The notes beneath the pieces were generated by a model that saw nothing but the letters and a program-made list of their open reading frames with translations, made no database searches and was not told where the DNA came from. Positions 1 through 64,000 of a DNA stretch of 64,000 nucleotides are shown piece by piece. Where the stretch lies: the NCBI RefSeq assembly GCF_964213995.1, contig NC_135808.1, positions 24,490,001 to 24,554,000 on the forward strand, in the 5' to 3' direction. Numbering within the stretch: the first letter of the stretch is position 1; each line of letters begins with the position of its first letter. A program made the translations under genes and the position numbers. This stretch comes from Mustelus asterias. Its lineage: Eukaryota.

Positions 1-196
1 CCCGGAGGAAACCCACACAGGCACAGGGAGAATGTGCAAACTCCACACAGACAGTGACCCGAGGCCGGAATTGAACCCTGGCTCTGGTGTAGTGAGGCAG
101 CAGTGCTAACCACTGTGCCACTGTGCTGCCCCACTGTGCCACCTCTATTAGGTCAGCTAACATGATTAAATCTTCATGCTAATTGGATATTATAAT

Positions 197-1073
197 TGTT
201 ATAATCCAGGTCAGAAACTCCAAGGTATTTTATGAAGTCAGCCTGGACCATAAGTTTTACACTTTGAATTTGGCTGGGGGAAGCATGAGATGTTTCACTT
301 CAGCTATGATTTAAATGACCCACTAGGGAGCTTTAATCAAACAAAGTTTATTTAAGAATACAGTTAACAAATAGAATGAAAATGTGCAATAACCTTTACT
401 ATTACAAACAAGAAAAAACATAACCATGATATTGTATAAACCTTAACACCGAAATACACTGTTCCAATACAACAAACATCCTTATAAACATACACCTGCC
501 TCAGGTGTAGCACAGAAAATAAGAATACTCACGCGGTTTTGCAGCTCAGCAATGCCTGCTGTGAATTAGTCCTTTGGATAGAATTGAAACTCTGGCGTCT
601 CAGCCTTGTAACTTCCAGCAGACGTTGCGGTAGAGATAAAGCCACTGCTGGCCTCTAGCTATTAACCAGCAAACCACTGACAGCAAAGTTTTCACTCCAG
701 GAAGGCAAGAAAAACTGCTTCCAACAAAGCAGAATTTCTAATAACAGGGAGAGAGGCACGGAAATACCGCCTTTCAGTCTGAAGTCCAAACACCTTCCAA
801 CTAAAAAAGCAGTGAGCAGCCCAAACCACTTGTCACCTGACCTATCAATCATTCTTCCCTCTAACAATTGAAAAGGGTTGTAAACTCGTAAAGCTCCAGG
901 ACATCACAGTAGACCCAGATTAAAAATAAACAAAACCCCATTTAAACCATTTAAGCAGCAATAAAAGGACACCTAAGCACAAAAGTTGGCAACAATGAAA
1001 AAAAACAGCTGCCGACAAACTGCAGAAAACATGATTTAAATAATACATTTCTGAAAGGCACAGTAGTGTCACA
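197..1073 (-). mobile_element. Probable solo LTR (paralog ~32615-33505)
   Basis: TGTTATA...TGTCACA termini, imperfect 4-bp flanks taat/tagt, minus-strand AATAAA near 350. No coding evidence. Confidence 0.4.
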
Positions 1074-1562
1074 TAGTTAAACAGGCATGCAACGGTGGTG
1101 ATTGGTGTTTAACATTTGTATCATATGCATGTTGTAACCTGAATCAATAATTGTGAGTGGATAGAGATAGCTCCCATACCTTGATTGGTATGTTAGTTAC
1201 TTGTAATCGTGTCTGAAAGCATAACTGCTTGTGCAATTCTGAATTCTGTACTCTGGCTGCCTTTCTGGGATCCTTGCTATATAGCTCGCATATCGAACAG
1301 ATGTCTGATTTGGTTTGGCTACATCAAGGGAAAAAAGTTGTAACAACTTGAAAAGGCTGATCACCAAAAAGCCCCACAACACAGGGCCGATCAGAGTAGC
1401 TTAAACAATGTAACTCCAGATACAGCAATGCCTGAGAGCCCATCACCTCTAGAATCTGCACAGGGTAAACTAGGCAGATCAGAATAGCTTAAACAGTGCA
1501 GCTCCTGATACAGCAATGCCTGACAACCCATAACCTCTAGAATCAGTGCAGGGTAAACAATG

Positions 1563-1651
1563 AATCGCCTGAAGAAGGAGCAGCGATACAAAAGCTCGTG
1601 ATCCCAAATAAACCTCTTGCACTTTAACTTGGTGTTGTGAGACTTCTTACT
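1563..1651 (+). mobile_element. Solo Penelope 3'-terminal fragment with a decayed hammerhead
   Basis: cctgaagaaggagcagcgatacaaaagctcgtgat...aaataaacc...ctttaacttggtgttgtgagacttcttact matches the element end at 14313-14403. The paralog at 33996-34084 retains CTGATGA. Confidence 0.75.
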
Positions 1652-2371
1652 CCAGAATCTGTGCAGGGTAAACAGGTCAGGTCAGAACAGCTTCAAAAGT
1701 GCAGCTCCAGATAGAGCAATTCCTGACAAACTATTGCCACAGTTCCGTTCACAGAGAGTCACATATGCAGTGTTTAAATCAGTCAGTCGCTGTCATTTCA
1801 ATTAAATCTTCCCAGATTCTCTCATCCTCTCTGCCGCTGATCTCGGGGCTGGTGTCCCTGGATTACAAACCAGACACTGAGGATGAGAAAGAAATACATT
1901 GCTATAGAGTGAGGCAATCCCAGCAGAAGTGGAACACCCCCAACAAAACCCCTCAGATCCACCCAACTCCCACATATACCAGAAGCAAAATCCATCAGAC
2001 CCCTAACACCTAATACTGCAGAAACCTGGAATTGTACAGAGAGTGTAGGGGTGAAATTAAAAGGGAAACCAGGAAAGTAAAGTGAGAGCATGAAAAATGC
2101 TGCCAAGAAAATATCAAGAAACCTCCAAGGATGTTCTCTAAGTACATGAAGAGAAAAGGAGAAGGAAAGGGTAGAGTCTGTTGGAGACCAATAAGATTGT
2201 CCATGTGAGAGGGTGGAGAATGTGGTGAGATTGTGAAGGCAACAGTGGCGTAGTGGTGATATTGCTGGGTTAGTATTCCTGAGGCCTGGAATAATGTTAT
2301 TGGAGGACATGGGTTCAAATCCCAGAACGGCAGCTGGTGGGATGTGAATTCAATTAATAAAATCTGAAATT

Positions 2372-2720
2372 ATGGGTGGCACGGTAGCACAGTGGTTAGC
2401 ACTGCAGCTTCACAGCTCCAGGGACCTGGGTTCGATTCCGGGCTTGGGTCACTGTCTGTGTGGAGTTTGCACATTCTCCTCGTGTCTGCGTGGGTTTCCT
2501 TTGGGTGCTCCGGTTTCCTCCCACAGTCCAAAGATGTGCGGGTTAGGTCGATTGGCCATGCTAAAATTGCCCCTTAGTGTCCAGAGATGTGTAGGTTAGA
2601 GGGATTAGCGGGTAAATATGTCGGGATATGGGGGTAGGGCCTTTGGTGGGATTGTAGTCGGTGCAGACTCGATGGGCCCAATGGCCCCTTTCTGCACTGT
2701 AGGGTTTCTATGGTTTCTAT
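2372..2720 (+). mobile_element. tRNA-derived V-SINE (HE1-like), full length (paralog 34805-35155)
   Basis: A-box tagcacagtgg, B-box ggttcgattcc, V-domain tgtggagtttgcacattctcc...ggtttcctcccac, CR1-type tail. Confidence 0.85.
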
Positions 2721-4280
2721 GAAATACATTGCCACTGTCTTTGGGAAACAGGGAGCAATGCTGACATTGCACTTAAAGAAGAAGAGTGTGAATTACTGCA
2801 TCAGATAAACATTGTAACAGAGGATGGATTAACAGATTTTAGAGTTTTGAAAGTCGATAAATCTCCTGGTTAAAAGAAGCAAGGGAGGACATTCAAGAGG
2901 CTCTGATCATCAGAATCATCCCTCCCGGGCTACAGGAGTGTGGAAGGAGATTAAAGGACTGCCAACATTACACCATGGATTGAAAAGGGAAGAAAAGGTA
3001 ACCTGAGTAATTATACACCAGTTAGTGTAACTTCGGTGTTGGAAAAATTATTGGAATCAATTTTGAGGAACGGTGCACACCTTCATTTAGACTAAACTGA
3101 ACTAAAATTTGGAAGAGGTAAGAAGGAGGGTTGATGAGGGCAGTGGGGTGGACGTGGTCAGAGAGATTTTAATAATGCTTTAGACAAGGTCCCACATGGC
3201 GAGCTGGTCAGAAATGTAAAAACACATGAGATCCAACACACATTGGCAAATCAGACCCCAAATAGCTCAGTGGCAGGAAGCAAAGGGTTAAGGGATTTTA
3301 GTGACTGCAAGGCTGTTACCAGTGGGGGTTTCAAAGGACCCAGAACTCGCCTTTGCTTTTTGTAGTTTATATTAACGAATTAGGTTCAAATGTAGGGGGA
3401 ATGACAACGAAGTTTGGAGATGTACAAATATTGCCGATGTGGGTGACAATGAGGAGGAAAACTTCAGACCGCAGGAAGATAGAGATGGTCTGGGCAGTTG
3501 GGAAGAACAGTGGAAAATGGAATTCAATCCGGAGCACTGAGAGGTGATGGATTTTGGGAGGATTAACAAGGCAAAGGGAATCCCCAATAAATGGGAGGAT
3601 AATGAGTAATGTGGAGGAACAGAGGGATCCAGGAGTGTATGTCCACAGACAGGGACAGGTATCAGGTCAGGACAGGTTAATAACATGTTTAGGAAGGTAT
3701 ATAACATACTCTCCTTTATTAGCAACGGCACAGAACAGAGTGGTTTTGCTCGAACTGCAAACAACACCAGACAGACGACAGCTGAAGCATTGCAGACAGT
3801 CTGGTCAGCACATTACACAAAAGATGTGATTGTATTGGAGAGAATGTAGAGGAGATTGTTTCATGTGGACAGGACTGGAGAATGTTCACTGTGAGGAAAG
3901 AGCGGATAGGCTGGAATAGGATTCTGTAGAATAGAGGAGGCCGAGGGGAGATTTAATTGGGGTGGATATAATTATGAGGAGCCATGGTAAATAGAGATGA
4001 CACGTTTACCTTAGCAGAGGATCAAAAAACCAGGGGCACAGATTTAAAGTAATGTTAGAAAGATCAGGGGGGAAATGAGGAAAGAGTTTTTCACCCAGAG
4101 GGTGGTAGAGACCTGGGACCCACTGTTTGAAAGGATGGTAGAGGCAGAAACTCTCACCACATTGAATCAATTCTTGGATGTCGAGTTGAAGAGCTGTGAT
4201 CAACAGAGCTACAGACCGAGTACAGGAAGGTGAGATTAGGCTGGAGAGGTCTTCATTACGATGGGCTGAATGGCCTCACT
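2720..4280 (+). mobile_element. Old degraded CR1 LINE (paralog ~35155-36710)
   Basis: Decayed RT-region motifs (gacaaggtcccacatgg; LFVVYINEL; ttttcacccagagggtgg). Confidence 0.7.
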
Positions 4281-4319
4281 GTCGATCATAAATTTTCGAC
4301 CATTCAACATTCTACCCAC

Positions 4320-4862
4320 ACAACACCAGCTAAATCCATCAGAGCCCCAAACACCAGCGAAACCCATCAGACCCCAAACACCAGCTAAACCCATCAGACC
4401 CCAAACACCAGCTAAAAACATCAGACCCCAAACACCAGCTAAAAACATCAGACCCCAAACACCAGCTAAACCCATCAAAGTCCCAAACACCAGAAAAACC
4501 CATCAGAGCCCCGAACACCAGCAAAACCCATCAGAGCCCAAAACACCAGCAAAGCCCATCAAATCCACAAACACCAGCAAAACCCATCAGAGCCCCAAAC
4601 ACCAGCAAAACCCATCAATTCCACAAACACCAGCAAAACCCATCAGACCCCAAACATCAGCAAAACCCACCAGACCCCCAAACACCAGCTAAACCCATCA
4701 GAGCCCCAAACACCAGCAAAACTCATCAGACCCCAAACACCAGCAAAACCCATCAATTCCACAAACACCAGCAAAACCCATCAGACCCCCAAACACCAGC
4801 TAAACCCATCAGATCCCCAATCACCAGCTAAACCCATCAGAGCCCCAAACACCAACAAAATG
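4320..4862. repeat. 29-30-bp minisatellite; resumes at 6457-6605 beyond the Copia remnant (paralogs 36750-37232, 38832-38980)
   Basis: Unit aaacaccagc(t/a)aaacccatcagacccc. Confidence 0.95.
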
Positions 4863-4870
4863 CATCAGTC

Positions 4871-6455
4871 TGTTCAGCCTCTCAGTTGCAGTCCAGTAAT
4901 AAAAGATGATGCAAGTCCCACTTCTTCACAAACTCACTTTATTCTCTTTTACAACTCCACATACATCCCCAACACCCAGTGCCACCTGTAACCCCTTTAT
5001 ATATCCCGGCAAGTCTATTAAACAATTAACATACAAATCTGGTCTAAAGTAGAAGGTTGCAGTTAGCCTTTCCGAACACAGTCCCCTTCCTCGACAGAAA
5101 ACACAAAGAACATTGTATTAACACATCCCCATTTTTTAAATTTATACAAAGATATGACCTTCTTTGACAATGTCCAAAGGTTTCTTTGAACTTGCCCCTC
5201 TTTTTCTAAAGCAATCGGAGAATTGATAACTACTATCAACCTTTTTATCTTTTGATATTTCATCATTGTCCAACATTTGCCTTAAGCTATGTCTATTCGT
5301 AACTTTTTCTCATTTACACTCTTTGTGGAGTGCAAACTTCCCCAAAGTGCTTATTGTCAATGTGACACTCAAATGGGTATTTTACCTAAATCCTCTAACC
5401 CCAAAATCTCTGTCAGTATCTGGGATATGAAAGAAGCCATATCCACTGCCTCTACACGGCGCAATGTCTCAGCGGCCAATGTGCTCTTTACCACTCTCCT
5501 TATTTTCTTTGTTTCCCATACAAGAAGGCAACATTTACCATTTTCCCCCAAAAGAAAGATTGTAAAACCTCCTGCACTTGAAAACCCATCACGCAAATTG
5601 GCGTAGGATGCATTATTATAAACTGTGAGTTTCAGGTGCCTAAGATCACCCAAAAAAGGGAACCTCAAAACACACTCCTACATTTTTAGTTTGACCAACA
5701 TTTTGTTTGCTCTCATTATGTCTTCCACCCGAGGACATCAAAATTACCGTCCAGTCTGGTCTGCCGAGCCAATTCAGTTCACCAATCAAACTTTGCTGTC
5801 CCTCCTTTTCCATTTTAAAAACCACTGCGTCCTTTTGTGAAGCCCGAACGTGAATAATTGCTCCTGGGCTGAGACTCTCCAAATAAGATTGCTGACGTAA
5901 AGTGACACCTGGCTCATCTGTCCAATTTCCAGCCCAATATATTTGAAAGCCCCTGAAGCCGGACTTCCAATCCTGAATTCCTTCCTCAGCCCAGAAATCA
6001 CAATGATTTCAAAATCACTGCTACCACTCCACAAAAAATCATCGGTGTGCATCACAAAGAGACCAGAATGTTTTCCTTCATGGTGCCAGGATCTGGTTTC
6101 AACTGGCAACAGCCTAACTTTAACAAAACTCCGACCTTACCAAAAAGTACCAAACTCTAGATGCATCATTTAGTCCATATCCACATTTATTTAACTTCCA
6201 GGATACCCATTCTGTGTTAGCTGCCTCTTTAGGATGGAGAAAAATGCCTCTGAAGCTGATGCCCCTGCAAAAAGGTAGCTTTAATATCGATAGATTTGCA
6301 TTCCCAGGCCTTTGTAGCTAACAGCCAAGATGATCTTTAAAATACCCTTTCCTGCCATGGGTGAATACACCCTGACATCCTGGTCTCCTAAATTTTCTTC
6401 AGATCCCCTTGCCACAAGCCTGGCCTTTGCCTTGTAGGTTCCATCAAGAAGCATC
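4871..6455 (-). mobile_element. Ty1/Copia LTR-retrotransposon remnant (RT, RNase H, PPT, 3' LTR 4871-5123), degraded, copy A
   Basis: Fragments seen across both copies: KAKARLVARG, IDIKATFLQG, MHTDDFLWSG, FKYIGLEI, LIGELNWL, YNNASYANL, RRVVKSTLAAETL, LRIDIVSLRQML. A purine tract precedes a TGTT...AACA-bounded LTR containing TATA and AATAAA. Confidence 0.85.
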
Positions 6456-7033
6456 ATCACCAGCTAAATCCATCAGACCTCCAAACACCAGCAAAACCCA
6501 TCAGACCCCAAACACCAGCAAAACCCATCAGACCCCCAAACACCAGCAAGTCCCTCAGAGCCCCAAACACCAGCTAAACCCATCAGACCCCCAAACACCA
6601 GCAAAGCTTATAAGTTCTACTCCACACCCCAAACATTCAGAAAATGATCAGACTCATCACAAAACACGACTGATGTTAAATCCTGTGGGAATGACAGACC
6701 CCAGTGGCCAACTTCAGGGAAAACTCTGGGAATTCTGACTTCCTTAAGGAAATTGAGCAGCTTAGCGGAGGCTGTCCAGGGTGAGATGTTTCCGGATGTC
6801 TCGACACCTCAACACCCACAATGTCTCCACCCTCAGACTGTACAGGAGCAGCCGTCTCCAGAAGGCCAGTCTCAAAACTCAGTGTTGGATTGGATGAGCT
6901 GCTCTTTAGTGACAATACAGCGAGAGACAGACACTGAGCTCACATCCCACCCACCAGATTGTACAGTTAAATCCAGCAGGAATATCCCAGTTAGAAGGAT
7001 CAGCTCCCAATATTTATCAACACAGTTCATACC

Positions 7034-7080
7034 TCAGGAACGCGATGAGGAGCTGGATGAGGAATCCCCACCATCAGAAG
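7034..7080 (-). CDS. MHC class I copy A exon 7 (Ser-rich cytoplasmic end and stop)
   Basis: Acceptor tttaacag, TSDGGDSSSSSSRS-TGA, then G|gtatga donor to a probable 3'UTR exon near 6904. Confidence 0.82.
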
Positions 7081-7219
7081 CTGTTAAAGGAAGGAGAGGT
7101 TTTTTAAAAATGTTCATTTCCACAGAGACAGAGACTGTGGATTTGAGAATGAGAGAGACAAAGAGAGACACAGAGAAAGAAAGAGGTTCTCACACACATA
7201 CTGACGGTGACACACAGAA

Positions 7220-7253
<34 letters not shown>

Positions 7254-10200
7254 TGTTTGATGATCAGCTTACTATTTGTAGGATTGTAGTCGTTCTTCCC
7301 TCTCCCTGTAAAACATGGAATGTTCAGTGAGTGACGAGACTGAGAGAAAATCAGAGACAGAGGCTGGAACTCTCGCTCGCACTGAGCCCCGACAACACAA
7401 TTCTGAAATCCTCACTCTCAGCCTGACCGGGACCCTCACTCCCACCCTGACCCTGGACCCTCACTCTGACCTGAGCCCCTCACAGATATCCTGAACTCCA
7501 TCCGCAATCTGAGACCCTTCCCACAATTCTCAGACACTCTCCCTTTATCTTGAGCCCCTTATCCTCCCTATCCCAACCCTGGGGCTCTTCCACCCACTCT
7601 GTGACCCCCCCCACACCAACCTGAGACCCACAGCCTGAGCCACCCCCACCCTGGAATACTCTCCCACAATCCCTCCCCCCAGTGAGGAGCTGCTATTTTC
7701 CCTCCAATTCCTACCTTTCTTGTTGTAGATGACAACAGCCACAATGATGAGAGCGATGAGCACGAGGACCCCGACCACAATCCCGACAGTAAGAGCAACC
7801 TGGGAGCGAGACTTTGGTTCTGTTAGAGAGAGAGAATCAGAGAGACTGAGTGAATCAGGGAGAGGGAAAAGTGAGAATCAGAGTGAGAGAATGGGAGAGA
7901 GTGGGAGAGAATGAGAGAGAGAGAGAGAGGGCTAGCATCTAAGAGTGAATGAGGGAGTGAATGAGAGATAGAAAAAGGTCAGAGAGTGAGAATGAGAGAG
8001 TGAATCAGGGAGAAAGAAAGAGAAATGTAAGAGTGAGAATGAGAGAGGAAGAAAGAGAAATGAGAGAGTGAATCAGAGGGAGAGAGTGAATCAGGAAACA
8101 CAGGATATACGACACAGAAACCGGCCATTCGACCCATCCAGTTGATCGTGGTGTTAATGTTCTACTTGAGCCTCCTCCCATCTTTTTTTCTCATCTAATT
8201 CGACCATTTCAACTCTATTCCCCTCTCCCTCATTTGCTTGTCTATCCTCCCCTTAAACTATACTGTTCAGTTCAGCCACTCCCTGTGGCAGCGAGCTCCA
8301 CATTCTCATCACTCTTTGGGTGAAGAGGTTTCTCATAAATTCCCCATTGGGTTTCTTGTATTGATGGCCACTGGATATGCTCTTCCCACAAGAGGAACAC
8401 TCTCGATGTGTCCGCTCGATAAAAAACCTTTCATAATTTTAAACTCCTCGATTAAATCAACCCTCAGCCTTCTGTTTTCCCGAGAGCAGAGACCCAGCCA
8501 GTCAATCCTTTCCTGAGATGTCCACCCACTTATTTCTGGAATCATCTCTGTAAATCTTCTCTCCACTCTCTCCCCTGACTCTATATCCTTTGTGTGAAAT
8601 GGTGACCGGAACTGCACACGGTCTTTAAATGTGGTCTAACCAAGGTTTGGCAATAACGTCCCTGCTTTACAATTCTATTCCTCGAGAAATCAAACCTGGT
8701 TTTCGATTGTATTTTGTTTATTGTCTAACCTGTAACTCTATGTTTACTGATTGGTGTATTTGTCCATCAAGATCCCTTTGTTCCTCAACCCTCCCTATTC
8801 ATCGTTAACTGAAAAATACCTCACGTTTATCTGTGCTGAACTTTATTCACCAACTATTTGCTGAAGTTTATTCATGTCCTATTAATTTATTCCAGTTCTC
8901 CTCAAAATCAAATAATTCCCCCAATTTGGTGTTAGCTGCAAATTAAGAAATTGTATTTTTGATTCCAATATCCAAGTTATGGAGTGTAAGTTGTGAATAG
9001 CAGTGATCCCAACACTGATCCTTGTGGAATGATGGAGGAACCCAGCACATCAGTGCAAAAGATAAAGCCGAAGTATTCACAGCAATCTTCAGCCTGAAGT
9101 GCCGAGTGGATGATCCATCTCGGCCTCCTCCAGTGGTCCCCAGCATCTCAGATACCAGTCTCCAGATCATTCGATTCACTTCACGTGATATCAAGAAACG
9201 GTTGGAGGCACTGGATACTGCAAAGGCAATGGGCCCTGATAACATTCCACCAATAGCATTGAAGACTTGTGCTCCACAACTTGCCGACCCCCAAGCCAAG
9301 CTCTTCCAGTACAGTTACAACACTGGCATCTACCCAACAATGTGGAAAATTGCCCAGGTTATGCCCTGTACACAAAAAGCAGGACAAATCCAACCCGGCC
9401 AATTACCGCCCAATCAGTCTACTATCAATCACCAGTAAAGTGATGGAAGGGGTCATCGACAGTGCTATCATGCAGCACCTGCTCAGCGACGCCCAGTTTA
9501 GGTTTTGCCAGGGTCACTCAGCTCCTGACCTCATTGCAGCCTTGGTTCAAACATGGACAAAAGAGCTGAATTCCAGAGGTGAGGTGAGAGTGACAGCCCT
9601 TGACATCCAGGCCAAATTTGACCGAGTGTGGATCAAGGAGCCCTAGCAAAACTGGAATCAGTGGGTATCAAGGGGCAAACTCTCCGCTGGTTGGAGTCAG
9701 ACCTGGTACATAGGAAGATGGTTGTGGTTGTGGAGGGTCAGTCACCTCAGCTCCACGACATCTCTGCAGGAGTCCCTCAGGTAGTGTCCTCGGCCCAATA
9801 ATCTTCAGCTGCTTCATCAATGACCTTCCCTCCATCAATAGGTCGGAAGTGGGGATGTTCGCCGATGATCGCACAATGTTCAGCACCATTCACGATTCCT
9901 CAGATACCGAAGCAGTCCATGTTCAAATGCAGCAAGATCTGGACAATATCCAGGCTTGGGCTGACAAGTGGCAAATAACATTCGTGATGGAATACTCCCC
10001 TCTTGCCTGGATGGGTGCAGCTCCAACAACACTCAAGAAGCTCGACACCATCCAGGACAAAGCAGCCCGCTTGATTGGCACCACATCTATAAATATTCAA
10101 TCTGTCTCCCACCGACGCTCAGTAGCAGCAGTGTGTACTATCTACAAGATGCACTGCAGCAATTCACTGATGATCCTGAGACAGCACCTTCCAAACACAC

Positions 10201-13200
10201 GATCACTTCCATCTAGAAGGACAAGGACAGCAGATAAATGGGAACACCACCACCTGCAAGTTCCCCTCCAAGCCACTCACCATCCTGACTTGCAAATATA
10301 TCACCGTTCCTTCGAGGTCACTGGGTCAAAATACTAGAATTCCCTCCCTAACAGCATTGTCACCACCACCTTCTCAAGGGCAACGAGGCATGGGCAATAA
10401 ATGCTGGTCAGCCAGCGACACCCATGTCCCACGAATGAATTAAAAAAAACACATTTTCCACTTTCTGTCACTCCGAATAACTCCCTTTACTTACACTCTC
10501 TGCTTTCTGTCCAAAAGTCAGTGAGTGATCCATTCTGTCACTCATCCCCTAACTCCACATGCTTTGACCTTGTCAATCAGTCCATCACGAACACCCTTTT
10601 CTATTACATTTGAAAAATTATATGATATTATATCTATTACATTACCATTGTCTATTCCCTCTGTTACATCCTCAATTGTGTGCAGTTCTGGTCACCTGGA
10701 TGTGGAAGCGCTGGAAAGAGTGCAGAGGAGATTTACCAGGATGCTGCCTGGTTTGGAGGGTAGATCTTATGAGGAAAGGTTGAGGGAGCTAGGGCTGTTC
10801 TCTCTGGAGCGGAGGAGGCTGAGGGGAGACTTAATAGAGGTTTATAAAATGATGAAGGGGATAGATAGAGTGAACGTTCAAAGACTATTTCCTCGGGTGG
10901 ATGGAGCTATTACAAGGGGGCATAACTATAGGGTTCGTGGTGGGAGATATAGGAAGGATATCAGAGGTAGGTTCTTTACGCAGAGTGGTTGGGGTGTGGA
11001 ATGGACTGCCTGCAGTGATAATGGAGTCAGACACTTTAGGAACATTTAAGCAGTTATTGGATAGGCATATGGAGCACACCAGGATGATAGGGAGTGGGAT
11101 AGCTTGATCTTGGTTTCAGATAAAGCTCGACACAACATCGTGGGCCAAGGGCCTGTTCTGTGCTGTACTGTTCTATGTTCTAAAAATCCACTTAGTGGAG
11201 TAAAACAAGATTTTCCATTTCAAAATCCATGCTGAATATTCATTGTTATAGGATTTGATTCTAGATTTTCATGAAATGTCTTTAATAGAAGGAATTCCAT
11301 TATTTTTCTGAATATTGATCTTAATCTTACTGACATAAACTCCCAGGATGCACTGGGTCCTGTCCTACTGTAATATTTGATTTATTGTCACATGTATTGG
11401 TGTACAGTGAAAAGTATTGTTTCTTGGAGATACTGGGCCCTGTCTATCCTCTATCCAAGTGGAGAGGATCTCCAAGAAGATCGCGCATATCGACACAAAC
11501 ATCAAGTTTCTACAAACATGCAAGAAAGCAGACAAGATACCGAAAGGACTACGGATCACGAACCCACTCAGGTCAACCTTTAACACGGACTACGCTGAGA
11601 GACTGTGCCATCGCACCTCTCTCACCCTCCTCAAACACCTCATACACCAACTCTACAGCAAACGCCACAGCCTGGAAACCAAGATCGAATCCATAGTCTC
11701 AACTTGCGCTCAGGACGCAGACCAGCTGCGAAACTCTGCCAAGCAGACGAGACAAAGGAACTACACCATCTACATGCACACCAAGAACAGGAAACTTGAG
11801 AAACTCGGCATCACCACCAGCAGCAACCAAGCCTCCCCCGGTACCACAGTAGAAAACAGTACCACTGCAGGAAAGTCCATTGTCAACCCATCGGACTACA
11901 CACTTCAGCCAGATGAAATCGAAGTTCTCAGCCGAGGGCTCAACTTTTGCCCCACTACCAAAATAGACCCCATCAGTCTCGCAGCGGACACAGAGGAATT
12001 CATCAGGCGAATGAGGCTGCGGGAGTTCTTCCACAAACCCCAAGAGGCCAACAGCAAACACAATGAGACAGCTAATGAACCGGAACAGCAGACAGAGAGA
12101 CCCGCAGTGCAACCGAAGAGGAAAGAGTCGAATTGGACTCCTCCGGAAGGCCGCTGCCCTCGACTTGACATGTATGCCCAAGCCATCAGGAGGTGCGTCA
12201 ACACCAAATTCATCAGCCGCACTCACAAGACAGCACCGAACATCACCCAAGCACAACGCAACGCCATCCACGCTCTCAAGACCAACCGCAACATTGTCAT
12301 CAAACCAGCAGACAAAGGAGGGGCCATCATCATACTGAACAGAACGGATTACTGCAAAGAAGTGTACCGACAACTGAACAACGAGGAACACAACAGACAG
12401 TTACCCACAGATCCGACCAAAGAACACACCCGTCAACTCAACACTCTGATCAAAACCTTTGATCCAGACCTTCAGAGCACCCTCCGTGCTCTCATCCCAC
12501 GTACTCCACACGTTGGAGATCTCTACTGCCTCCCAAAAATACACAAGGCAAACACACCCGGCCGTCCCATCGTTTCAGGAAACGGAACCCTGTGCGAGAA
12601 CCTCTCCGGCTATGTCGAGGGCATCTTGAAACCCATTGTACAAAGAACCCCCAGCTTTTGTCGTGACACTATGGACTTCCTACAGAAACTCAACACACAT
12701 GGAGCAGTTGAACCAGGAGCACTCCTCGTCACAATGGATGTCTCGGCACTCTACACCAGCATCCCCCACGATGATGGCATTGCTGCAACGGCCTCAGAAC
12801 TCAATGCCGTCAACTGCCAGTTTCCAGATGCAATTTTACAACTCATCCGCTTCATCCTGGATCACAATATCTTCACCTTCAACAACCAGTTCTTCATCCA
12901 GACACACGGAACAGCCATGGGACAAAATTCGCACCTCAATATGCCAACATCTTCATGCACAGGTTCGAACAAGACTTCTTCACTGCACAGGACATTCAAC
13001 CGATGCTATACACTAGATACATCGATGACATTTTCTTCCTTTGGAGTCATGGTGAGCAATCACTGAAACAACTATATGATGACATCAACAAGTTCCATCC
13101 CACCATCAGACTCACCATGGACTACTCTCCGGAATCGGTTGCATTCTTGGACACACGCATCTCCATTAAGGACGGTCACCTCAGCACCTCACTGTACCGC

Positions 13201-16200
13201 AAGCCCACGGATAACCTCACGATGCTCCACTTCTCCAGCTTCCACCCGAAACACGTAAAAGAAGCCATCCCCTACGGACAAGCCCTCCGAATACACAGGA
13301 TCTGCTCGGACGAGGAGGATCGCAACAGACACCTCCAGACGCTGAAAGATGCCCTCATAAGAACAGGATATGGCGCTCGACTCATCGATCAACAGTTCCG
13401 ACACGCCACAGCAAAAAACCGCACCGACCTCCTCAGAAGACAAACACGGGACACGGTGGACAGAGTACCCTTCGTCGTCCAGTACTTCCCCAGAGCGGAG
13501 AAGCTACGGCATCTCCTCCGGAGCCTTCAACATGTCATTGATGAAGACGAACATCTCGCCAAGGCCATCCCCACACCCCCACTTCTTGCCTTCAAACAAC
13601 CACGCAACCTCAAACAGACCGTTGTCCGCAGCAAACTACCCAGCCTTCAGGAGAACAGTGACCACGTCACCACACAACCCTGCCACAGCAACCTCTGCAA
13701 GACGTGCCGGATGATCAACATGGATGCCATCATCCCACGTGAGAACACCATCTACCAGGTACACGGTACCTACTCTTGCAACTTGGCCAACGTTGTCTAT
13801 CTGATACGCTGCAAGAAAGGATGTCCCGAGGCATGGTACATTGGGGAAACGATGCAGACGCTACGACAACGGATGAATGAACACCGCTCGACAATCACCA
13901 GGCAAGACTGTTCTCTTCCTGTGGGGGAGCACTTCAGCAGTCACGGGCATTCAGCCTTGGATCTTCAGGTAAGCGTTCTCCAAGGCGGCCTTCACGACAC
14001 ACGACAGCGCAGAGTCGCTGAGCAGAAACTGATAGCCAAGTTCCGCACACATGAGGACGGCCTAAACCGGGATGTTGGATTTATGTCACATTATCAGTAA
14101 CCCCCACAGCTTGCCTCCTGGACTTGCAGAATTTCACAAGCTGTTCTGTCTGGAGACAATACACATCTCTTTAACCTGTGTTGAATGCTCCCTCCACCCA
14201 CATTGTCTGTACATTTAAGACCTGGCTGGCTGTAGAGATTTGCATTCTAATCAGTATTCTGTATATTGATTTCTGTGTCTGTGCTCTGTTTGAGAACAGA
14301 TATCTACTCCATCTGACGAAGGAGCTCTGCTCCGAAAGCTTATGGTATTTGCTACCAAATAAACCTGTTGGACTTTAACCTGGTGTTGTGAGACTTCTTA
14401 CTGTGCTTATCCTCTAATATCCCAGGCACACCATGCCCTTCCTCCTGTAACATCCCAGGATACACCAGGCCCTGTCTACCCTCTAATATCCCAGGCACAC
14501 TGGGCCCTACCTCCTGTAATATCCTATGTTACCCTGGGTCATCGCATACAGTAATATCCCAGGATACACCAGGCCCTGTAAGGCTGCAATATCTCAGGAT
14601 ACACTAGGATTTGTCCTTTTATAATATCCCAGGATACACTGCATTCTGTATTACTGCAGTATCCCAGGATACACTCGGTCCTGTCAGGCTGCAATATCCC
14701 ACATACACTGGGCCCCACCATACTGTAATATCCCAGAACACTCCAGGTCCAGATTTACTCTAATGTCCAATGATGCACCAGGCCCTGTGCGACTGTAATA
14801 TCCCATGGTACACTATATCATGTCGTACTGTAATATTCCAGGATACACCAGGCCCTGTTATACTGTTCTATCCCAGGATACTCTGGGCTCTGTCATACTG
14901 TAATCCCAGGATACACTGCGACCCGTGCGACAATAATATCCCAAAATGCACTGGGTCTTGTCGTACAATAATATCCCTGGACACACTGGGCTCTGTCATA
15001 CTCTAGTATCCCAATTAAACCAGGCCCTTGTGGACAGTAACATCCGAGGATACACTTGGCCTTGTCCCTACTGTAACATCCCGACTGTAATGGCCCTGAC
15101 CAACTAAAGGACCTCATGATACACAGCACCCTGTCCCACTGTAATGTCCAATAACACAACGGGTCCTGTACTCCCAGTTATTTCCCAGGATGCACCAGGC
15201 CCTGTCATGCTTTAATATCCCAAGGTGCACCCGGCCTTATCCATCCTGTAATATCCCACAAGACACTGGATCCTGTTGCACTGTAATACAGCAGGATACA
15301 GTGGGGTATGTTTCATGTCAAATCCATGGACACACAATTATTTCCCTCTAAAGGTGGTACCATGATATATCACACATTGAAGGTGAATATTTATTTTCCT
15401 CTCTGTATCCCGGGCCTCAGGCTGTCCTGGGCTGACAGCTCAGCACTGACCCTCACTCCTGTGATCCTGGCCTGAGGCTGGGTCCTCTCTAACAGTGAGA
15501 AACAGTCTTACCGTAAATCACCATCAGTGTCTCCTTCATCCCGCTGTGTTCCACCCGACAGGAATACTCGGCCTGGTCCTCTGGATCAAACTCTACCCAT
15601 TTCCGGATCTGGTAGGTGCTGTCGTGATTGGGTAAAATCCCACTGGACAGAGTCTCATCAATCACCACTCCGTCTCTCCACAGATTCACCTCGATGGCTT
15701 GAGGGTAAAACCCGGTGACGGCACAGGACAGCCGGTTAGAATCACCCAGACGGGTAAAGGACACGACGGGGGCAACTGAGAGAGAAAGAAAGAGGAGTCA
15801 GTACAGGAACCTCGAGATAGAGACTCCCGGCATCACCCCCTTCACCGACTCTCACTCCCCCCTCACTCACCGACTCTCACTCCCCCCTCACTCACCGACT
15901 CTCACTCCCCCCTCACTCACCGACTCTCGCTCCCCGACTCTCACTCCCCCCTCACTCCCCGACTCTCACACCCCCCTCACTCACCGACTCTCACTACCCC
16001 CTCACTCACCGACTCTCACTCCCCCCCCCACTCACCGACTCTCACTCCCCCCTCACTCACCGACTCTCACTCCTCCCTCACTCACCGACTCTCAGTCTCC
16101 CCTCACTCACCGACTCTCACTCCCCTCTCACTCACCGACTCTCACTTCCCCCCTCACTCACCGACTCTCACTCCCCCCTCACTCACCGACTCTCACTCCC

Positions 16201-17697
16201 CCCCTCACTCACCGACTCTCACTCCACCCTCACTCACCGACTCTCACTCGCCCCTCACTCACCGACTCTCACCCTCCCTCACTCACCGACTCTCACTCCC
16301 CCTCTCACTCACCGACTCTCACTCCCCCCTCACTCACCGACTCTCACTCCCCCCTCACTCACCGACTCTCACTCCCCCCTCACTCACCGACTCTCACTCC
16401 CCCCTCACTCACCGACTCTCACTCCCCCCTCACTCACCGACTCTCACTCCCCCCTCACTCACCGACTCTCACTACCCCCCTCACTCACCGACTCTCACTA
16501 CCCCCCTCACTCACCGACTCTCACTACCCCCCTCACTCACCGACTCTCAATTCTCTCTGTCCGTACTCCAGGTATTTTCTCAGCCACTCGATACACTCCA
16601 CCTCCAGGTAATGTTTCAATCGCTGAATGTGTCCAGTCTGCCGGTCGCACCTGTTTTTGATGCTCTCCCCCCAGGGCACTGGGGTCACCCACACCATGTG
16701 CTCCTTGTCCAAACTGAGAACGTCATGTCCGTCCCACCCGTACTGGCTGAATCCACTCGTGGTCCCATCATCCCGCAGGTCACAGCCAGTCATCATCTGG
16801 CAGACATGGACCCCTGTGGATCAGAAACACAAACAGCCAATCAGAGACAGTCCCAATGGGCGATCCCACCTGTACAGCCAATCAGAACGTGTCTCACTGG
16901 GCGATCTCATCCCACCAGCCAATCAACATCAACTACACCCCCCCCTCCCCCCCCACTCCGCTCACACACAGCCAATCAGAGCCAGCTCCCTGGACACAAT
17001 CCCTCCACACATTCACAGCCAATCACATTTCCTGTCACATCTCCAATCGCAGCCAATCAACCTCTGGCTCCCAGTCCCTAATCCACTCTGGGTTTCTCCT
17101 CATTCCCACCTGGATCCCCGGGTGCTGGGAGAGTGAGCACTCACCTACTGTCTGGTTGGTGTGGGACATGTAGAGCGGAATATCAGCTTTCAAATACATC
17201 TCCTGCTCCTCTGTGAAGATCTTCTTCCGCTCCCAGGCTGCCGGACCCTCGCTCTCCACCATCCACTGCTCCCGGGGGATCAGCTCCCTCCGATCGCTGT
17301 CGTACATCACAAACTGGACACCGTCCACATAAACGACAGCCACAAACTCCGGGAAATCCGGGATCAAAGTCATTCCCGTGAAGAAATACCGCAGAGAGTG
17401 AGAGCCTGAAATACAGAGAGAGAGAATTCAGGAAATACACCCTAAAAACACCAACACCCTCACACACACACACAGAGAGATCAGGGCATGAACCCCAAAA
17501 CACTGATTCCAAACTGAGAGCAAGACCTCCACCCAGCCTGGCATTGCCCCTCTCACACCCCATCACTCACTGACCCAGGGTTAATGCCCCAGTACCCAGC
17601 CTGGCATTGCCCCTCTCACACCCCATCACTCACCTGCAGACACCTCTCCACACAGAAGGACCAGCTCTATCAGTCCAATCATTGCTGCTTCCCTCAT
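7034..17697 (-). CDS. MHC class I alpha chain, non-classical-like, copy A. Spliced CDS join(complement 17634-17682 [or 17697], 17145-17405, 16541-16813, 15512-15775, 7715-7819, 7273-7305, 7034-7080)
   Basis: Leader MIGLIELVLLCGEVSA; a1 GSHSLRYFFTGM...NQT; a2 with the C..C pair and YLEVECIEWLRKYL; a3 C1-set Ig domain (LSCAVTGFYP...YSCRVEHSG); TM; Tyr/Ser-rich tail. All junctions are GT-AG phase 1 and the spliced frame is open (1032 nt). Confidence 0.93.
7273..7305 (-). CDS. MHC class I copy A exon 6 (cytoplasmic, 33 nt)
   Basis: Acceptor ttttacag, GRGKNDYNPTN, donor gtaagc. It has the size and Tyr typical of class I exon 6. Confidence 0.85.
7715..7819 (-). CDS. MHC class I copy A exon 5 (connecting peptide and transmembrane)
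   Basis: Acceptor ctaacag after a long CT tract; EPKSRSQVALTVGIVVGVLVLIALIIVAVVIYNKK; donor gtagga. Confidence 0.9.
8100..9020 (-). mobile_element. Old CR1 LINE 3' fragment in intron 4 (paralog ~40640-41560)
   Basis: ERVERRFTEMIPEI...LGLCSRENRRLRVDLIEEFKIMKG. Confidence 0.75.
9025..10449 (+). mobile_element. Non-LTR retrotransposon (CR1/L2-group LINE) 3' portion, frameshifted and internally deleted, copy A
   Basis: KAMGPDNIP, NYRPISLLS, ALDIQAKFDRVW, GVPQGS, MFADD motifs; ends aatgaattaaaaaaa. Confidence 0.85.
10676..11182 (+). mobile_element. CR1 LINE 3' end (paralog 43218-43724)
   Basis: LERVQRRFTRMLPGL...LGLFSLERRRLRGDLIEVYK...TRGH C-terminus and a ctatgttcta tail. Confidence 0.9.
11454..14407 (+). 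mobile_element. Penelope-like retroelement (RT + GIY-YIG endonuclease), 5'-truncated with one frameshift, in MHC intron 4, copy A
   Basis: ORFs 11417-13066 and 12955-14100 carry KPADKGG, LPKIHK-GRPIVS, MDVSALYTSI, GTAMG|KFAPQYANIFM (frameshift ~12922), YTRYIDDIF, and VYLIRC..C...YIGET...QRMNEH (GIY-YIG). 3' terminal repeat 14101-14407. Flanked by the direct repeat tatcctcta (11445-11453 and 14408-14416). Confidence 0.95.
14309..14345 (+). ncRNA. Minimal type I hammerhead ribozyme in the Penelope 3' terminal repeat, copy A
   Basis: CCAT-CTGACGA-A-GGAGC-tct-GCTCC-GAAA-GCTT-ATGG: stem I ccat/atgg, core CUGANGA and GAAA, stem II ggagc/gctcc, palindromic AAGCTT in place of stem III. Confidence 0.88.
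14417..15330. repeat. Degenerate ~35-bp tandem repeat; begins at ~11335-11453 and is split by Penelope (paralog 46960-47870)
   Basis: Recurrent taatatcccaggatacac(t/c)(g/a)ggccctgt. Confidence 0.9.
15512..15775 (-). CDS. MHC class I copy A exon 4 (alpha-3, C1-set Ig domain)
   Basis: Acceptor ctctcag, 264 nt, VAPVVSF...LSCAVTGFYPQAIEVNLW...LPNHDSTYQ...YSCRVEHSG, donor gtaaga. Confidence 0.96.
15841..16548. repeat. 25-bp tandem repeat filling MHC intron 3, ~28 units, copy A
   Basis: Unit ctcactcaccgactctcactccccc; it overlaps the last bases of exon 3. Confidence 0.97.
16541..16813 (-). CDS. MHC class I copy A exon 3 (alpha-2 domain)
   Basis: Acceptor ccacag, 273 nt, GVHVCQMMTGCDLRDDG...WDGHD...YLEVECIEWLRKYLEYGQRELRV, donor gtgagt. 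Confidence 0.96.
17145..17405 (-). CDS. MHC class I copy A exon 2 (alpha-1 domain)
   Basis: Acceptor tatttcag, 261 nt, GSHSLRYFFTGMTLIPDFPEFVAVVYVDGVQFVMYDSD...MSHTNQTV, donor gtgagt. Confidence 0.96.
17634..17697 (-). CDS. MHC class I copy A exon 1 (leader); ATG at 17682, in-frame upstream ATG at 17697
   Basis: (MREAA)MIGLIELVLLCGEVSA-G followed by the donor gtgagt, downstream of the X-Y promoter module. Confidence 0.85.
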
Positions 17698-17818
17698 GTT
17701 GGGGGAATCATTTGGAGGAAACTCTTTTTCAAAGAATGGCCATTTCCTCAACTCACTCCTTCTGTCTTTTCCTGTTTACACTGAGCCTCAATCTGATTGG
17801 ACACAAAATAGGATTGAA

Positions 17819-17862
17819 CCAATCAGAATAAAGAGATTCAGTGAGTCATCAGTTTCCAGCAG
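17819..17862 (-). promoter_or_regulatory. MHC X1-X2-Y promoter module, copy A
   Basis: Minus strand CTGCTGGAAACTGA-TGACTCA-(15 bp)-CTGATTGG, ~140-180 bp upstream of the ATG. A second CCAAT is at 17793-17800. Confidence 0.8.
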
Positions 17863-17936
17863 AATGGACACAAACAGGATGAGGAACTTCCTCAATATTG
17901 AGAATTGTCCAATCAGATAAGTAAAGTTGGTTATCT

Positions 17937-18230
17937 CACGGTGGCACAGTGGTTAGCACTGCTGCCTCACAGTGCCAGGGACCCGGGTTCAATTCCAGCC
18001 TTGGGTCACTGTCTGTGGGTCACTGTCTGGGTGCCCCAGTTTCCTCCCACACTCCCAAAATGGGTGGGTTAGGTGAATAGGCCATACCAAATTGTCCTTT
18101 CGTGTCCAAGATGTGTGCATCAGGGGATTAGCCATGGTAAATACATAGAGCTACAGCGGTAGGGCCAGGGTGAAGGTGCTTTGTGTTAAAGTTGGTGCTG
18201 ACTCCATGGGCTGAATGGGCTCCTTCTATG
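17937..18230 (+). mobile_element. V-SINE, partly deleted, immediately upstream of the MHC promoter (paralog ~50509-50800)
   Basis: cacggtggcacagtggttagcactgctgcctcacagtgccagggacccgggttcaattcc head. Confidence 0.8.
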
Positions 18231-18383
18231 ATGCTGACTTCATCAGCGATCCGAGTGAATGAGCTGAAAGGAGTTTGATAGAGGGACAGAGGAAAGGACA
18301 TTTGAGCTAACCATTCAATTAGATCACCGCTGATCTGAACTCCAGTTTCTGACAATATCCCATATCCTTAGATATCATTATCA

Positions 18384-18948
18384 ATGCTGCAACTGTACAG
18401 GACCTTGGTGAGACCACATTTGGAATATTGTGTGCAGTTCTGGTCACCTCACTATAAGAAGGATGTGGAGACACTGGAAAGAGTGCAAAGGAGATTTACC
18501 AGGATGCTGCCTGGTTTGGAGGGTAGGTCTTATGAGGAAAGGTTGAGGGAACTTGGGCTTTTCTCTTTGGAGCGGAGGAGGTTGAGAGGAGACTTGATAG
18601 AGGTTTATAAGATGATGAGGGGGATAGATAGAGTGAACGCTCAAAGACTATTTCCTCGGGTGAATGGAGTGGTAACTAGGGGGCATAACTTTAGGGTTCA
18701 TGGTGGGAGATATAGGAAGGATGTCCGAGGTAGGTTTTTTACTCAGAGAGTGGTTGGGGTGTGGAATGGACTGCCTGCAGGGATAGTGGAGTCAGAAACT
18801 TTAGGAACATTTAAGAAGCTATTGGATAGGCACATGGAGTACTTCGGGATGATAGGGAGGAAATAGCTTGATTTGGATTTCAGACAAAGCTCGGCACAAC
18901 ATCATGGGCCGAAGGGCCTGTTCTGTGCTGTACTGTTCTATGTTCTAT
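18384..18948 (+). mobile_element. CR1 LINE 3' end, young (paralog 50956-51520)
   Basis: Open 160-aa CR1 ORF2 C-terminus LYRTLVRPHLEYCVQFWSP...FFTQRVVGVWNGLP, followed by a ctatgttctatg tail. Confidence 0.92.
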
Positions 18949-19243
18949 GACCCAATAAAAATCTCTCACTCTTACATTTTAAAGCTCTAATTGTTCACAA
19001 TTTTTGATGGAGAGACTGGAAGTTGGTTCCAGACTACTGAATCATTTTAACATTATAAAAAGATCTCCCCTCAAAATTCTAAACTCTCTGGAATAAGAAA
19101 CAAGTTTATACAACCCTTCAAACCTTATCCTTTAGTTTAAAAACCCGATCCTCTAAAGTGCATCTCCACTCAGAGATCCTTTATTGTCCATTGTCAGTGT
19201 TGTGGAGTTGGGGGTAATATTTTTGCATGAATAGAGGATTGAC

Positions 19244-19940
19244 AAATAAGAACATAAGAACAAGGAACAGGAATAGGCCATCTGGCTCCTCGAGCCTGCT
19301 CCGCAATTCAATAAGATCAAGACTGCTCTTTTTGTGGACTCAGCTCCAGTTACCCACCTGCTACCGTAACTCTTTGACAAAGGGCTTTGACAAAGGGTCA
19401 TCTGGACTCAAAACATCAACTCTCTTTTCTCTCCTTACAGGTGCTGCCAGACCTACTGAGATTTTCCAGTGTTTTCTCTTTTGGCACTATAACCCTTAAT
19501 TCCTTTACTGTTCAAAAATGTATCTATCCTTGCCTTAAAAACATTCAATGAGGTAGCTTCAACTGCTTCATTGCGCAGGGAATTCCACAGATTCACAACC
19601 ATTTGGGTGAAGAAGTTCCTCCTCAACTCAGTCCTAAATCTGCTCCATCCTATTTTGAGGCCATTTACCCCCACTCTTTGTTTTCTGTTAGTTTACCAAT
19701 CCTCTATCCATGCTAATACATTATCCATTACACCGTGCACCTTTATCTTATGCAGCAGCATTTGGTGCGGCACTTTGTCAAATGCCTTCTGGAAATCAAG
19801 ATCCACCACATCCACAGGTTCCCCATTGTCCACTGCGCATGTACTGTCCTCAAAGAATTCCACCAAATTAGTTAAACATGACCTGCCCTTCATGAACTCA
19901 TGCTGCATCTACCCAATGGGGTAATTTACATCCAGATGTC
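19244..19940 (-). mobile_element. CR1 LINE fragment, internally deleted (paralog ~51816-52512)
   Basis: QHEFMKGRSCLTNL, DFQKAFDKVPH and RRNFFTQMVVNLWNSL; tail (ttcttatg)n on the minus strand. Confidence 0.85.
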
Positions 19941-21029
19941 AAATAGACAAGAAACATTGATTTGGCATAAATGGGCCATTTTCAAGTTGGCCGGCTCTGG
20001 CTAGTGGAGTGTCACTAGGATCAGTGCTCGGACAATCAGCCATTTACAATCTACATTCATGACTCAGACCAAGAAGACGGGTGTAGTGTAACTAAACTTG
20101 CAGCAGCTGCAAAGCTAGCTGGAAATGAGGAAGGATTAAGTTGGTTAGGATTGTATTCATTGGAGTCTAGAAGAATGAGGAGGATTGCACAGAAACCTAT
20201 AAAATTCAAAGAGGCCTCTACAAGGTAGATCCAGGAAGGATGTTCCCAATGATGGGGGAGTCCAAAACCAGGGTTTGTTGTCTGAGGATACAAGGTAAAC
20301 CATTGAGGACTGAGATGAGGAGAAATTTCTTCACCCAGAGAGTGGTAAGCCTATGGAATTCACTATTGCAGGAAGCAGTTGGGGACAAAACATTGTATAT
20401 TTACTAGAAGCAGTTAGATATAGCATTTGGGGTGAAGGGGATCAAAGGATATGTGGGAAGGCTGGATTGAGTTGGAAAATCAGCCGTGATCATAATGAAT
20501 GGCAGAGCAGGTTTTATGGACTGAATGGCCTATTCCTCTTCCTATTTTCAGAGTTTCTATAAAATGCAAACTGTGTGGAGGAATAGAGAGCTGCAAAGAG
20601 ATTTGGACAAGTTAAGCGAATGGGCTGCAAGGTGGCAGATTGAGTGTAACGTGGGTCAGTGTGGGGTTACACTGTGTCTCCTGCCAGCACAATATGGCCT
20701 TCTGCGCATTCACACTGGTCCATACAGACATCACTCTGATTAACCCAGCCTGCCAGAAGGCCTTTAAATTGAAGTATGTCCATCCTTCAGTAACAGCATC
20801 CCACTTTGTTATACTGTACAAGGGAGTAATAAAGAGAGGGCAGAGTGAGAGACAGAGTCAGAATAAGTTGTGGCTGTGAGACACAGGTTGTAAAATAAAA
20901 TATTGGTTCCAGGAAACCTTGCAAAGTCTGTTTTTTACTTTAAAATGTTCTATCAAAGAGACAGAAGATGCAATCACATCTCTTGGTGATATTGGAGACA
21001 AGCACAGTATTAATCTAAAGTAAAGTTAA

Positions 21030-21320
21030 AGTTTATTTATTAGTCACAAGTAGGCTTACATTCACACTGCAATGAAGATACTGCGAAAGTCCCCCAGTCG
21101 CCACACTCCGGCACCTGTTCGGGTACACTGAGAGAGAATTCAGCATGGCCAATTCACCTGACCAGCATGACTTTTGGACTGTAGGAGGAAACCAGAGCAC
21201 CCGGAGGAAACCCACGCAGACACGGGGAGAATGTGCAAACTTCACACAGACAGTGACCCAATCCGGGAATCAAACCCAGGTCCCTAGCACTGTGAGGCAG
21301 CAGTGCGAGCCACTGTGCCT
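21030..21320 (-). mobile_element. V-SINE (paralog ~53602-53892)
   Basis: Reverse-complement head and V-domain, with a different tail (gtaagcctacttgtgactaataaataaa). Confidence 0.8.
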
Positions 21321-21869
21321 CATTCCACCCTAATTTCACACTCAACCTCTCTGACCTATTGTAATCTCTGCAGGTTTCAGACAGAAATGCTTTTTGAAAT
21401 GAATGATTTTGTGTTAGGGTATTTCTGAGACCAGGGCACATTTATTTACTTATTAATTCAGGTGTAATGAAGTGAGACAGTTTTATCTGTGGGCCCAGTG
21501 AGTGCACATTGCACAACACTTCTGTGTTTGAGGTGAAATGTTGCTTCCTACTTCACATGGTTAGAAATCACGAGAACTGCTCGTGTGTGGCAGAGAACAG
21601 AGTTGCTGGATGGGGGGTGGGGGAGGAGCTATTCAACTTTGCTAGCACAGATCGAAAAGTAGAACACTTATTAAAAATTAGAGACCTGTGTGTACTCCAC
21701 AAGGAACAGACAAATTCTTCCAGGTCGAATCATAGAATCTCTCATGGATGAGAGGGGTGTGGAGGGATATGGTCCAAGTGCAGGTCAGTGGGACTAGGCA
21801 AAAAATGGTTTGGCACAGACAAGAAAGGCCAAAAGGCCTGTTTCTGAGCTGTAATTTTCTATGGTCCTC

Positions 21870-22165
21870 TGCAGTGCAGAAAGAGGTCATTCAGCCCATC
21901 GATTCTCCAACAGAGCATCTTACCCAGTCCCTATATCCGTAACCCCACATATTTACAGGGCTAATTCCCCGAACCAATACATCTTGGGACACTGAGGGGC
22001 AATTTAGCCTGGCCAATCCTAACCAGTGGGAGGAAACTGGATCACCCAGACGAAACCCACACAGACATGGGGAGAACGTGCAAACTCCACACAGACAGTC
22101 ACCCTCGGCTAGAATTGAACCCTGGTCCCTGGCACTGTGGGGGGCAGCAATGCTAACCACTGGTG
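21870..22165 (-). mobile_element. V-SINE (paralog ~54442-54737)
   Basis: Reverse-complement head and V-domain. Confidence 0.75.
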
Positions 22166-22789
22166 GTTACCACTACTAACACCACACCTGTAATTCTGTG
22201 TAGATGTTTTCCAGGCAGATGGACAAAGTACGTTTCCTTCTCCGACTCTTGGAGCGATCGGGATTTTCTAATGAGGAAAAGTTGAGCAGGTTGGGATTTA
22301 TTCATTGGAGTTTAGAAAAATGAGAGGTAATCTCACTGAAACGTTAGATTCTGATAGGGATTGATAGGGTAGATCGTGAACGATTCTTTCTGTTAGTGAG
22401 CAATAAAACATGAGAGCACAGCCTCAAGATAAGAAGTGAATCATTTAAGATGAGGAAAAATTTCTTCACTGAAAGGATTGTGAATCATTGGGATTCCCTA
22501 CCCCAGGGAATTGTGGATGCATCATTACTGAAGATATTTAAAACAGACAGATTTGTGGTGTCTCAGGGAACAGAGGTGGACAGAGAGTAGGAGTGAAAAT
22601 GGAGATGAGGTAGAAAATGATGGGACAGGCGCAAGCGGATGAAGGGATTATTCCTTCTGTTATCTCTCATGTTCTTTACTGACTGAGGATTAATATCTAA
22701 CCCTGGCACTTCCAACTCACAACTCATCACCCACAGAAATCACTGCACACAGAGGGACCAGCACGATCAGCACCTCTGTGATGTTGTCC

Positions 22790-25700
22790 CTCAGTGTGTG
22801 AGCTGTGTCCTGTATTAATACTGTCCCTCTCAGTGTGTGAGCTGTGTCCTGTATTAATACTGTCCCTGTCAGTCTGTGAGCTGTGTCCTGTACTGATACT
22901 GTCCCTCTCAGTGTGTGAGCTGTGTCCTGTACTGATAATGTCCCTCTCAGTGTGTGAGCTGTGTCCTGTATTGATACTGTCCCTCTCAGCGTGTGAGCTG
23001 TGTCCTGTACTGATACTGTCCCTCTCAGTGTGTGAGCTGTGTCCTGTACTGATACTGTCCCTCTCAGTGTGTGAGCTGTGTCCTGTATTGATACTGTCCC
23101 TCTCAGCGTGTGAGCTGTGTCCTGTACTGATACTGTCCCTCTCAGTCTGTGAGCTGTGTCCTGTACTGATACTGTCCCTCTCAGTGTGTGAGCTGTGTCC
23201 TGTACTGATACTGTCCCTCTCAGCGTGTGAGCTGTGTCCTGTACTGATACTGTCCCTCTCAGCGTGTGAGCTGTGTCCTGTACTGATACTGTCCCTCTCA
23301 GCGTGTGAGCTGTGTCCTGTACTGATACTGTCCCTCTCAGTGTGTGAGCTGTGTCCTGTACTGATACTGTCCCTCTCAGTCTGTGAGCTGTGTCCTGTAC
23401 TGATACTGTCCCTCTCAGTGTGTGAGCTGTGTCCTGTACCTGATACTGTCCCTCTCAGTCTGTGAGCTGTGTCCTGTACTGATACTGTCCCTCTCAGTGT
23501 GTGAGCTGTGTCCTGTACCTGATACTGTCCCTCTCAGTCTGTGAGCTGTGTCCTGTACTGATACTGTCCCTCTCAGTGTGTGAGCTGTGTCCTGTACTGA
23601 TACTGTCTCTCTCAGTGTGTGAGCTGTGTCCTGTACTGATACTGTCCCTCTCAGCATGTGAGCTGTGTCCTGTACTGATCCTGTCCCTCTCAGTGTGTGA
23701 GCTGTGTCCTGTACTGATACTGTCCCTCTCAGTGTGTGAGCTGTGTCCTGTACTGATACTGTCCCTCTCAGTCTGTGAGCTGTGTCCTGTACTGATACTG
23801 TCCCTCTCAGTGTGTGAGCTGTGTCCTGTACCTGATACTGTCCCTCTCAGTCTGTGAGCTGTGTCCTGTACTGATACTGTCCCTCTCAGTCTGTGAGCTG
23901 TGTCTTGTACTGATACTGTCCCTCTCAGTGTGTGAGCTGTGTCCTGGACCTGATGGTGTCCCTCTCAGCGTGTGAGCTGTGTCCTGTACTGATACTGTCC
24001 CTCTCAGCGTGTGAGCTGTGTCCTGTACTGATACTGTCCCTCTCAGTCTGTGAGCTGTGTCTTGTACTGATACTGTCCCTCTCAGTGTGTGAGCTGTGTC
24101 TTGTACTGATACTGTCCCTCTCAGCGTGTGAGCTGTGTCTTGTACTGATACTGTCCCTCTCAGTGTGTGAGCTGTGTCTTGTACTGATACTGTCCCTCTC
24201 AGTCTGTGAGCTGTGTCCTGTACTGATACTGTCCCTCTCAGTGTGTGAGCTGTGTCTTGTACTGATACTGTCCCTCTCAGTGTGTGAGCTGTGTCCTGTA
24301 CTGATACTGTCCCTCTCAGCGTGTGAGCTGTGTCCTGTACTGATACTGTCCCTCTCAGCGTGTGAGCTGTGTCCTGTACTGATACTGTCCCTCTCAGCGT
24401 GTGAGCTGTGTCCTGTACTGATACTGTCCCTCTCAGTCTGTGAGCTGTGTCCTGTACTGATACTGTCCCTCTCAGCGTGTGAGCTGTGTCCTGTACTGAT
24501 ACTGTCCCTCTCAGCGTGTGAGCTGTGTCCTGTACTGATACTGTCCCTCTCAGTCTGAGCTGTGTCCTGTACTGATACTGTCCCTCTCAGTCTGTGAGCT
24601 GTGTCCTGTACTGATACTGTCCCTCTCAGTGTGTGAGCTGTGTCTTGTACCTGATACTGTCCCTCTCAGTCTGTGAGCTGTGTCCTGTACTGATACTGTC
24701 CCTCTCAGTGTGTGAGCTGTGTCTTGTACTGATACTGTCCCTCTCAGTGTGTGAGCTGTGTCCTGTATTAATACTGTCCCTCTCAGTGTGTGAGCTGTGT
24801 CCTGTATTAATACTGTCCCTCTCAGTGTGTGAGCTGTGTCTTGTACTGATACTGTCCCTCTCAGTGTGTGAGCTGTGTCCTGTACTGATACTGTCCCTCT
24901 CAGTGTGTGAGCTGTGTCCTGTACTGATACTGTCCCTCTCAGTGTGTGAGCTGTGTCCTGTACTGATACTGTCCCTCTCAGTGTGTGAGCTGTGTCCTGT
25001 AATGATACTGTCCCTCTCAGTCTGTGAGCTGTGTCTTGTACTGATACTGTCCCTCTCAGTCTGTGAGCTGTGTCCTGTACTGATATTGTCCCTCTCAGTG
25101 TGTGAGCTGTGTCTTGTACTGATACTGTCCCTCTCAGTGTGTGAGCTGTGTCTTGTACTGATACTGTCCCTCTCAGTGTGTGAGCTGTGTCCTGTACTGA
25201 TACTGTCCCTCTCAGTGTGTGAGCTGTGTCCTGTATTAATACTGTCCCTCTCAGTGTGTGAGCTGTGTCCTGTATTGATACTGTCCCTCTCAGTGTGTGA
25301 GCTGTGTCTTGTACTGATACTGTCCCTCTCAGTGTGTGAGCTGTGTCCTGTACTGATACTGTCCCTCTCAGTGTGTGAGCTGTGTCTTGTACTGATACTG
25401 TCCCTCTCAGCGTGTGAGCTGTGTCCTGTACTGATACTGTCCCTCTCAGTGTGTGAGCTGTGTCTTGTACTGATACTGTCCCTCTCAGTGTGTGAGCTGT
25501 GTCCTGTACTGATACTGTCCCTCTCAGTGTGTGAGCTGTGTCTTGTACTGATACTGTCCCTCTCAGTGTGTGAGCTGTGTCCTGTACTGATACTGTCCCT
25601 CTCAGTCCAAGAGCTGTGTCCTGTATTAATACTGTCCCTCTCAGTGTGTGAGCTGTGTCCTGTACTGATACTGTCCCTCTCAGTCTGTGAGCTGTGTCCT

Positions 25701-26025
25701 GTACTGATACTGTCCCTCTCAGTGTGTGAGCTGTGTCCTGTACCTGATGGTGTCCCTCTCAGCGTGTGAGCTGTGTCCTGTACCTGATACTGTCCCTCTC
25801 AGTCTGTGAGCTGTGTCCTGTACTGATACTGTCCCTCTCAGTGTGTGAGCTGTGTCCTGTACTGATACAGTCCCTCTCAGTGTGTGAGCTGTGTCCTGTA
25901 CCTGATGGTGTCCCTCTCAGCGTGTGAGCTGTGTCCTGTACCTGATGGTGTCCCTCTCAGTGTGTGAGCTGTGTCCTGTACCTGATACTGTCCCTCTCAG
26001 TGTATGAGCTCTGTGCTGTACTTGA
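22790..26025. repeat. 39-bp tandem satellite, ~83 units, copy A
   Basis: Unit ctcagtgtgtgagctgtgtcctgtactgatactgtccct. Confidence 0.98.
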
Positions 26026-27889
26026 TTTGAAAAAGTGATTAGCTGATCAGGCAGAGTGAAATTGAAAGGAAAAATGGTGCACAAAGAAACAGTATTTGGA
26101 GATTCGATGCTTGGATCAGCGTCGGGAAATTGGAATGTTTGGGAGAAAGTCGAAAGGAAGAAACAAATAGTGCGAGATCACGGAGATGTGAGACCAAAGA
26201 TTAGATTATTGAATCAGGATGAAGAAATGGATCTCGCTGCTTTTCAGAAATGGGCCGTTGATGTCTGGTTGGTGGAATATCAGAAGTAGGTTAGAAAAAA
26301 GAAATTAAACACTGTCGCTGCAAGAGTGGATCAGAGGTTGGGAATTTGGTGGAGAGTAACTCAGCTCCTCGGCAAAAGTGCTATTTAGGAAGTCGGTGCA
26401 GACTCGATGGGCCGAATGGCCTCCTTCTGCACTACAAGGATTCCATGGTTGAGTTTATTCAGACAACAACTGAAGAGAGGGAGAATTCCGTGTTGAAGTT
26501 GGAAGATTCTGGGTGAACTGAGGCAGTTTGATGCTGTTGTCCGGATTGTAACCGCGGGGAGACAGACCTGGGGCAATGCCATTGAGATGATGGAAAATGA
26601 GCTGCGGGATTGACTGTTGTCGGAAAGAGAGAAAGTTAAAATAAGTTTCAAATCAAAACAGTGACTGAAGCGGATCCTCGGCTTCCGGGTGGGAAAAATT
26701 AAACAGGAAAATTCCAGTGAAATAGAAATTAAAGTGAGTGAGTGAAAGGAAATTCAGATTGTGTCCCCAGAATCGAGAAAATAAAACAAGTTGCACTTTT
26801 TAGGTTGAGAAAGTTTGTAGAAGTTTTGGAATTGAAACACACACTATTGGAAACTCCGCCCTCTGTTGTTTCAATGTAACAATCTTCAATGTTTCCTTTT
26901 CTGTTATTTGTGAAACGCGGTTTTCCCTTAATTTCAATAACAGACATTAGTGAAGTGAGAAGATGTGATGGAATTTATTTTATCCCCTTTTAAAAGGCAC
27001 GTGCTACATTTGTCAGGTTGAAAAGATCCAGAGTGAAACTTGAAGTGCTGTGAGAAAGAATTGTGTGGACAGATGTGTGTGTGTAAACTTCCTGTTAGTG
27101 AATGAGGAAAGGCTGTGTGAATGCTCTGCATTGCTGTTCCTTCAGACCGGCTCCAACTCTGATGTGTTTTCCTGAAAATGGTTCGGTCTTAAAGAGGATA
27201 ACAGTTTAAAAGTTTTGAAATTGGAAGCTTGTTACCGGCTACAATGAAACTCTGTTGAAACTGGTGAAGCATGTGGATTTCTAATCCAGATACAAATTCA
27301 CATCTGTCAGAGTGGAGTCGTTTTTTAAGCTTTGACGGTGTAATTTCGAATTGAGGAGCTGAATTTAAGGTGATTGTTGATGGATTATTCTTGTGTTTAA
27401 AATAGCCATAAAAATCACCCTGGGGAACAATTGGGACTTTATCTTCTGATCTATTTTGCTCCAAGGTTTTTATTCGGAAATATCCAGTTTGAAATGGTGA
27501 ATCCACAAGACTTGAAGAAATATCTTTGTTCTGCTGAAACCGCCATTACTCTGAGAACATTGTAACCCAGTCTCTTTTTGAAATCACAGTGACAGTGAAT
27601 TCCTTCACCAAACGTGTTCTGATTTAGAATTAACCCATTCAGCTCCGAGCAGGATGAGCCTTTTCTGTTTTATAAACTCACACACATCCGCACAGGTAAC
27701 AATTGTGTCCAAAACTGCAAAGTGTAACAATATTTCCAACAGTGACAAGAATTGGAAACTTAGCTGCAGATACCAATTTGTACAAAGACTTTGATATTTC
27801 AAAGATATTTGTGATTTGCCAAGACAGAGTGCTTGGGAATGGGAGATCTTGACTTGAGCACACTATCCAATGGAGTTTTTGTTTCAGTA

Positions 27890-28130
27890 TTTTATCAGTG
27901 TCACAAGTTGGCTTACATTAACACTGCAATTAAGTTCGTATGAAAATCCCCTAGTCGCCACACTCAGGCACCTGTTGCTGAGGGAGAATTTAGCATGGTC
28001 AATGCACCTCACCAGCACATCTTTTGGTCTGTGGGAGGAAACCCACACAGACACGGGCAGAACGTGCAGACTCCACACAGGCAGTGACCCAAGCCGGGAA
28101 TCGAACCTGGGTCTTTGGTGCTGCCCCATT
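27890..28130 (-). mobile_element. V-SINE (paralog ~60618-60858)
   Basis: B-box ggttcgattcc and V-domain on the minus strand. Confidence 0.75.
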
Positions 28131-30154
28131 GCACTCACTTAAAGAAACATGAAAAAAGGGCAGAAGAAATTAGAATTCACAAATTCATCACATGTGAATT
28201 AATATTTTAAAATGCTGAAGGAGAAATTTGCTGGGATTTAAAATACACTTTCGCTCCTTTCTATGAATGTTCAGAAGTAAACTATACATGGGGCTTTCTC
28301 AATTTGAGATGATTTGAAAAATGTATCATTTAATCTTCTGCTGAAGTAATGAGATGTCACCGAAGATAAGGAGCAAACATGTTAGTGCCAGAAATCAAAT
28401 TCAATGTCAAAAAATTATATTTGACTGTCAACATTATCCAGGGCTCCCAGTTGAGATAGGATGAAAAATAATGGGATGTTTGTCCGAGGAGAGTGATTGA
28501 GAGAGAGATGTAGTGTTAGGAAACATACACACTGCACACATATTAGCATCATCATGGGTGTAATCTGGTATTGAGATATATTTCACAGAAGGAAAAATGG
28601 TTTAGACTGGTAATTTGCTGACTTACTCTTGGTGATGTTTGTGCCCTTGTATAGAGGAAGGTTTCTAACAGCTAATAAGATTTTTAGACAGAATGCGTTC
28701 TCTCAAAAGCAGAACACTAGTAAGGAGTTAAATGATTCTTACAACAAGCTGACAAGAATCGTTCACACATATGTGAATGCAGGAACAGAATCAAACAAGT
28801 AGTTATGATTTTAAAACATATATATTGATATTTTCGACGTATCTTAAATGTATTATTCACATCAGCCAAAGCGAGCTCCCGCAAGGTATGATGGCAAAGG
28901 CAAATATTTTAAAACTAAAGGCCTGGGAACCTAATAATTAGAAAAATTCATATCAGAAAGTTTCATAACTCAAACAATATTATGAATAAGGTTCAGTCAC
29001 TGTCCACAGAATAGATATGTTCCTAGACATGGGATCACATGTCTAGCCATCTTGGCAGTGAGCTGGTGGGAACATCCACTTTGACCTCTCCAGTAGTGTC
29101 TACCATAACCTGGCAACAGTGAAGTAGCTTTAGCCAAGAAGAGAGTGAGCATCCGGTTTTAATGGACAAATGGGATACCATTATTCTGGAAGGCACAATG
29201 CAGTTGGCTGAGGTACTTGACAGAGATTTATATTGATGTGTATATACTAAATGTAATTGATTTTAATGTCAGGTGGGAATGATTGATAAGAAAAAACTAT
29301 AATTGATCTGTTTTTGATTGTATATGCCAGATCTATTGAAGAGGTTTTGTCACTCTGCAACAGAGCTACTGAATCCTTTGGTGGTCTCCAGGCAGCTGCT
29401 TGTTTTTCTTTTAAATAAATGTTCTGTCTTTATACAGAGATATCTGCCTCGTGAGTTTTGCATTGTCGATAGTTTAAGATTGCACCGGTCATCTTGAAAT
29501 ACCCCACAACACCTTGTCCATGATAGTTTGGTATAAAATGACAATTGATAGGCTGGTCATTATGAAAGGCCATGGGACCATGCAGTGGGGTGTAAGCAAA
29601 GACCCCACAACAGGACCCCTGTCTCCCCTTCCCTGCCACTCCCCCCCTCCCCATTGTCCAGAAATAATGTTGGGATCCGAATGCGAGAGTGACTGGATGA
29701 GTGTCATTCTGTTACGTGTGAAGTAGGAACTATACGGTCAGTGAGGAGAAGCTTCAGTCTGAGTGAGACAGAGACCAAAGGAGTAAATTTGGGAATGTGG
29801 TTCCAAGTGGAAATTTAACTCGGAAATCTTTTGCACGTTCAGTTTTCGAGTAAAGGTCAAATTCTGAACTAAAACCAGCAGCCTTCAAGTAAGTTAAATA
29901 GCCTAGCTGCCCCGGGCTGTCTGTCGGTGTGTATCTTCTGTGAAAACCATTGTTGGAAGGTGAAAACAGAAGTAGAAGTCAGCAAGCACACCCACAGTAC
30001 CCCTGCAATGGCCAGTTTACAGACTCAACTCACAGCCTTACAGGCCACACCACTACTCTCCGAACAGGCGGCACAGGGACACATCCACAGGCTGCACTGC
30101 ACATTTGGCCAAATCTAGAGAGATCTCCCCAGCAGACACCCCATCTCCTGGGTC

Positions 30155-30445
30155 TGGGCAGCACGATGGCGCAGTGGTTAGCACTGCTGCCCCACAGCGC
30201 CAGGGACCTGGATTCAATCCCCGGCTTGGGCAACTGTCTGTGCCGAGTCTGCACGTTCTCCCCGTGTCTGCGTGGGTTTTCTCCGGGTGCTCTGGTTTCT
30301 TCCCACATTCCAAAAGTTGTGCTGTTGAGGTGCATTAGAAATGCTAAATTCTCCCTCAGTGTAACTGAACAGGTGCTGGAGGATTTTCACAGTAACCTTC
30401 ATTGCAACGTTAACGTAAGTCTACTTGTGACACTAATAAATAAAC
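30155..30445 (+). mobile_element. V-SINE (paralog ~62883-63173)
   Basis: gggcagcacgatggcgcagtggttagcactgctg head, V-domain, aataaataaa tail. Confidence 0.8.
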
Positions 30446-32234
30446 TGGAAACTTTAACTTTTGTTCAGCACCCTCTCCCCCCCGCCCCCCCCCTCACCCC
30501 AACCATGTGCAAACCCCAAGGCAGCTCTGTCGAAGAGGATGCAGCAGTGGGACAAGGCTACAGTGATACAGATAAAATGGGTACATGAACATTGCACAGT
30601 CTTCACCTCGATCCTGCTGGGTCATTTCCAAAGGCATTTAAGAGACAACCACATTGCTGTGGGTCTGGAGTCACATGTAGGGCAGACCAGGTAAGGACAG
30701 CAGATTTCCTTCCTTCAAGGACATTAGTGAACAAGATGGGTTTTTACAACAGTCGGCAATGGCTTCGTGGTCATCATTAGACTTTATTTTTTATTGAGTT
30801 CAATTTCCATCCTCTACCATAATGGGATTCAACCCAGATTCCCAGAGCTTTATCCTGTGTCTCTGGATTCCTATCCAGTGACAATACCTCGACACTGCCA
30901 GCAGCCCAAACTCCATGTGGAAGTACTGGGCATGTATCACACAGCTTGATGTGTGGTGGGATTATCAAAATCAGGAATCATTGTGATCCAGCTATAGAGA
31001 TGTGCAAAGAACAGATTTAATCTTCACTAATAATCCTGTGTGGTAATTTTTTTCGAAAGTCCATATACAGAGATCCACCAAATGTTCCCATCACCGTCTG
31101 TTACCATCGCTTGATGTGCATTTCTGACCTTGCAAAGGTCCTTCTGCTGTGAGAGCTGAGAGGACTGTCACTCAGCCTCTGCTGTTCTCAGCCAGCCTCT
31201 CTGGCCCAAACACAGCACCCTGTCCCCAGCTACTGTCGGGACCAGTGGCCGACCGTGACCCTCTTGCCTGCTTGCGCCGATCTACTCTCGCAACTTGCCC
31301 CACCTGCTCAGACAGATCGACTTCGCGACACCCCCTCCCACCACAATAGCCAGCCCGAACCCCCCCTCCCCTGCCATGGCCAGCCTGGAGCATGCCCCTC
31401 CCTCCCCCACTGATCACTGTGGCACAGTGCACAGAGGTTCCCCCCAGCCCACTAGCACCAATCGGCTGCCCTGGCCTGGCCCCTCCCCAATAGGCCTGCC
31501 CCCTCAGGCCCCACCTTCGTAACATAGCCTGATACCCAGTTGGCAATGCCAGGGTGCTAGACTGGCACTGCCCAAGGGGCACCCTCCCTGCCAGCTACCC
31601 CTGGCGGAGAGCCACAAGGCCTCTATTTCTACCAGCGAGGCCATTACATCTGGTCCCCATTGGTGGGGGCCAGCTGTGATTCTCCCTGGAGAGAATCTCT
31701 CCCGGTGAGGCCACAGAGGAAAGTGAACACAGACGATAACGTCCCAGGCTCGTGAACTCAATGCAAAAGATATGTAAATTTTATTTAAATGATTTATTCA
31801 GCCTTGCACCGGAAATGGATGCGAAGCTGACCTTGCCGGATGTCTGGTGTGGGTAAGATCGCAACAGGGGAGAAATCGGGCGTGAACCTGATTTCTCAAC
31901 TTGCTCACAATATTACCGACTCACCCCGACCATCAGCCAGTGGGGCACAAAGGGAAGATCACCTCCCTCGACAGGATAAACAGAGTGAAAGTGTTAATGA
32001 TCATACAGAAGCTGCTATGAGAAAAACCACTGGCCTCTATTAAAGCTTCCCAGATAAGCGTCAAGGCCGAGACACAAGGAAGGAAAGCCTAGAATAGAGG
32101 TTCATTTATTAACAAAGGCTATTAGACTGAAAGAGTTCATTAAATTAGACATCTGGACATGGGAGAGGTATTTGATATCTACAAACCCAGACTCAAGCTA
32201 GGATGGTACAGATAACTTGTAACAACATGAATTC

Positions 32235-32550
32235 ATAGAATCCCTACAGTGCAGAATGAGGCCATTTGGCCCATCGAGTCTGCACCGACCACAATCCCAC
32301 CAGGCCCTATTGCTGTAACCCCACATATTTATCCTGCTAATCCCCCTGACACGAGGGTCAATTTATCATGGCAATCAACCTAACCCGCATCTTTGGACTG
32401 TGGGCGGAAAACGGAGCACCCGGAGGAAACCCACACAGGCACAGGGAGAATGTGCAAACTCCACATAGACAGTGACCCGAGGCCGGAATTGAACCCTGGT
32501 CCTTGGTGCTGTGAGGCAGCAGTGCTAACCACTGTGCCACCGTGCTGCCC
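32235..32550 (-). mobile_element. V-SINE (its paralog is the partial element at 1-130)
   Basis: Reverse-complement head, V-domain and CR1-type tail. Confidence 0.8.
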
Positions 32551-35500
32551 CACTGTGCCACCTCTATTAGGTCAGCTAACATGATTAAATCTTCATGCTC
32601 ATTGGATATTATAATTGTTATAATCCAGGTCAGAAACTCCAAGGTATTTTATGAAGTCAGCCTGAACCATAAGTTTTACACTTTGAATTTGGCTGGGGGA
32701 AGCATGAGATGTTTCACTTCAGCTATAATTTAAATGACCCGCTAGGGAGCTTTAATCAAACAAAGTTTATTTAAGAATACAGTTAACAAATAGAATGAAA
32801 ATGTGCAATAACCTTTACTATTACAAACAAGAAAAAACACAACCATGATATTGTATAAACCTTAACAACGAAATACACTGTTCCAATACAACAAACATCC
32901 TTATAAACATACACCTGCCTCAGGTTTAGCACAGAAAATAAGAATACTCACGCGGTTTTGCAGCTCAGCAACGCCTGCTGTGAATTAGTCCTTTGGATAG
33001 AATTGAAACTCTGGCGTCTCAGGCTTGTAACTTCCAGCAGACATTGAGGTAGAGATAAAGCCACTGCTGGCCTCTAACTATTAACCAGCAAACCACTGAC
33101 AGCAAGGTTTTCACTCCAGGAAGGCAAGAAAAACTGCTTCCAACAGAGCAGAATTTCTAATAACAGGGAGAGAGGCACGGAAATACCGCCTTTCAGTCTG
33201 AAGTCCAAACACCTTCCAACTAAAAAAGCAGCCAGCAGCCCAAACCACAAGTGAAATAACTCTTGTCACCTGACCTATCAATCATTCTTCCCTCTATCAA
33301 TTGAAAAGGGTTGTAAACTCGTAAAGCTCCAGGACATCACAGTAGGCCCAGATTAAAAAGAAACAAAACCCCATTTAAACCATTTAAGCAGCAATAAAAG
33401 GACACCTAAGCACAAAAGTTGGCAACAATGAAAAAAAACAGGTGCCGACAAACTGCAGAAAACATGATTTAAATAATATATTTCTGAAAGGCACAGTAGT
33501 GTCACATAGTTAAACAGGCATGCAACGGTGGTGATTGGTGTTTAACATTTGTATCATATGCATGTTGTAACCTGAATCAATAATTGTGAGCGGATAGAGA
33601 TAGCTCCCATACCTTGATTGGTATGTTAGTTACTCGTAATCATATCTGAAAGTATAACTGTTTGTGCAATTCTGAATTCTGTACTCTGGCTGCCTTTCTG
33701 GGATCCTTGCGATATAGCTCGCATATCGAACAGATGTGTGATTTGGTTTGGCTACATCAAGGGAAAAAAGTTGTAACAACTTGAAAAGGCTGATCACCAA
33801 AAAGCCCCACAACACAAGGCAGATCAGAGTAGCTTAAACAATGTAACTCCAGATAGAGCAATGCCTGAGAGCCCATCACCTCTAGAATCTGCACAGGGTA
33901 AACAAGGCAGATCAGAATAGCTTAAACAGTGCAGCTCCTGATAGAGCAATGCCTGACAACCCATAACCTCCAGAATCAGTGCAGGGTAAACAATGAATCA
34001 CCTGATGAAGGAGCAGCGATACAAAAGCTCGTGATCCCAAATAAATCTCTTGGACTTTAACTTGGTGTTGTGAGACTTCTTACTCCAGAATCTGTGCACG
34101 GTAAACAGGTCAGATCAGAACAGCTTCAAAAGTGCAGCTCCAGATAGAGCAATTCCTGACAAACTATTGCCACAGTTCCGTTCACAGAGAGTCACATATG
34201 CAGTGTTTAAATCAGTCAGTCGCTGTCATTTCAATTAAATCTTCCCAGATTCTCTCATCCTCTCTGCCGCTGATCTCGGGGCTGGTGTCCCTGGATTACA
34301 AACCGGACACTGAGGATGAGAAAGAAATACATCGCTATAGAGTGAGGCAATCCCAGCAGAAGTGGAACACCCCCAACAAAACCCCTCAGATCCACCCAAC
34401 TCCCACATATACCAGAAGCAAAATCCATCAGACCCCTAACACCTAATACTGCAGAAACCTGGAATCGTACAGAGAGTGTAGGGGTGAAATTAAAAGGGAA
34501 ACCAGGAAAGTAAAGTGAGGGCATGAAAAATGCTGCCAAGAAAATATCAAGAAACCTCCAAGGATGTTCTCTAAGTACATGAAGAGAAAAGGAGAAGGAA
34601 AGGGTAGAGTCTGTTGGAGACCAATAAGATTGTCCGTGTGAGAGGGTGGAGAATGTGGTGAGATTGTGAAGGCAACAGTGGCGTAGTGGTGATATTGCTG
34701 GGTTAGTATTCCTGAGGCCTGGAATAATGTTATTGGAGGACATGGGTTCAAATCCCAGAACGGCAGCTGGTGGGATGTGAATTCAATTAATAAAATCTGA
34801 AATTATGGGCGGCACGGTAGCACAGTGGTTAGCACTGCAGCTTCACAGCTCCAGGGACCTGGGTTTGATTCCGGGCTTGGGTCACTGTCTGTGTGGAGTT
34901 TGCACATTCTCCTCGTGTCTGCGTGGGTTTCCTCTGGGTGCTCCGGTTTCCTCCCACAGTCCAAAGATGTGCGGGTTAGGTCGATTGGCCATGCTAAAAT
35001 TGCCCCTTAGTGTCCAGAGATGTTTAGGTTAGAGGGATTAGCGGGTAAATATGTAGGGATATGGGGGTAGGGCCTTTGCTGGGATTGTAGTCGGTGCAGA
35101 CTCGATGGGCCCAATGGCCCCTTTCTGCACTGTAGGGTTTCTATGGTTTCTATGAAATACATTGCCGCTGTCTTTGGGAAACAGGGAGCAATGCTGCCAT
35201 TGCAGTTAAGGAAGAAGAGTGTGAAATACTGCATCAGATAAACATTGTAACAGAGGATGGATGAACAGATTTTAGATTTTTGAATGTAGATAAATCTCCT
35301 GGTTAAAAGAAGCAAGGGAGGACATTCAAGGGGCTCTGATCATCAGAATCATCCCTCCCGAGCTACAGGAGTGTGGAAGGAGATTAAAGGACTGCCAACA
35401 TTACACCATGGATTGAAAAGGGAAGAAAAGGTAACCTGAGTAATTATACACCAGTTAGTGTAACTTCGGTGTTGGAAAAATTATTGGAATCAATTTTGAG

Positions 35501-37242
35501 GAACGGTACACACCTTCATTTAGACTAAACTGAACTAAAATTTGGAAGAGGTAAGAAGGAGGGTTGATGAGGGCAGTGGGGTGGACGTGGTCAGAGAGAT
35601 TTTGATAATGCTTTAGACAAGGTCCCACATGGCGAGCTGGTCAGAAAAGTAAAAACACATTGAGATCCAACACACATTGGCAAATCAGACCTCAAATAGC
35701 TCAGTGGCAGGAAGCAAAGGGTTAAGGGATTTTAGTGACTGCAAGGCTGTGGGGGTTTCAAAGGACCCAGAACTCACGCCTTTGCTTTTTGTAGTTTATA
35801 TTAATGAATTAGGTTCAAATGTAGGGGGAATGATAACGAAGTTTGGAGATGTACAAATATTGCCGATGTGGGTGACAGTGAGGAGGAAAACTTCAGACCG
35901 CAGGAAGATAGAGATGGTCTGGGCAGTTGGGAAGAACAGTGGAAAATGGAATTCAATCCGGAGCAGTGAGAGGTGATGGATTTTGGGAGGATTAACAAGG
36001 CAAAGGGAATCCCCAATAAATGGGAGGATAATGACTAATGTGGAGGAACAGAGGGATCCAGGAGTGTATGTCGACAGACGGGGAAAGATATCAGGTCAGG
36101 ACAGGTTAATAACATGTTTAGGAAGGTATATAACATACTCTCCTTTATTAGCAAAGGCACAGAACAGAGTGGTTTTGCTCGAACTGCAAACAACACCAGA
36201 CAGACGACAGCTGAAGCATTGCAGACAGTCTGGTCGGCACATTACACAAAAGATGTGATTGTATTGGTGAGAATGTAGAAGAGATTGTTTAACGTAGACA
36301 GGACTGGAGAATGTTCACTGTGAGGAAAGAGCGGATAGGCTGGAATAGGAATCTGTCGAATAGAGGAGGCCGAGGTGAGAGTTAATTGGGGTGGATATAA
36401 TTATGAGGAGCCAAGGTAAATAGAGATGACACGTTTCCCTTAGCAGAGGATCAAAAACCAGGGGCACAGATTTAAAGAAATGTTAGAAAGATCAGGGGGG
36501 AAATGAGGAAAGGGTTTTTCATCCAGAGGGTGGGAGGGACCCGGGACTCACTGTCTGAAAGGATGGTAGAGGCAGAAACTCTCACCACATTGAATCAATT
36601 CTTGGATGTCGAGTTGAAGAGCTGTGATCTACAGAGCTGCAGACCGAGTACAGGAAGGTGAGATTAGGCTGGAGAGCTCTTCATTACGATGGGCTGAATG
36701 GCCTCACTGTCGATCATAAATTTTCGACCATTCAACATTCTACCCACACAACACCAGCTAAATCCATCAGAGCCCCAAACACCAGCGAAACCCATCAGAC
36801 CCCAAACACCAGCGAAACCCATCAGACCCCAAACACCAGCTAAACCCATCAGACCCCAAACACCAGCTAAAAACATCAGACCCCAAACACCAGCTAAAAA
36901 CATCAGACCCCAAACACCAGCTAAACCCATCAAAGTCCCAAACACCAGCTAAACCCATCAGAGCCCCGAACACCACCAAAACCCATCAGAGCCCCAAACA
37001 CCAGCAAAACCCATCAATTCCACAAACACCAGCAAAACCCATCAGACCCCAAACATCAGCAAAACCCACCAGACCCCCAAACACCAGCTAAACCCATCAG
37101 AGCCCCAAACACCAGCAAAACCCATCAATTCCACAAACACCAGCAAAACCCATCAGACCCCCAAACACCAGCTAAACCCATCAGATCCCCAATCACGAGC
37201 TGAACCCATCAGAGCCCCAAACACCAACAAAATGCATCAGTC

Positions 37243-38830
37243 TGTTCAGCCTCTCAGTTGCAGTCCAGTAATAAAAGATGATGCAAGTCCCACTTCTTCA
37301 CAAACTCACTTTATTCTCTTTTACAACTCCACATACATCCCCAACACCGAGTGCCACCTGTAACCCCTTTATATATCCCGGAAAGTCTATTAAACAATTA
37401 ACATACAAATCTGGTCTAAAGTAGAAGGTTGCAGTTAGCCTTTCCGAACACAGTCCCCTTCCTCGACAGAAAACACAAAGAACATTGTATTACCACGTCC
37501 CCATTTTTTTTATTTATACAAAGATATGACCTTCTTTGACAATGTCCAAAGGTTTCTTTGAACTTGCCCCTCTTTTTCTAAAGCAATCGGAGAATTGATA
37601 ACTACTATCAACCTTTTTATCTTTTGATATTTCACCGTTGTCCAACATTTGCCTTAAGCTGACTATGTCTATTCGTAACTTTTTCTCATTTACACTCTTT
37701 GTGGAGCGCAAACTTCCCCAAAGTGCTTATTGTCAATGTGACACTCAAATGGGTATTTTACCCAAATCCTCTAACCCCAAAATCTCTGTCAGTATCTGGG
37801 ATATGAAAGAAGCCATATCCACTGCCTCTACACAGCGCAATGTCTCAGCGGCCAATGTGCTCTTTACCACTCTCCTTATTTTCTTTGTTTCCCATACAAG
37901 AAGGCAACATTTACCATTTTCCCCCAAAAGAAAGATTGTAAAACCTCCTGCACTTGAAAACCCATCACGCAAATTGGCGTAGGATGCATTATTATAAACT
38001 GTGAGTTTCAGGTGCCTAAGATCACCCAAAAAAGGGAACCTCAAAACACACTCCTACATTTTTAGTTTGACCAACATTTTGTTTGCTCTCATTATGTCTT
38101 CCACCCGAGGGCATCAAAATTACCGTCCAGTCTGGTCTGCCGAGCCAATTCAGTTCACCAATCAAACTTTGCTGTCCCTCCTTTTCCATTTTAAAAACCA
38201 CTGCGTCCTTTTGTGAAGCCCGAACGTGAATAATTGCTCCTGGGCTGAGACTCTCCAAATAAGATTGCTGACGTAAAGTGACACCTGGCTCATCTGTCCA
38301 ATTTCCAGCCCAATATATTTGAAAGCCCCTGAAGCCGGACTTCCAATCCTGAATTCCTTCCTCAGCCCAGAAATCACAATGATTTCAAAATCACTGCTAC
38401 CACTCCACAAAAAATCATCGGTGTGCATCACAAAGAGACCAGAATGTTTTCCTTCATGGTGCCAGGATCTGGTTTCAACTGGCAACAGCCTAACTTTAAC
38501 AAAACTCCGACCTTACCAAAAAGTACCAAACTCTAGATGCATCATTTAGTCCATATCCACATTTATTTAACTTCCAGGATACCCATTCTGTGTTAGCTGC
38601 CTCTTTAGGATGGAGAAAAATGCCTCTGAAGCTGATGCCCCTGCAAAAAGGTAGCTTTAATATCGATAGATTTGCATTCCCAGGCCTTGTAGCTAACAGC
38701 CAAGATGATCTTTAAAATACCCTTTCCTGCCATGGGTGAATACACCCTGACATCCTGGTCTCCTAAATTTTCTTCAGATCCCCTTGCCACAAGCCTGGCC
38801 TTTGCCTTGTAGGTTCCATCAAGAAGCATT
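37243..38830 (-). mobile_element. Ty1/Copia remnant, copy B
   Basis: ORF fragments 37514-37711, 37745-38044, 38162-38485 and 38605-38835 carry Copia RT/RNase H motifs. Confidence 0.85.
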
Positions 38831-39408
38831 ATCACCAGCTAAATCCATCAGACCTCCAAACACTAGCAAAACCCATCAGACCCCAAACACCGGCAAAACC
38901 CATCAGACCCCGAAACACCAGCAAGTCCCTCAGAGCCCCAAACACCAGCTAAACCCATCAGACCCCCAAACACCAGCAAAACTTATAAGTTCTACTCCAC
39001 ACCCCAAACATTCAGCAAATGACCAGATTCATCACAAAACACGACTGATGTTAAATCCTGTGGGAATGACAGACCCCAGTTGCCGACTTCAGGGAAAACT
39101 CTGGGAATTCTGACTTCCTTAAGGAAATTGAGCAGCTTAGCGGAGGGTGTCCAGGGTGACATGTTTCCGGATGTCTCGACACCTCAACACCCACAATGTC
39201 TCCACCCTCAGACTGTACAGGAGCAGCCGTCTCCAGAAGGCCAGTCTCAAAGCTCAGTGTTGGATTGGATGAGCTGCTCTTTAGTGACGATACAGCGAGA
39301 GACAGACACTGAGCTCACATCCCACCCACCAGATTGTACAGCTAAATCCAGCGGGAATATCCCAGTTAGAAGGATCAGCTCCCAATATTTATCAACACAG
39401 TTCATACC

Positions 39409-42400
39409 TCAGGAACGCGTGGAGGAGCTGGATGAGGAATCCCCACCATCAGAAGCTGTTAAAGGAAGGAGAGACATTAAAAACTGTTCATTTTCACAGA
39501 GACAGAGACTGTGGATTTGAGAATGAGAGAGACAAAGAGAGACACAGAGAAAGAAAGAGGTTCTCACACACATACTGACGGTGACACACAGAAATACAGA
39601 CACACACACACACACACACACGGTGTTTGATGATCAGCTTACTATTTGTAGGATTGTAGTCGTTCTTCCCTCTCCCTGTAAAACAAGGAATGTTCAGTGA
39701 GTGACGAGACTGAGAGAAAATCAGAGACAGAGGCTGGAACCCTCGCTCGCACTGAGCCCCGACAACACAATTCTGAAATCCTCACTCTCAGCCTGACCGG
39801 GACCCTCACTCCCACCCTGATCCTGGACCCTCACTCCCGTCCTGTCCCTCGACCCTCACTCCGACCCTGACCCTGGACCCTCACTCCCATCCTGTCCCTA
39901 GATCCTCACACCCACCCTGACCTGGATCCTCACTCCCATCCTGTCCCTAGACCCTCACTCCCACCCTGATCCTGAACTCCCACCCTGACCCTGGACCCTC
40001 ACTCCCCCCTGACCCTGGACCATCACTCCCACCCTGACCCTGGACCCTCACTCTGACCTGAGCCCCTCACAGATATCCTGAACTCCATCCGCAATCTGAG
40101 ACCCTTCCCACAATTCACAGACACTCTCCCTTTATCTTGAGCCCCTTATCCTCCCTATCCCAACCCTGGGGCTCTTCCATCCACTCTGTGACCCCCCCCC
40201 CACACCAACCTGAGACCCACAGCCTGAGCCACCCCCACCCTGGAATACTCTCCCACAATCCCTCCCCCGAGTGAGGAGCTGCTCTTTTCCCTCCAATTCC
40301 TACCTTTCTTGTTGTAGATGACAACAGCCACAATGATGAGAGCGATGAGCACGAGGACCCCGACCACAATCCCGACAGTAACAGCAACCTGGGAGCGAGA
40401 CTTTGGTTCTGTTAGAGAGAGAGAATCAGAGAGACTGAGTGAATCAGGGAGAGGGAAAAGTGAGAATCAGAGTGAGAGAATGGGAGAGAGTGGGAGAGAA
40501 TGAGAGAGAGAGAGAGAGGGCTAGCATCTAAGAGTGAATGAGGGAGTGAATGAGAGATAGAAAAAGGTCAGAGAGTGAGAATGAGAGAGGAAGAAAGAGA
40601 AATGAGAGAGTGAATCAGAGGGAGAGAGTGAATCAGGAAACACAGGATATACGACACAGAAACCGGCCATTCGGCCCATCCAGTTGATAGTGGTGTTAAT
40701 GTTCTACTTGAGCCTCCTCCCATCTTTTTTTCTCATCTAATTCGACCATTTTAACTCTATTCCCCTCTCCCTCATTTGCTTGTCTATCCTCCCCTTAAAC
40801 TATACTGTTCAGTTCAGCCACTCCCTGTGGCAGCGAGCTCCACATTCTCATCACTCTTTGGGTGAAGAGGTTTCTCATGAATTCCCCATTGGGTTTCTTG
40901 TATTGATGGCCACTGGATATGCTCTTCCCACAAGAGGAACACTCTCGATGTGTCCGCTCGATAAAAAACCTTTCATAATTTTAAACTCCTCGATTAAATC
41001 AACCCTCAGCCTTCTGTTTTCCCGAGAGCAGAGACCCAGCCAGTCAATCCTTTCCTGAGATGTCCACCCACTTATTTCTGGAATCATCTCTGTAACTCTT
41101 CTCTCCACTCTCTCCCCTGACTCTATATCCTTTGTGTGAAATGGTGACCGGAACTGCACACGGTCTTTAAATGTGGTCTAACCAAGGTTTGGCAATAACG
41201 TCCCTGCTTTACAATTCTATTCCTCGAGAAGTAAAACCTGGTTTTCGATTGTATTTTGTTTATTGTCTAACCTGTAACTCTATGTTTACTGATTGGTGTA
41301 TTTGTCCATCAAGATCCCTTTGTTCCTCAACCCTCCCTATTCATCGTTAACTGAAAAATACCTCACGTTTATCTGTGCTGAACTTTATTCACCAACTATT
41401 TGTTCAAGTTTATTCATGTCCTATTAATTTATTCCAGTTCTCCTCAAAATCAAATAATTCCCCCAATTTAGTGTTATCTGCAAATTAAGAAATGGTATTT
41501 TTGATTCCAATATCCAAGTTATGGAGTGTAAGTTGTGAATAGCAGTGATCCCAACACTGATCCTTGTGGAATGATGGAGGAACCCAGCACATCAGTGCAA
41601 AAGATAAAGCCGAAGTATTCGCAGCAACCTCCAGCCTGAAGTGCCGAGTGGATGATCCATCTCGGCCTCCTCCAGTGGTCCCCAGCATCTCAGATACCAG
41701 TCTCCTGATAATTCGATTCACTTCACGTGATATCAAGAAACGGTTGGAGGCACTGGATACTGCAAAGGCAATGGGCCCTGATAACATTCCACCAATAGCA
41801 TTGAAGACTTGTGCTCCAGAACTTGCCGACCCCCAAGCCAAGCTCTTCCAGTACAGTTACAACACTGGCATCTACGCAACAATGTGGAAAATTGCCCAGG
41901 TTATGCCCTGTACACAAAAAGCAGGACAAATCCAACCCGGCCAATTACCGCCCAATCAGTCTACTATCGATCACCAGTAAAGTGATGGAAGGGGTCATCG
42001 ACAGTGCTATCATGCAGCACCTGCTCAGCGACGCGCAGTTTAGGTTTTGCCAGGGTCACTCAGCTCCTGACCTCATTGCAGCCTTGGTTCAAACATGGAC
42101 AAAAGAGCTGAATTCCAGAGGTGAGGTGAGAGTGACAGCCCTTGACATCCAGGCCAAATTTGACCGAGTGTGGATCAAGGAGCCCTAGCAAAACTGGAAT
42201 CAGTGGGTATCAAGGGGCAAACTCTCCGCTGGTTGGAGTCAGACCTGGTACATAGGAAGATGGTTGTGGTTGTGGAGGGTCAGTCACCTCAGCTCCACGA
42301 CATCTCTGCAGGAGTCCCTCAGGTAGTGTCCTCGGCCCAATAATCTTCAGCTGCTTCATCAATGACCTTCCCTCCATCAATAGGTCGGAAGTGGGGATGT

Positions 42401-45400
42401 TCGCCGATGATCGCACAATGTTCAGCACCATTCACGACTCCTCAGATACTGAAGCAGTCCATGTTCAAATGCAGCAAGATCTGGACAATATCCAGGCTTG
42501 GGCTGACAAGTGGCAAATAACATTCGTGATGGAATACTCCCCTCTTGCCTGGATGGGTGCAGCTCCAACAACACTCAAGAAGCTCGAAACCATCCAGGAC
42601 AAAGCAGCCCGCTTGATTGGCACCACATCTATAAATATTCAATCTGTCTCCCACCGACGCTCAGTAGCAGCAGTGTGTACTATCTACAAGATGCACTGCA
42701 GCAATTCACTGATGATCCTGAGACAGCACCTTCCAAACACACAATCACTTCCATCTAGAAGGACAAGGACAGCAGATAAATGGGAAGATCACCACCTGCA
42801 AGTTCCCCTCCAAGCCACTCACCATCCTGACTTGCAAATATATCACCGTTCCTTCGAGGTCACTGGGTCAAAATACTAGAATTCCCTCCCTAACAGCATT
42901 GTCACCACCACCTTCTCAAGGGCAACGAGGCATGGGCAATAAATGCTGGTCAGCCAGCGACACCCATGTCCCACGAATGAATTAAAAAAAACACATTTTC
43001 CACTTTCTGTCACTCCGAATAACTCCCTTTACTCACACTCTCTGCTTTCTGTCCAAAAGTCAGTGAGTGATCCATTCTGTCACTCATCCCCTAACTCCAC
43101 ATGCTTTGACCTTGTCAATCAGTCCATCACGAACACCCTTTTCTATTACATTTGAAAAATTATATGATATTATATCTATTACATTACCATTGTCTATTCC
43201 CTCTGTTACATCCTCAATTGTGTGCAGTTCTGGTCACCTGGATGTGGAAGCGCTGGAAAGAGTGCAGAGGAGATTTACCAGGATACTGCCTGGTTTGGAG
43301 GGTAGATCTTATGAGGAAAGGTTGAGGGAGCTAGGGCTGTTCTCTCTGGAGCGGAGGAGGCTGAGGGGAGACTTAATAGAGGTTTATAAAATGATGAAGG
43401 GGATAGATAGAGTGAACGTTCAAAGACTATTTCCTCGGGTGGATGGAGCTATTACAAGGGGGCATAACTATAGGGTTCGTGGTGGGAGATATAGGAAGGA
43501 TATCAGAGGTAGGTTCTTTACGCAGAGTGGTTGGGGTGTGGAATGGACTGCCTGCAGTGATAATGGAGTCAGACACTTTAGGAACATTTAAGCAGTTATT
43601 GGATAGGCACATGGAGCACACCAGGATGATAGGGAGTGGGATAGCTTGATCTTGGTTTCAGATAAAGCTCGACACAACATCGTGGGCCGAAGGGCCTGTT
43701 CTGTGCTGTACTGTTCTATGTTCTAAAAATCCACTTAGTGGAGTAAAACAAGATTTTCCATTTCAAAATCCATGCTGAATATTCATTGTTATAGGATTTG
43801 ATTCTAGATTTTCATGAAATGTCTTTAATAGAAGGAATTCCATTATTTTTCTGAATATTGATCTTAATCTTACTGACATAAACTCCCAGGATGCACTGGG
43901 TCCTGTCCTACTGTAATATTTGATTTATTGTCACATGTATTGGTATACAGTGAAAAGTATTGTTTCTTGGAGATACTGGGCCCTGTCTATCCTCTATCCA
44001 AGTGGAGAGGATCTCCAAGAAGATCGCGCATATCGACACAAACATCAAGTTTCTACAAACATGCAAGAAAGCAGACAAGATACTGAAAGGACAACGGATC
44101 ACGAACCCACTCAGGTCAACCTTTAACACGGACTACGCTGAGAGACTGTGCCATCGCACCTCTCTCACCCTCCTCAAACACCTCATACACCAACTCTACA
44201 GCAAACGCCGCAGCCTGGAAACCAAGATCGAATCCATAGTCTCAACTTGCGCTCAGGACGCAGACCAGCTGCGAAACTCTGCCAAGCAGACGAGACAAAG
44301 GAACTACACCATCTACATGCACACCAAGAACAGGAAACTTGAGAAACCCGGCATCACCACCAGCAGCAACCAAGCCTCCCCCGGTACCACAGTAGAAAAC
44401 AGTACCACTGCAGGAAAGTCCATTGTCAACCCATCGGACTACACACTTCAGCCAGATGAAATCGAAGTTCTCAGCCGAGGGCTCAACTTTTGCCCCACTA
44501 CCAAAATAGACCCCATCAGTCTCGCAGCGGACACAGAGGAATTCATCAGGCGAATGAGGCTGCGGGAGTTCTTCCACAAACCCCAAGAGGCCAACAGCAA
44601 ACACAATGAGACAGCTAATGAACCGGAACAGCAGACAGAGAGACCCGCAGTGCAACCGAAGAGGAAAGAGTCGAATTGGACTCCTCCGGAAGGCCGCTGC
44701 CCTCGACTTGACATGTATGCCCAAGCCATCAGGAGGTGCGTCAACACCAAATTCATCAGCCGCACTCACAAGACAGCACCGAACATCACCCAAGCACAAC
44801 GCAACGCCATCCACGCTCTCAAGACCAACCGCAACATTGTCATCAAACCAGCAGACAAAGGAGGGGCCATCGTCATACTGAACAGAACGGATTACTGCAA
44901 AGAAGTGTACCGACAACTGAACAACGAGGAACACTACAGACAGTTACCCACAGATCCGACCAAAGAACACACCCGTCAACTCAACACTCTGATCAAAACC
45001 TTTGATCCAGACCTTCAGAGCACCCTCCGTGCTCTCATCCCACGTACTCCACACGTTGGAGATCTCTACTGCCTCCCAAAAATACACAAGGCAAACACAC
45101 CCGGCCGTCCCATCGTTTCAGGAAACGGAACCCTGTGCGAGAACCTCTCCGGCTATGTCGAGGGCATCTTGAAACCCATTGTACAAAGAACCCCCAGCTT
45201 TTGTCGTGACACTACGGACTTCCTACAGAAACTCAACACACATGGAGCAGTTGAACCAGGAGCACTCCTCGTCACAATGGATGTCTCGGCACTCTACACC
45301 AGCATCCCCCACGATGATGGCATTGCTGCAACGGCCTCAGAACTCAATGCCGTCAACTGCCAGTTTCCAGATGCAATTTTACAACTCATCCGCTTCATCC

Positions 45401-48400
45401 TGGATCACAATATCTTCACCTTCAACAACCAGTTCTTCATCCAGACACACGGAACAGCCATGGGACAAAATTCGCACCTCAATATGCCAACATCTTCATG
45501 CACAGGTTCGAACAAGACTTCTTCACTGCACAGGACATTCAACCGATGCTATACACTAGATACATCGATGACATTTTCTTCCTTTGGAGTCATGGTGAGC
45601 AATCACTGAAACAACTATATGATGACATCAACAAGTTCCATCCCACCATCAGACTCACCATGGACTACTCTCCGGAATCGGTTGCATTCTTGGACACACG
45701 CATCTCCATTAAGGACGGTCACCTCAGCACCTCACTGTACCGCAAGCCCACGGATAACCTCACGATGCTCCACTTCTCCAGCTTCCACCCGAAACACGTA
45801 AAAGAAGCCATCCCCTACGGACAAGCCCTCCGAATACACAGGATCTGCTCGGACGAGGAGGATCGCAACAGACACCTCCAGACGCTGAAAGATGCCCTCA
45901 TAAGAACAGGATATGGCGCTCGACTCATCGATCAACAGTTCCGATGCGCCACAGCAAAAAACCGCACCGACCTCCTCAGAAGACAAACACGGGACACGGT
46001 GGACAGAGTACCCTTCGTCGTCCAGTACTTCCCCAGAGCGGAGAAGCTACGGCATCTCCTCCGGAGCCTTCAACATGTCATTGATGAAGACGAACATCTC
46101 GCCAAGGCCATCCCCACACCCCCACTTCTTGCCTTCAAACAACCACGCAACCTCAAACAGACCGTTGTCCGCAGCAAACTACCCAGCCTTCAGGAGAACA
46201 GTGACCACGTCACCACACAACCCTGCCACAGCAACCTCTGCAAGACGTGCCGGATGATCAACATGGATGCCATCATCCCACGTGAGAACACCATCTACCA
46301 GGTACACGGTACCTACTCTTGCAACTTGGCCAACGTTGTCTATCTGATACGCTGCAAGAAAGGATGTCCCGAGGCATGGTACATTGGGGAAACGATGCAG
46401 ACGCTACGACAACGGATGAATGAACACCGCTCGACAATCACCAGGCAAGACTGTTCTCTTCCTGTGGGGGAGCACTTCAGCAGTCACGGGCATTCAGCCT
46501 TGGATCTTCAGGTAAGCGTTCTCCAAGGCGGCCTTCACGACACACGACAGCGCAGAGTCGCTGAGCAGAAACTGATAGCCAAGTTCCGCACACATGAGGA
46601 CGGCCTAAACCGGGATGTTGGATTTATGTCACATTATCAGTAACCCCCACAGCTTGCCTCCTGGACTTGCAGAATTTCACAAGCTGTTCTGTCTGGAGAC
46701 AATACACATCTCTTTAACCTGTGTTGAATGCTCCCTCCACCCACATTGTCTGTACATTTAAGACCTGGCTGGCTGTAGAGATTTGCATTCTAATCAGTAT
46801 TCTGTAAATTGATTTCTGTGTCTGTGCTCTGTTTGAGAACAGATATCCACTCCATCTGACGAAGGAGCTCTGCTCCGAAAGCTTATGGTATTTGCTACCA
46901 AATAAACCTGTTGGACTTTAACCTGGTGTTGTGAGACTTCTTACTGTGCTTATCCTCTAAAATCCCAGGCACACCATGCCCTTCCTCCTGTAACATCCCA
47001 GGATACACCAGGCCCTGTCTACCCTCTAATATCCCAGGCACACTGGGCCCTACCTCCTGTAATATCCTATGTTACCCTGGGTCATCGCATACAGTAATAT
47101 CCCAGGATACACCAGGCCCTGTAAGGCTGCAATATCTCAGGATACACTAGGATTTGTCCTTTTATAATATCCCAGGATACACTGCATTCTGTATTACTGC
47201 AGTATCCCAGGATACACGAGGTCCTGTCAGGCTGCAATATCCCAGATATACTGGGCCCCACCATACTGTAATATCCCAGAACACCCCAGGTCCAGATTTA
47301 CTCTAATGTCCAATGATGCACCAGGCCCTGTGCGACTGTAATATCCCATGGTACACTATATCATGTCGTACTGTAATATTCCAGGATACACCAGGCCCTG
47401 TTATACTGTTCTATCCCAGGATACTCTGGGCTCTGTCATACTGTAATCCCAGGATACACTGCGACCCGTGCGACAATAATATCCCAAAATGCACTGGGTC
47501 TTGTCGTACAATAATATCCCTGGACACACTGGGCTAGTATACTCTAGTATCCCAATTAAACCAGGCCCTTGTGGACAGTAACATCCGAGGATACACTTGG
47601 CCTTGTCCCTACTGTAACATCCCGACTGTAATGGCCCTGACCAACTAAAGGACCTCATGATACACAGCACCCTGTCCCACTGTAATGTCCAATAACACAA
47701 CGGGTCCTGTACTCCCAGTTATTTCCCAGGATGCACCAGGCCCTGTCATGCTTTAATATCCCAAGGTACACCCGGCCTTATCCATCCTGTAATATCCCAG
47801 AAGACACTGGATCCAGTTGCACTATAATACGGCAGGATACAGTGGGGTATGTTTCATGTCAAATCCATGGACACACAATTATTTCCCTCTAAAGGTGGTA
47901 CCATGATATATCACACATTGAAGGTGAATATTTATTTTCCTCTCTGTATCCCGGGCCTCAGGCTGTCCTGGGCTGACAGCTCAGCACTGACCCTCACTCC
48001 TGTGATCCTGGCCTGAGGCTGGGTCCTCTCTAACAGTGAGAAACAGTCTTACCGTAAATCACCATCAGTGTCTCCTTCATCCCGCTGTGTTCCACCCGAC
48101 AGGAATACTCGGCCTGGTCCTCTGGATCAAACTCTACCCATTTCCGGATCTGGTAGGTGCTGTCGTGATTGGGTAAAATCCCACTGGACAGAGTCTCATC
48201 AATCACCACTCCGTCTCTCCACAGATTCACCTCGATGGCTTGAGGGTAAAACCCGGTGACGGCACAGGACAGCCGGTTAGAATCACCCAGACGGGTAAAG
48301 GACACGACGGGGGCAACTGAGAGAGAAAGAAAAAGGAGTCAGTACAGGAACGTCGAGATAGAGACTCCCGGCATCACCCCCTTCACCGACTCTCACTCCC

Positions 48401-50269
48401 CCCTAACTCACCGACTCTCACTCCCCCCTCACTCACCGACTCTCACTCCCCCCTCACTCACCGACTCTCGCTCCCCGACTCTCACTCCCCCCTCACTCCC
48501 CGACTCTCACTCCCCCCTCACTCACCGACTCTCACTACCCCCTCACTCACCGACTCTCACTCCCCCCCCCCACTCACCGACTCTCACTCCCCCCTCACTC
48601 ACCGACTCTCACTCCTCCCTCACTCACCGACTCTCAGTCTCCCCTCACTCACCGACTCTCACTCCCCTCTCACTCACCGACTCTCACTTCCCCCCTCACT
48701 CACCGACTCTCATTCCCCCCTCACTCACCGACTCTCACTCCCCCCCTCACTCACCGACTCTCACTCCACCCTCACTCACCGACTCTCACTCGCCCCTCAC
48801 TCACCGACTCTCACCCCCCCTCACTCACTGACTCTCACTCCCCCTCTCACTCACCGACTCTCACTCCCCCCTCACTTACCGACTCTCACTCCCCCCTCAC
48901 TCACCGACTCTCACTCCCCCCTCACTCACCGACTCTCACTCCCCCCTCACTCACCGACTCTCACTCCCCCCTCACTCACCGACTCTCACTCCCCCCTCAC
49001 TCACCGACTCTCACTACCCCCCTCACTCACCGACTCTCACTACCCCCCTCACTCACCGACTCTCACTACCCCCCTCACTCACCGACTCTCACTACCCCCC
49101 TCACTCACCGACTCTCAATTCTCTCTGTCCGTACTCCAGGTATTTTCTCAGCCACTCGATACACTCCACCTCCAGGTAATGTTTCAATCGCTGAATGTGT
49201 CCAGTCTGCCGGTCGCACCTGTTTTTGATGCTCTCCCCCCAGGGCACTGGGGTCACCCACACCATGTGCTCCTTGTCCAAACTGAGAACGTCATGTCCGT
49301 CCCACCCGTACTGGCTGAATCCACTCGTGGTCCCATCATCCCGCAGGTCACAGCCAGTCATCATCTGGCAGACATGGACCCCTGTGGATCAGAAACACAA
49401 ACAGCCAATCAGAGACAGTCCCAATGGGCGATCCCACCTGTACAGCCAATCAGAACGTGTCTCACTGGGCGATCTCATCCCACCAGCCAATCAACATCAA
49501 CTACACCCCCCCCCCTCCCCCCCCACTCCGCTCACACACAGCCAATCAGAGCCAGCTCCCTGGACACAATCCCTCCACACATTCACAGCCAATCACATTT
49601 CCTGTCACATCTCCAATCGCAGCCAATCAACCTCTGGCTCCCAGTCCCTAATCCACTCTGGGTTTCTCCTCATTCCCACCTGGATCCCCGGGTGCTGGGA
49701 GAGTGAGCACTCACCTACTGTCTGGTTGGTGTGGGACATGTAGAGCGGAATATCAGCTTTCAAATACATCTCCTGCTCCTCTGTGAAGATCTTCTTCCGC
49801 TCCCAGGCTGCCGGACCCTCGCTCTCCACCATCCACTGCTCCCGGGGGATCAGCTCCCTCCGATCGCTGTCGTACATCACAAACTGGACACCGTCCACAT
49901 AAACGACAGCCACAAACTCCGGGAAATCCGGGATCAAAGTCATTCCCGTGAAGAAATACCGCAGAGAGTGAGAGCCTGAAATACAGAGAGAGAGAATTCA
50001 GGAAATACACCCTAAAAACACCAACACCCTCACACACACACACACAGAGAGATCAGGGCATGAACCCCAAAACACTGATTCCAAACTGAGAGCAAGACCT
50101 CCACCCAGCCTGGCATTGCCCCTCTCACACCCCATCACTCACTGACCCAGGGTTAATGCCCCAGTACCCAGCCTGGCATTGCCCCTCTCACACCCCATCA
50201 CTCACCTGCAGACACCTCTCCACACAGAAGGACCAGCTCTATCAGTCCAATCATTGCTGCTTCCCTCAT
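39409..50269 (-). CDS. MHC class I alpha chain, non-classical-like, copy B. Spliced CDS join(complement 50206-50254 [or 50269], 49715-49975, 49109-49381, 48053-48316, 40304-40408, 39643-39675, 39409-39455)
   Basis: Same exon structure and splice sites as copy A. Leader and a1-a3 are identical in protein; it differs by L>V near the TM start and S>T in the tail. Confidence 0.93.
39790..40060. repeat. ~24-bp VNTR in MHC intron 5, expanded in copy B (only 2-3 units at ~7420-7480 in copy A)
   Basis: Unit ccctgaccctggaccctcactccca; copy B has ~220 bp extra. Confidence 0.85.
40304..40408 (-). CDS. MHC class I copy B exon 5 (transmembrane)
   Basis: EPKSRSQVAVTVGIVVGVLVLIALIIVAVVIYNKK with AG/GT borders. 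Confidence 0.9.
41567..42991 (+). mobile_element. Non-LTR retrotransposon 3' portion, copy B
   Basis: Paralog of 9025-10449. Confidence 0.85.
43997..46950 (+). mobile_element. Penelope-like retroelement, copy B
   Basis: ORFs 43960-45609 and 45498-46643, same frameshift and same tatcctcta flanks (43988-43996 and 46951-46959). Confidence 0.95.
46852..46888 (+). ncRNA. Minimal type I hammerhead ribozyme, copy B
   Basis: Identical to 14309-14345. Confidence 0.88.
48053..48316 (-). CDS. MHC class I copy B exon 4 (alpha-3)
   Basis: Same translation as 15512-15775. Confidence 0.96.
48383..49116. repeat. 25-bp tandem repeat filling MHC intron 3, ~29 units, copy B
   Basis: Same unit, about one extra copy. 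Confidence 0.97.
49109..49381 (-). CDS. MHC class I copy B exon 3 (alpha-2)
   Basis: Same translation as 16541-16813. Confidence 0.96.
49715..49975 (-). CDS. MHC class I copy B exon 2 (alpha-1)
   Basis: Same translation as 17145-17405. Confidence 0.96.
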
Positions 50270-50390
50270 GTTGGGGGAATCATTTGGAGGAAACTCTTAT
50301 TCAAAGAATGGCCATTTCCTCAACTCACTCCTTCTGTCTTTTCCTGTTTACACTGAGCCTCAATCTGATTGGACACAAAATAGGATTGAA

Positions 50391-50434
50391 CCAATCAGAA
50401 TAAAGAGATTCAGTGAGTCATCAGTTTCCAGCAG
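50391..50434 (-). promoter_or_regulatory. MHC X1-X2-Y promoter module, copy B
   Basis: Same motif block as copy A. Confidence 0.8.
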
Positions 50435-53400
50435 AATAGACACAAACAGGATGAGGAACTTCCTCAATATTGAGAATTGTCCAATCAGATAAGTAAAGTT
50501 GGTTATCTCACGGTGGCACAGTGGTTAGCACTGCTGCCTCACAGTGCCAGGGACCCGGGTTCAATTCCAGCCTTGGGTCACTGTCTGTGGGTCACTGTCT
50601 GGGTGCCCCAGTTTCCTCCCACACTCCCAAAATGGGTGGGTTAGGTGAATAGGCCATACCAAATTGTCCTTTCGTGTCCAAGATGTGTGCATCAGGGGAT
50701 TAGCCATGGTAAGTACGTAGAGCTACAGCGGTAGGGCCAGGGTGAAGGTGCTTTGTGTTAAAGTTGGTGCTGACTCCATGGGCTGAATGGGCTCCTTCTA
50801 TGATGCTGACTTCATCAGCGATCCGAGTGAATGAGCTGAAAGGAGTTTGATAGAGGGACAGAGGAAAGGACATTTGAGCTAACCATTCAATTAGATCACC
50901 GCTGATCTGAACTCCAGTTTCTGACAATATCCCATATCCTTAGATATCATTATCAATGCTGCAACTGTACAGGACCTTGGTGAGACCACATTTGGAATAT
51001 TGTGTGCAGTTCTGGTCACCTCACTATAAGAAGGATGTGGAGACACTGGAAAGAGTGCAAAGGAGATTTACCAGGATGCTGCCTGGTTTGGAGGGTAGGT
51101 CTTATGAGGAAAGGTTGAGGGAACTTGGGCTTTTCTCTTTGGAGCGGAGGAGGTTGAGAGGAGACTTGATAGAGGTTTATAAGATGATGAGGGGGATAGA
51201 TAGAGTGAACGTTCAAAGACTATTTCCTCGGGTGAATGGAGTGGTAACTAGGGGGCATAACTATAGGGTTCATGGTGGGAGATATAGGAAGGATGTCCGA
51301 GGTAGGTTTTTTACTCAGAGAGTGGTTGGGGTGTGGAATGGACTGCCTGCAGGGATAGTGGAGTCAGAAACTTTAGGAACATTTAAGAAGCTATTGGATA
51401 GGCACATGGAGTACTTCGGGATGATAGGGAGGAAATAGCTTGATTTGGATTTCAGACAAAGCTCGGCACAACATCATGGGCCGAAGGGCCTGTTCTGTGC
51501 TGTACTGTTCTATGTTCTATGACCCAATAAAAATCTCTCACTCTTACATTTTAAAGCTCTAATTGTTCAGAAGTTTTGATGGAGAGACTGGAAGTTGGTT
51601 CCAGACTACTGAATCATTTTAACATTATAAAAAGATCTCCCCTCAAAATTCTAAACTCTCTGGAATAAGAAACAAGTTTATACAACCCTTCAAACCTTAT
51701 CCTTTAGTTTAAAAACCCGATCCTCTAAAGTGCATCTCCACTCAGAGATCCTTTATTGTCCATTGTCAGTGTTGTGGAGTTGGGGGTAATATTTTTGCAT
51801 GAATAGAGGATTGATAAATAAGAACATAAGAACAAGGAACAGGAATAGGCCATCTGGCTCCTCGAGCCTGCTCCGCAATTCAATAAGATCAAGACTGCTC
51901 TTTTTGTGGACTCAGCTCCAGTTACCCACCTGCTACCGTAACTCTTTGACAAAGGGCTTTGACAAAGGGTCATCTGGACTCAAAACATCAACTCTCTTTT
52001 CTCTCCTTACAGGTGCTGCCAGACCTACTGAGATTTTCCAGTATTTTCTCTTTTGGCACTATAACCCTTAATTCCTTTACTGTTCAAAAATGTATCTATC
52101 CTTGCCTTAAAAACATTCAATGAGGTAGCTTCAACTGCTTCATTGCGCAGGGAATTCCACAGATTCACAACCATTTGGGTGAAGAAGTTCCTCCTCAACT
52201 CAGTCCTAAATCTGCTCCATCCTATTTTGAGGCCATTCACCCCCACTCTTTGTTTTCTGTTAGTTAACCAATCCTCTATCCATGCTAATACATTATCCAT
52301 TACACCGTGCACCTTTATCTTATGCAGCAGCATTTGGTGCGGCACCCTGTCAAATGCCTTCTGGAAATCAAGATCCACCACATCCACAGGTTCCCCATTG
52401 TCCACTGCGCATGTACTGTCCTCAAAGAATTCCACCAAATTAGTTAAACATGACCTGCCCTTCATGAACTCATGCTGCATCTACCTAATGGGGTAATTTA
52501 CATCCAGATGTCAAATAGACAAGAAACATTGATTTGGCATAAATGGGCCATTTTCAAGTTGGCCGGCTCTGGCTAGTGGAGTGTCACTAGGATCAGTGCT
52601 CGGACAATCAGCCATTTACAATCTACATTCATGACTCAGACCAAGAAGACGGGTGTAGTGTAACTAAACTTGCAGCAGCTGCAAAGCTAGCTGGAAATGA
52701 GGAAGGATTAAGTTGGTTAGGATTGTATTCATTGGAGTCTAGAAGAATGAGGAGGATTGCACAGAAACCTATAAAATTCAAAGAGGCCTCTACAAGGTAG
52801 ATCCAGGAAGGATGTTCCCAATGATGGGGGAGTCCAAACCCAGGGTTTGTTGTCTGAGGATACAAGGTAAACCATTGAGGACTGAGATGAGGAGAAATTT
52901 CTTCACCCAGAGAGTGGTAAGCCTATGGAATTCACTATTGCAGGAAGCAGTTGGGGACAAAACATTGTATATTTACTAGAAGCAGTTAGATATAGCATTT
53001 GGGGTGAAGGGGATCAAAGGATATGTGGGAAGGCTGGATTGAGTTGGAAAATCAGCCGTGATCATAATGAATGGCAGAGCAGGTTTTATGGGCTGAATGG
53101 CCTATTCCTCTTCCTATTTTCAGAGTTTCTATAAAATGCAAACTGTGTGGAGGAATAGAGAGCTGCAAAGAGATTTGGACAAGTTAAGCGAATGGGCTGC
53201 AAGGTGGCAGATTGAGTGTAACGTGGGTCAGTGTGGGGTTACACTGTGTCTCCTGCCAGCACAATATGGCCTTCTGCTCATTCACACTGGTCCATACAGA
53301 CATCACTCTGATTAACCCAGCCTGCCAGAAGGCCTTTAAATTGAAGTATGTCCATCCTTCAGTAACAGCATCCCACTTTGTTATACTGTACAAGGGAGGA

Positions 53401-55361
53401 ATAAAGAGAGGGCAGAGTGAGAGACAGAGTCAGAATAAGTTGTGGCTGTGAGACACAGGTTGTAAAATAAAATATTGGTTCCAGGAAACCTTGCAAAGTC
53501 TGTTTTTTACTTTAAAATGTTCTATCAAAGAGACAGAAGATGCAATCACATCTCTTGGTGATATTGGAGACAAGCACAGTATTAATCTAAAGTAAAGTTA
53601 AAGTTTATTTATTAGTCACAAGTAGGCTTACATTCACACTGCAATGAAGATACTGCGAAAGTCCCCCAGTCGCCACACTCCGGCACCTGTTCGGGTACAC
53701 TGAGAGAGAATTCAGCATGGCCAATTCACCTGACCAGCATGTCTTTTGGACTGTAGGAGGAAACCAGAGCACCCGGAGGAAACCCACGCAGACACGGGGA
53801 GAATGTGCAAACTTCACACAGACAGTGACCCAATCCGGGAATCAAACCCAGGCCCCTGGCACTGTGAGGCAGCAGTGCGAGCCACTGTGCCTCATTCCAC
53901 CCTAATTTCACACTCAACCTCTCTGACCTATTGTAATCTCTGCAGGTTTCAGACAGAAATGCTTTTTGAAATGAATGATTTTGTGTTAGGGTATTTCTGA
54001 GACCAGGGCACATTTATTTACTTATTAATTCAGGTGTAATGAAGTGAGACAGTTTTATCTGTGGGCCCAGTGAGTGCACATTGCACAACACTTCTGTGTT
54101 TGAGGTGAAATGTTGCTTCCTACTTCACATGGTTAGAAATCACGAGAACTGCTCGTGTGTGGCAGAGAACAGAGTTGCTGGATGGGGGGTGGGGGAGGAG
54201 CTATTCAACTTTGCTAGCACAGATCGAAAAGTAGAACACTTATTAAAAATTAGAGACCTGTGTGTACTCCACAAGGAACAGACAAATTCTTCCAGGTCGA
54301 ATCATAGAATCTCTCATGGATGAGAGGGGTGTGGAGGGATATGGTCCAAGTGCAGGTCAGTGGGACTAGGCAAAAAATGGTTTGGCACAGACAAGAAAGG
54401 CCAAAAGGCCTGTTTCTGAGCTGTAATTTTCTATGGTCCTCTGCAGTGCAGAAAGAGGTCATTCAGCCCATCGATTCTCCAACAGAGCATCTTACCCAGT
54501 CCCTATATCCGTAACCCCACATATTTACAGAGCTAATTCCCCGAACCAATACATCTTGGGACACTGAGGGGCAATTTAGCCTGGCCAATCCTAACCAGTG
54601 GGAGGAAACTGGATCACCCAGACGAAACCCACACAGACATGGGGAGAACGTGCAAACTCCACACAGACAGTCACCCTCGGCTAGAATTGAACCCTGGTCC
54701 CTGGCACTGTGGGGGGCAGCAATGCTAACCACTGGTGGTTACCATTACTAACACCACACCTGTAATTCTGTGTAGATGTTTTCCAGGCAGATGGACAAAG
54801 TACGTTTCCTTCTCCGACTCTTGGAGCGATCGGGATTTTCTAATGAGGAAAAGTTGAGCAGGTTGGGATTTATTCATTGGAGTTTAGAAAAATGAGAGGT
54901 AATCTCACTGAAACATTAGATTCTGATAGGGATTGATAGGGTAGATCGTGAACGATTCTTTCTGTTAGTGAGCAATAAAACATGAGAGCACAGCCTCAAG
55001 ATAAGAAGTGAATCATTTAAGATGAGGAAAAATTTCTTCACTGAAAGGATTGTGAATCATTGGGATTCCCTACCCCAGGGAATTGTGGATGCATCATTAC
55101 TGAAGATATTTAAAACAGACAGATTTGTGGTGTCTCAGGGAACAGAGGTGTCCAGAGAGTAGGAGTGAAAATGGAGATGAGGTAGAAAATGATGGGACAG
55201 GCGCAAGCGGATGAAGGGATTATTCCTTCTGTTATCTCTCATGTTCTTTACTGACTGAGGATTAATATCTAACCCTGGCACTTCCAACTCACAACTCATC
55301 ACCCACAGAAATCACTGCACACAGAGGGACCAGCACGATCAGCACCTCTGTGATGTTGTCC

Positions 55362-58300
55362 CTCAGTGTGTGAGCTGTGTCCTGTATTAATACTGTCCCT
55401 CTCAGTGTGTGAGCTGTGTCCTGTATTAATACTGTCCCTGTCAGTCTGTGAGCTGTGTCCTGTACTGATACTGTCCCTCTCAGTGTGTGAGCTGTGTCCT
55501 GTACTGATACTGTCCCTCTCAGTGTGTGAGCTGTGTCCTGTATTGATACTGTCCCTCTCAGCGTGTGAGCTGTGTCCTGTACTGATACTGTCCCTCTCAG
55601 TGTGTGAGCTGTGTCCTGTACTGATACTGTCCCTCTCAGTGTGTGAGCTGTGTCCTGTATTGATACTGTCCCTCTCAGCGTGTGAGCTGTGTCCTGTACT
55701 GATACTGTCTCTCTCAGTCTGTGAGCTGTGTCCTGTACTGATACTGTCCCTCTCAGTGTGTGAGCTGTGTCCTGTACTGATACTGTCCCTCTCAGCGTGT
55801 GAGCTGTGTCCTGTACTGATACTGTCCCTGTCAGTCTGTGAGCTGTGTCCTGTACTGATACTGTCCCTCTCAGTGTGTGAGCTGTGTCCTGTACTGATAC
55901 TGTCCCTCTCAGTGTGTGAGCTGTGTCCTGTACTGATACTGTCCCTCTCAGTGTGTGAGCTGTGTCCTGTACTGATACTGTCCCTCTCAGTGTGTGAGCT
56001 GTGTCCTGTACTGATACTGTCCCTCTCAGTGTGTGAGCTGTGTCCTGTACCTGATACTGTCCCTCTCAGTCTGTGAGCTGTGTCCTGTACTGATACTGTC
56101 CCTCTCAGTGTGTGAGCTGTGTCCTGTACCTGATACTGTCCCTCTCAGTCTGTGAGCTGTGTCCTGTACTGATACTGTCCCTCTCAGTCTGTGAGCTGTG
56201 TCCTGTACTGATACTGTCCCTCTCAGTGTGTGAGCTGTGTCCTGTACTGATACTGTCTCTCTCAGTGTGTGAGCTGTGTCCTGTACTGATACTGTCCCTC
56301 TCAGCATGTGAGCTGTGTCCTGTACTGATCCTGTCCCTCTCAGTGTGTGAGCTGTGTCCTGTACTGATACTGTCCCTCTCAGTGTGTGAGCTGTGTCCTG
56401 TACTGATACTGTCCCTCTCAGTCTGTGAGCTGTGTCCTGTACTGATACTGTCCCTCTCAGTGTGTGAGCTGTGTCCTGTACCTGATACTGTCCCTCTCAG
56501 TCTGTGAGCTGTGTCCTGTACTGATACTGTCCCTCTCAGTCTGTGAGCTGTGTCTTGTACTGATACTGTCCCTCTCAGAGTGAGCTGTGTCTTGTACTGA
56601 TACTGTCCCTCTCAGTGTGTGAGCTGTGTCTTGTACTGATACTGTCCCTCTCAGAGTGTCTGTACTGATACTGTCTTCAGTGTGTGAGCTGTGTCTTGTC
56701 AGCGTGTGAGCTTGTGTCTTGTTACTGATACTGTCCCTCTCAGTGTGTGAGCTGTGGTCTTGTACTGATACTGTCCCTCTCAGTGTGTCTTGTACTGATA
56801 CTGTCCCTCTCAGTGTGTGAGCTGTGTCTTGTACTGATACTGTCCCTCTCAGTCTGTGAGCTGTGTCCTGTACTGATACTGTCCCTCTCAGCGTGTGAGC
56901 TGTGTCCTGTACTGATACTGTCCCTCTCAGCGTGTGAGCTGTGTCCTGTACTGATACTGTCCCTCTCAGCGTGTGAGCTGTGTCCTGTACTGATACTGTC
57001 CCTCTCAGTCTGTGAGCTGTGTCCTGTACTGATACTGTCCCTCTCAGCGTGTGAGCTGTGTCCTGTACTGATACTGTCCCTCTCAGTGTGTGAGCTGTGT
57101 CCTGTACTGATACTGTCCCTCTCAGTCTGAGCTGTGTCCTGTACTGATACTGTCCCTCTCAGTCTGTGAGCTGTGTCCTGTACTGATACTGTCCCTCTCA
57201 GTGTGTGAGCTGTGTCTTGTACCTGATACTGTCCCTCTCAGTCTGTGAGCTGTGTCCTGTACTGATACTGTCCCTCTCAGTGTGTGAGCTGTGTCTTGTA
57301 CTGATACTGTCCCTCTCAGTGTGTGAGCTGTGTCCTGTATTAATACTGTCCCTCTCAGTGTGTGAGCTGTGTCCTGTATTAATACTGTCCCTCTCAGTGT
57401 GTGAGCTGTGTCTTGTACTGATACTGTCCCTCTCAGTGTGTGAGCTGTGTCCTGTACTGATACTGTCCCTCTCAGTGTGTGAGCTGTGTCCTGTACTGAT
57501 ACTGTCCCTCTCAGTGTGTGAGCTGTGTCCTGTACTGATACTGTCCCTCTCAGTGTGTGAGCTGTGTCCTGTAATGATACTGTCCCTCTCAGTCTGTGAG
57601 CTGTGTCTTGTACTGATACTGTCCCTCTCAGTCTGTGAGCTGTGTCCTGTATTAATACTGTCCCTCTCAGTGTGTGAGCTGTGTCCTGTATTAATACTGT
57701 CCCTCTCAGTGTGTGAGCTGTGTCTTGTACTGATACTGTCCCTCTCAGTGTGTGAGCTGTGTCCTGTACTGATACTGTCCCTCTCAGTGTGTGAGCTGTG
57801 TCCTGTACTGATACTGTCCCTCTCAGTGTGTGAGCTGTGTCCTGTACTGATACTGTCCCTCTCAGTGTGTGAGCTGTGTCCTGTAATGATACTGTCCCTC
57901 TCAGTCTGTGAGCTGTGTCTTGTACTGATACTGTCCCTCTCAGTCTGTGAGCTGTGTCCTGTACTGATATTGTCCCTCTCAGTGTGTGAGCTGTGTCTTG
58001 TATTGATACTGTCCCTCTCAGTGTGTGAGCTGTGTCTTGTACTGATACTGTCCCTCTCAGTGTGTGAGCTGTGTCCTGTACTGATACTGTCCCTCTCAGT
58101 GTGTGAGCTGTGTCCTGTATTAATACTGTCCCTCTCAGTGTGTGAGCTGTGTCCTGCACTGATACTGTCCCTCTCAGTGTGTGAGCTGTGTCTTGTACTG
58201 ATACTGTCCCTCTCAGTGTGTGAGCTGTGTCCTGTACTGATACTGTCCCTCTCAGTGTGTGAGCTGTGTCTTGTACTGATACTGTCCCTCTCAGTGTGTG

Positions 58301-58753
58301 AGCTGTGTCCTGTACTGATACTGTCCCTCTCAGTCCAAGAGCTGTGTCCTGTATTAATACTGTCCCTCTCAGTGTGTGAGCTGTGTCCTGTACTGATACT
58401 GTCCCTCTCAGTCTGTGAGCTGTGTCCTGTACTGATACTGTCCCTCTCAGTGTGTGAGCTGTGTCCTGTACCTGATGGTGTCCCTCTCAGCGTGTGAGCT
58501 GTGTCCTGTACCTGATACTGTCCCTCTCAGTCTGTGAGCTGTGTCCTGTACTGATACTGTCCCTCTCAGTGTGTGAGCTGTGTCCTGTACTGATACAGTC
58601 CCTCTCAGTGTGTGAGCTGTGTCCTGTACCTGATGGTGTCCCTCTCAGCGTGTGAGCTGTGTCCTGTACCTGATGGTGTCCCTCTCAGTGTGTGAGCTGT
58701 GTCCTGTACCTGATACTGTCCCTCTCAGTGTATGAGCTCTGTGCTGTACTTGA
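55362..58753. repeat. 39-bp tandem satellite, ~87 units, copy B
   Basis: Same unit; irregular patch at ~56575-56800. Confidence 0.98.
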
Positions 58754-61700
58754 TTTGAAAAAGTGATTAGCTGATCAGGCAGAGTGAAATTGAAAGGAAA
58801 AATGGTGCACAAAGAAACAGTATTTGGAGATTCGATGCTTGGATCAGCGTCGGGAAATTGGAATGTTTGGGAGAAAGTCGAAAGGAAGAAACAAATAGTG
58901 CGAGATCACGGAGATGTGAGACCAAAGATTAGATTATTGAATCAGGATGAAGAAATGGATCTCGCTGCTTTTCAGAAATGGGCCGTTGATGTCTGGTTGG
59001 TGGAATATCAGAAGTAGGTTAGAAAAAAGAAATTAAACACTGTCGCTGCAAGAGTGGATCAGAGGTTGGGAATTTGGTGGAGAGTAACTCAGCTCCTCGG
59101 CAAAAGTGCTATTTAGGAAGTCGGTGCAGACTCGATGGGCCGAATGGCCTCCTTCTGCACTACAAGGATTCCATGGTTGAGTTTATTCAGACAACAACTG
59201 AAGAGAGGGAGAATTCCGTGTTGAAGTTGGAAGATTCTGGGTGAACTGAGGCAGTTTGATGCTGTTGTCCGGATTGTAACCGCGGGGAGACAGACCTGGG
59301 GCAATGCCATTGAGATGATGGAAAATGAGCTGCGGGATTGACTGTTGTCGGAAAGAGAGAAAGTTAAAATAAGTTTCAAATCAAAACAGTGACTGAAGCG
59401 GATCCTCGGCTTCCGGGTGGGAAAAATTAAACAGGAAAATTCCAGTGAAATAGAAATTAAAGTGAGTGAGTGAAAGGAAATTCAGATTGTGTCCCCAGAA
59501 TCGAGAAAATAAAACAAGTTGCACTTTTTAGGTTGAGAAAGTTTGTAGAAGTTTTGGAATTGAAACACACACTATTGGAAACTCCGCCCTCTGTTGTTTC
59601 AATGTAACAATCTTCAATGTTTCCTTTTCTGTTATTTGTGAAACGCGGTTCTCCCTTAATTTCAATAACAGACATTAGTGAAGTGAGAAGATGTGATGGA
59701 ATTTATTTTATCCCCTTTTAAAAGGCACGTGCTACATTTGTCAGGTTGAAAAGATCCAGAGTGAAACTTGAAGTGCTGTGAGAAAGAATTGTGTGGACAG
59801 ATGTGTGTGTGTAAACTTCCTGTTAGTGAATGAGGAAAGGCTGTGTGAATGCTCTGCATTGCTGTTCCTTCAGACCGGCTCCAACTCTGATGTGTTTTCC
59901 TGAAAATGGTTCGGTCTTAAAGAGGATAACAGTTTAAAAGTTTTGAAATTGGAAGCTTGTTACCGGCTACAATGAAACTCTGTTGAAACTGGTGAAGCAT
60001 GTGGATTTCTAATCCAGATACAAATTCACATCTGTCAGAGTGGAGTCGTTTTTTAAGCTTTGACGGTGTAATTTCGAATTGAGGAGCTGAATTTAAGGTG
60101 ATTGTTGATGGATTATTCTTGTGTTTAAAATAGCCATAAAAATCACCCTGGGGAACAATTGGGACTTTATCTTCTGATCTATTTTGCTCCAAGGTTTTTA
60201 TTCGGAAATATCCAGTTTGAAATGGTGAATCCACAAGACTTGAAGAAATATCTTTGTTCTGCTGAAACCGCCATTACTCTGAGAACATTGTAACCCAGTC
60301 TCTTTTTGAAATCACAGTGACAGTGAATTCCTTCACCAAACGTGTTCTGATTTAGAATTAACCCATTCAGCTCCGAGCAGGATGAGCCTTTTCTGTTTTA
60401 TAAACTCACACACATCCGCACAGGTAACAATTGTGTCCAAAACTGCAAAGTGTAACAATATTTCCAACAGTGACAAGAATTGGAAACTTAGCTGCAGATA
60501 CCAATTTGTACAAAGACTTTGATATTTCAAAGATATTTGTGATTTGCCAAGACAGAGTGCTTGGGAATGGGAGATCTTGACTTGAGCACACTATCCAATG
60601 GAGTTTTTGTTTCAGTATTTTATCAGTGTCACAAGTTGGCTTACATTAACACTGCAATTAAGTTCGTATGAAAATCCCCTAGTCGCCACACTCAGGCACC
60701 TGTTGCTGAGGGAGAATTTAGCATGGTCAATGCACCTCACCAGCACATCTTTTGGTCTGTGGGAGGAAACCCACACAGACACGGGCAGAACGTGCAGACT
60801 CCACACAGGCAGTGACCCAAGCCGGGAATCGAACCTGGGTCTTTGGTGCTGCCCCATTGCACTCACTTAAAGAAACATGAAAAAAGGGCAGAAGAAATTA
60901 GAATTCACAAATTCATCACATGTGAATTAATATTTTAAAATGCTGAAGGAGAAATTTGCTGGGATTTAAAATACACTTTCGCTCCTTTCTATGAATGTTC
61001 AGAAGTAAACTATACATGGGGCTTTCTCAATTTGAGATGATTTGAAAAATGTATCATTTAATCTTCTGCTGAAGTAATGAGATGTCACCGAAGATAAGGA
61101 GCAAACATGTTAGTGCCAGAAATCAAATTCAATGTCAAAAAATTATATTTGACTGTCAACATTATCCAGGGCTCCCAGTTGAGATAGGATGAAAAATAAT
61201 GGGATGTTTGTCCGAGGAGAGTGATTGAGAGAGAGATGTAGTGTTAGGAAACATACACACTGCACACATATTAGCATCATCATGGGTGTAATCTGGTATT
61301 GAGATATATTTCACAGAAGGAAAAATGGTTTAGACTGGTAATTTGCTGACTTACTCTTGGTGATGTTTGTGCCCTTGTATAGAGGAAGGTTTCTAACAGC
61401 TAATAAGATTTTTAGACAGAATGCGTTCTCTCAAAAGCAGAACACTAGTAAGGAGTTAAATGATTCTTACAACAAGCTGACAAGAATCGTTCACACATAT
61501 GTGAATGCAGGAACAGAATCAAACAAGTAGTTATGATTTTAAAACATATATATTGATATTTTCGACGTATCTTAAATGTATTATTCACATCAGCCAAAGC
61601 GAGCTCCCGCAAGGTATGATGGCAAAGGCAAATATTTTAAAACTAAAGGCCTGGGAACCTAATAATTAGAAAAATTCATATCAGAAAGTTTCATAACTCA

Positions 61701-64000
61701 AACAATATTATGAATAAGGTTCAGTCACTGTCCACAGAATAGATATGTTCCTAGACATGGGATCACATGTCTAGCCATCTTGGCAGTGAGCTGGTGGGAA
61801 CATCCACTTTGACCTCTCCAGTAGTGTCTACCATAACCTGGCAACAGTGAAGTAGCTTTAGCCAAGAAGAGAGTGAGCATCCGGTTTTAATGGACAAATG
61901 GGATACCATTATTCTGGAAGGCACAATGCAGTTGGCTGAGGTACTTGACAGAGATTTATATTGATGTGTATATACTAAATGTAATTGATTTTAATGTCAG
62001 GTGGGAATGATTGATAAGAAAAAACTATAATTGATCTGTTTTTGATTGTATATGCCAGATCTATTGAAGAGGTTTTGTCACTCTGCAACAGAGCTACTGA
62101 ATCCTTTGGTGGTCTCCAGGCAGCTGCTTGTTTTTCTTTTAAATAAATGTTCTGTCTTTATACAGAGATATCTGCCTCGTGAGTTTTGCATTGTCGATAG
62201 TTTAAGATTGCACCGGTCATCTTGAAATACCCCACAACACCTTGTCCATGATAGTTTGGTATAAAATGACAATTGATAGGCTGGTCATTATGAAAGGCCA
62301 TGGGACCATGCAGTGGGGTGTAAGCAAAGACCCCACAACAGGACCCCTGTCTCCCCTTCCCTGCCACTCCCCCCCTCCCCATTGTCCAGAAATAATGTTG
62401 GGATCCGAATGCGAGAGTGACTGGATGAGTGTCATTCTGTTACGTGTGAAGTAGGAACTATACGGTCAGTGAGGAGAAGCTTCAGTCTGAGTGAGACAGA
62501 GACCAAAGGAGTAAATTTGGGAATGTGGTTCCAAGTGGAAATTTAACTCGGAAATCTTTTGCACGTTCAGTTTTCGAGTAAAGGTCAAATTCTGAACTAA
62601 AACCAGCAGCCTTCAAGTAAGTTAAATAGCCTAGCTGCCCCGGGCTGTCTGTCGGTGTGTATCTTCTGTGAAAACCATTGTTGGAAGGTGAAAACAGAAG
62701 TAGAAGTCAGCAAGCACACCCACAGTACCCCTGCAATGGCCAGTTTACAGACTCAACTCACAGCCTTACAGGCCACACCACTACTCTCCGAACAGGCGGC
62801 ACAGGGACACATCCACAGGCTGCACTGCACATTTGGCCAAATCTAGAGAGATCTCCCCAGCAGACACCCCATCTCCTGGGTCTGGGCAGCACGATGGCGC
62901 AGTGGTTAGCACTGCTGCCCCACAGCGCCAGGGACCTGGATTCAATCCCCGGCTTGGGCAACTGTCTGTGCCGAGTCTGCACGTTCTCCCCGTGTCTGCG
63001 TGGGTTTTCTCCGGGTGCTCTGGTTTCTTCCCACATTCCAAAAGTTGTGCTGTTGAGGTGCATTAGAAATGCTAAATTCTCCCTCAGTGTAACTGAACAG
63101 GCACTGGAGGATTTTCACAGTAACCTTCATTGCAACGTTAACGTAAGTCTACTTGTGACACTAATAAATAAACTGGAAACTTTAACTTTTGTTCAGCACC
63201 CTCTCCCCCCCGCACCGCCCCCCCCCCCCCCCCCGCCCCCCCCCCCTCACCCCAACCATGTGCAAACCCCAAGGCAGCTCTGTCGAAGAGGATGCAGCAG
63301 TGGGGCAAGGCTACAGTGATACAGATAAAATGGGTACATGAACATTGCACAGTCTTCACCTCGATCCTGCTGGGTCATTTCCAAAGGCATTTAAGAGACA
63401 ACCACATTGCTGTGGGTCTGGAGTCACATGTAGGGCAGACCAGGTAAGGACAGCAGATTTCCTTCCTTCAAGGACATTAGTGAACAAGATGGGTTTTTAC
63501 AACAGTCGGCAATGGCTTCGTGGTCATCATTAGACTTTATTTTTTATTGAGTTCAATTTCCATCCTCTACCATAATGGGATTCAACCCAGATTCCCAGAG
63601 CTTTATCCTGTGTCTCTGGATTCCTATCCAGTGACAATACCTCGACACTGCCAGCAGCCCAAACTCCATGTGGAAGTACCGGGCATGTATCACACAGCTT
63701 GATGTGTGGTGGGATTATCAAAATCAGGAATCATTGTGATCCAGCTATAGAGATGTGCAAAGAACAGATTTAATCTTCACTAATAATCCTGTGTGGTAAT
63801 TTTTTTCGAAAGTCCATATACAGAGATCCACCAAATGTTCCCATCACCGTCTGTTACCATCGCTTGATGTGCATTTCTGACCTTGCAAAGGTCCTTCTGC
63901 TGTGAGAGCTGAGAGGACTGTCACTCAGCCTCTGCTGTTCTCAGCCAGCCTCTCTGGCCCAAACACAGCACCCCGTCCCCAGCTACTGTGGGGACCAGTG

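Follow-up and report, generated by a model that had tools for sequence, protein, structure and literature searches.

The window, the whole 64,000-nucleotide stretch of Mustelus asterias DNA that was analysed (NC_135808.1, positions 24,490,001 to 24,554,000), contains two copies of an MHC class I heavy chain gene, both on the reverse strand. In copy 1 the leader, alpha1, alpha2, alpha3, transmembrane and cytoplasmic exons form one open frame of 348 aa. The coding part of exon 1 (leader; 17634..17697) runs in an open frame from the ATG to a GT donor and has the N-terminus of database protein P0003. Exon 2 (alpha1; 17145..17405) has AG/GT borders and matches Pfam MHC_I (E 6e-15), as does exon 3 (alpha2; 16541..16813; E 4e-20), and exon 4 (alpha3; 15512..15775) matches C1-set (E 7e-16). 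The joint of exon 4 with the transmembrane exon 5 (7715..7819) appears as a loose end in an RNA run of a relative (X1), and exons 6 and 7 (7305-7273 and 7080-7034), encoding the cytoplasmic tail, complete the frame with a stop at the end of exon 7 and none before it. The best solved relative is 6LUP. The second copy (exon 3, 49381-49109; intron 3, 792 bp; exon 4, 48316-48053) encodes a protein identical to that of copy 1 from leader to alpha3.

These genes are likely to belong to the shark nonclassical class I family UBA, an assignment from sequence that rests on alpha2, alpha3 and a published alignment. In the part of the PMC10751288 supplement alignment used here, which has no UEA row, alpha3 is identical to nurse shark UBA (AAC60347) at 70 of 88 positions, as counted by eye, and to nurse shark UAA (AF220063) at 48 of 88; the UCA, UDA, UFA and UGA references, judged uncounted, are visibly further away than UBA. 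Horn shark AAC60348 (86% identical in alpha3, 67% in alpha2) we infer to be UBA as well. Furthermore, about 50 close matches lie at 21.6-24.75 Mb of the same chromosome, and most of the other class I matches are at 28-43 Mb. UBA is described as a multicopy cluster that is separate from both the class Ia region and a larger cluster of class Ib genes (PMC10751288, in part), and the M. asterias genes share with it both this arrangement and closeness to nurse shark UBA. The same part of that paper makes no mention of UBA intron structure or of the repeat described below.

Intron 3 of copy 1 (16540-15776; 765 bp) is filled, over 91.5% of its length, by a 25-bp minisatellite at 15841..16549 on the reverse strand, comprising 28 units and a truncated one (TRF 15842-16549, period 25, matches 94%, score 1087-1150). 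Units were counted by splitting at GAGAGTC; the 28 include a first unit that straddles the end of the exon and a partial of 14 bp, and the truncated last unit is extra. Beyond the array lies a unique 3' tail (15776..15840), which holds the pyrimidine tract and the acceptor and diverges by 2-5% between groups of paralogs. Exon 3 and the repeat unit have exactly nine bases (TGAGAGTCG) in common before the GT, which make up the unit's 5' half, and the real donor stands at 16540; the array repeats these nine exon bases plus the donor, and the exon-intron junction itself has been amplified, as a first-pass annotation of this DNA had recognized. TCG/GTGAGT occurs at 26 sites, the real donor and 25 decoys. 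The intron also holds 32 runs of at least three G; a canonical short-loop G-quadruplex motif is absent from it, and seven motifs appear when loops of up to 20 nt are allowed. In the second copy the array (48383..49117, reverse strand; TRF and unit splitting) has 29 units and a truncated one, in agreement with the initial estimate of about 29, and 26 downstream GTRAGT sites, including a single GTAAGT. The immediate in-frame stop that had been noted is also present: read-through of the first donor gives V-G-E and then a TGA at 16533..16535 on the reverse strand (16535-16533 in gene direction), after 201 residues. However, the same codon is a stop in two array-less paralogs (L084 and L088), so that the stop was not created by the array.

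The repeat is confined to this gene cluster. An exact 42-mer of the array pattern matched 386 times genome-wide, against no match for the reversed 42-mer, which rules out chance; all 386 matches fall inside loci of this gene cluster, and an origin from a dispersed satellite was rejected on that ground. Among paralogs with a resolved intron 3, in a survey of the 78 alpha2 matches less 18, almost all of which belong to distant lineages, 43 of 48 carry 4-113 units and five carry none, the units lying head-to-tail in a number that varies from 0 to 113. Unit number had no link to ORF integrity in the 41 genes with alpha1-alpha3 recovered: 29 are intact with 0-113 units and 12 are broken with 0-76 (Mann-Whitney p = 1.0, the rows not being independent). 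In 47 genes there are 4401 downstream GT[AG]AG sites, and a stop precedes every array site when the frame is followed to it; the three sites that can be reached in frame with no stop all lie in array-less genes. Decoy-spliced RNA is an expected target of nonsense-mediated decay (NMD) by the standard exon-junction rule.

Evidence on donor use comes from assembled RNA contigs of four species related to M. asterias, in which rare forms drop out and NMD would hide decoy products; the RNA runs listed include none from M. asterias itself, which says nothing about expression. With the 6-unit paralog L076 as reference, the exon 3-exon 4 joint falls at the first donor in all four runs, from four studies, at depths of 566, 393, 128 and 416 and with a short side of 21-71 letters, which extends beyond the nine shared bases. 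Run X1 has a second joint, at the first donor as it reads in array-less paralogs, and one 8-letter loose end in that run lies inside the shared nine bases and fits either donor. Among the loose ends listed for these four runs, which are all but 10 rows, there was no decoy joint. Contig matches on the array itself (X1-X4) are short and gapped, with a depth of up to 48 and of about 220 in one X1 stretch, which has a loose end unlike the gene; being short and gapped, the low-depth contigs were dropped as proof of an array in the relatives. Runs X18-X20 were set aside as DNA because introns and exons are covered alike.

Ten paralogs, nine of them intact, have a base other than G at -1 of the first donor. 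With the U1 5' end, this weak first donor pairs at about -6.3 kcal/mol and the decoy 25 nt on at -10.0 to -10.5; the window's own two genes have a first donor no different from their decoys. No weak TCT/GT-type joint was found in any run, so that weak-donor paralogs fall outside the RNA evidence. NCBI models (P0003, P0004), which are predictions rather than reads, use the first donor, the weak-donor type included. Across 898 units, mismatches in the decoy GT amount to 2.8% at +1 and 4.1% at +2, within the range of 0.1-8.7% found elsewhere in the unit (with a peak at CpG), and the decoy GT has thus been neither spared nor purged.

The array also marks a sharp change in divergence, which we followed in the 32 genes whose exons are full-length, condensed to 18 distinct genes or 13 representatives. 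Between divergent paralog groups, the final 50 nt of intron 2 differ by 0.13-0.26 and third positions over the final 90 nt of exon 3 by 0.20-0.42, against 0.02-0.04 in the intron 3 tail and 0.02-0.08 at third positions of exon 4; in intron 4, nt 6-85 differ by 0.04-0.13, and by nt 110-210 the difference is back to 0.20-0.31. Exon 4 is thus the core of a homogenised alpha3 cassette whose 5' edge lies at the array and whose other end tapers off some 100 bp inside intron 4. Mean pS of exons 2, 3 and 4 is 0.15, 0.23 and 0.07 (18 distinct genes), and the distance correlation is 0.83 for exon 2 with exon 3 and 0.45 for exon 3 with the cassette. Rearrangements break at or in the array (L119, L098-L100), insertions split it (L080, L081, L093, L094, L097), and in L081, L093 and L094 a variant specific to the group occurs in the 5' units and is absent from the 3' ones. 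However, the tail and exon 4 are equally homogenised (0.02-0.08) in array-less paralogs. The earlier idea of recombination between alpha2 and alpha3 finds indirect support in the steep fall of paralog divergence across the array and in the several rearrangements that break inside it, but alpha3 is just as uniform without one. In a cross-species tree the alpha3 sequences of M. asterias paralogs stand together on one side of a branch with support 86 (not starred), and alpha2 monophyly of these paralogs was not rejected (p-AU 0.61); the cross-species trees neither separate concerted evolution from species-specific expansion nor fix the ancestry of the array-less state.

A human system offers the closest guide. 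In the 37-bp VNTR of F7 intron 7, the first donor is used whatever the unit number, and minigenes with 1-12 units, stronger decoys or G-triplet changes left the donor unmoved; perfect-consensus decoys took 70-90% (PMC1557585, in part). We consider it probable that the shark array is likewise a near-neutral, donor-spanning minisatellite, of a single slippage origin and spread by duplication, with the first donor taken. As the spliced RNA observed in related sharks joins at the first donor only, the repeat is likely to be a passive passenger. Array-less paralogs have a second TGAGA about 21 bases past the exonic TGAGA, and a slip between these two words would yield the 25-bp unit; one such event may have been followed by spread with gene duplication. 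The array-less L082 and L088 group with the 7-unit L079 (95/86), so later loss of the array fits equally and the origin may be read in either direction. Unit number would then drift by unequal exchange and the units would mutate like ordinary DNA, while exon definition and first-site selection, to judge from F7, would keep the decoys idle, with NMD clearing any rare decoy products. Less certainly, the near-identical block present in every paralog may serve as a landing zone for exchanges as a side effect, so that the array is where diverse alpha1-alpha2 gives way to uniform alpha3.

A stronger role in exchange, with the array starting or resolving gene conversion and being retained for alpha3 uniformity alongside alpha1-alpha2 diversity, would account for the drop in divergence, the fall in correlation, the breaks and insertions, and the variant confined to 5' units. 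We regard it as unlikely, because array-less paralogs are just as uniform, no such array stands at the 3' edge of the cassette, exon 4 homogenisation is reported for mammalian class I too (PMC1403747, in part), and alpha2 monophyly is not rejected either; moreover, with intron 3 nearly all array, the edge may sit anywhere within it. The decoys might instead act as a rheostat, diverting some transcripts to NMD; paralogs in which the first donor has lost its -1 G would be the most plausible setting. The nine intact weak-donor genes, the stop after every array decoy, the use of the nearest decoys in human 6-16 and CBS, and the success of perfect-consensus decoys in F7 minigenes (PMC1557585, in part) all favour this, but the nine genes reduce to about three distinct types, listed decoy joints number zero in four of four runs of related species, decoy GT conservation is no higher than that of neighbouring positions, and F7 decoys with consensus values of up to 91 lose to a first site of 74 (PMC1557585, in part). 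Such a role is therefore improbable, and the proposal that 28 versus 29 units tune output is not supported: the window's genes have equal first donors and decoys, this difference is trivial beside the 0-113 units of intact paralogs, relatives' contigs show first-donor joints only, and F7 splicing ignored unit number. A combination in which the array is both the switch point of alpha3 gene conversion and an NMD-coupled dimmer of expression in weakened-donor paralogs is similarly doubtful. Very improbable, finally, is a functional secreted alpha1-alpha2 protein from decoy use or read-through, or titration of U1 snRNP or hnRNP H in trans. The 201-residue leader-alpha1-alpha2 frame ending in V-G-E exists on paper and the intron has its G-runs, but the later exon junctions follow a long way downstream of the stop, so that NMD is expected, and the stop occurs without the array too; excised introns persist only briefly and U1 is abundant. 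Thus, of the first-pass suggestion that any downstream donor gives a truncated product, the premature stop stands, and the secreted form was absent among the own-species protein models examined.

Viewed as a near-neutral minisatellite, the array is likely a harmless example of a kind already published in human genes. F7 resembles it in a first unit that spans the exon-intron border, in repeated identical donors, G runs and, to judge from relatives' contigs, first-donor use, but has 5-9 units in one gene, compared with 0-113 units of 25 bp in a family of about 50, in some members of which the first donor is weaker. The minisatellites of human 6-16, CBS intron 13, lamin B2 and PDGF intron 4 share this architecture: 6-16 has 25 decoys, as does shark copy 1, and the lamin B2 repeat also covers most of its intron; however, 6-16 and CBS use their two nearest decoys, and none was seen in use in contigs of the shark's relatives (PMC1557585, in part, including its introduction). 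Mammalian class I exon 4, with its concerted evolution, offers a similar picture of alpha3 homogenised within a species and alpha1-alpha2 diverse, but the part of PMC1403747 considered names no shared minisatellite of the kind that coincides with the 5' edge in the shark. Titles and abstract openings yielded no literature on this shark repeat, with thin coverage of subscription papers, the first studies of shark class I among them. Sister genes by the dozen, with 0 to 113 identical decoys and some with a weakened first donor, form a natural series for first-donor selection that exceeds the scale of the human cases. Furthermore, in a shark class I lineage that has been little studied, the array marks the boundary of a sharply limited cassette of homogenised alpha3, and exon 4 reads and primers are unable to discriminate these paralogs.

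Most of the window is a 32.5-kb tandem duplication whose halves are 96–98% identical, each carrying one minus-strand MHC class I gene. The gene in copy 1 comprises seven coding exons, with an open frame of 348 residues and the Pfam domains MHC_I and C1-set. As the first-pass annotation had described, its intron 3 (16540–15776, minus strand, 765 bp) is largely a donor-spanning array (15841..16549): 91.5% is a 25-bp minisatellite whose unit copies the last nine bases of exon 3 plus the splice donor, in 28 units and a truncated one, with 25 repeated donors, or decoys, reading TCG/GTGAGT. Copy 2 (48383..49117) has one unit more, in agreement with the earlier estimate of 28 against about 29, and the stop reported directly past the first donor is also present (V-G-E-stop, after 201 residues). 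Elsewhere in the window, the start of intron 1 (17633–17532), with the intronic side of its donor, is doubled once with a 63-bp period, so that GTGAGT occurs there a second time. Intron 2, which ranges from 141 to about 370 bp in full-length paralogs, contains CCAAT words within a 41-bp tandem repeat (16832–16925), intron 4 holds ~3 kb of retroelement-like sequence antisense to the gene (about 11440–14400), and a 39-bp satellite of 83–87 units lies upstream of both copies (22790–26022 and 55362–58750).

The alpha2 exon (exon 3) has 78 matches genome-wide, every one on the window's contig, C8, and about 50 are close relatives at 21.6–24.75 Mb. At 22.58–24.75 Mb, near-identical paralog sets return every ~410 kb, which suggests either that large segments were copied recently or that haplotypes were left uncollapsed. 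By eye, in the supplementary alignment of PMC10751288, alpha3 (exon 4) is identical to nurse shark UBA at 70/88 positions and to UAA at 48/88; the window gene is likely a UBA gene, a group that the paper describes as a separate multicopy cluster. We surveyed 62 stretches (60 retrieved loci and the two window genes), many of them segmental copies, the 32 full-length genes collapsing to 18 distinct types. Intron 3 was resolved in 48, of which 43 carry 4–113 units, in introns of up to 6.2 kb, and five are array-less, with introns of 75–83 bp. Of the remaining 14, six are genes of other lineages, in which this array is absent, and four are truncated exons; three orphan alpha2 exons carry four units, and in one stretch an orphan array stands with alpha3. 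All 386 exact genome-wide matches to a 42-base repeat pattern fall within the surveyed loci (reversed control, 0), and thus the unit is native to this intron. Genes without the array retain a second TGAGA ~21 bases past the exonic one, a plausible seed for slippage as the array's origin; later loss fits too, as these genes group with a 7-unit gene.

Immediately to the right of the window lies L100 (G000:C8:24560143-24560412), which, like L098 and L099, is an orphan alpha2 exon with four units; beyond these the sequence jumps to something resembling the 3′ flank of the gene. Such an exon is spliced to the window gene's exon 2 in NCBI models P0001 and P0036, giving alpha2-alpha1-alpha2-alpha3. 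In L119 (1400–3000), an array and an intact-looking alpha3 exon persist, with exon 3 replaced by retroelement sequence and the break at the array start. The class Ia-like L109 and L110 (41.6 and 42.4 Mb of C8) have an unrelated GC-rich variable repeat in intron 3 (about 190 versus 540 bp), in which donors are not repeated, and in L082, L083 and L089 an 8-bp duplication in intron 3 yields two successive donors, the second stronger and out of frame.

The proposal that unit number tunes the output of full-length protein drew no support from the survey, as intact genes (29/41) range from 0 to 113 units and broken ones (12/41) from 0 to 76 (p = 1.0, on non-independent rows). The decoy GT mutates at about the rate of neighbouring bases, with CpG highest, among 898 non-independent units pre-filtered to three or fewer mismatches. 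An in-frame stop precedes every array decoy, and L084 and L088, which have no array, share the stop codon position of the array genes. Against the reading of unit number as irrelevant stand 10 paralogs, nine of them intact, whose first donor lacks the G at −1 and so pairs with U1 more weakly than the next decoy, by about 4 kcal/mol. No joint of this weak-donor type was seen in RNA contigs X1–X4. These contigs, from four studies of four species that are not Mustelus asterias and that may or may not carry the array, were placed on L076, an intact paralog with six units; X18–X20 were set aside as DNA, with introns covered. Depth lay on exons, with little over the intron, and in 4/4 runs exon 3 joined exon 4 at the first donor, the short side of 21–71 letters indicating that the joint marks the true exon 3 end. 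X1 additionally held the joint of the array-less type, likewise at the first donor; two loose ends came from other paralog types, with the end of exon 3 spliced to exon 4, and one 8-letter loose end was ambiguous. Use of downstream donors, as earlier envisaged, was not seen: among the loose ends listed for these other-species contigs, no joint started inside a unit, although contigs drop rare forms and decoy products would be cleared by NMD and hence hidden. NCBI gene models, which are predictions, likewise use the first donor, one weak-donor type included.

Five human genes with a donor-spanning repeat architecture are described in PMC1557585. There, F7 minigenes with 1–12 units used only the most upstream working donor, a choice unchanged by decoys up to consensus value 91 or by altered G triplets and competed for by perfect decoys only; in 6-16 and CBS, the two nearest decoys are also in use. 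Our search, with subscription literature mostly beyond its reach, found no paper on this repeat in shark class I genes. The shark array is real and is a new case of an already known kind of architecture, and we consider it probably a passive passenger.

Between divergent paralog groups, divergence is 0.20–0.42 at third positions of the exon 3 end, 0.02–0.04 in the intron 3 tail and 0.02–0.08 in exon 4, returning to 0.20–0.31 more than ~110 bp into intron 4; as a like-for-like control, intron 2 gives 0.13–0.26 at its 3′ end. This profile points to a putative gene-conversion island around alpha3, with its 5′ edge in intron 3. The array is also a breakpoint of rearrangements and insertions. A causal role of the array in alpha3 homogenisation is only possible: genes lacking an array share the island, no array lies at its 3′ edge, trees across species did not discriminate between concerted evolution and a species-specific expansion, and homogenised exon 4 is already known in mammals (PMC1403747). 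What is unusual here is that such an array spans a whole immune gene family, at 0–113 units, and sits at the edge of a homogenised cassette.

Follow-up and report, generated by a model that had tools for sequence, protein, structure and literature searches.

A C95/C147 subclade within the multicopy UBA class I cluster of Mustelus asterias

Described class I systems and the present gene

Among the nonclassical class I lineages of sharks, UBA is an expanded family derived from the classical UAA (excerpts of PMC12562908), and its many copies form a cluster that has c4 and rxrb as flanking genes and is separate from both the class Ia region and the other class Ib cluster (excerpts of PMC10751288). 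No UBA ligand is reported in the literature searched, which was available in excerpt. Classical molecules conserve a set of groove residues formed by Y7, Y59, R84, T143, K146, W147, Y159, and Y171 (excerpts of PMC4364491). In the window (the whole stretch of 64,000 nucleotides that was analysed), the initial annotation had described an intact class I gene whose groove was thought to be remodelled, with loss of the peptide anchors and with two extra cysteines, C95 and C147. This gene is almost certainly a member of the multicopy, nonclassical UBA lineage. It shares with shark UBA its clade, a multicopy cluster with C4-like and RXR-like flanks, the loss of Y59, T143, and the alpha3 DG, and the presence of K63; it differs in the combination of C95, C147, S114, and V123 and, at the level of its own subfamily, in H84, Y81, and V26. 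With the classical UAA, represented by the structure 6LUP, it has in common the fold, 55-58% identity per domain, the beta2m contacts, the N86 sequon, and Y7, Y159, and Y171, but it belongs to a separate clade and occurs in many near-identical copies, whereas UAA is one polymorphic locus.

Extra cysteines in or near the groove are known from other vertebrates. HLA-G is a nonclassical class I molecule that retains peptide binding. It carries Cys147, as does the shark gene (excerpts of PMC11276036 and PMC8586502), but the origins are unrelated and the shark clade has no C42-type partner, because alpha1 is devoid of Cys in the 10 clade loci having an alpha1. The duck molecule Anpl-UAA*01 resembles the shark gene in having two extra Cys in the portion of the groove that alpha2 contributes; however, the duck molecule is classical and its pair links two floor strands lying side by side in the C pocket, whereas in the shark one Cys lies on the floor and the other on the helix (excerpts of PMC5487541). 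The duck 'Cys95' does not correspond to HLA position 95, because in the duck molecule the floor of the F pocket is represented by residue 93. Teleost P, S, and some U lineages likewise possess lineage-restricted extra groove Cys without an explained role, but these sit in alpha1 (C36/C67, C6-9, C48) and in unrelated lineages, whereas the shark pair sits in alpha2 (excerpts of PMC4364491).

Gene structure and placement in UBA

The minus-strand gene is formed by seven exons (17697-7034), with an open frame of 348 amino acids and GT-AG ends at all introns (Table 1). The outer limits given by the initial annotation, 16541 and 17405, coincide exactly with the ends of the alpha2 and alpha1 exons, both bounded by GT-AG introns in phase 1, and the frame stays open past alpha2 through alpha3, a transmembrane (TM) exon, and two cytoplasmic exons to a stop codon; the intact spliced frame that it claimed is therefore upheld. 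The first ATG is preceded, at a distance of some 120-150 nt, by an X2/Y-box-like, promoter-like module, recognised by what is presumably the consensus for such elements (X2, 15 nt, Y). With up to two mismatches allowed, 0.2 matches are found per shuffled window, and the same module is present at 28 of the 70 class I loci analysed. Contigs from three other organisms (X1-X3), whose status as RNA is a guess, carry the leader-alpha1 and alpha2-alpha3 joints of Table 1 with intron-type ends, so relatives appear to splice at identical sites; sequence set X18 covers introns and none of the exon joints. In codon 147, the third base given by the rows listed for these other-organism contigs is non-Cys at full depth in X2 and X3, and in 792 of 909 in X1.

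Two features had been overlooked in the earlier description, namely a second copy of the gene, identical in alpha1-alpha3, and the family of 55 exons that surrounds both. The second tandem copy lies 32.6 kb from the first and differs from it in one TM and one tail residue. It agrees with RefSeq model P0003 (NCBI label Mustelus asterias), to which alpha1-alpha3 of the studied gene are also identical, and in which Pfam recognises MHC_I and C1-set domains.

Table 1. Features of the studied gene and its second copy, in window coordinates.
Feature	Positions	Strand	Remarks
X2-box / 15 nt / Y-box promoter-like module	17819..17848	-	exact match to the consensus pattern assumed here
Exon 1, leader peptide	17634..17697	-	related-organism contigs join 17404 to 17633
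Exon 2, alpha1	17145..17405	-	Y7 kept; A59, K63, Y81, H84, V26; NQT sequon
Exon 3, alpha2	16541..16813	-	C101/C164, C95, C147, Y116, V123, I143, R146
Codon of C95 (alpha2 exon)	16802-16800	-	extra Cys
Codon of C147 (alpha2 exon)	16649-16647	-	extra Cys
25-bp minisatellite	15842..16549	.	fills the alpha2-alpha3 intron; strand unassigned
Exon 4, alpha3 C1-set domain	15512..15775	-	joint 15775-16541 in related-organism contigs
Exon 5, connecting peptide and transmembrane helix	7715..7819	-	
Exon 6, cytoplasmic	7273..7305	-	Tyr-containing motif
Exon 7, Ser-rich cytoplasmic tail	7034..7080	-	includes the stop codon
Second tandem copy	39420..50269	-	low end approximate; alpha1-alpha3 exons with 0 nucleotide differences

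Residue numbering is consistent with that of 6LUP (nurse shark UAA) in phmmer alignments and with the alpha1 alignment of HLA-A2, UAA, and UBA in the supplement of PMC10751288, and every residue and substitution listed in the initial annotation proved right when checked against 6LUP and HLA-A2 numbering. The gene retains Y7, Y159, Y171, W167, NQT at 86, H93, Q96, D119, G120, D122, the canonical C101 and C164, and the alpha3 Cys pair; the changes are Y59A, R84H, V at 123, T143I, K146R, W147C, C95, G26V, and DG>DS in alpha3. The classical anchor set is thus kept at three of eight positions and changed at five.

Membership of UBA was judged from trees that exclude frameshifted and partial exons. 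The gene groups with the nurse shark sequence AAC60347 in the alpha1-2 tree (78 rows, quick search; SH-aLRT 97), in the alpha3 tree (74 rows; support 85), and in the alpha1-3 tree (27 rows; support 100/99). AAC60347 is labelled nurse shark UBA in the supplement of PMC10751288, and the horn shark sequence AAC60348 clusters with it. In alpha3, identity is 81-86% to UBA sequences (81% to nurse shark UBA) and 55% to UAA. A clade uniting the query with 6LUP and with the UAA-like locus of the same genome (L051) is rejected (AU p 1.2e-60), which excludes classical UAA and bears out the description of the gene as nonclassical. The further suggestion that it represents a separate new nonclassical lineage is ruled out by the three trees and the AU test, which place it in the described UBA. 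As regards the other shark lineages, a UCA, UDA, UEA, or UGA type was rejected on the basis of the ten own-genome loci L061-L070, which have at most 38% alpha2 identity and fall outside the UAA+UBA group; some of these resemble UDA, UGA, and UCA references as judged by eye, the published references themselves being absent from the trees. Membership of the CD1-like UFA is unlikely because the UBA placement is strong, in trees that are without an identified UFA sequence. The W category consists of class II-like two-domain chains, and was rejected for a gene with alpha1, alpha2, and alpha3 exons and a TM segment.

The genomic position is consistent with this placement. Matches to the A2M/complement family are found at 20.24 and 21.01 Mb, on one side of the class I cluster at 21.6-24.75 Mb, and a match to the RXR family is found at 26.06 Mb on the other side; these flanking matches are weak, with E values from 4e-7 to 9e-4, and permit assignment to a family but no further. 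Judged by them, the cluster, lying between C4-like and RXR-like genes, appears to occupy the published position of UBA.

The UBA cluster and its cysteine-bearing exons

When the same genome was searched with alpha2, 79 of the 92 candidates were matches, all of them located on contig C8, and 57 of these 79 rows represent 55 alpha2 exons spread over about 3 Mb of the cluster (two frameshifted exons gave two rows each). The comparison covered every one of the 55 cluster exons and, of the 22 rows outside the cluster, 15; the other seven are weak matches near 32.3-32.8 Mb. Many cluster loci repeat in blocks of about 410 kb, and premature stops and frameshifts are common. Exon 4 (alpha3) is almost invariant throughout the cluster: alpha3 synonymous distances are 0.02-0.07 where alpha2 distances reach 0.5, and this comparison of sequences indicates that alpha3 has been homogenised while alpha1 and alpha2 are diverse and have been exchanged between loci by recombination. 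As an example of such exchange, the alpha1 of the studied gene is 94% identical to that of locus L059, the alpha2 of which has Y95 and W147.

Against this family background, most of the altered anchors are not peculiar to the studied gene. Nurse shark UBA already has F59, K63, L123, I143, R146, F159, and DR in alpha3. Among 47 distinct non-Mustelus UBA-like alpha2 sequences (a set from which 26 proteins were removed by hand as non-UBA) T143 occurs in none and W147 in 35, and Y59 is absent from all UBA-clade rows compared. The losses of Y59 and T143 and the change of the alpha3 DG are therefore UBA-wide, and family members differ from one another at K146 and residue 123; this pattern was derived in the present analysis rather than taken from the original descriptions, and the alignments and supplements of the lineage papers may already detail it. 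Because Y59 and T143 are missing across UBA, the 'lost anchors' are for the most part the normal state of the family, and DG>DS in alpha3, being family-wide, loses its value as a sign of decay. The gene thus falls in a described lineage that already carries most of these substitutions, the C95/C147 pair not being among them. On the other hand, H84, Y81, and V26 are recent traits of the subfamily of the studied gene, V26 being present at only 3 loci.

C95 and C147 are found together in 11 of the 55 cluster alpha2 exons, distributed over three subfamilies and always encoded by TGC, so that they are not private to one copy. Neither was found alone in the remaining cluster exons (39 full-length and five more examined; position 95 is unreadable in one frameshifted exon). 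The Cys-bearing exons are monophyletic (support 100/98), and the co-occurrence counts as a single event because the 11 exons form one clade. Conservation in other sharks and rays does not extend to C95, which is present in 0 of the 47 distinct UBA-like alpha2 sequences, while C147 is present in one of them, a catshark UBA that has Y95; a search for short fragments added three proteins, none with C95. Because the matches included no other triakid or carcharhinid protein, only loose limits can be set on the age of the clade. Alpha1-alpha3 are open at 8 of the 11 Cys loci; two have stops, and one is without an alpha1 within the 3.3 kb examined. Each Cys codon is one base away from a Tyr or Trp codon. 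Retention of the pair was considered as a sign of selection and discarded: 19 of 90 positions vary inside the clade, and two given sites would stay fixed with probability 0.62. The literature search, which lay outside the original UBA description and the main lineage papers, found no shark class I with C95/C147 and no Mustelus class I, and the excerpts of PMC6523485 and PMC2483932 contain nothing on shark UBA. The UBA family itself is known; the C95/C147 subclade with its putatively hollowed pocket is a variant without an account in the literature searched.

A candidate hollowed pocket and competing explanations

Simple parsimony against the nearest seven exons assigns seven nucleotide changes to the stem of the Cys clade, two silent and five altering amino acids: Y95C, L97I/M, N114S, F123V, and W147C. 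All five residues face the groove in its C-terminal half, and an enlarged C-terminal pocket is suggested because four of the five changes are to smaller residues. Given that, in the family at large, a share of 0.336 of the changes falls at 19 groove sites, five groove changes out of five have P = 0.004, or about 0.02 by hand arithmetic if Q150, which is also clade-specific, was a sixth stem change outside the site sets; these sets of groove and pocket sites, as assumed here, were drawn up after the changes had been seen. The side-chain volumes summed over ten pocket sites, with residue volumes likewise as assumed here, are 1537, 1541, and 1595 for the three Cys subfamilies and 1592-1806 for the other 16 pocket types, the close relatives L018 and the sister L014 having 1716-1766. 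Subfamilies A and B are the two smallest of the 19 types and C is the fourth smallest, about equal to the non-Cys type L033 (1592). Some of the space gained may, in the studied copy, be taken up again by Y73 and Y81 of the alpha1 helix. The claim of a remodelled groove can accordingly be retained for the subclade, with its five stem changes, but not for most of the anchor losses, which are UBA-wide. Within the Cys clade alpha2 dN/dS is 0.34-0.39, a purifying signal that is weak (Fisher p 0.024 and 0.097, from approximate site counts with no transition correction), and in alpha1 dN is near or above dS in most pairs.

The preferred reading, held with slightly more than even confidence, is that of a UBA pocket variant in which the E/F region is hollowed and the cysteines serve as small buried residues; that the cavity was selected is given about an even chance. 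Most anchor losses are old UBA traits that preceded the Cys subclade, after which one alpha2 lineage gained Y95C, L97I/M, N114S, F123V, and W147C and spread to 11 loci. The predicted protein would be a surface class Ib molecule associated with beta2m. The N-terminal end of its groove (Y7, Y159, W167, Y171, and a partly kept A pocket) could still hold a ligand, whereas the C-terminus of a peptide would not be clamped in the classical manner. The loss of three aromatic side chains would leave a larger, greasy E/F cavity suited to a bulky hydrophobic group, such as the side chain of an overhanging peptide, a lipopeptide, or a small hydrophobic ligand, which would be displayed to a restricted T-cell or NK-type receptor; the most likely role of C95 and C147 would be that of small buried residues, with no bond between the two. 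A cluster of about 55 copies with at least 19 C-terminal pocket types, a near-constant alpha3, and swapped alpha1 and alpha2 would offer a panel for shark class Ib ligands, and residue swaps would be easy, since only five or six fixed residue differences separate the Cys subclade from its sister exons.

A possible, though rather unlikely, alternative is drift in a redundant birth-and-death cluster, by which neutral pocket changes in one alpha2 exon were multiplied by segmental duplication and no special ligand need exist. Positions 95 and 147 take nine residue pairs among 50 exons, the Cys codons are a single base from Tyr and Trp and would both be retained by chance with the probability given above, and the frequent stops and frameshifts, G26V at three loci, and the recurring blocks of about 410 kb all agree with such a history. 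Drift does less well with the concentration of stem amino-acid changes in the groove (five of five or six), with an alpha2 dN/dS of about 0.35, and with beta2m contacts and canonical Cys that remain intact; relaxed selection, which the initial annotation had offered as an explanation, is still a live rival despite the alpha2 dN/dS of the subclade.

It is doubtful that the cysteines themselves define the function, either through a sealing C95-C147 disulfide helped by F123V or as thiols that hold a ligand covalently, in a class I molecule presenting independently of peptide or presenting no peptide. In the AlphaFold model (mean pLDDT 71.6, groove blocks 67-92), which overlays 6LUP with Z 23.3 and 2.3 A over 176 residues as an ordinary class I platform, DSSP assigns C95, Y116, and V123 to alpha2 strands 1, 2, and 3, respectively, and C147 to the helix that comes after strand 4. 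Many MR1 rows tie with 6LUP in the fold overlay, a tie without functional meaning. In class I geometry as assumed here, residue 95 is covered by the end of the alpha1 helix, and some 12-13 A, with Y116 in between, separate it from residue 147; a disulfide spans at most about 7 A. By this geometry, C95 and C147 are most likely too far apart to bond.

A C95-C147 intrachain disulfide that draws the alpha2-1 helix down to the floor and closes the groove at its C-terminal end, with F123V giving room, is on these grounds improbable. The two Cys originated on a single short branch, each of the 11 exons has both, neither stands alone in the other cluster exons examined, and F123V removes bulk from between them; the co-occurrence, however, is one evolutionary event, and the bond would have to run from strand 1, past Y116, to a helix that lies over strands 3 and 4. 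That the model overlays 6LUP without gross collapse is weak evidence in the same direction. A proven extra groove disulfide, earlier judged geometrically unfavourable, does exist in duck Anpl-UAA*01, but that pair connects neighbouring strands (excerpts of PMC5487541), and C147 occurs without C95 in catshark UBA and is also the extra Cys of HLA-G in the literature excerpts cited above. If the disulfide were true, the gene would show in nature what has been engineered in F-pocket-stabilised class I, Y84C/A139C (excerpts of PMC7066147, which with excerpts of PMC8236899 also supplied the background on pockets); if untrue, the cysteines would reflect routine diversification inside a known family.

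Even less probable is the function of one or both cysteines as free reactive thiols, through HLA-G-like heavy-chain dimers at C147 or the covalent capture of a ligand or metal. The C147 of HLA-G takes part in reported Cys42-Cys147 dimers (excerpts of PMC11276036 and PMC8586502), and C147 has an independent origin in catshark UBA, but in the shark clade both Cys replace groove-facing or buried aromatics, and they give no sign of special conservation. It is highly improbable that the gene is a silent young pseudogene or that the window copies are an assembly duplication: no transcript of the studied copy was found among the four sequence sets compared, out of 21 (X1-X3 being the other-organism contigs), and the copies have identical alpha1-alpha3 exons and 0 mismatches across 27-30 kb, but the 3' end of the duplicated unit shows 2-3% divergence and the gene body about 0.5%, the open reading frame, splice sites, and promoter-like module are intact, and the Cys pair is common to three diverged subfamilies.

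Copy number and exon exchange in the UBA cluster

In the search of the species' own genome with alpha2, about 55 UBA alpha2 exons were found on contig G000:C8 between 21.6 and 24.75 Mb, and at least 19 types of C-terminal pocket are represented in this cluster. Identical exon sets recur at a spacing of about 410 kb (22.60, 23.01 and 23.43 Mb) and the same sets appear once more at 24.63 Mb, as would be produced either by recent segmental duplication or by haplotypes left uncollapsed in the assembly. Across the cluster loci (L001–L059) the alpha3 exons are near-identical, whereas those of alpha1 and alpha2 are highly varied and have undergone recombination, a pattern that argues for concerted evolution accompanied by exon exchange.

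Altered grooves and unusual exon arrangements among UBA genes

Another UBA subclade (L023 and L032–L036) has lost Y7, Y159 and Y171 besides the C-terminal anchors, and its predicted groove is more extreme than that of the gene in the window. In a separate UBA subclade (L037–L039 and L044–L046) there is a single extra cysteine, located in the alpha1 helix, and alpha3 is frameshifted in L037–L039 and L044. At the loci L040–L042 (e.g. G000:C8:24560146), the alpha2 exons are accompanied by neither an alpha1 nor an alpha3 match in the 4 kb examined; an alpha2 exon of this type is spliced ahead of the window gene (17697–7034) in the RefSeq model P0001, which is probably a gene-model fusion. In a contig of a related organism (X1), the leader is joined directly to alpha2, with alpha1 skipped (window 16812–17633), and this joint could reflect alternative splicing at a UBA locus.

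Class I loci outside the UBA type

By alpha3, two loci on G000:C8, L051 (about 42.40 Mb) and L052 (about 41.59 Mb), are the ones that cluster with UAA of the nurse shark, the classical shark class I. Both are atypical: L051 has E59/W63, and L052 has a frameshift in alpha1. No clean classical class I gene was found among the own-genome loci examined, possibly owing to an assembly error or a missed locus. At about 3.66 Mb, L068 is a class Ib gene of the same type as those at 32–33 Mb and stands alone, with about 18 Mb separating it from the next class I match along the contig.

Repeats and possible mobile-element frames

The Penelope-like frames sit within the alpha3–TM intron of the window gene, and the tandem array recurs in the second duplicated unit, near 55.3–58.8 kb.

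Repeats and possible mobile-element frames around the class I gene (window positions)
Feature	Position	Strand	Remarks
Two long overlapping frames, Penelope-like	11411–14100	+	Weak reverse transcriptase and GIY-YIG matches, below Pfam cut-offs
39-bp tandem array, about 83 copies	22790–26022		Upstream of the window gene
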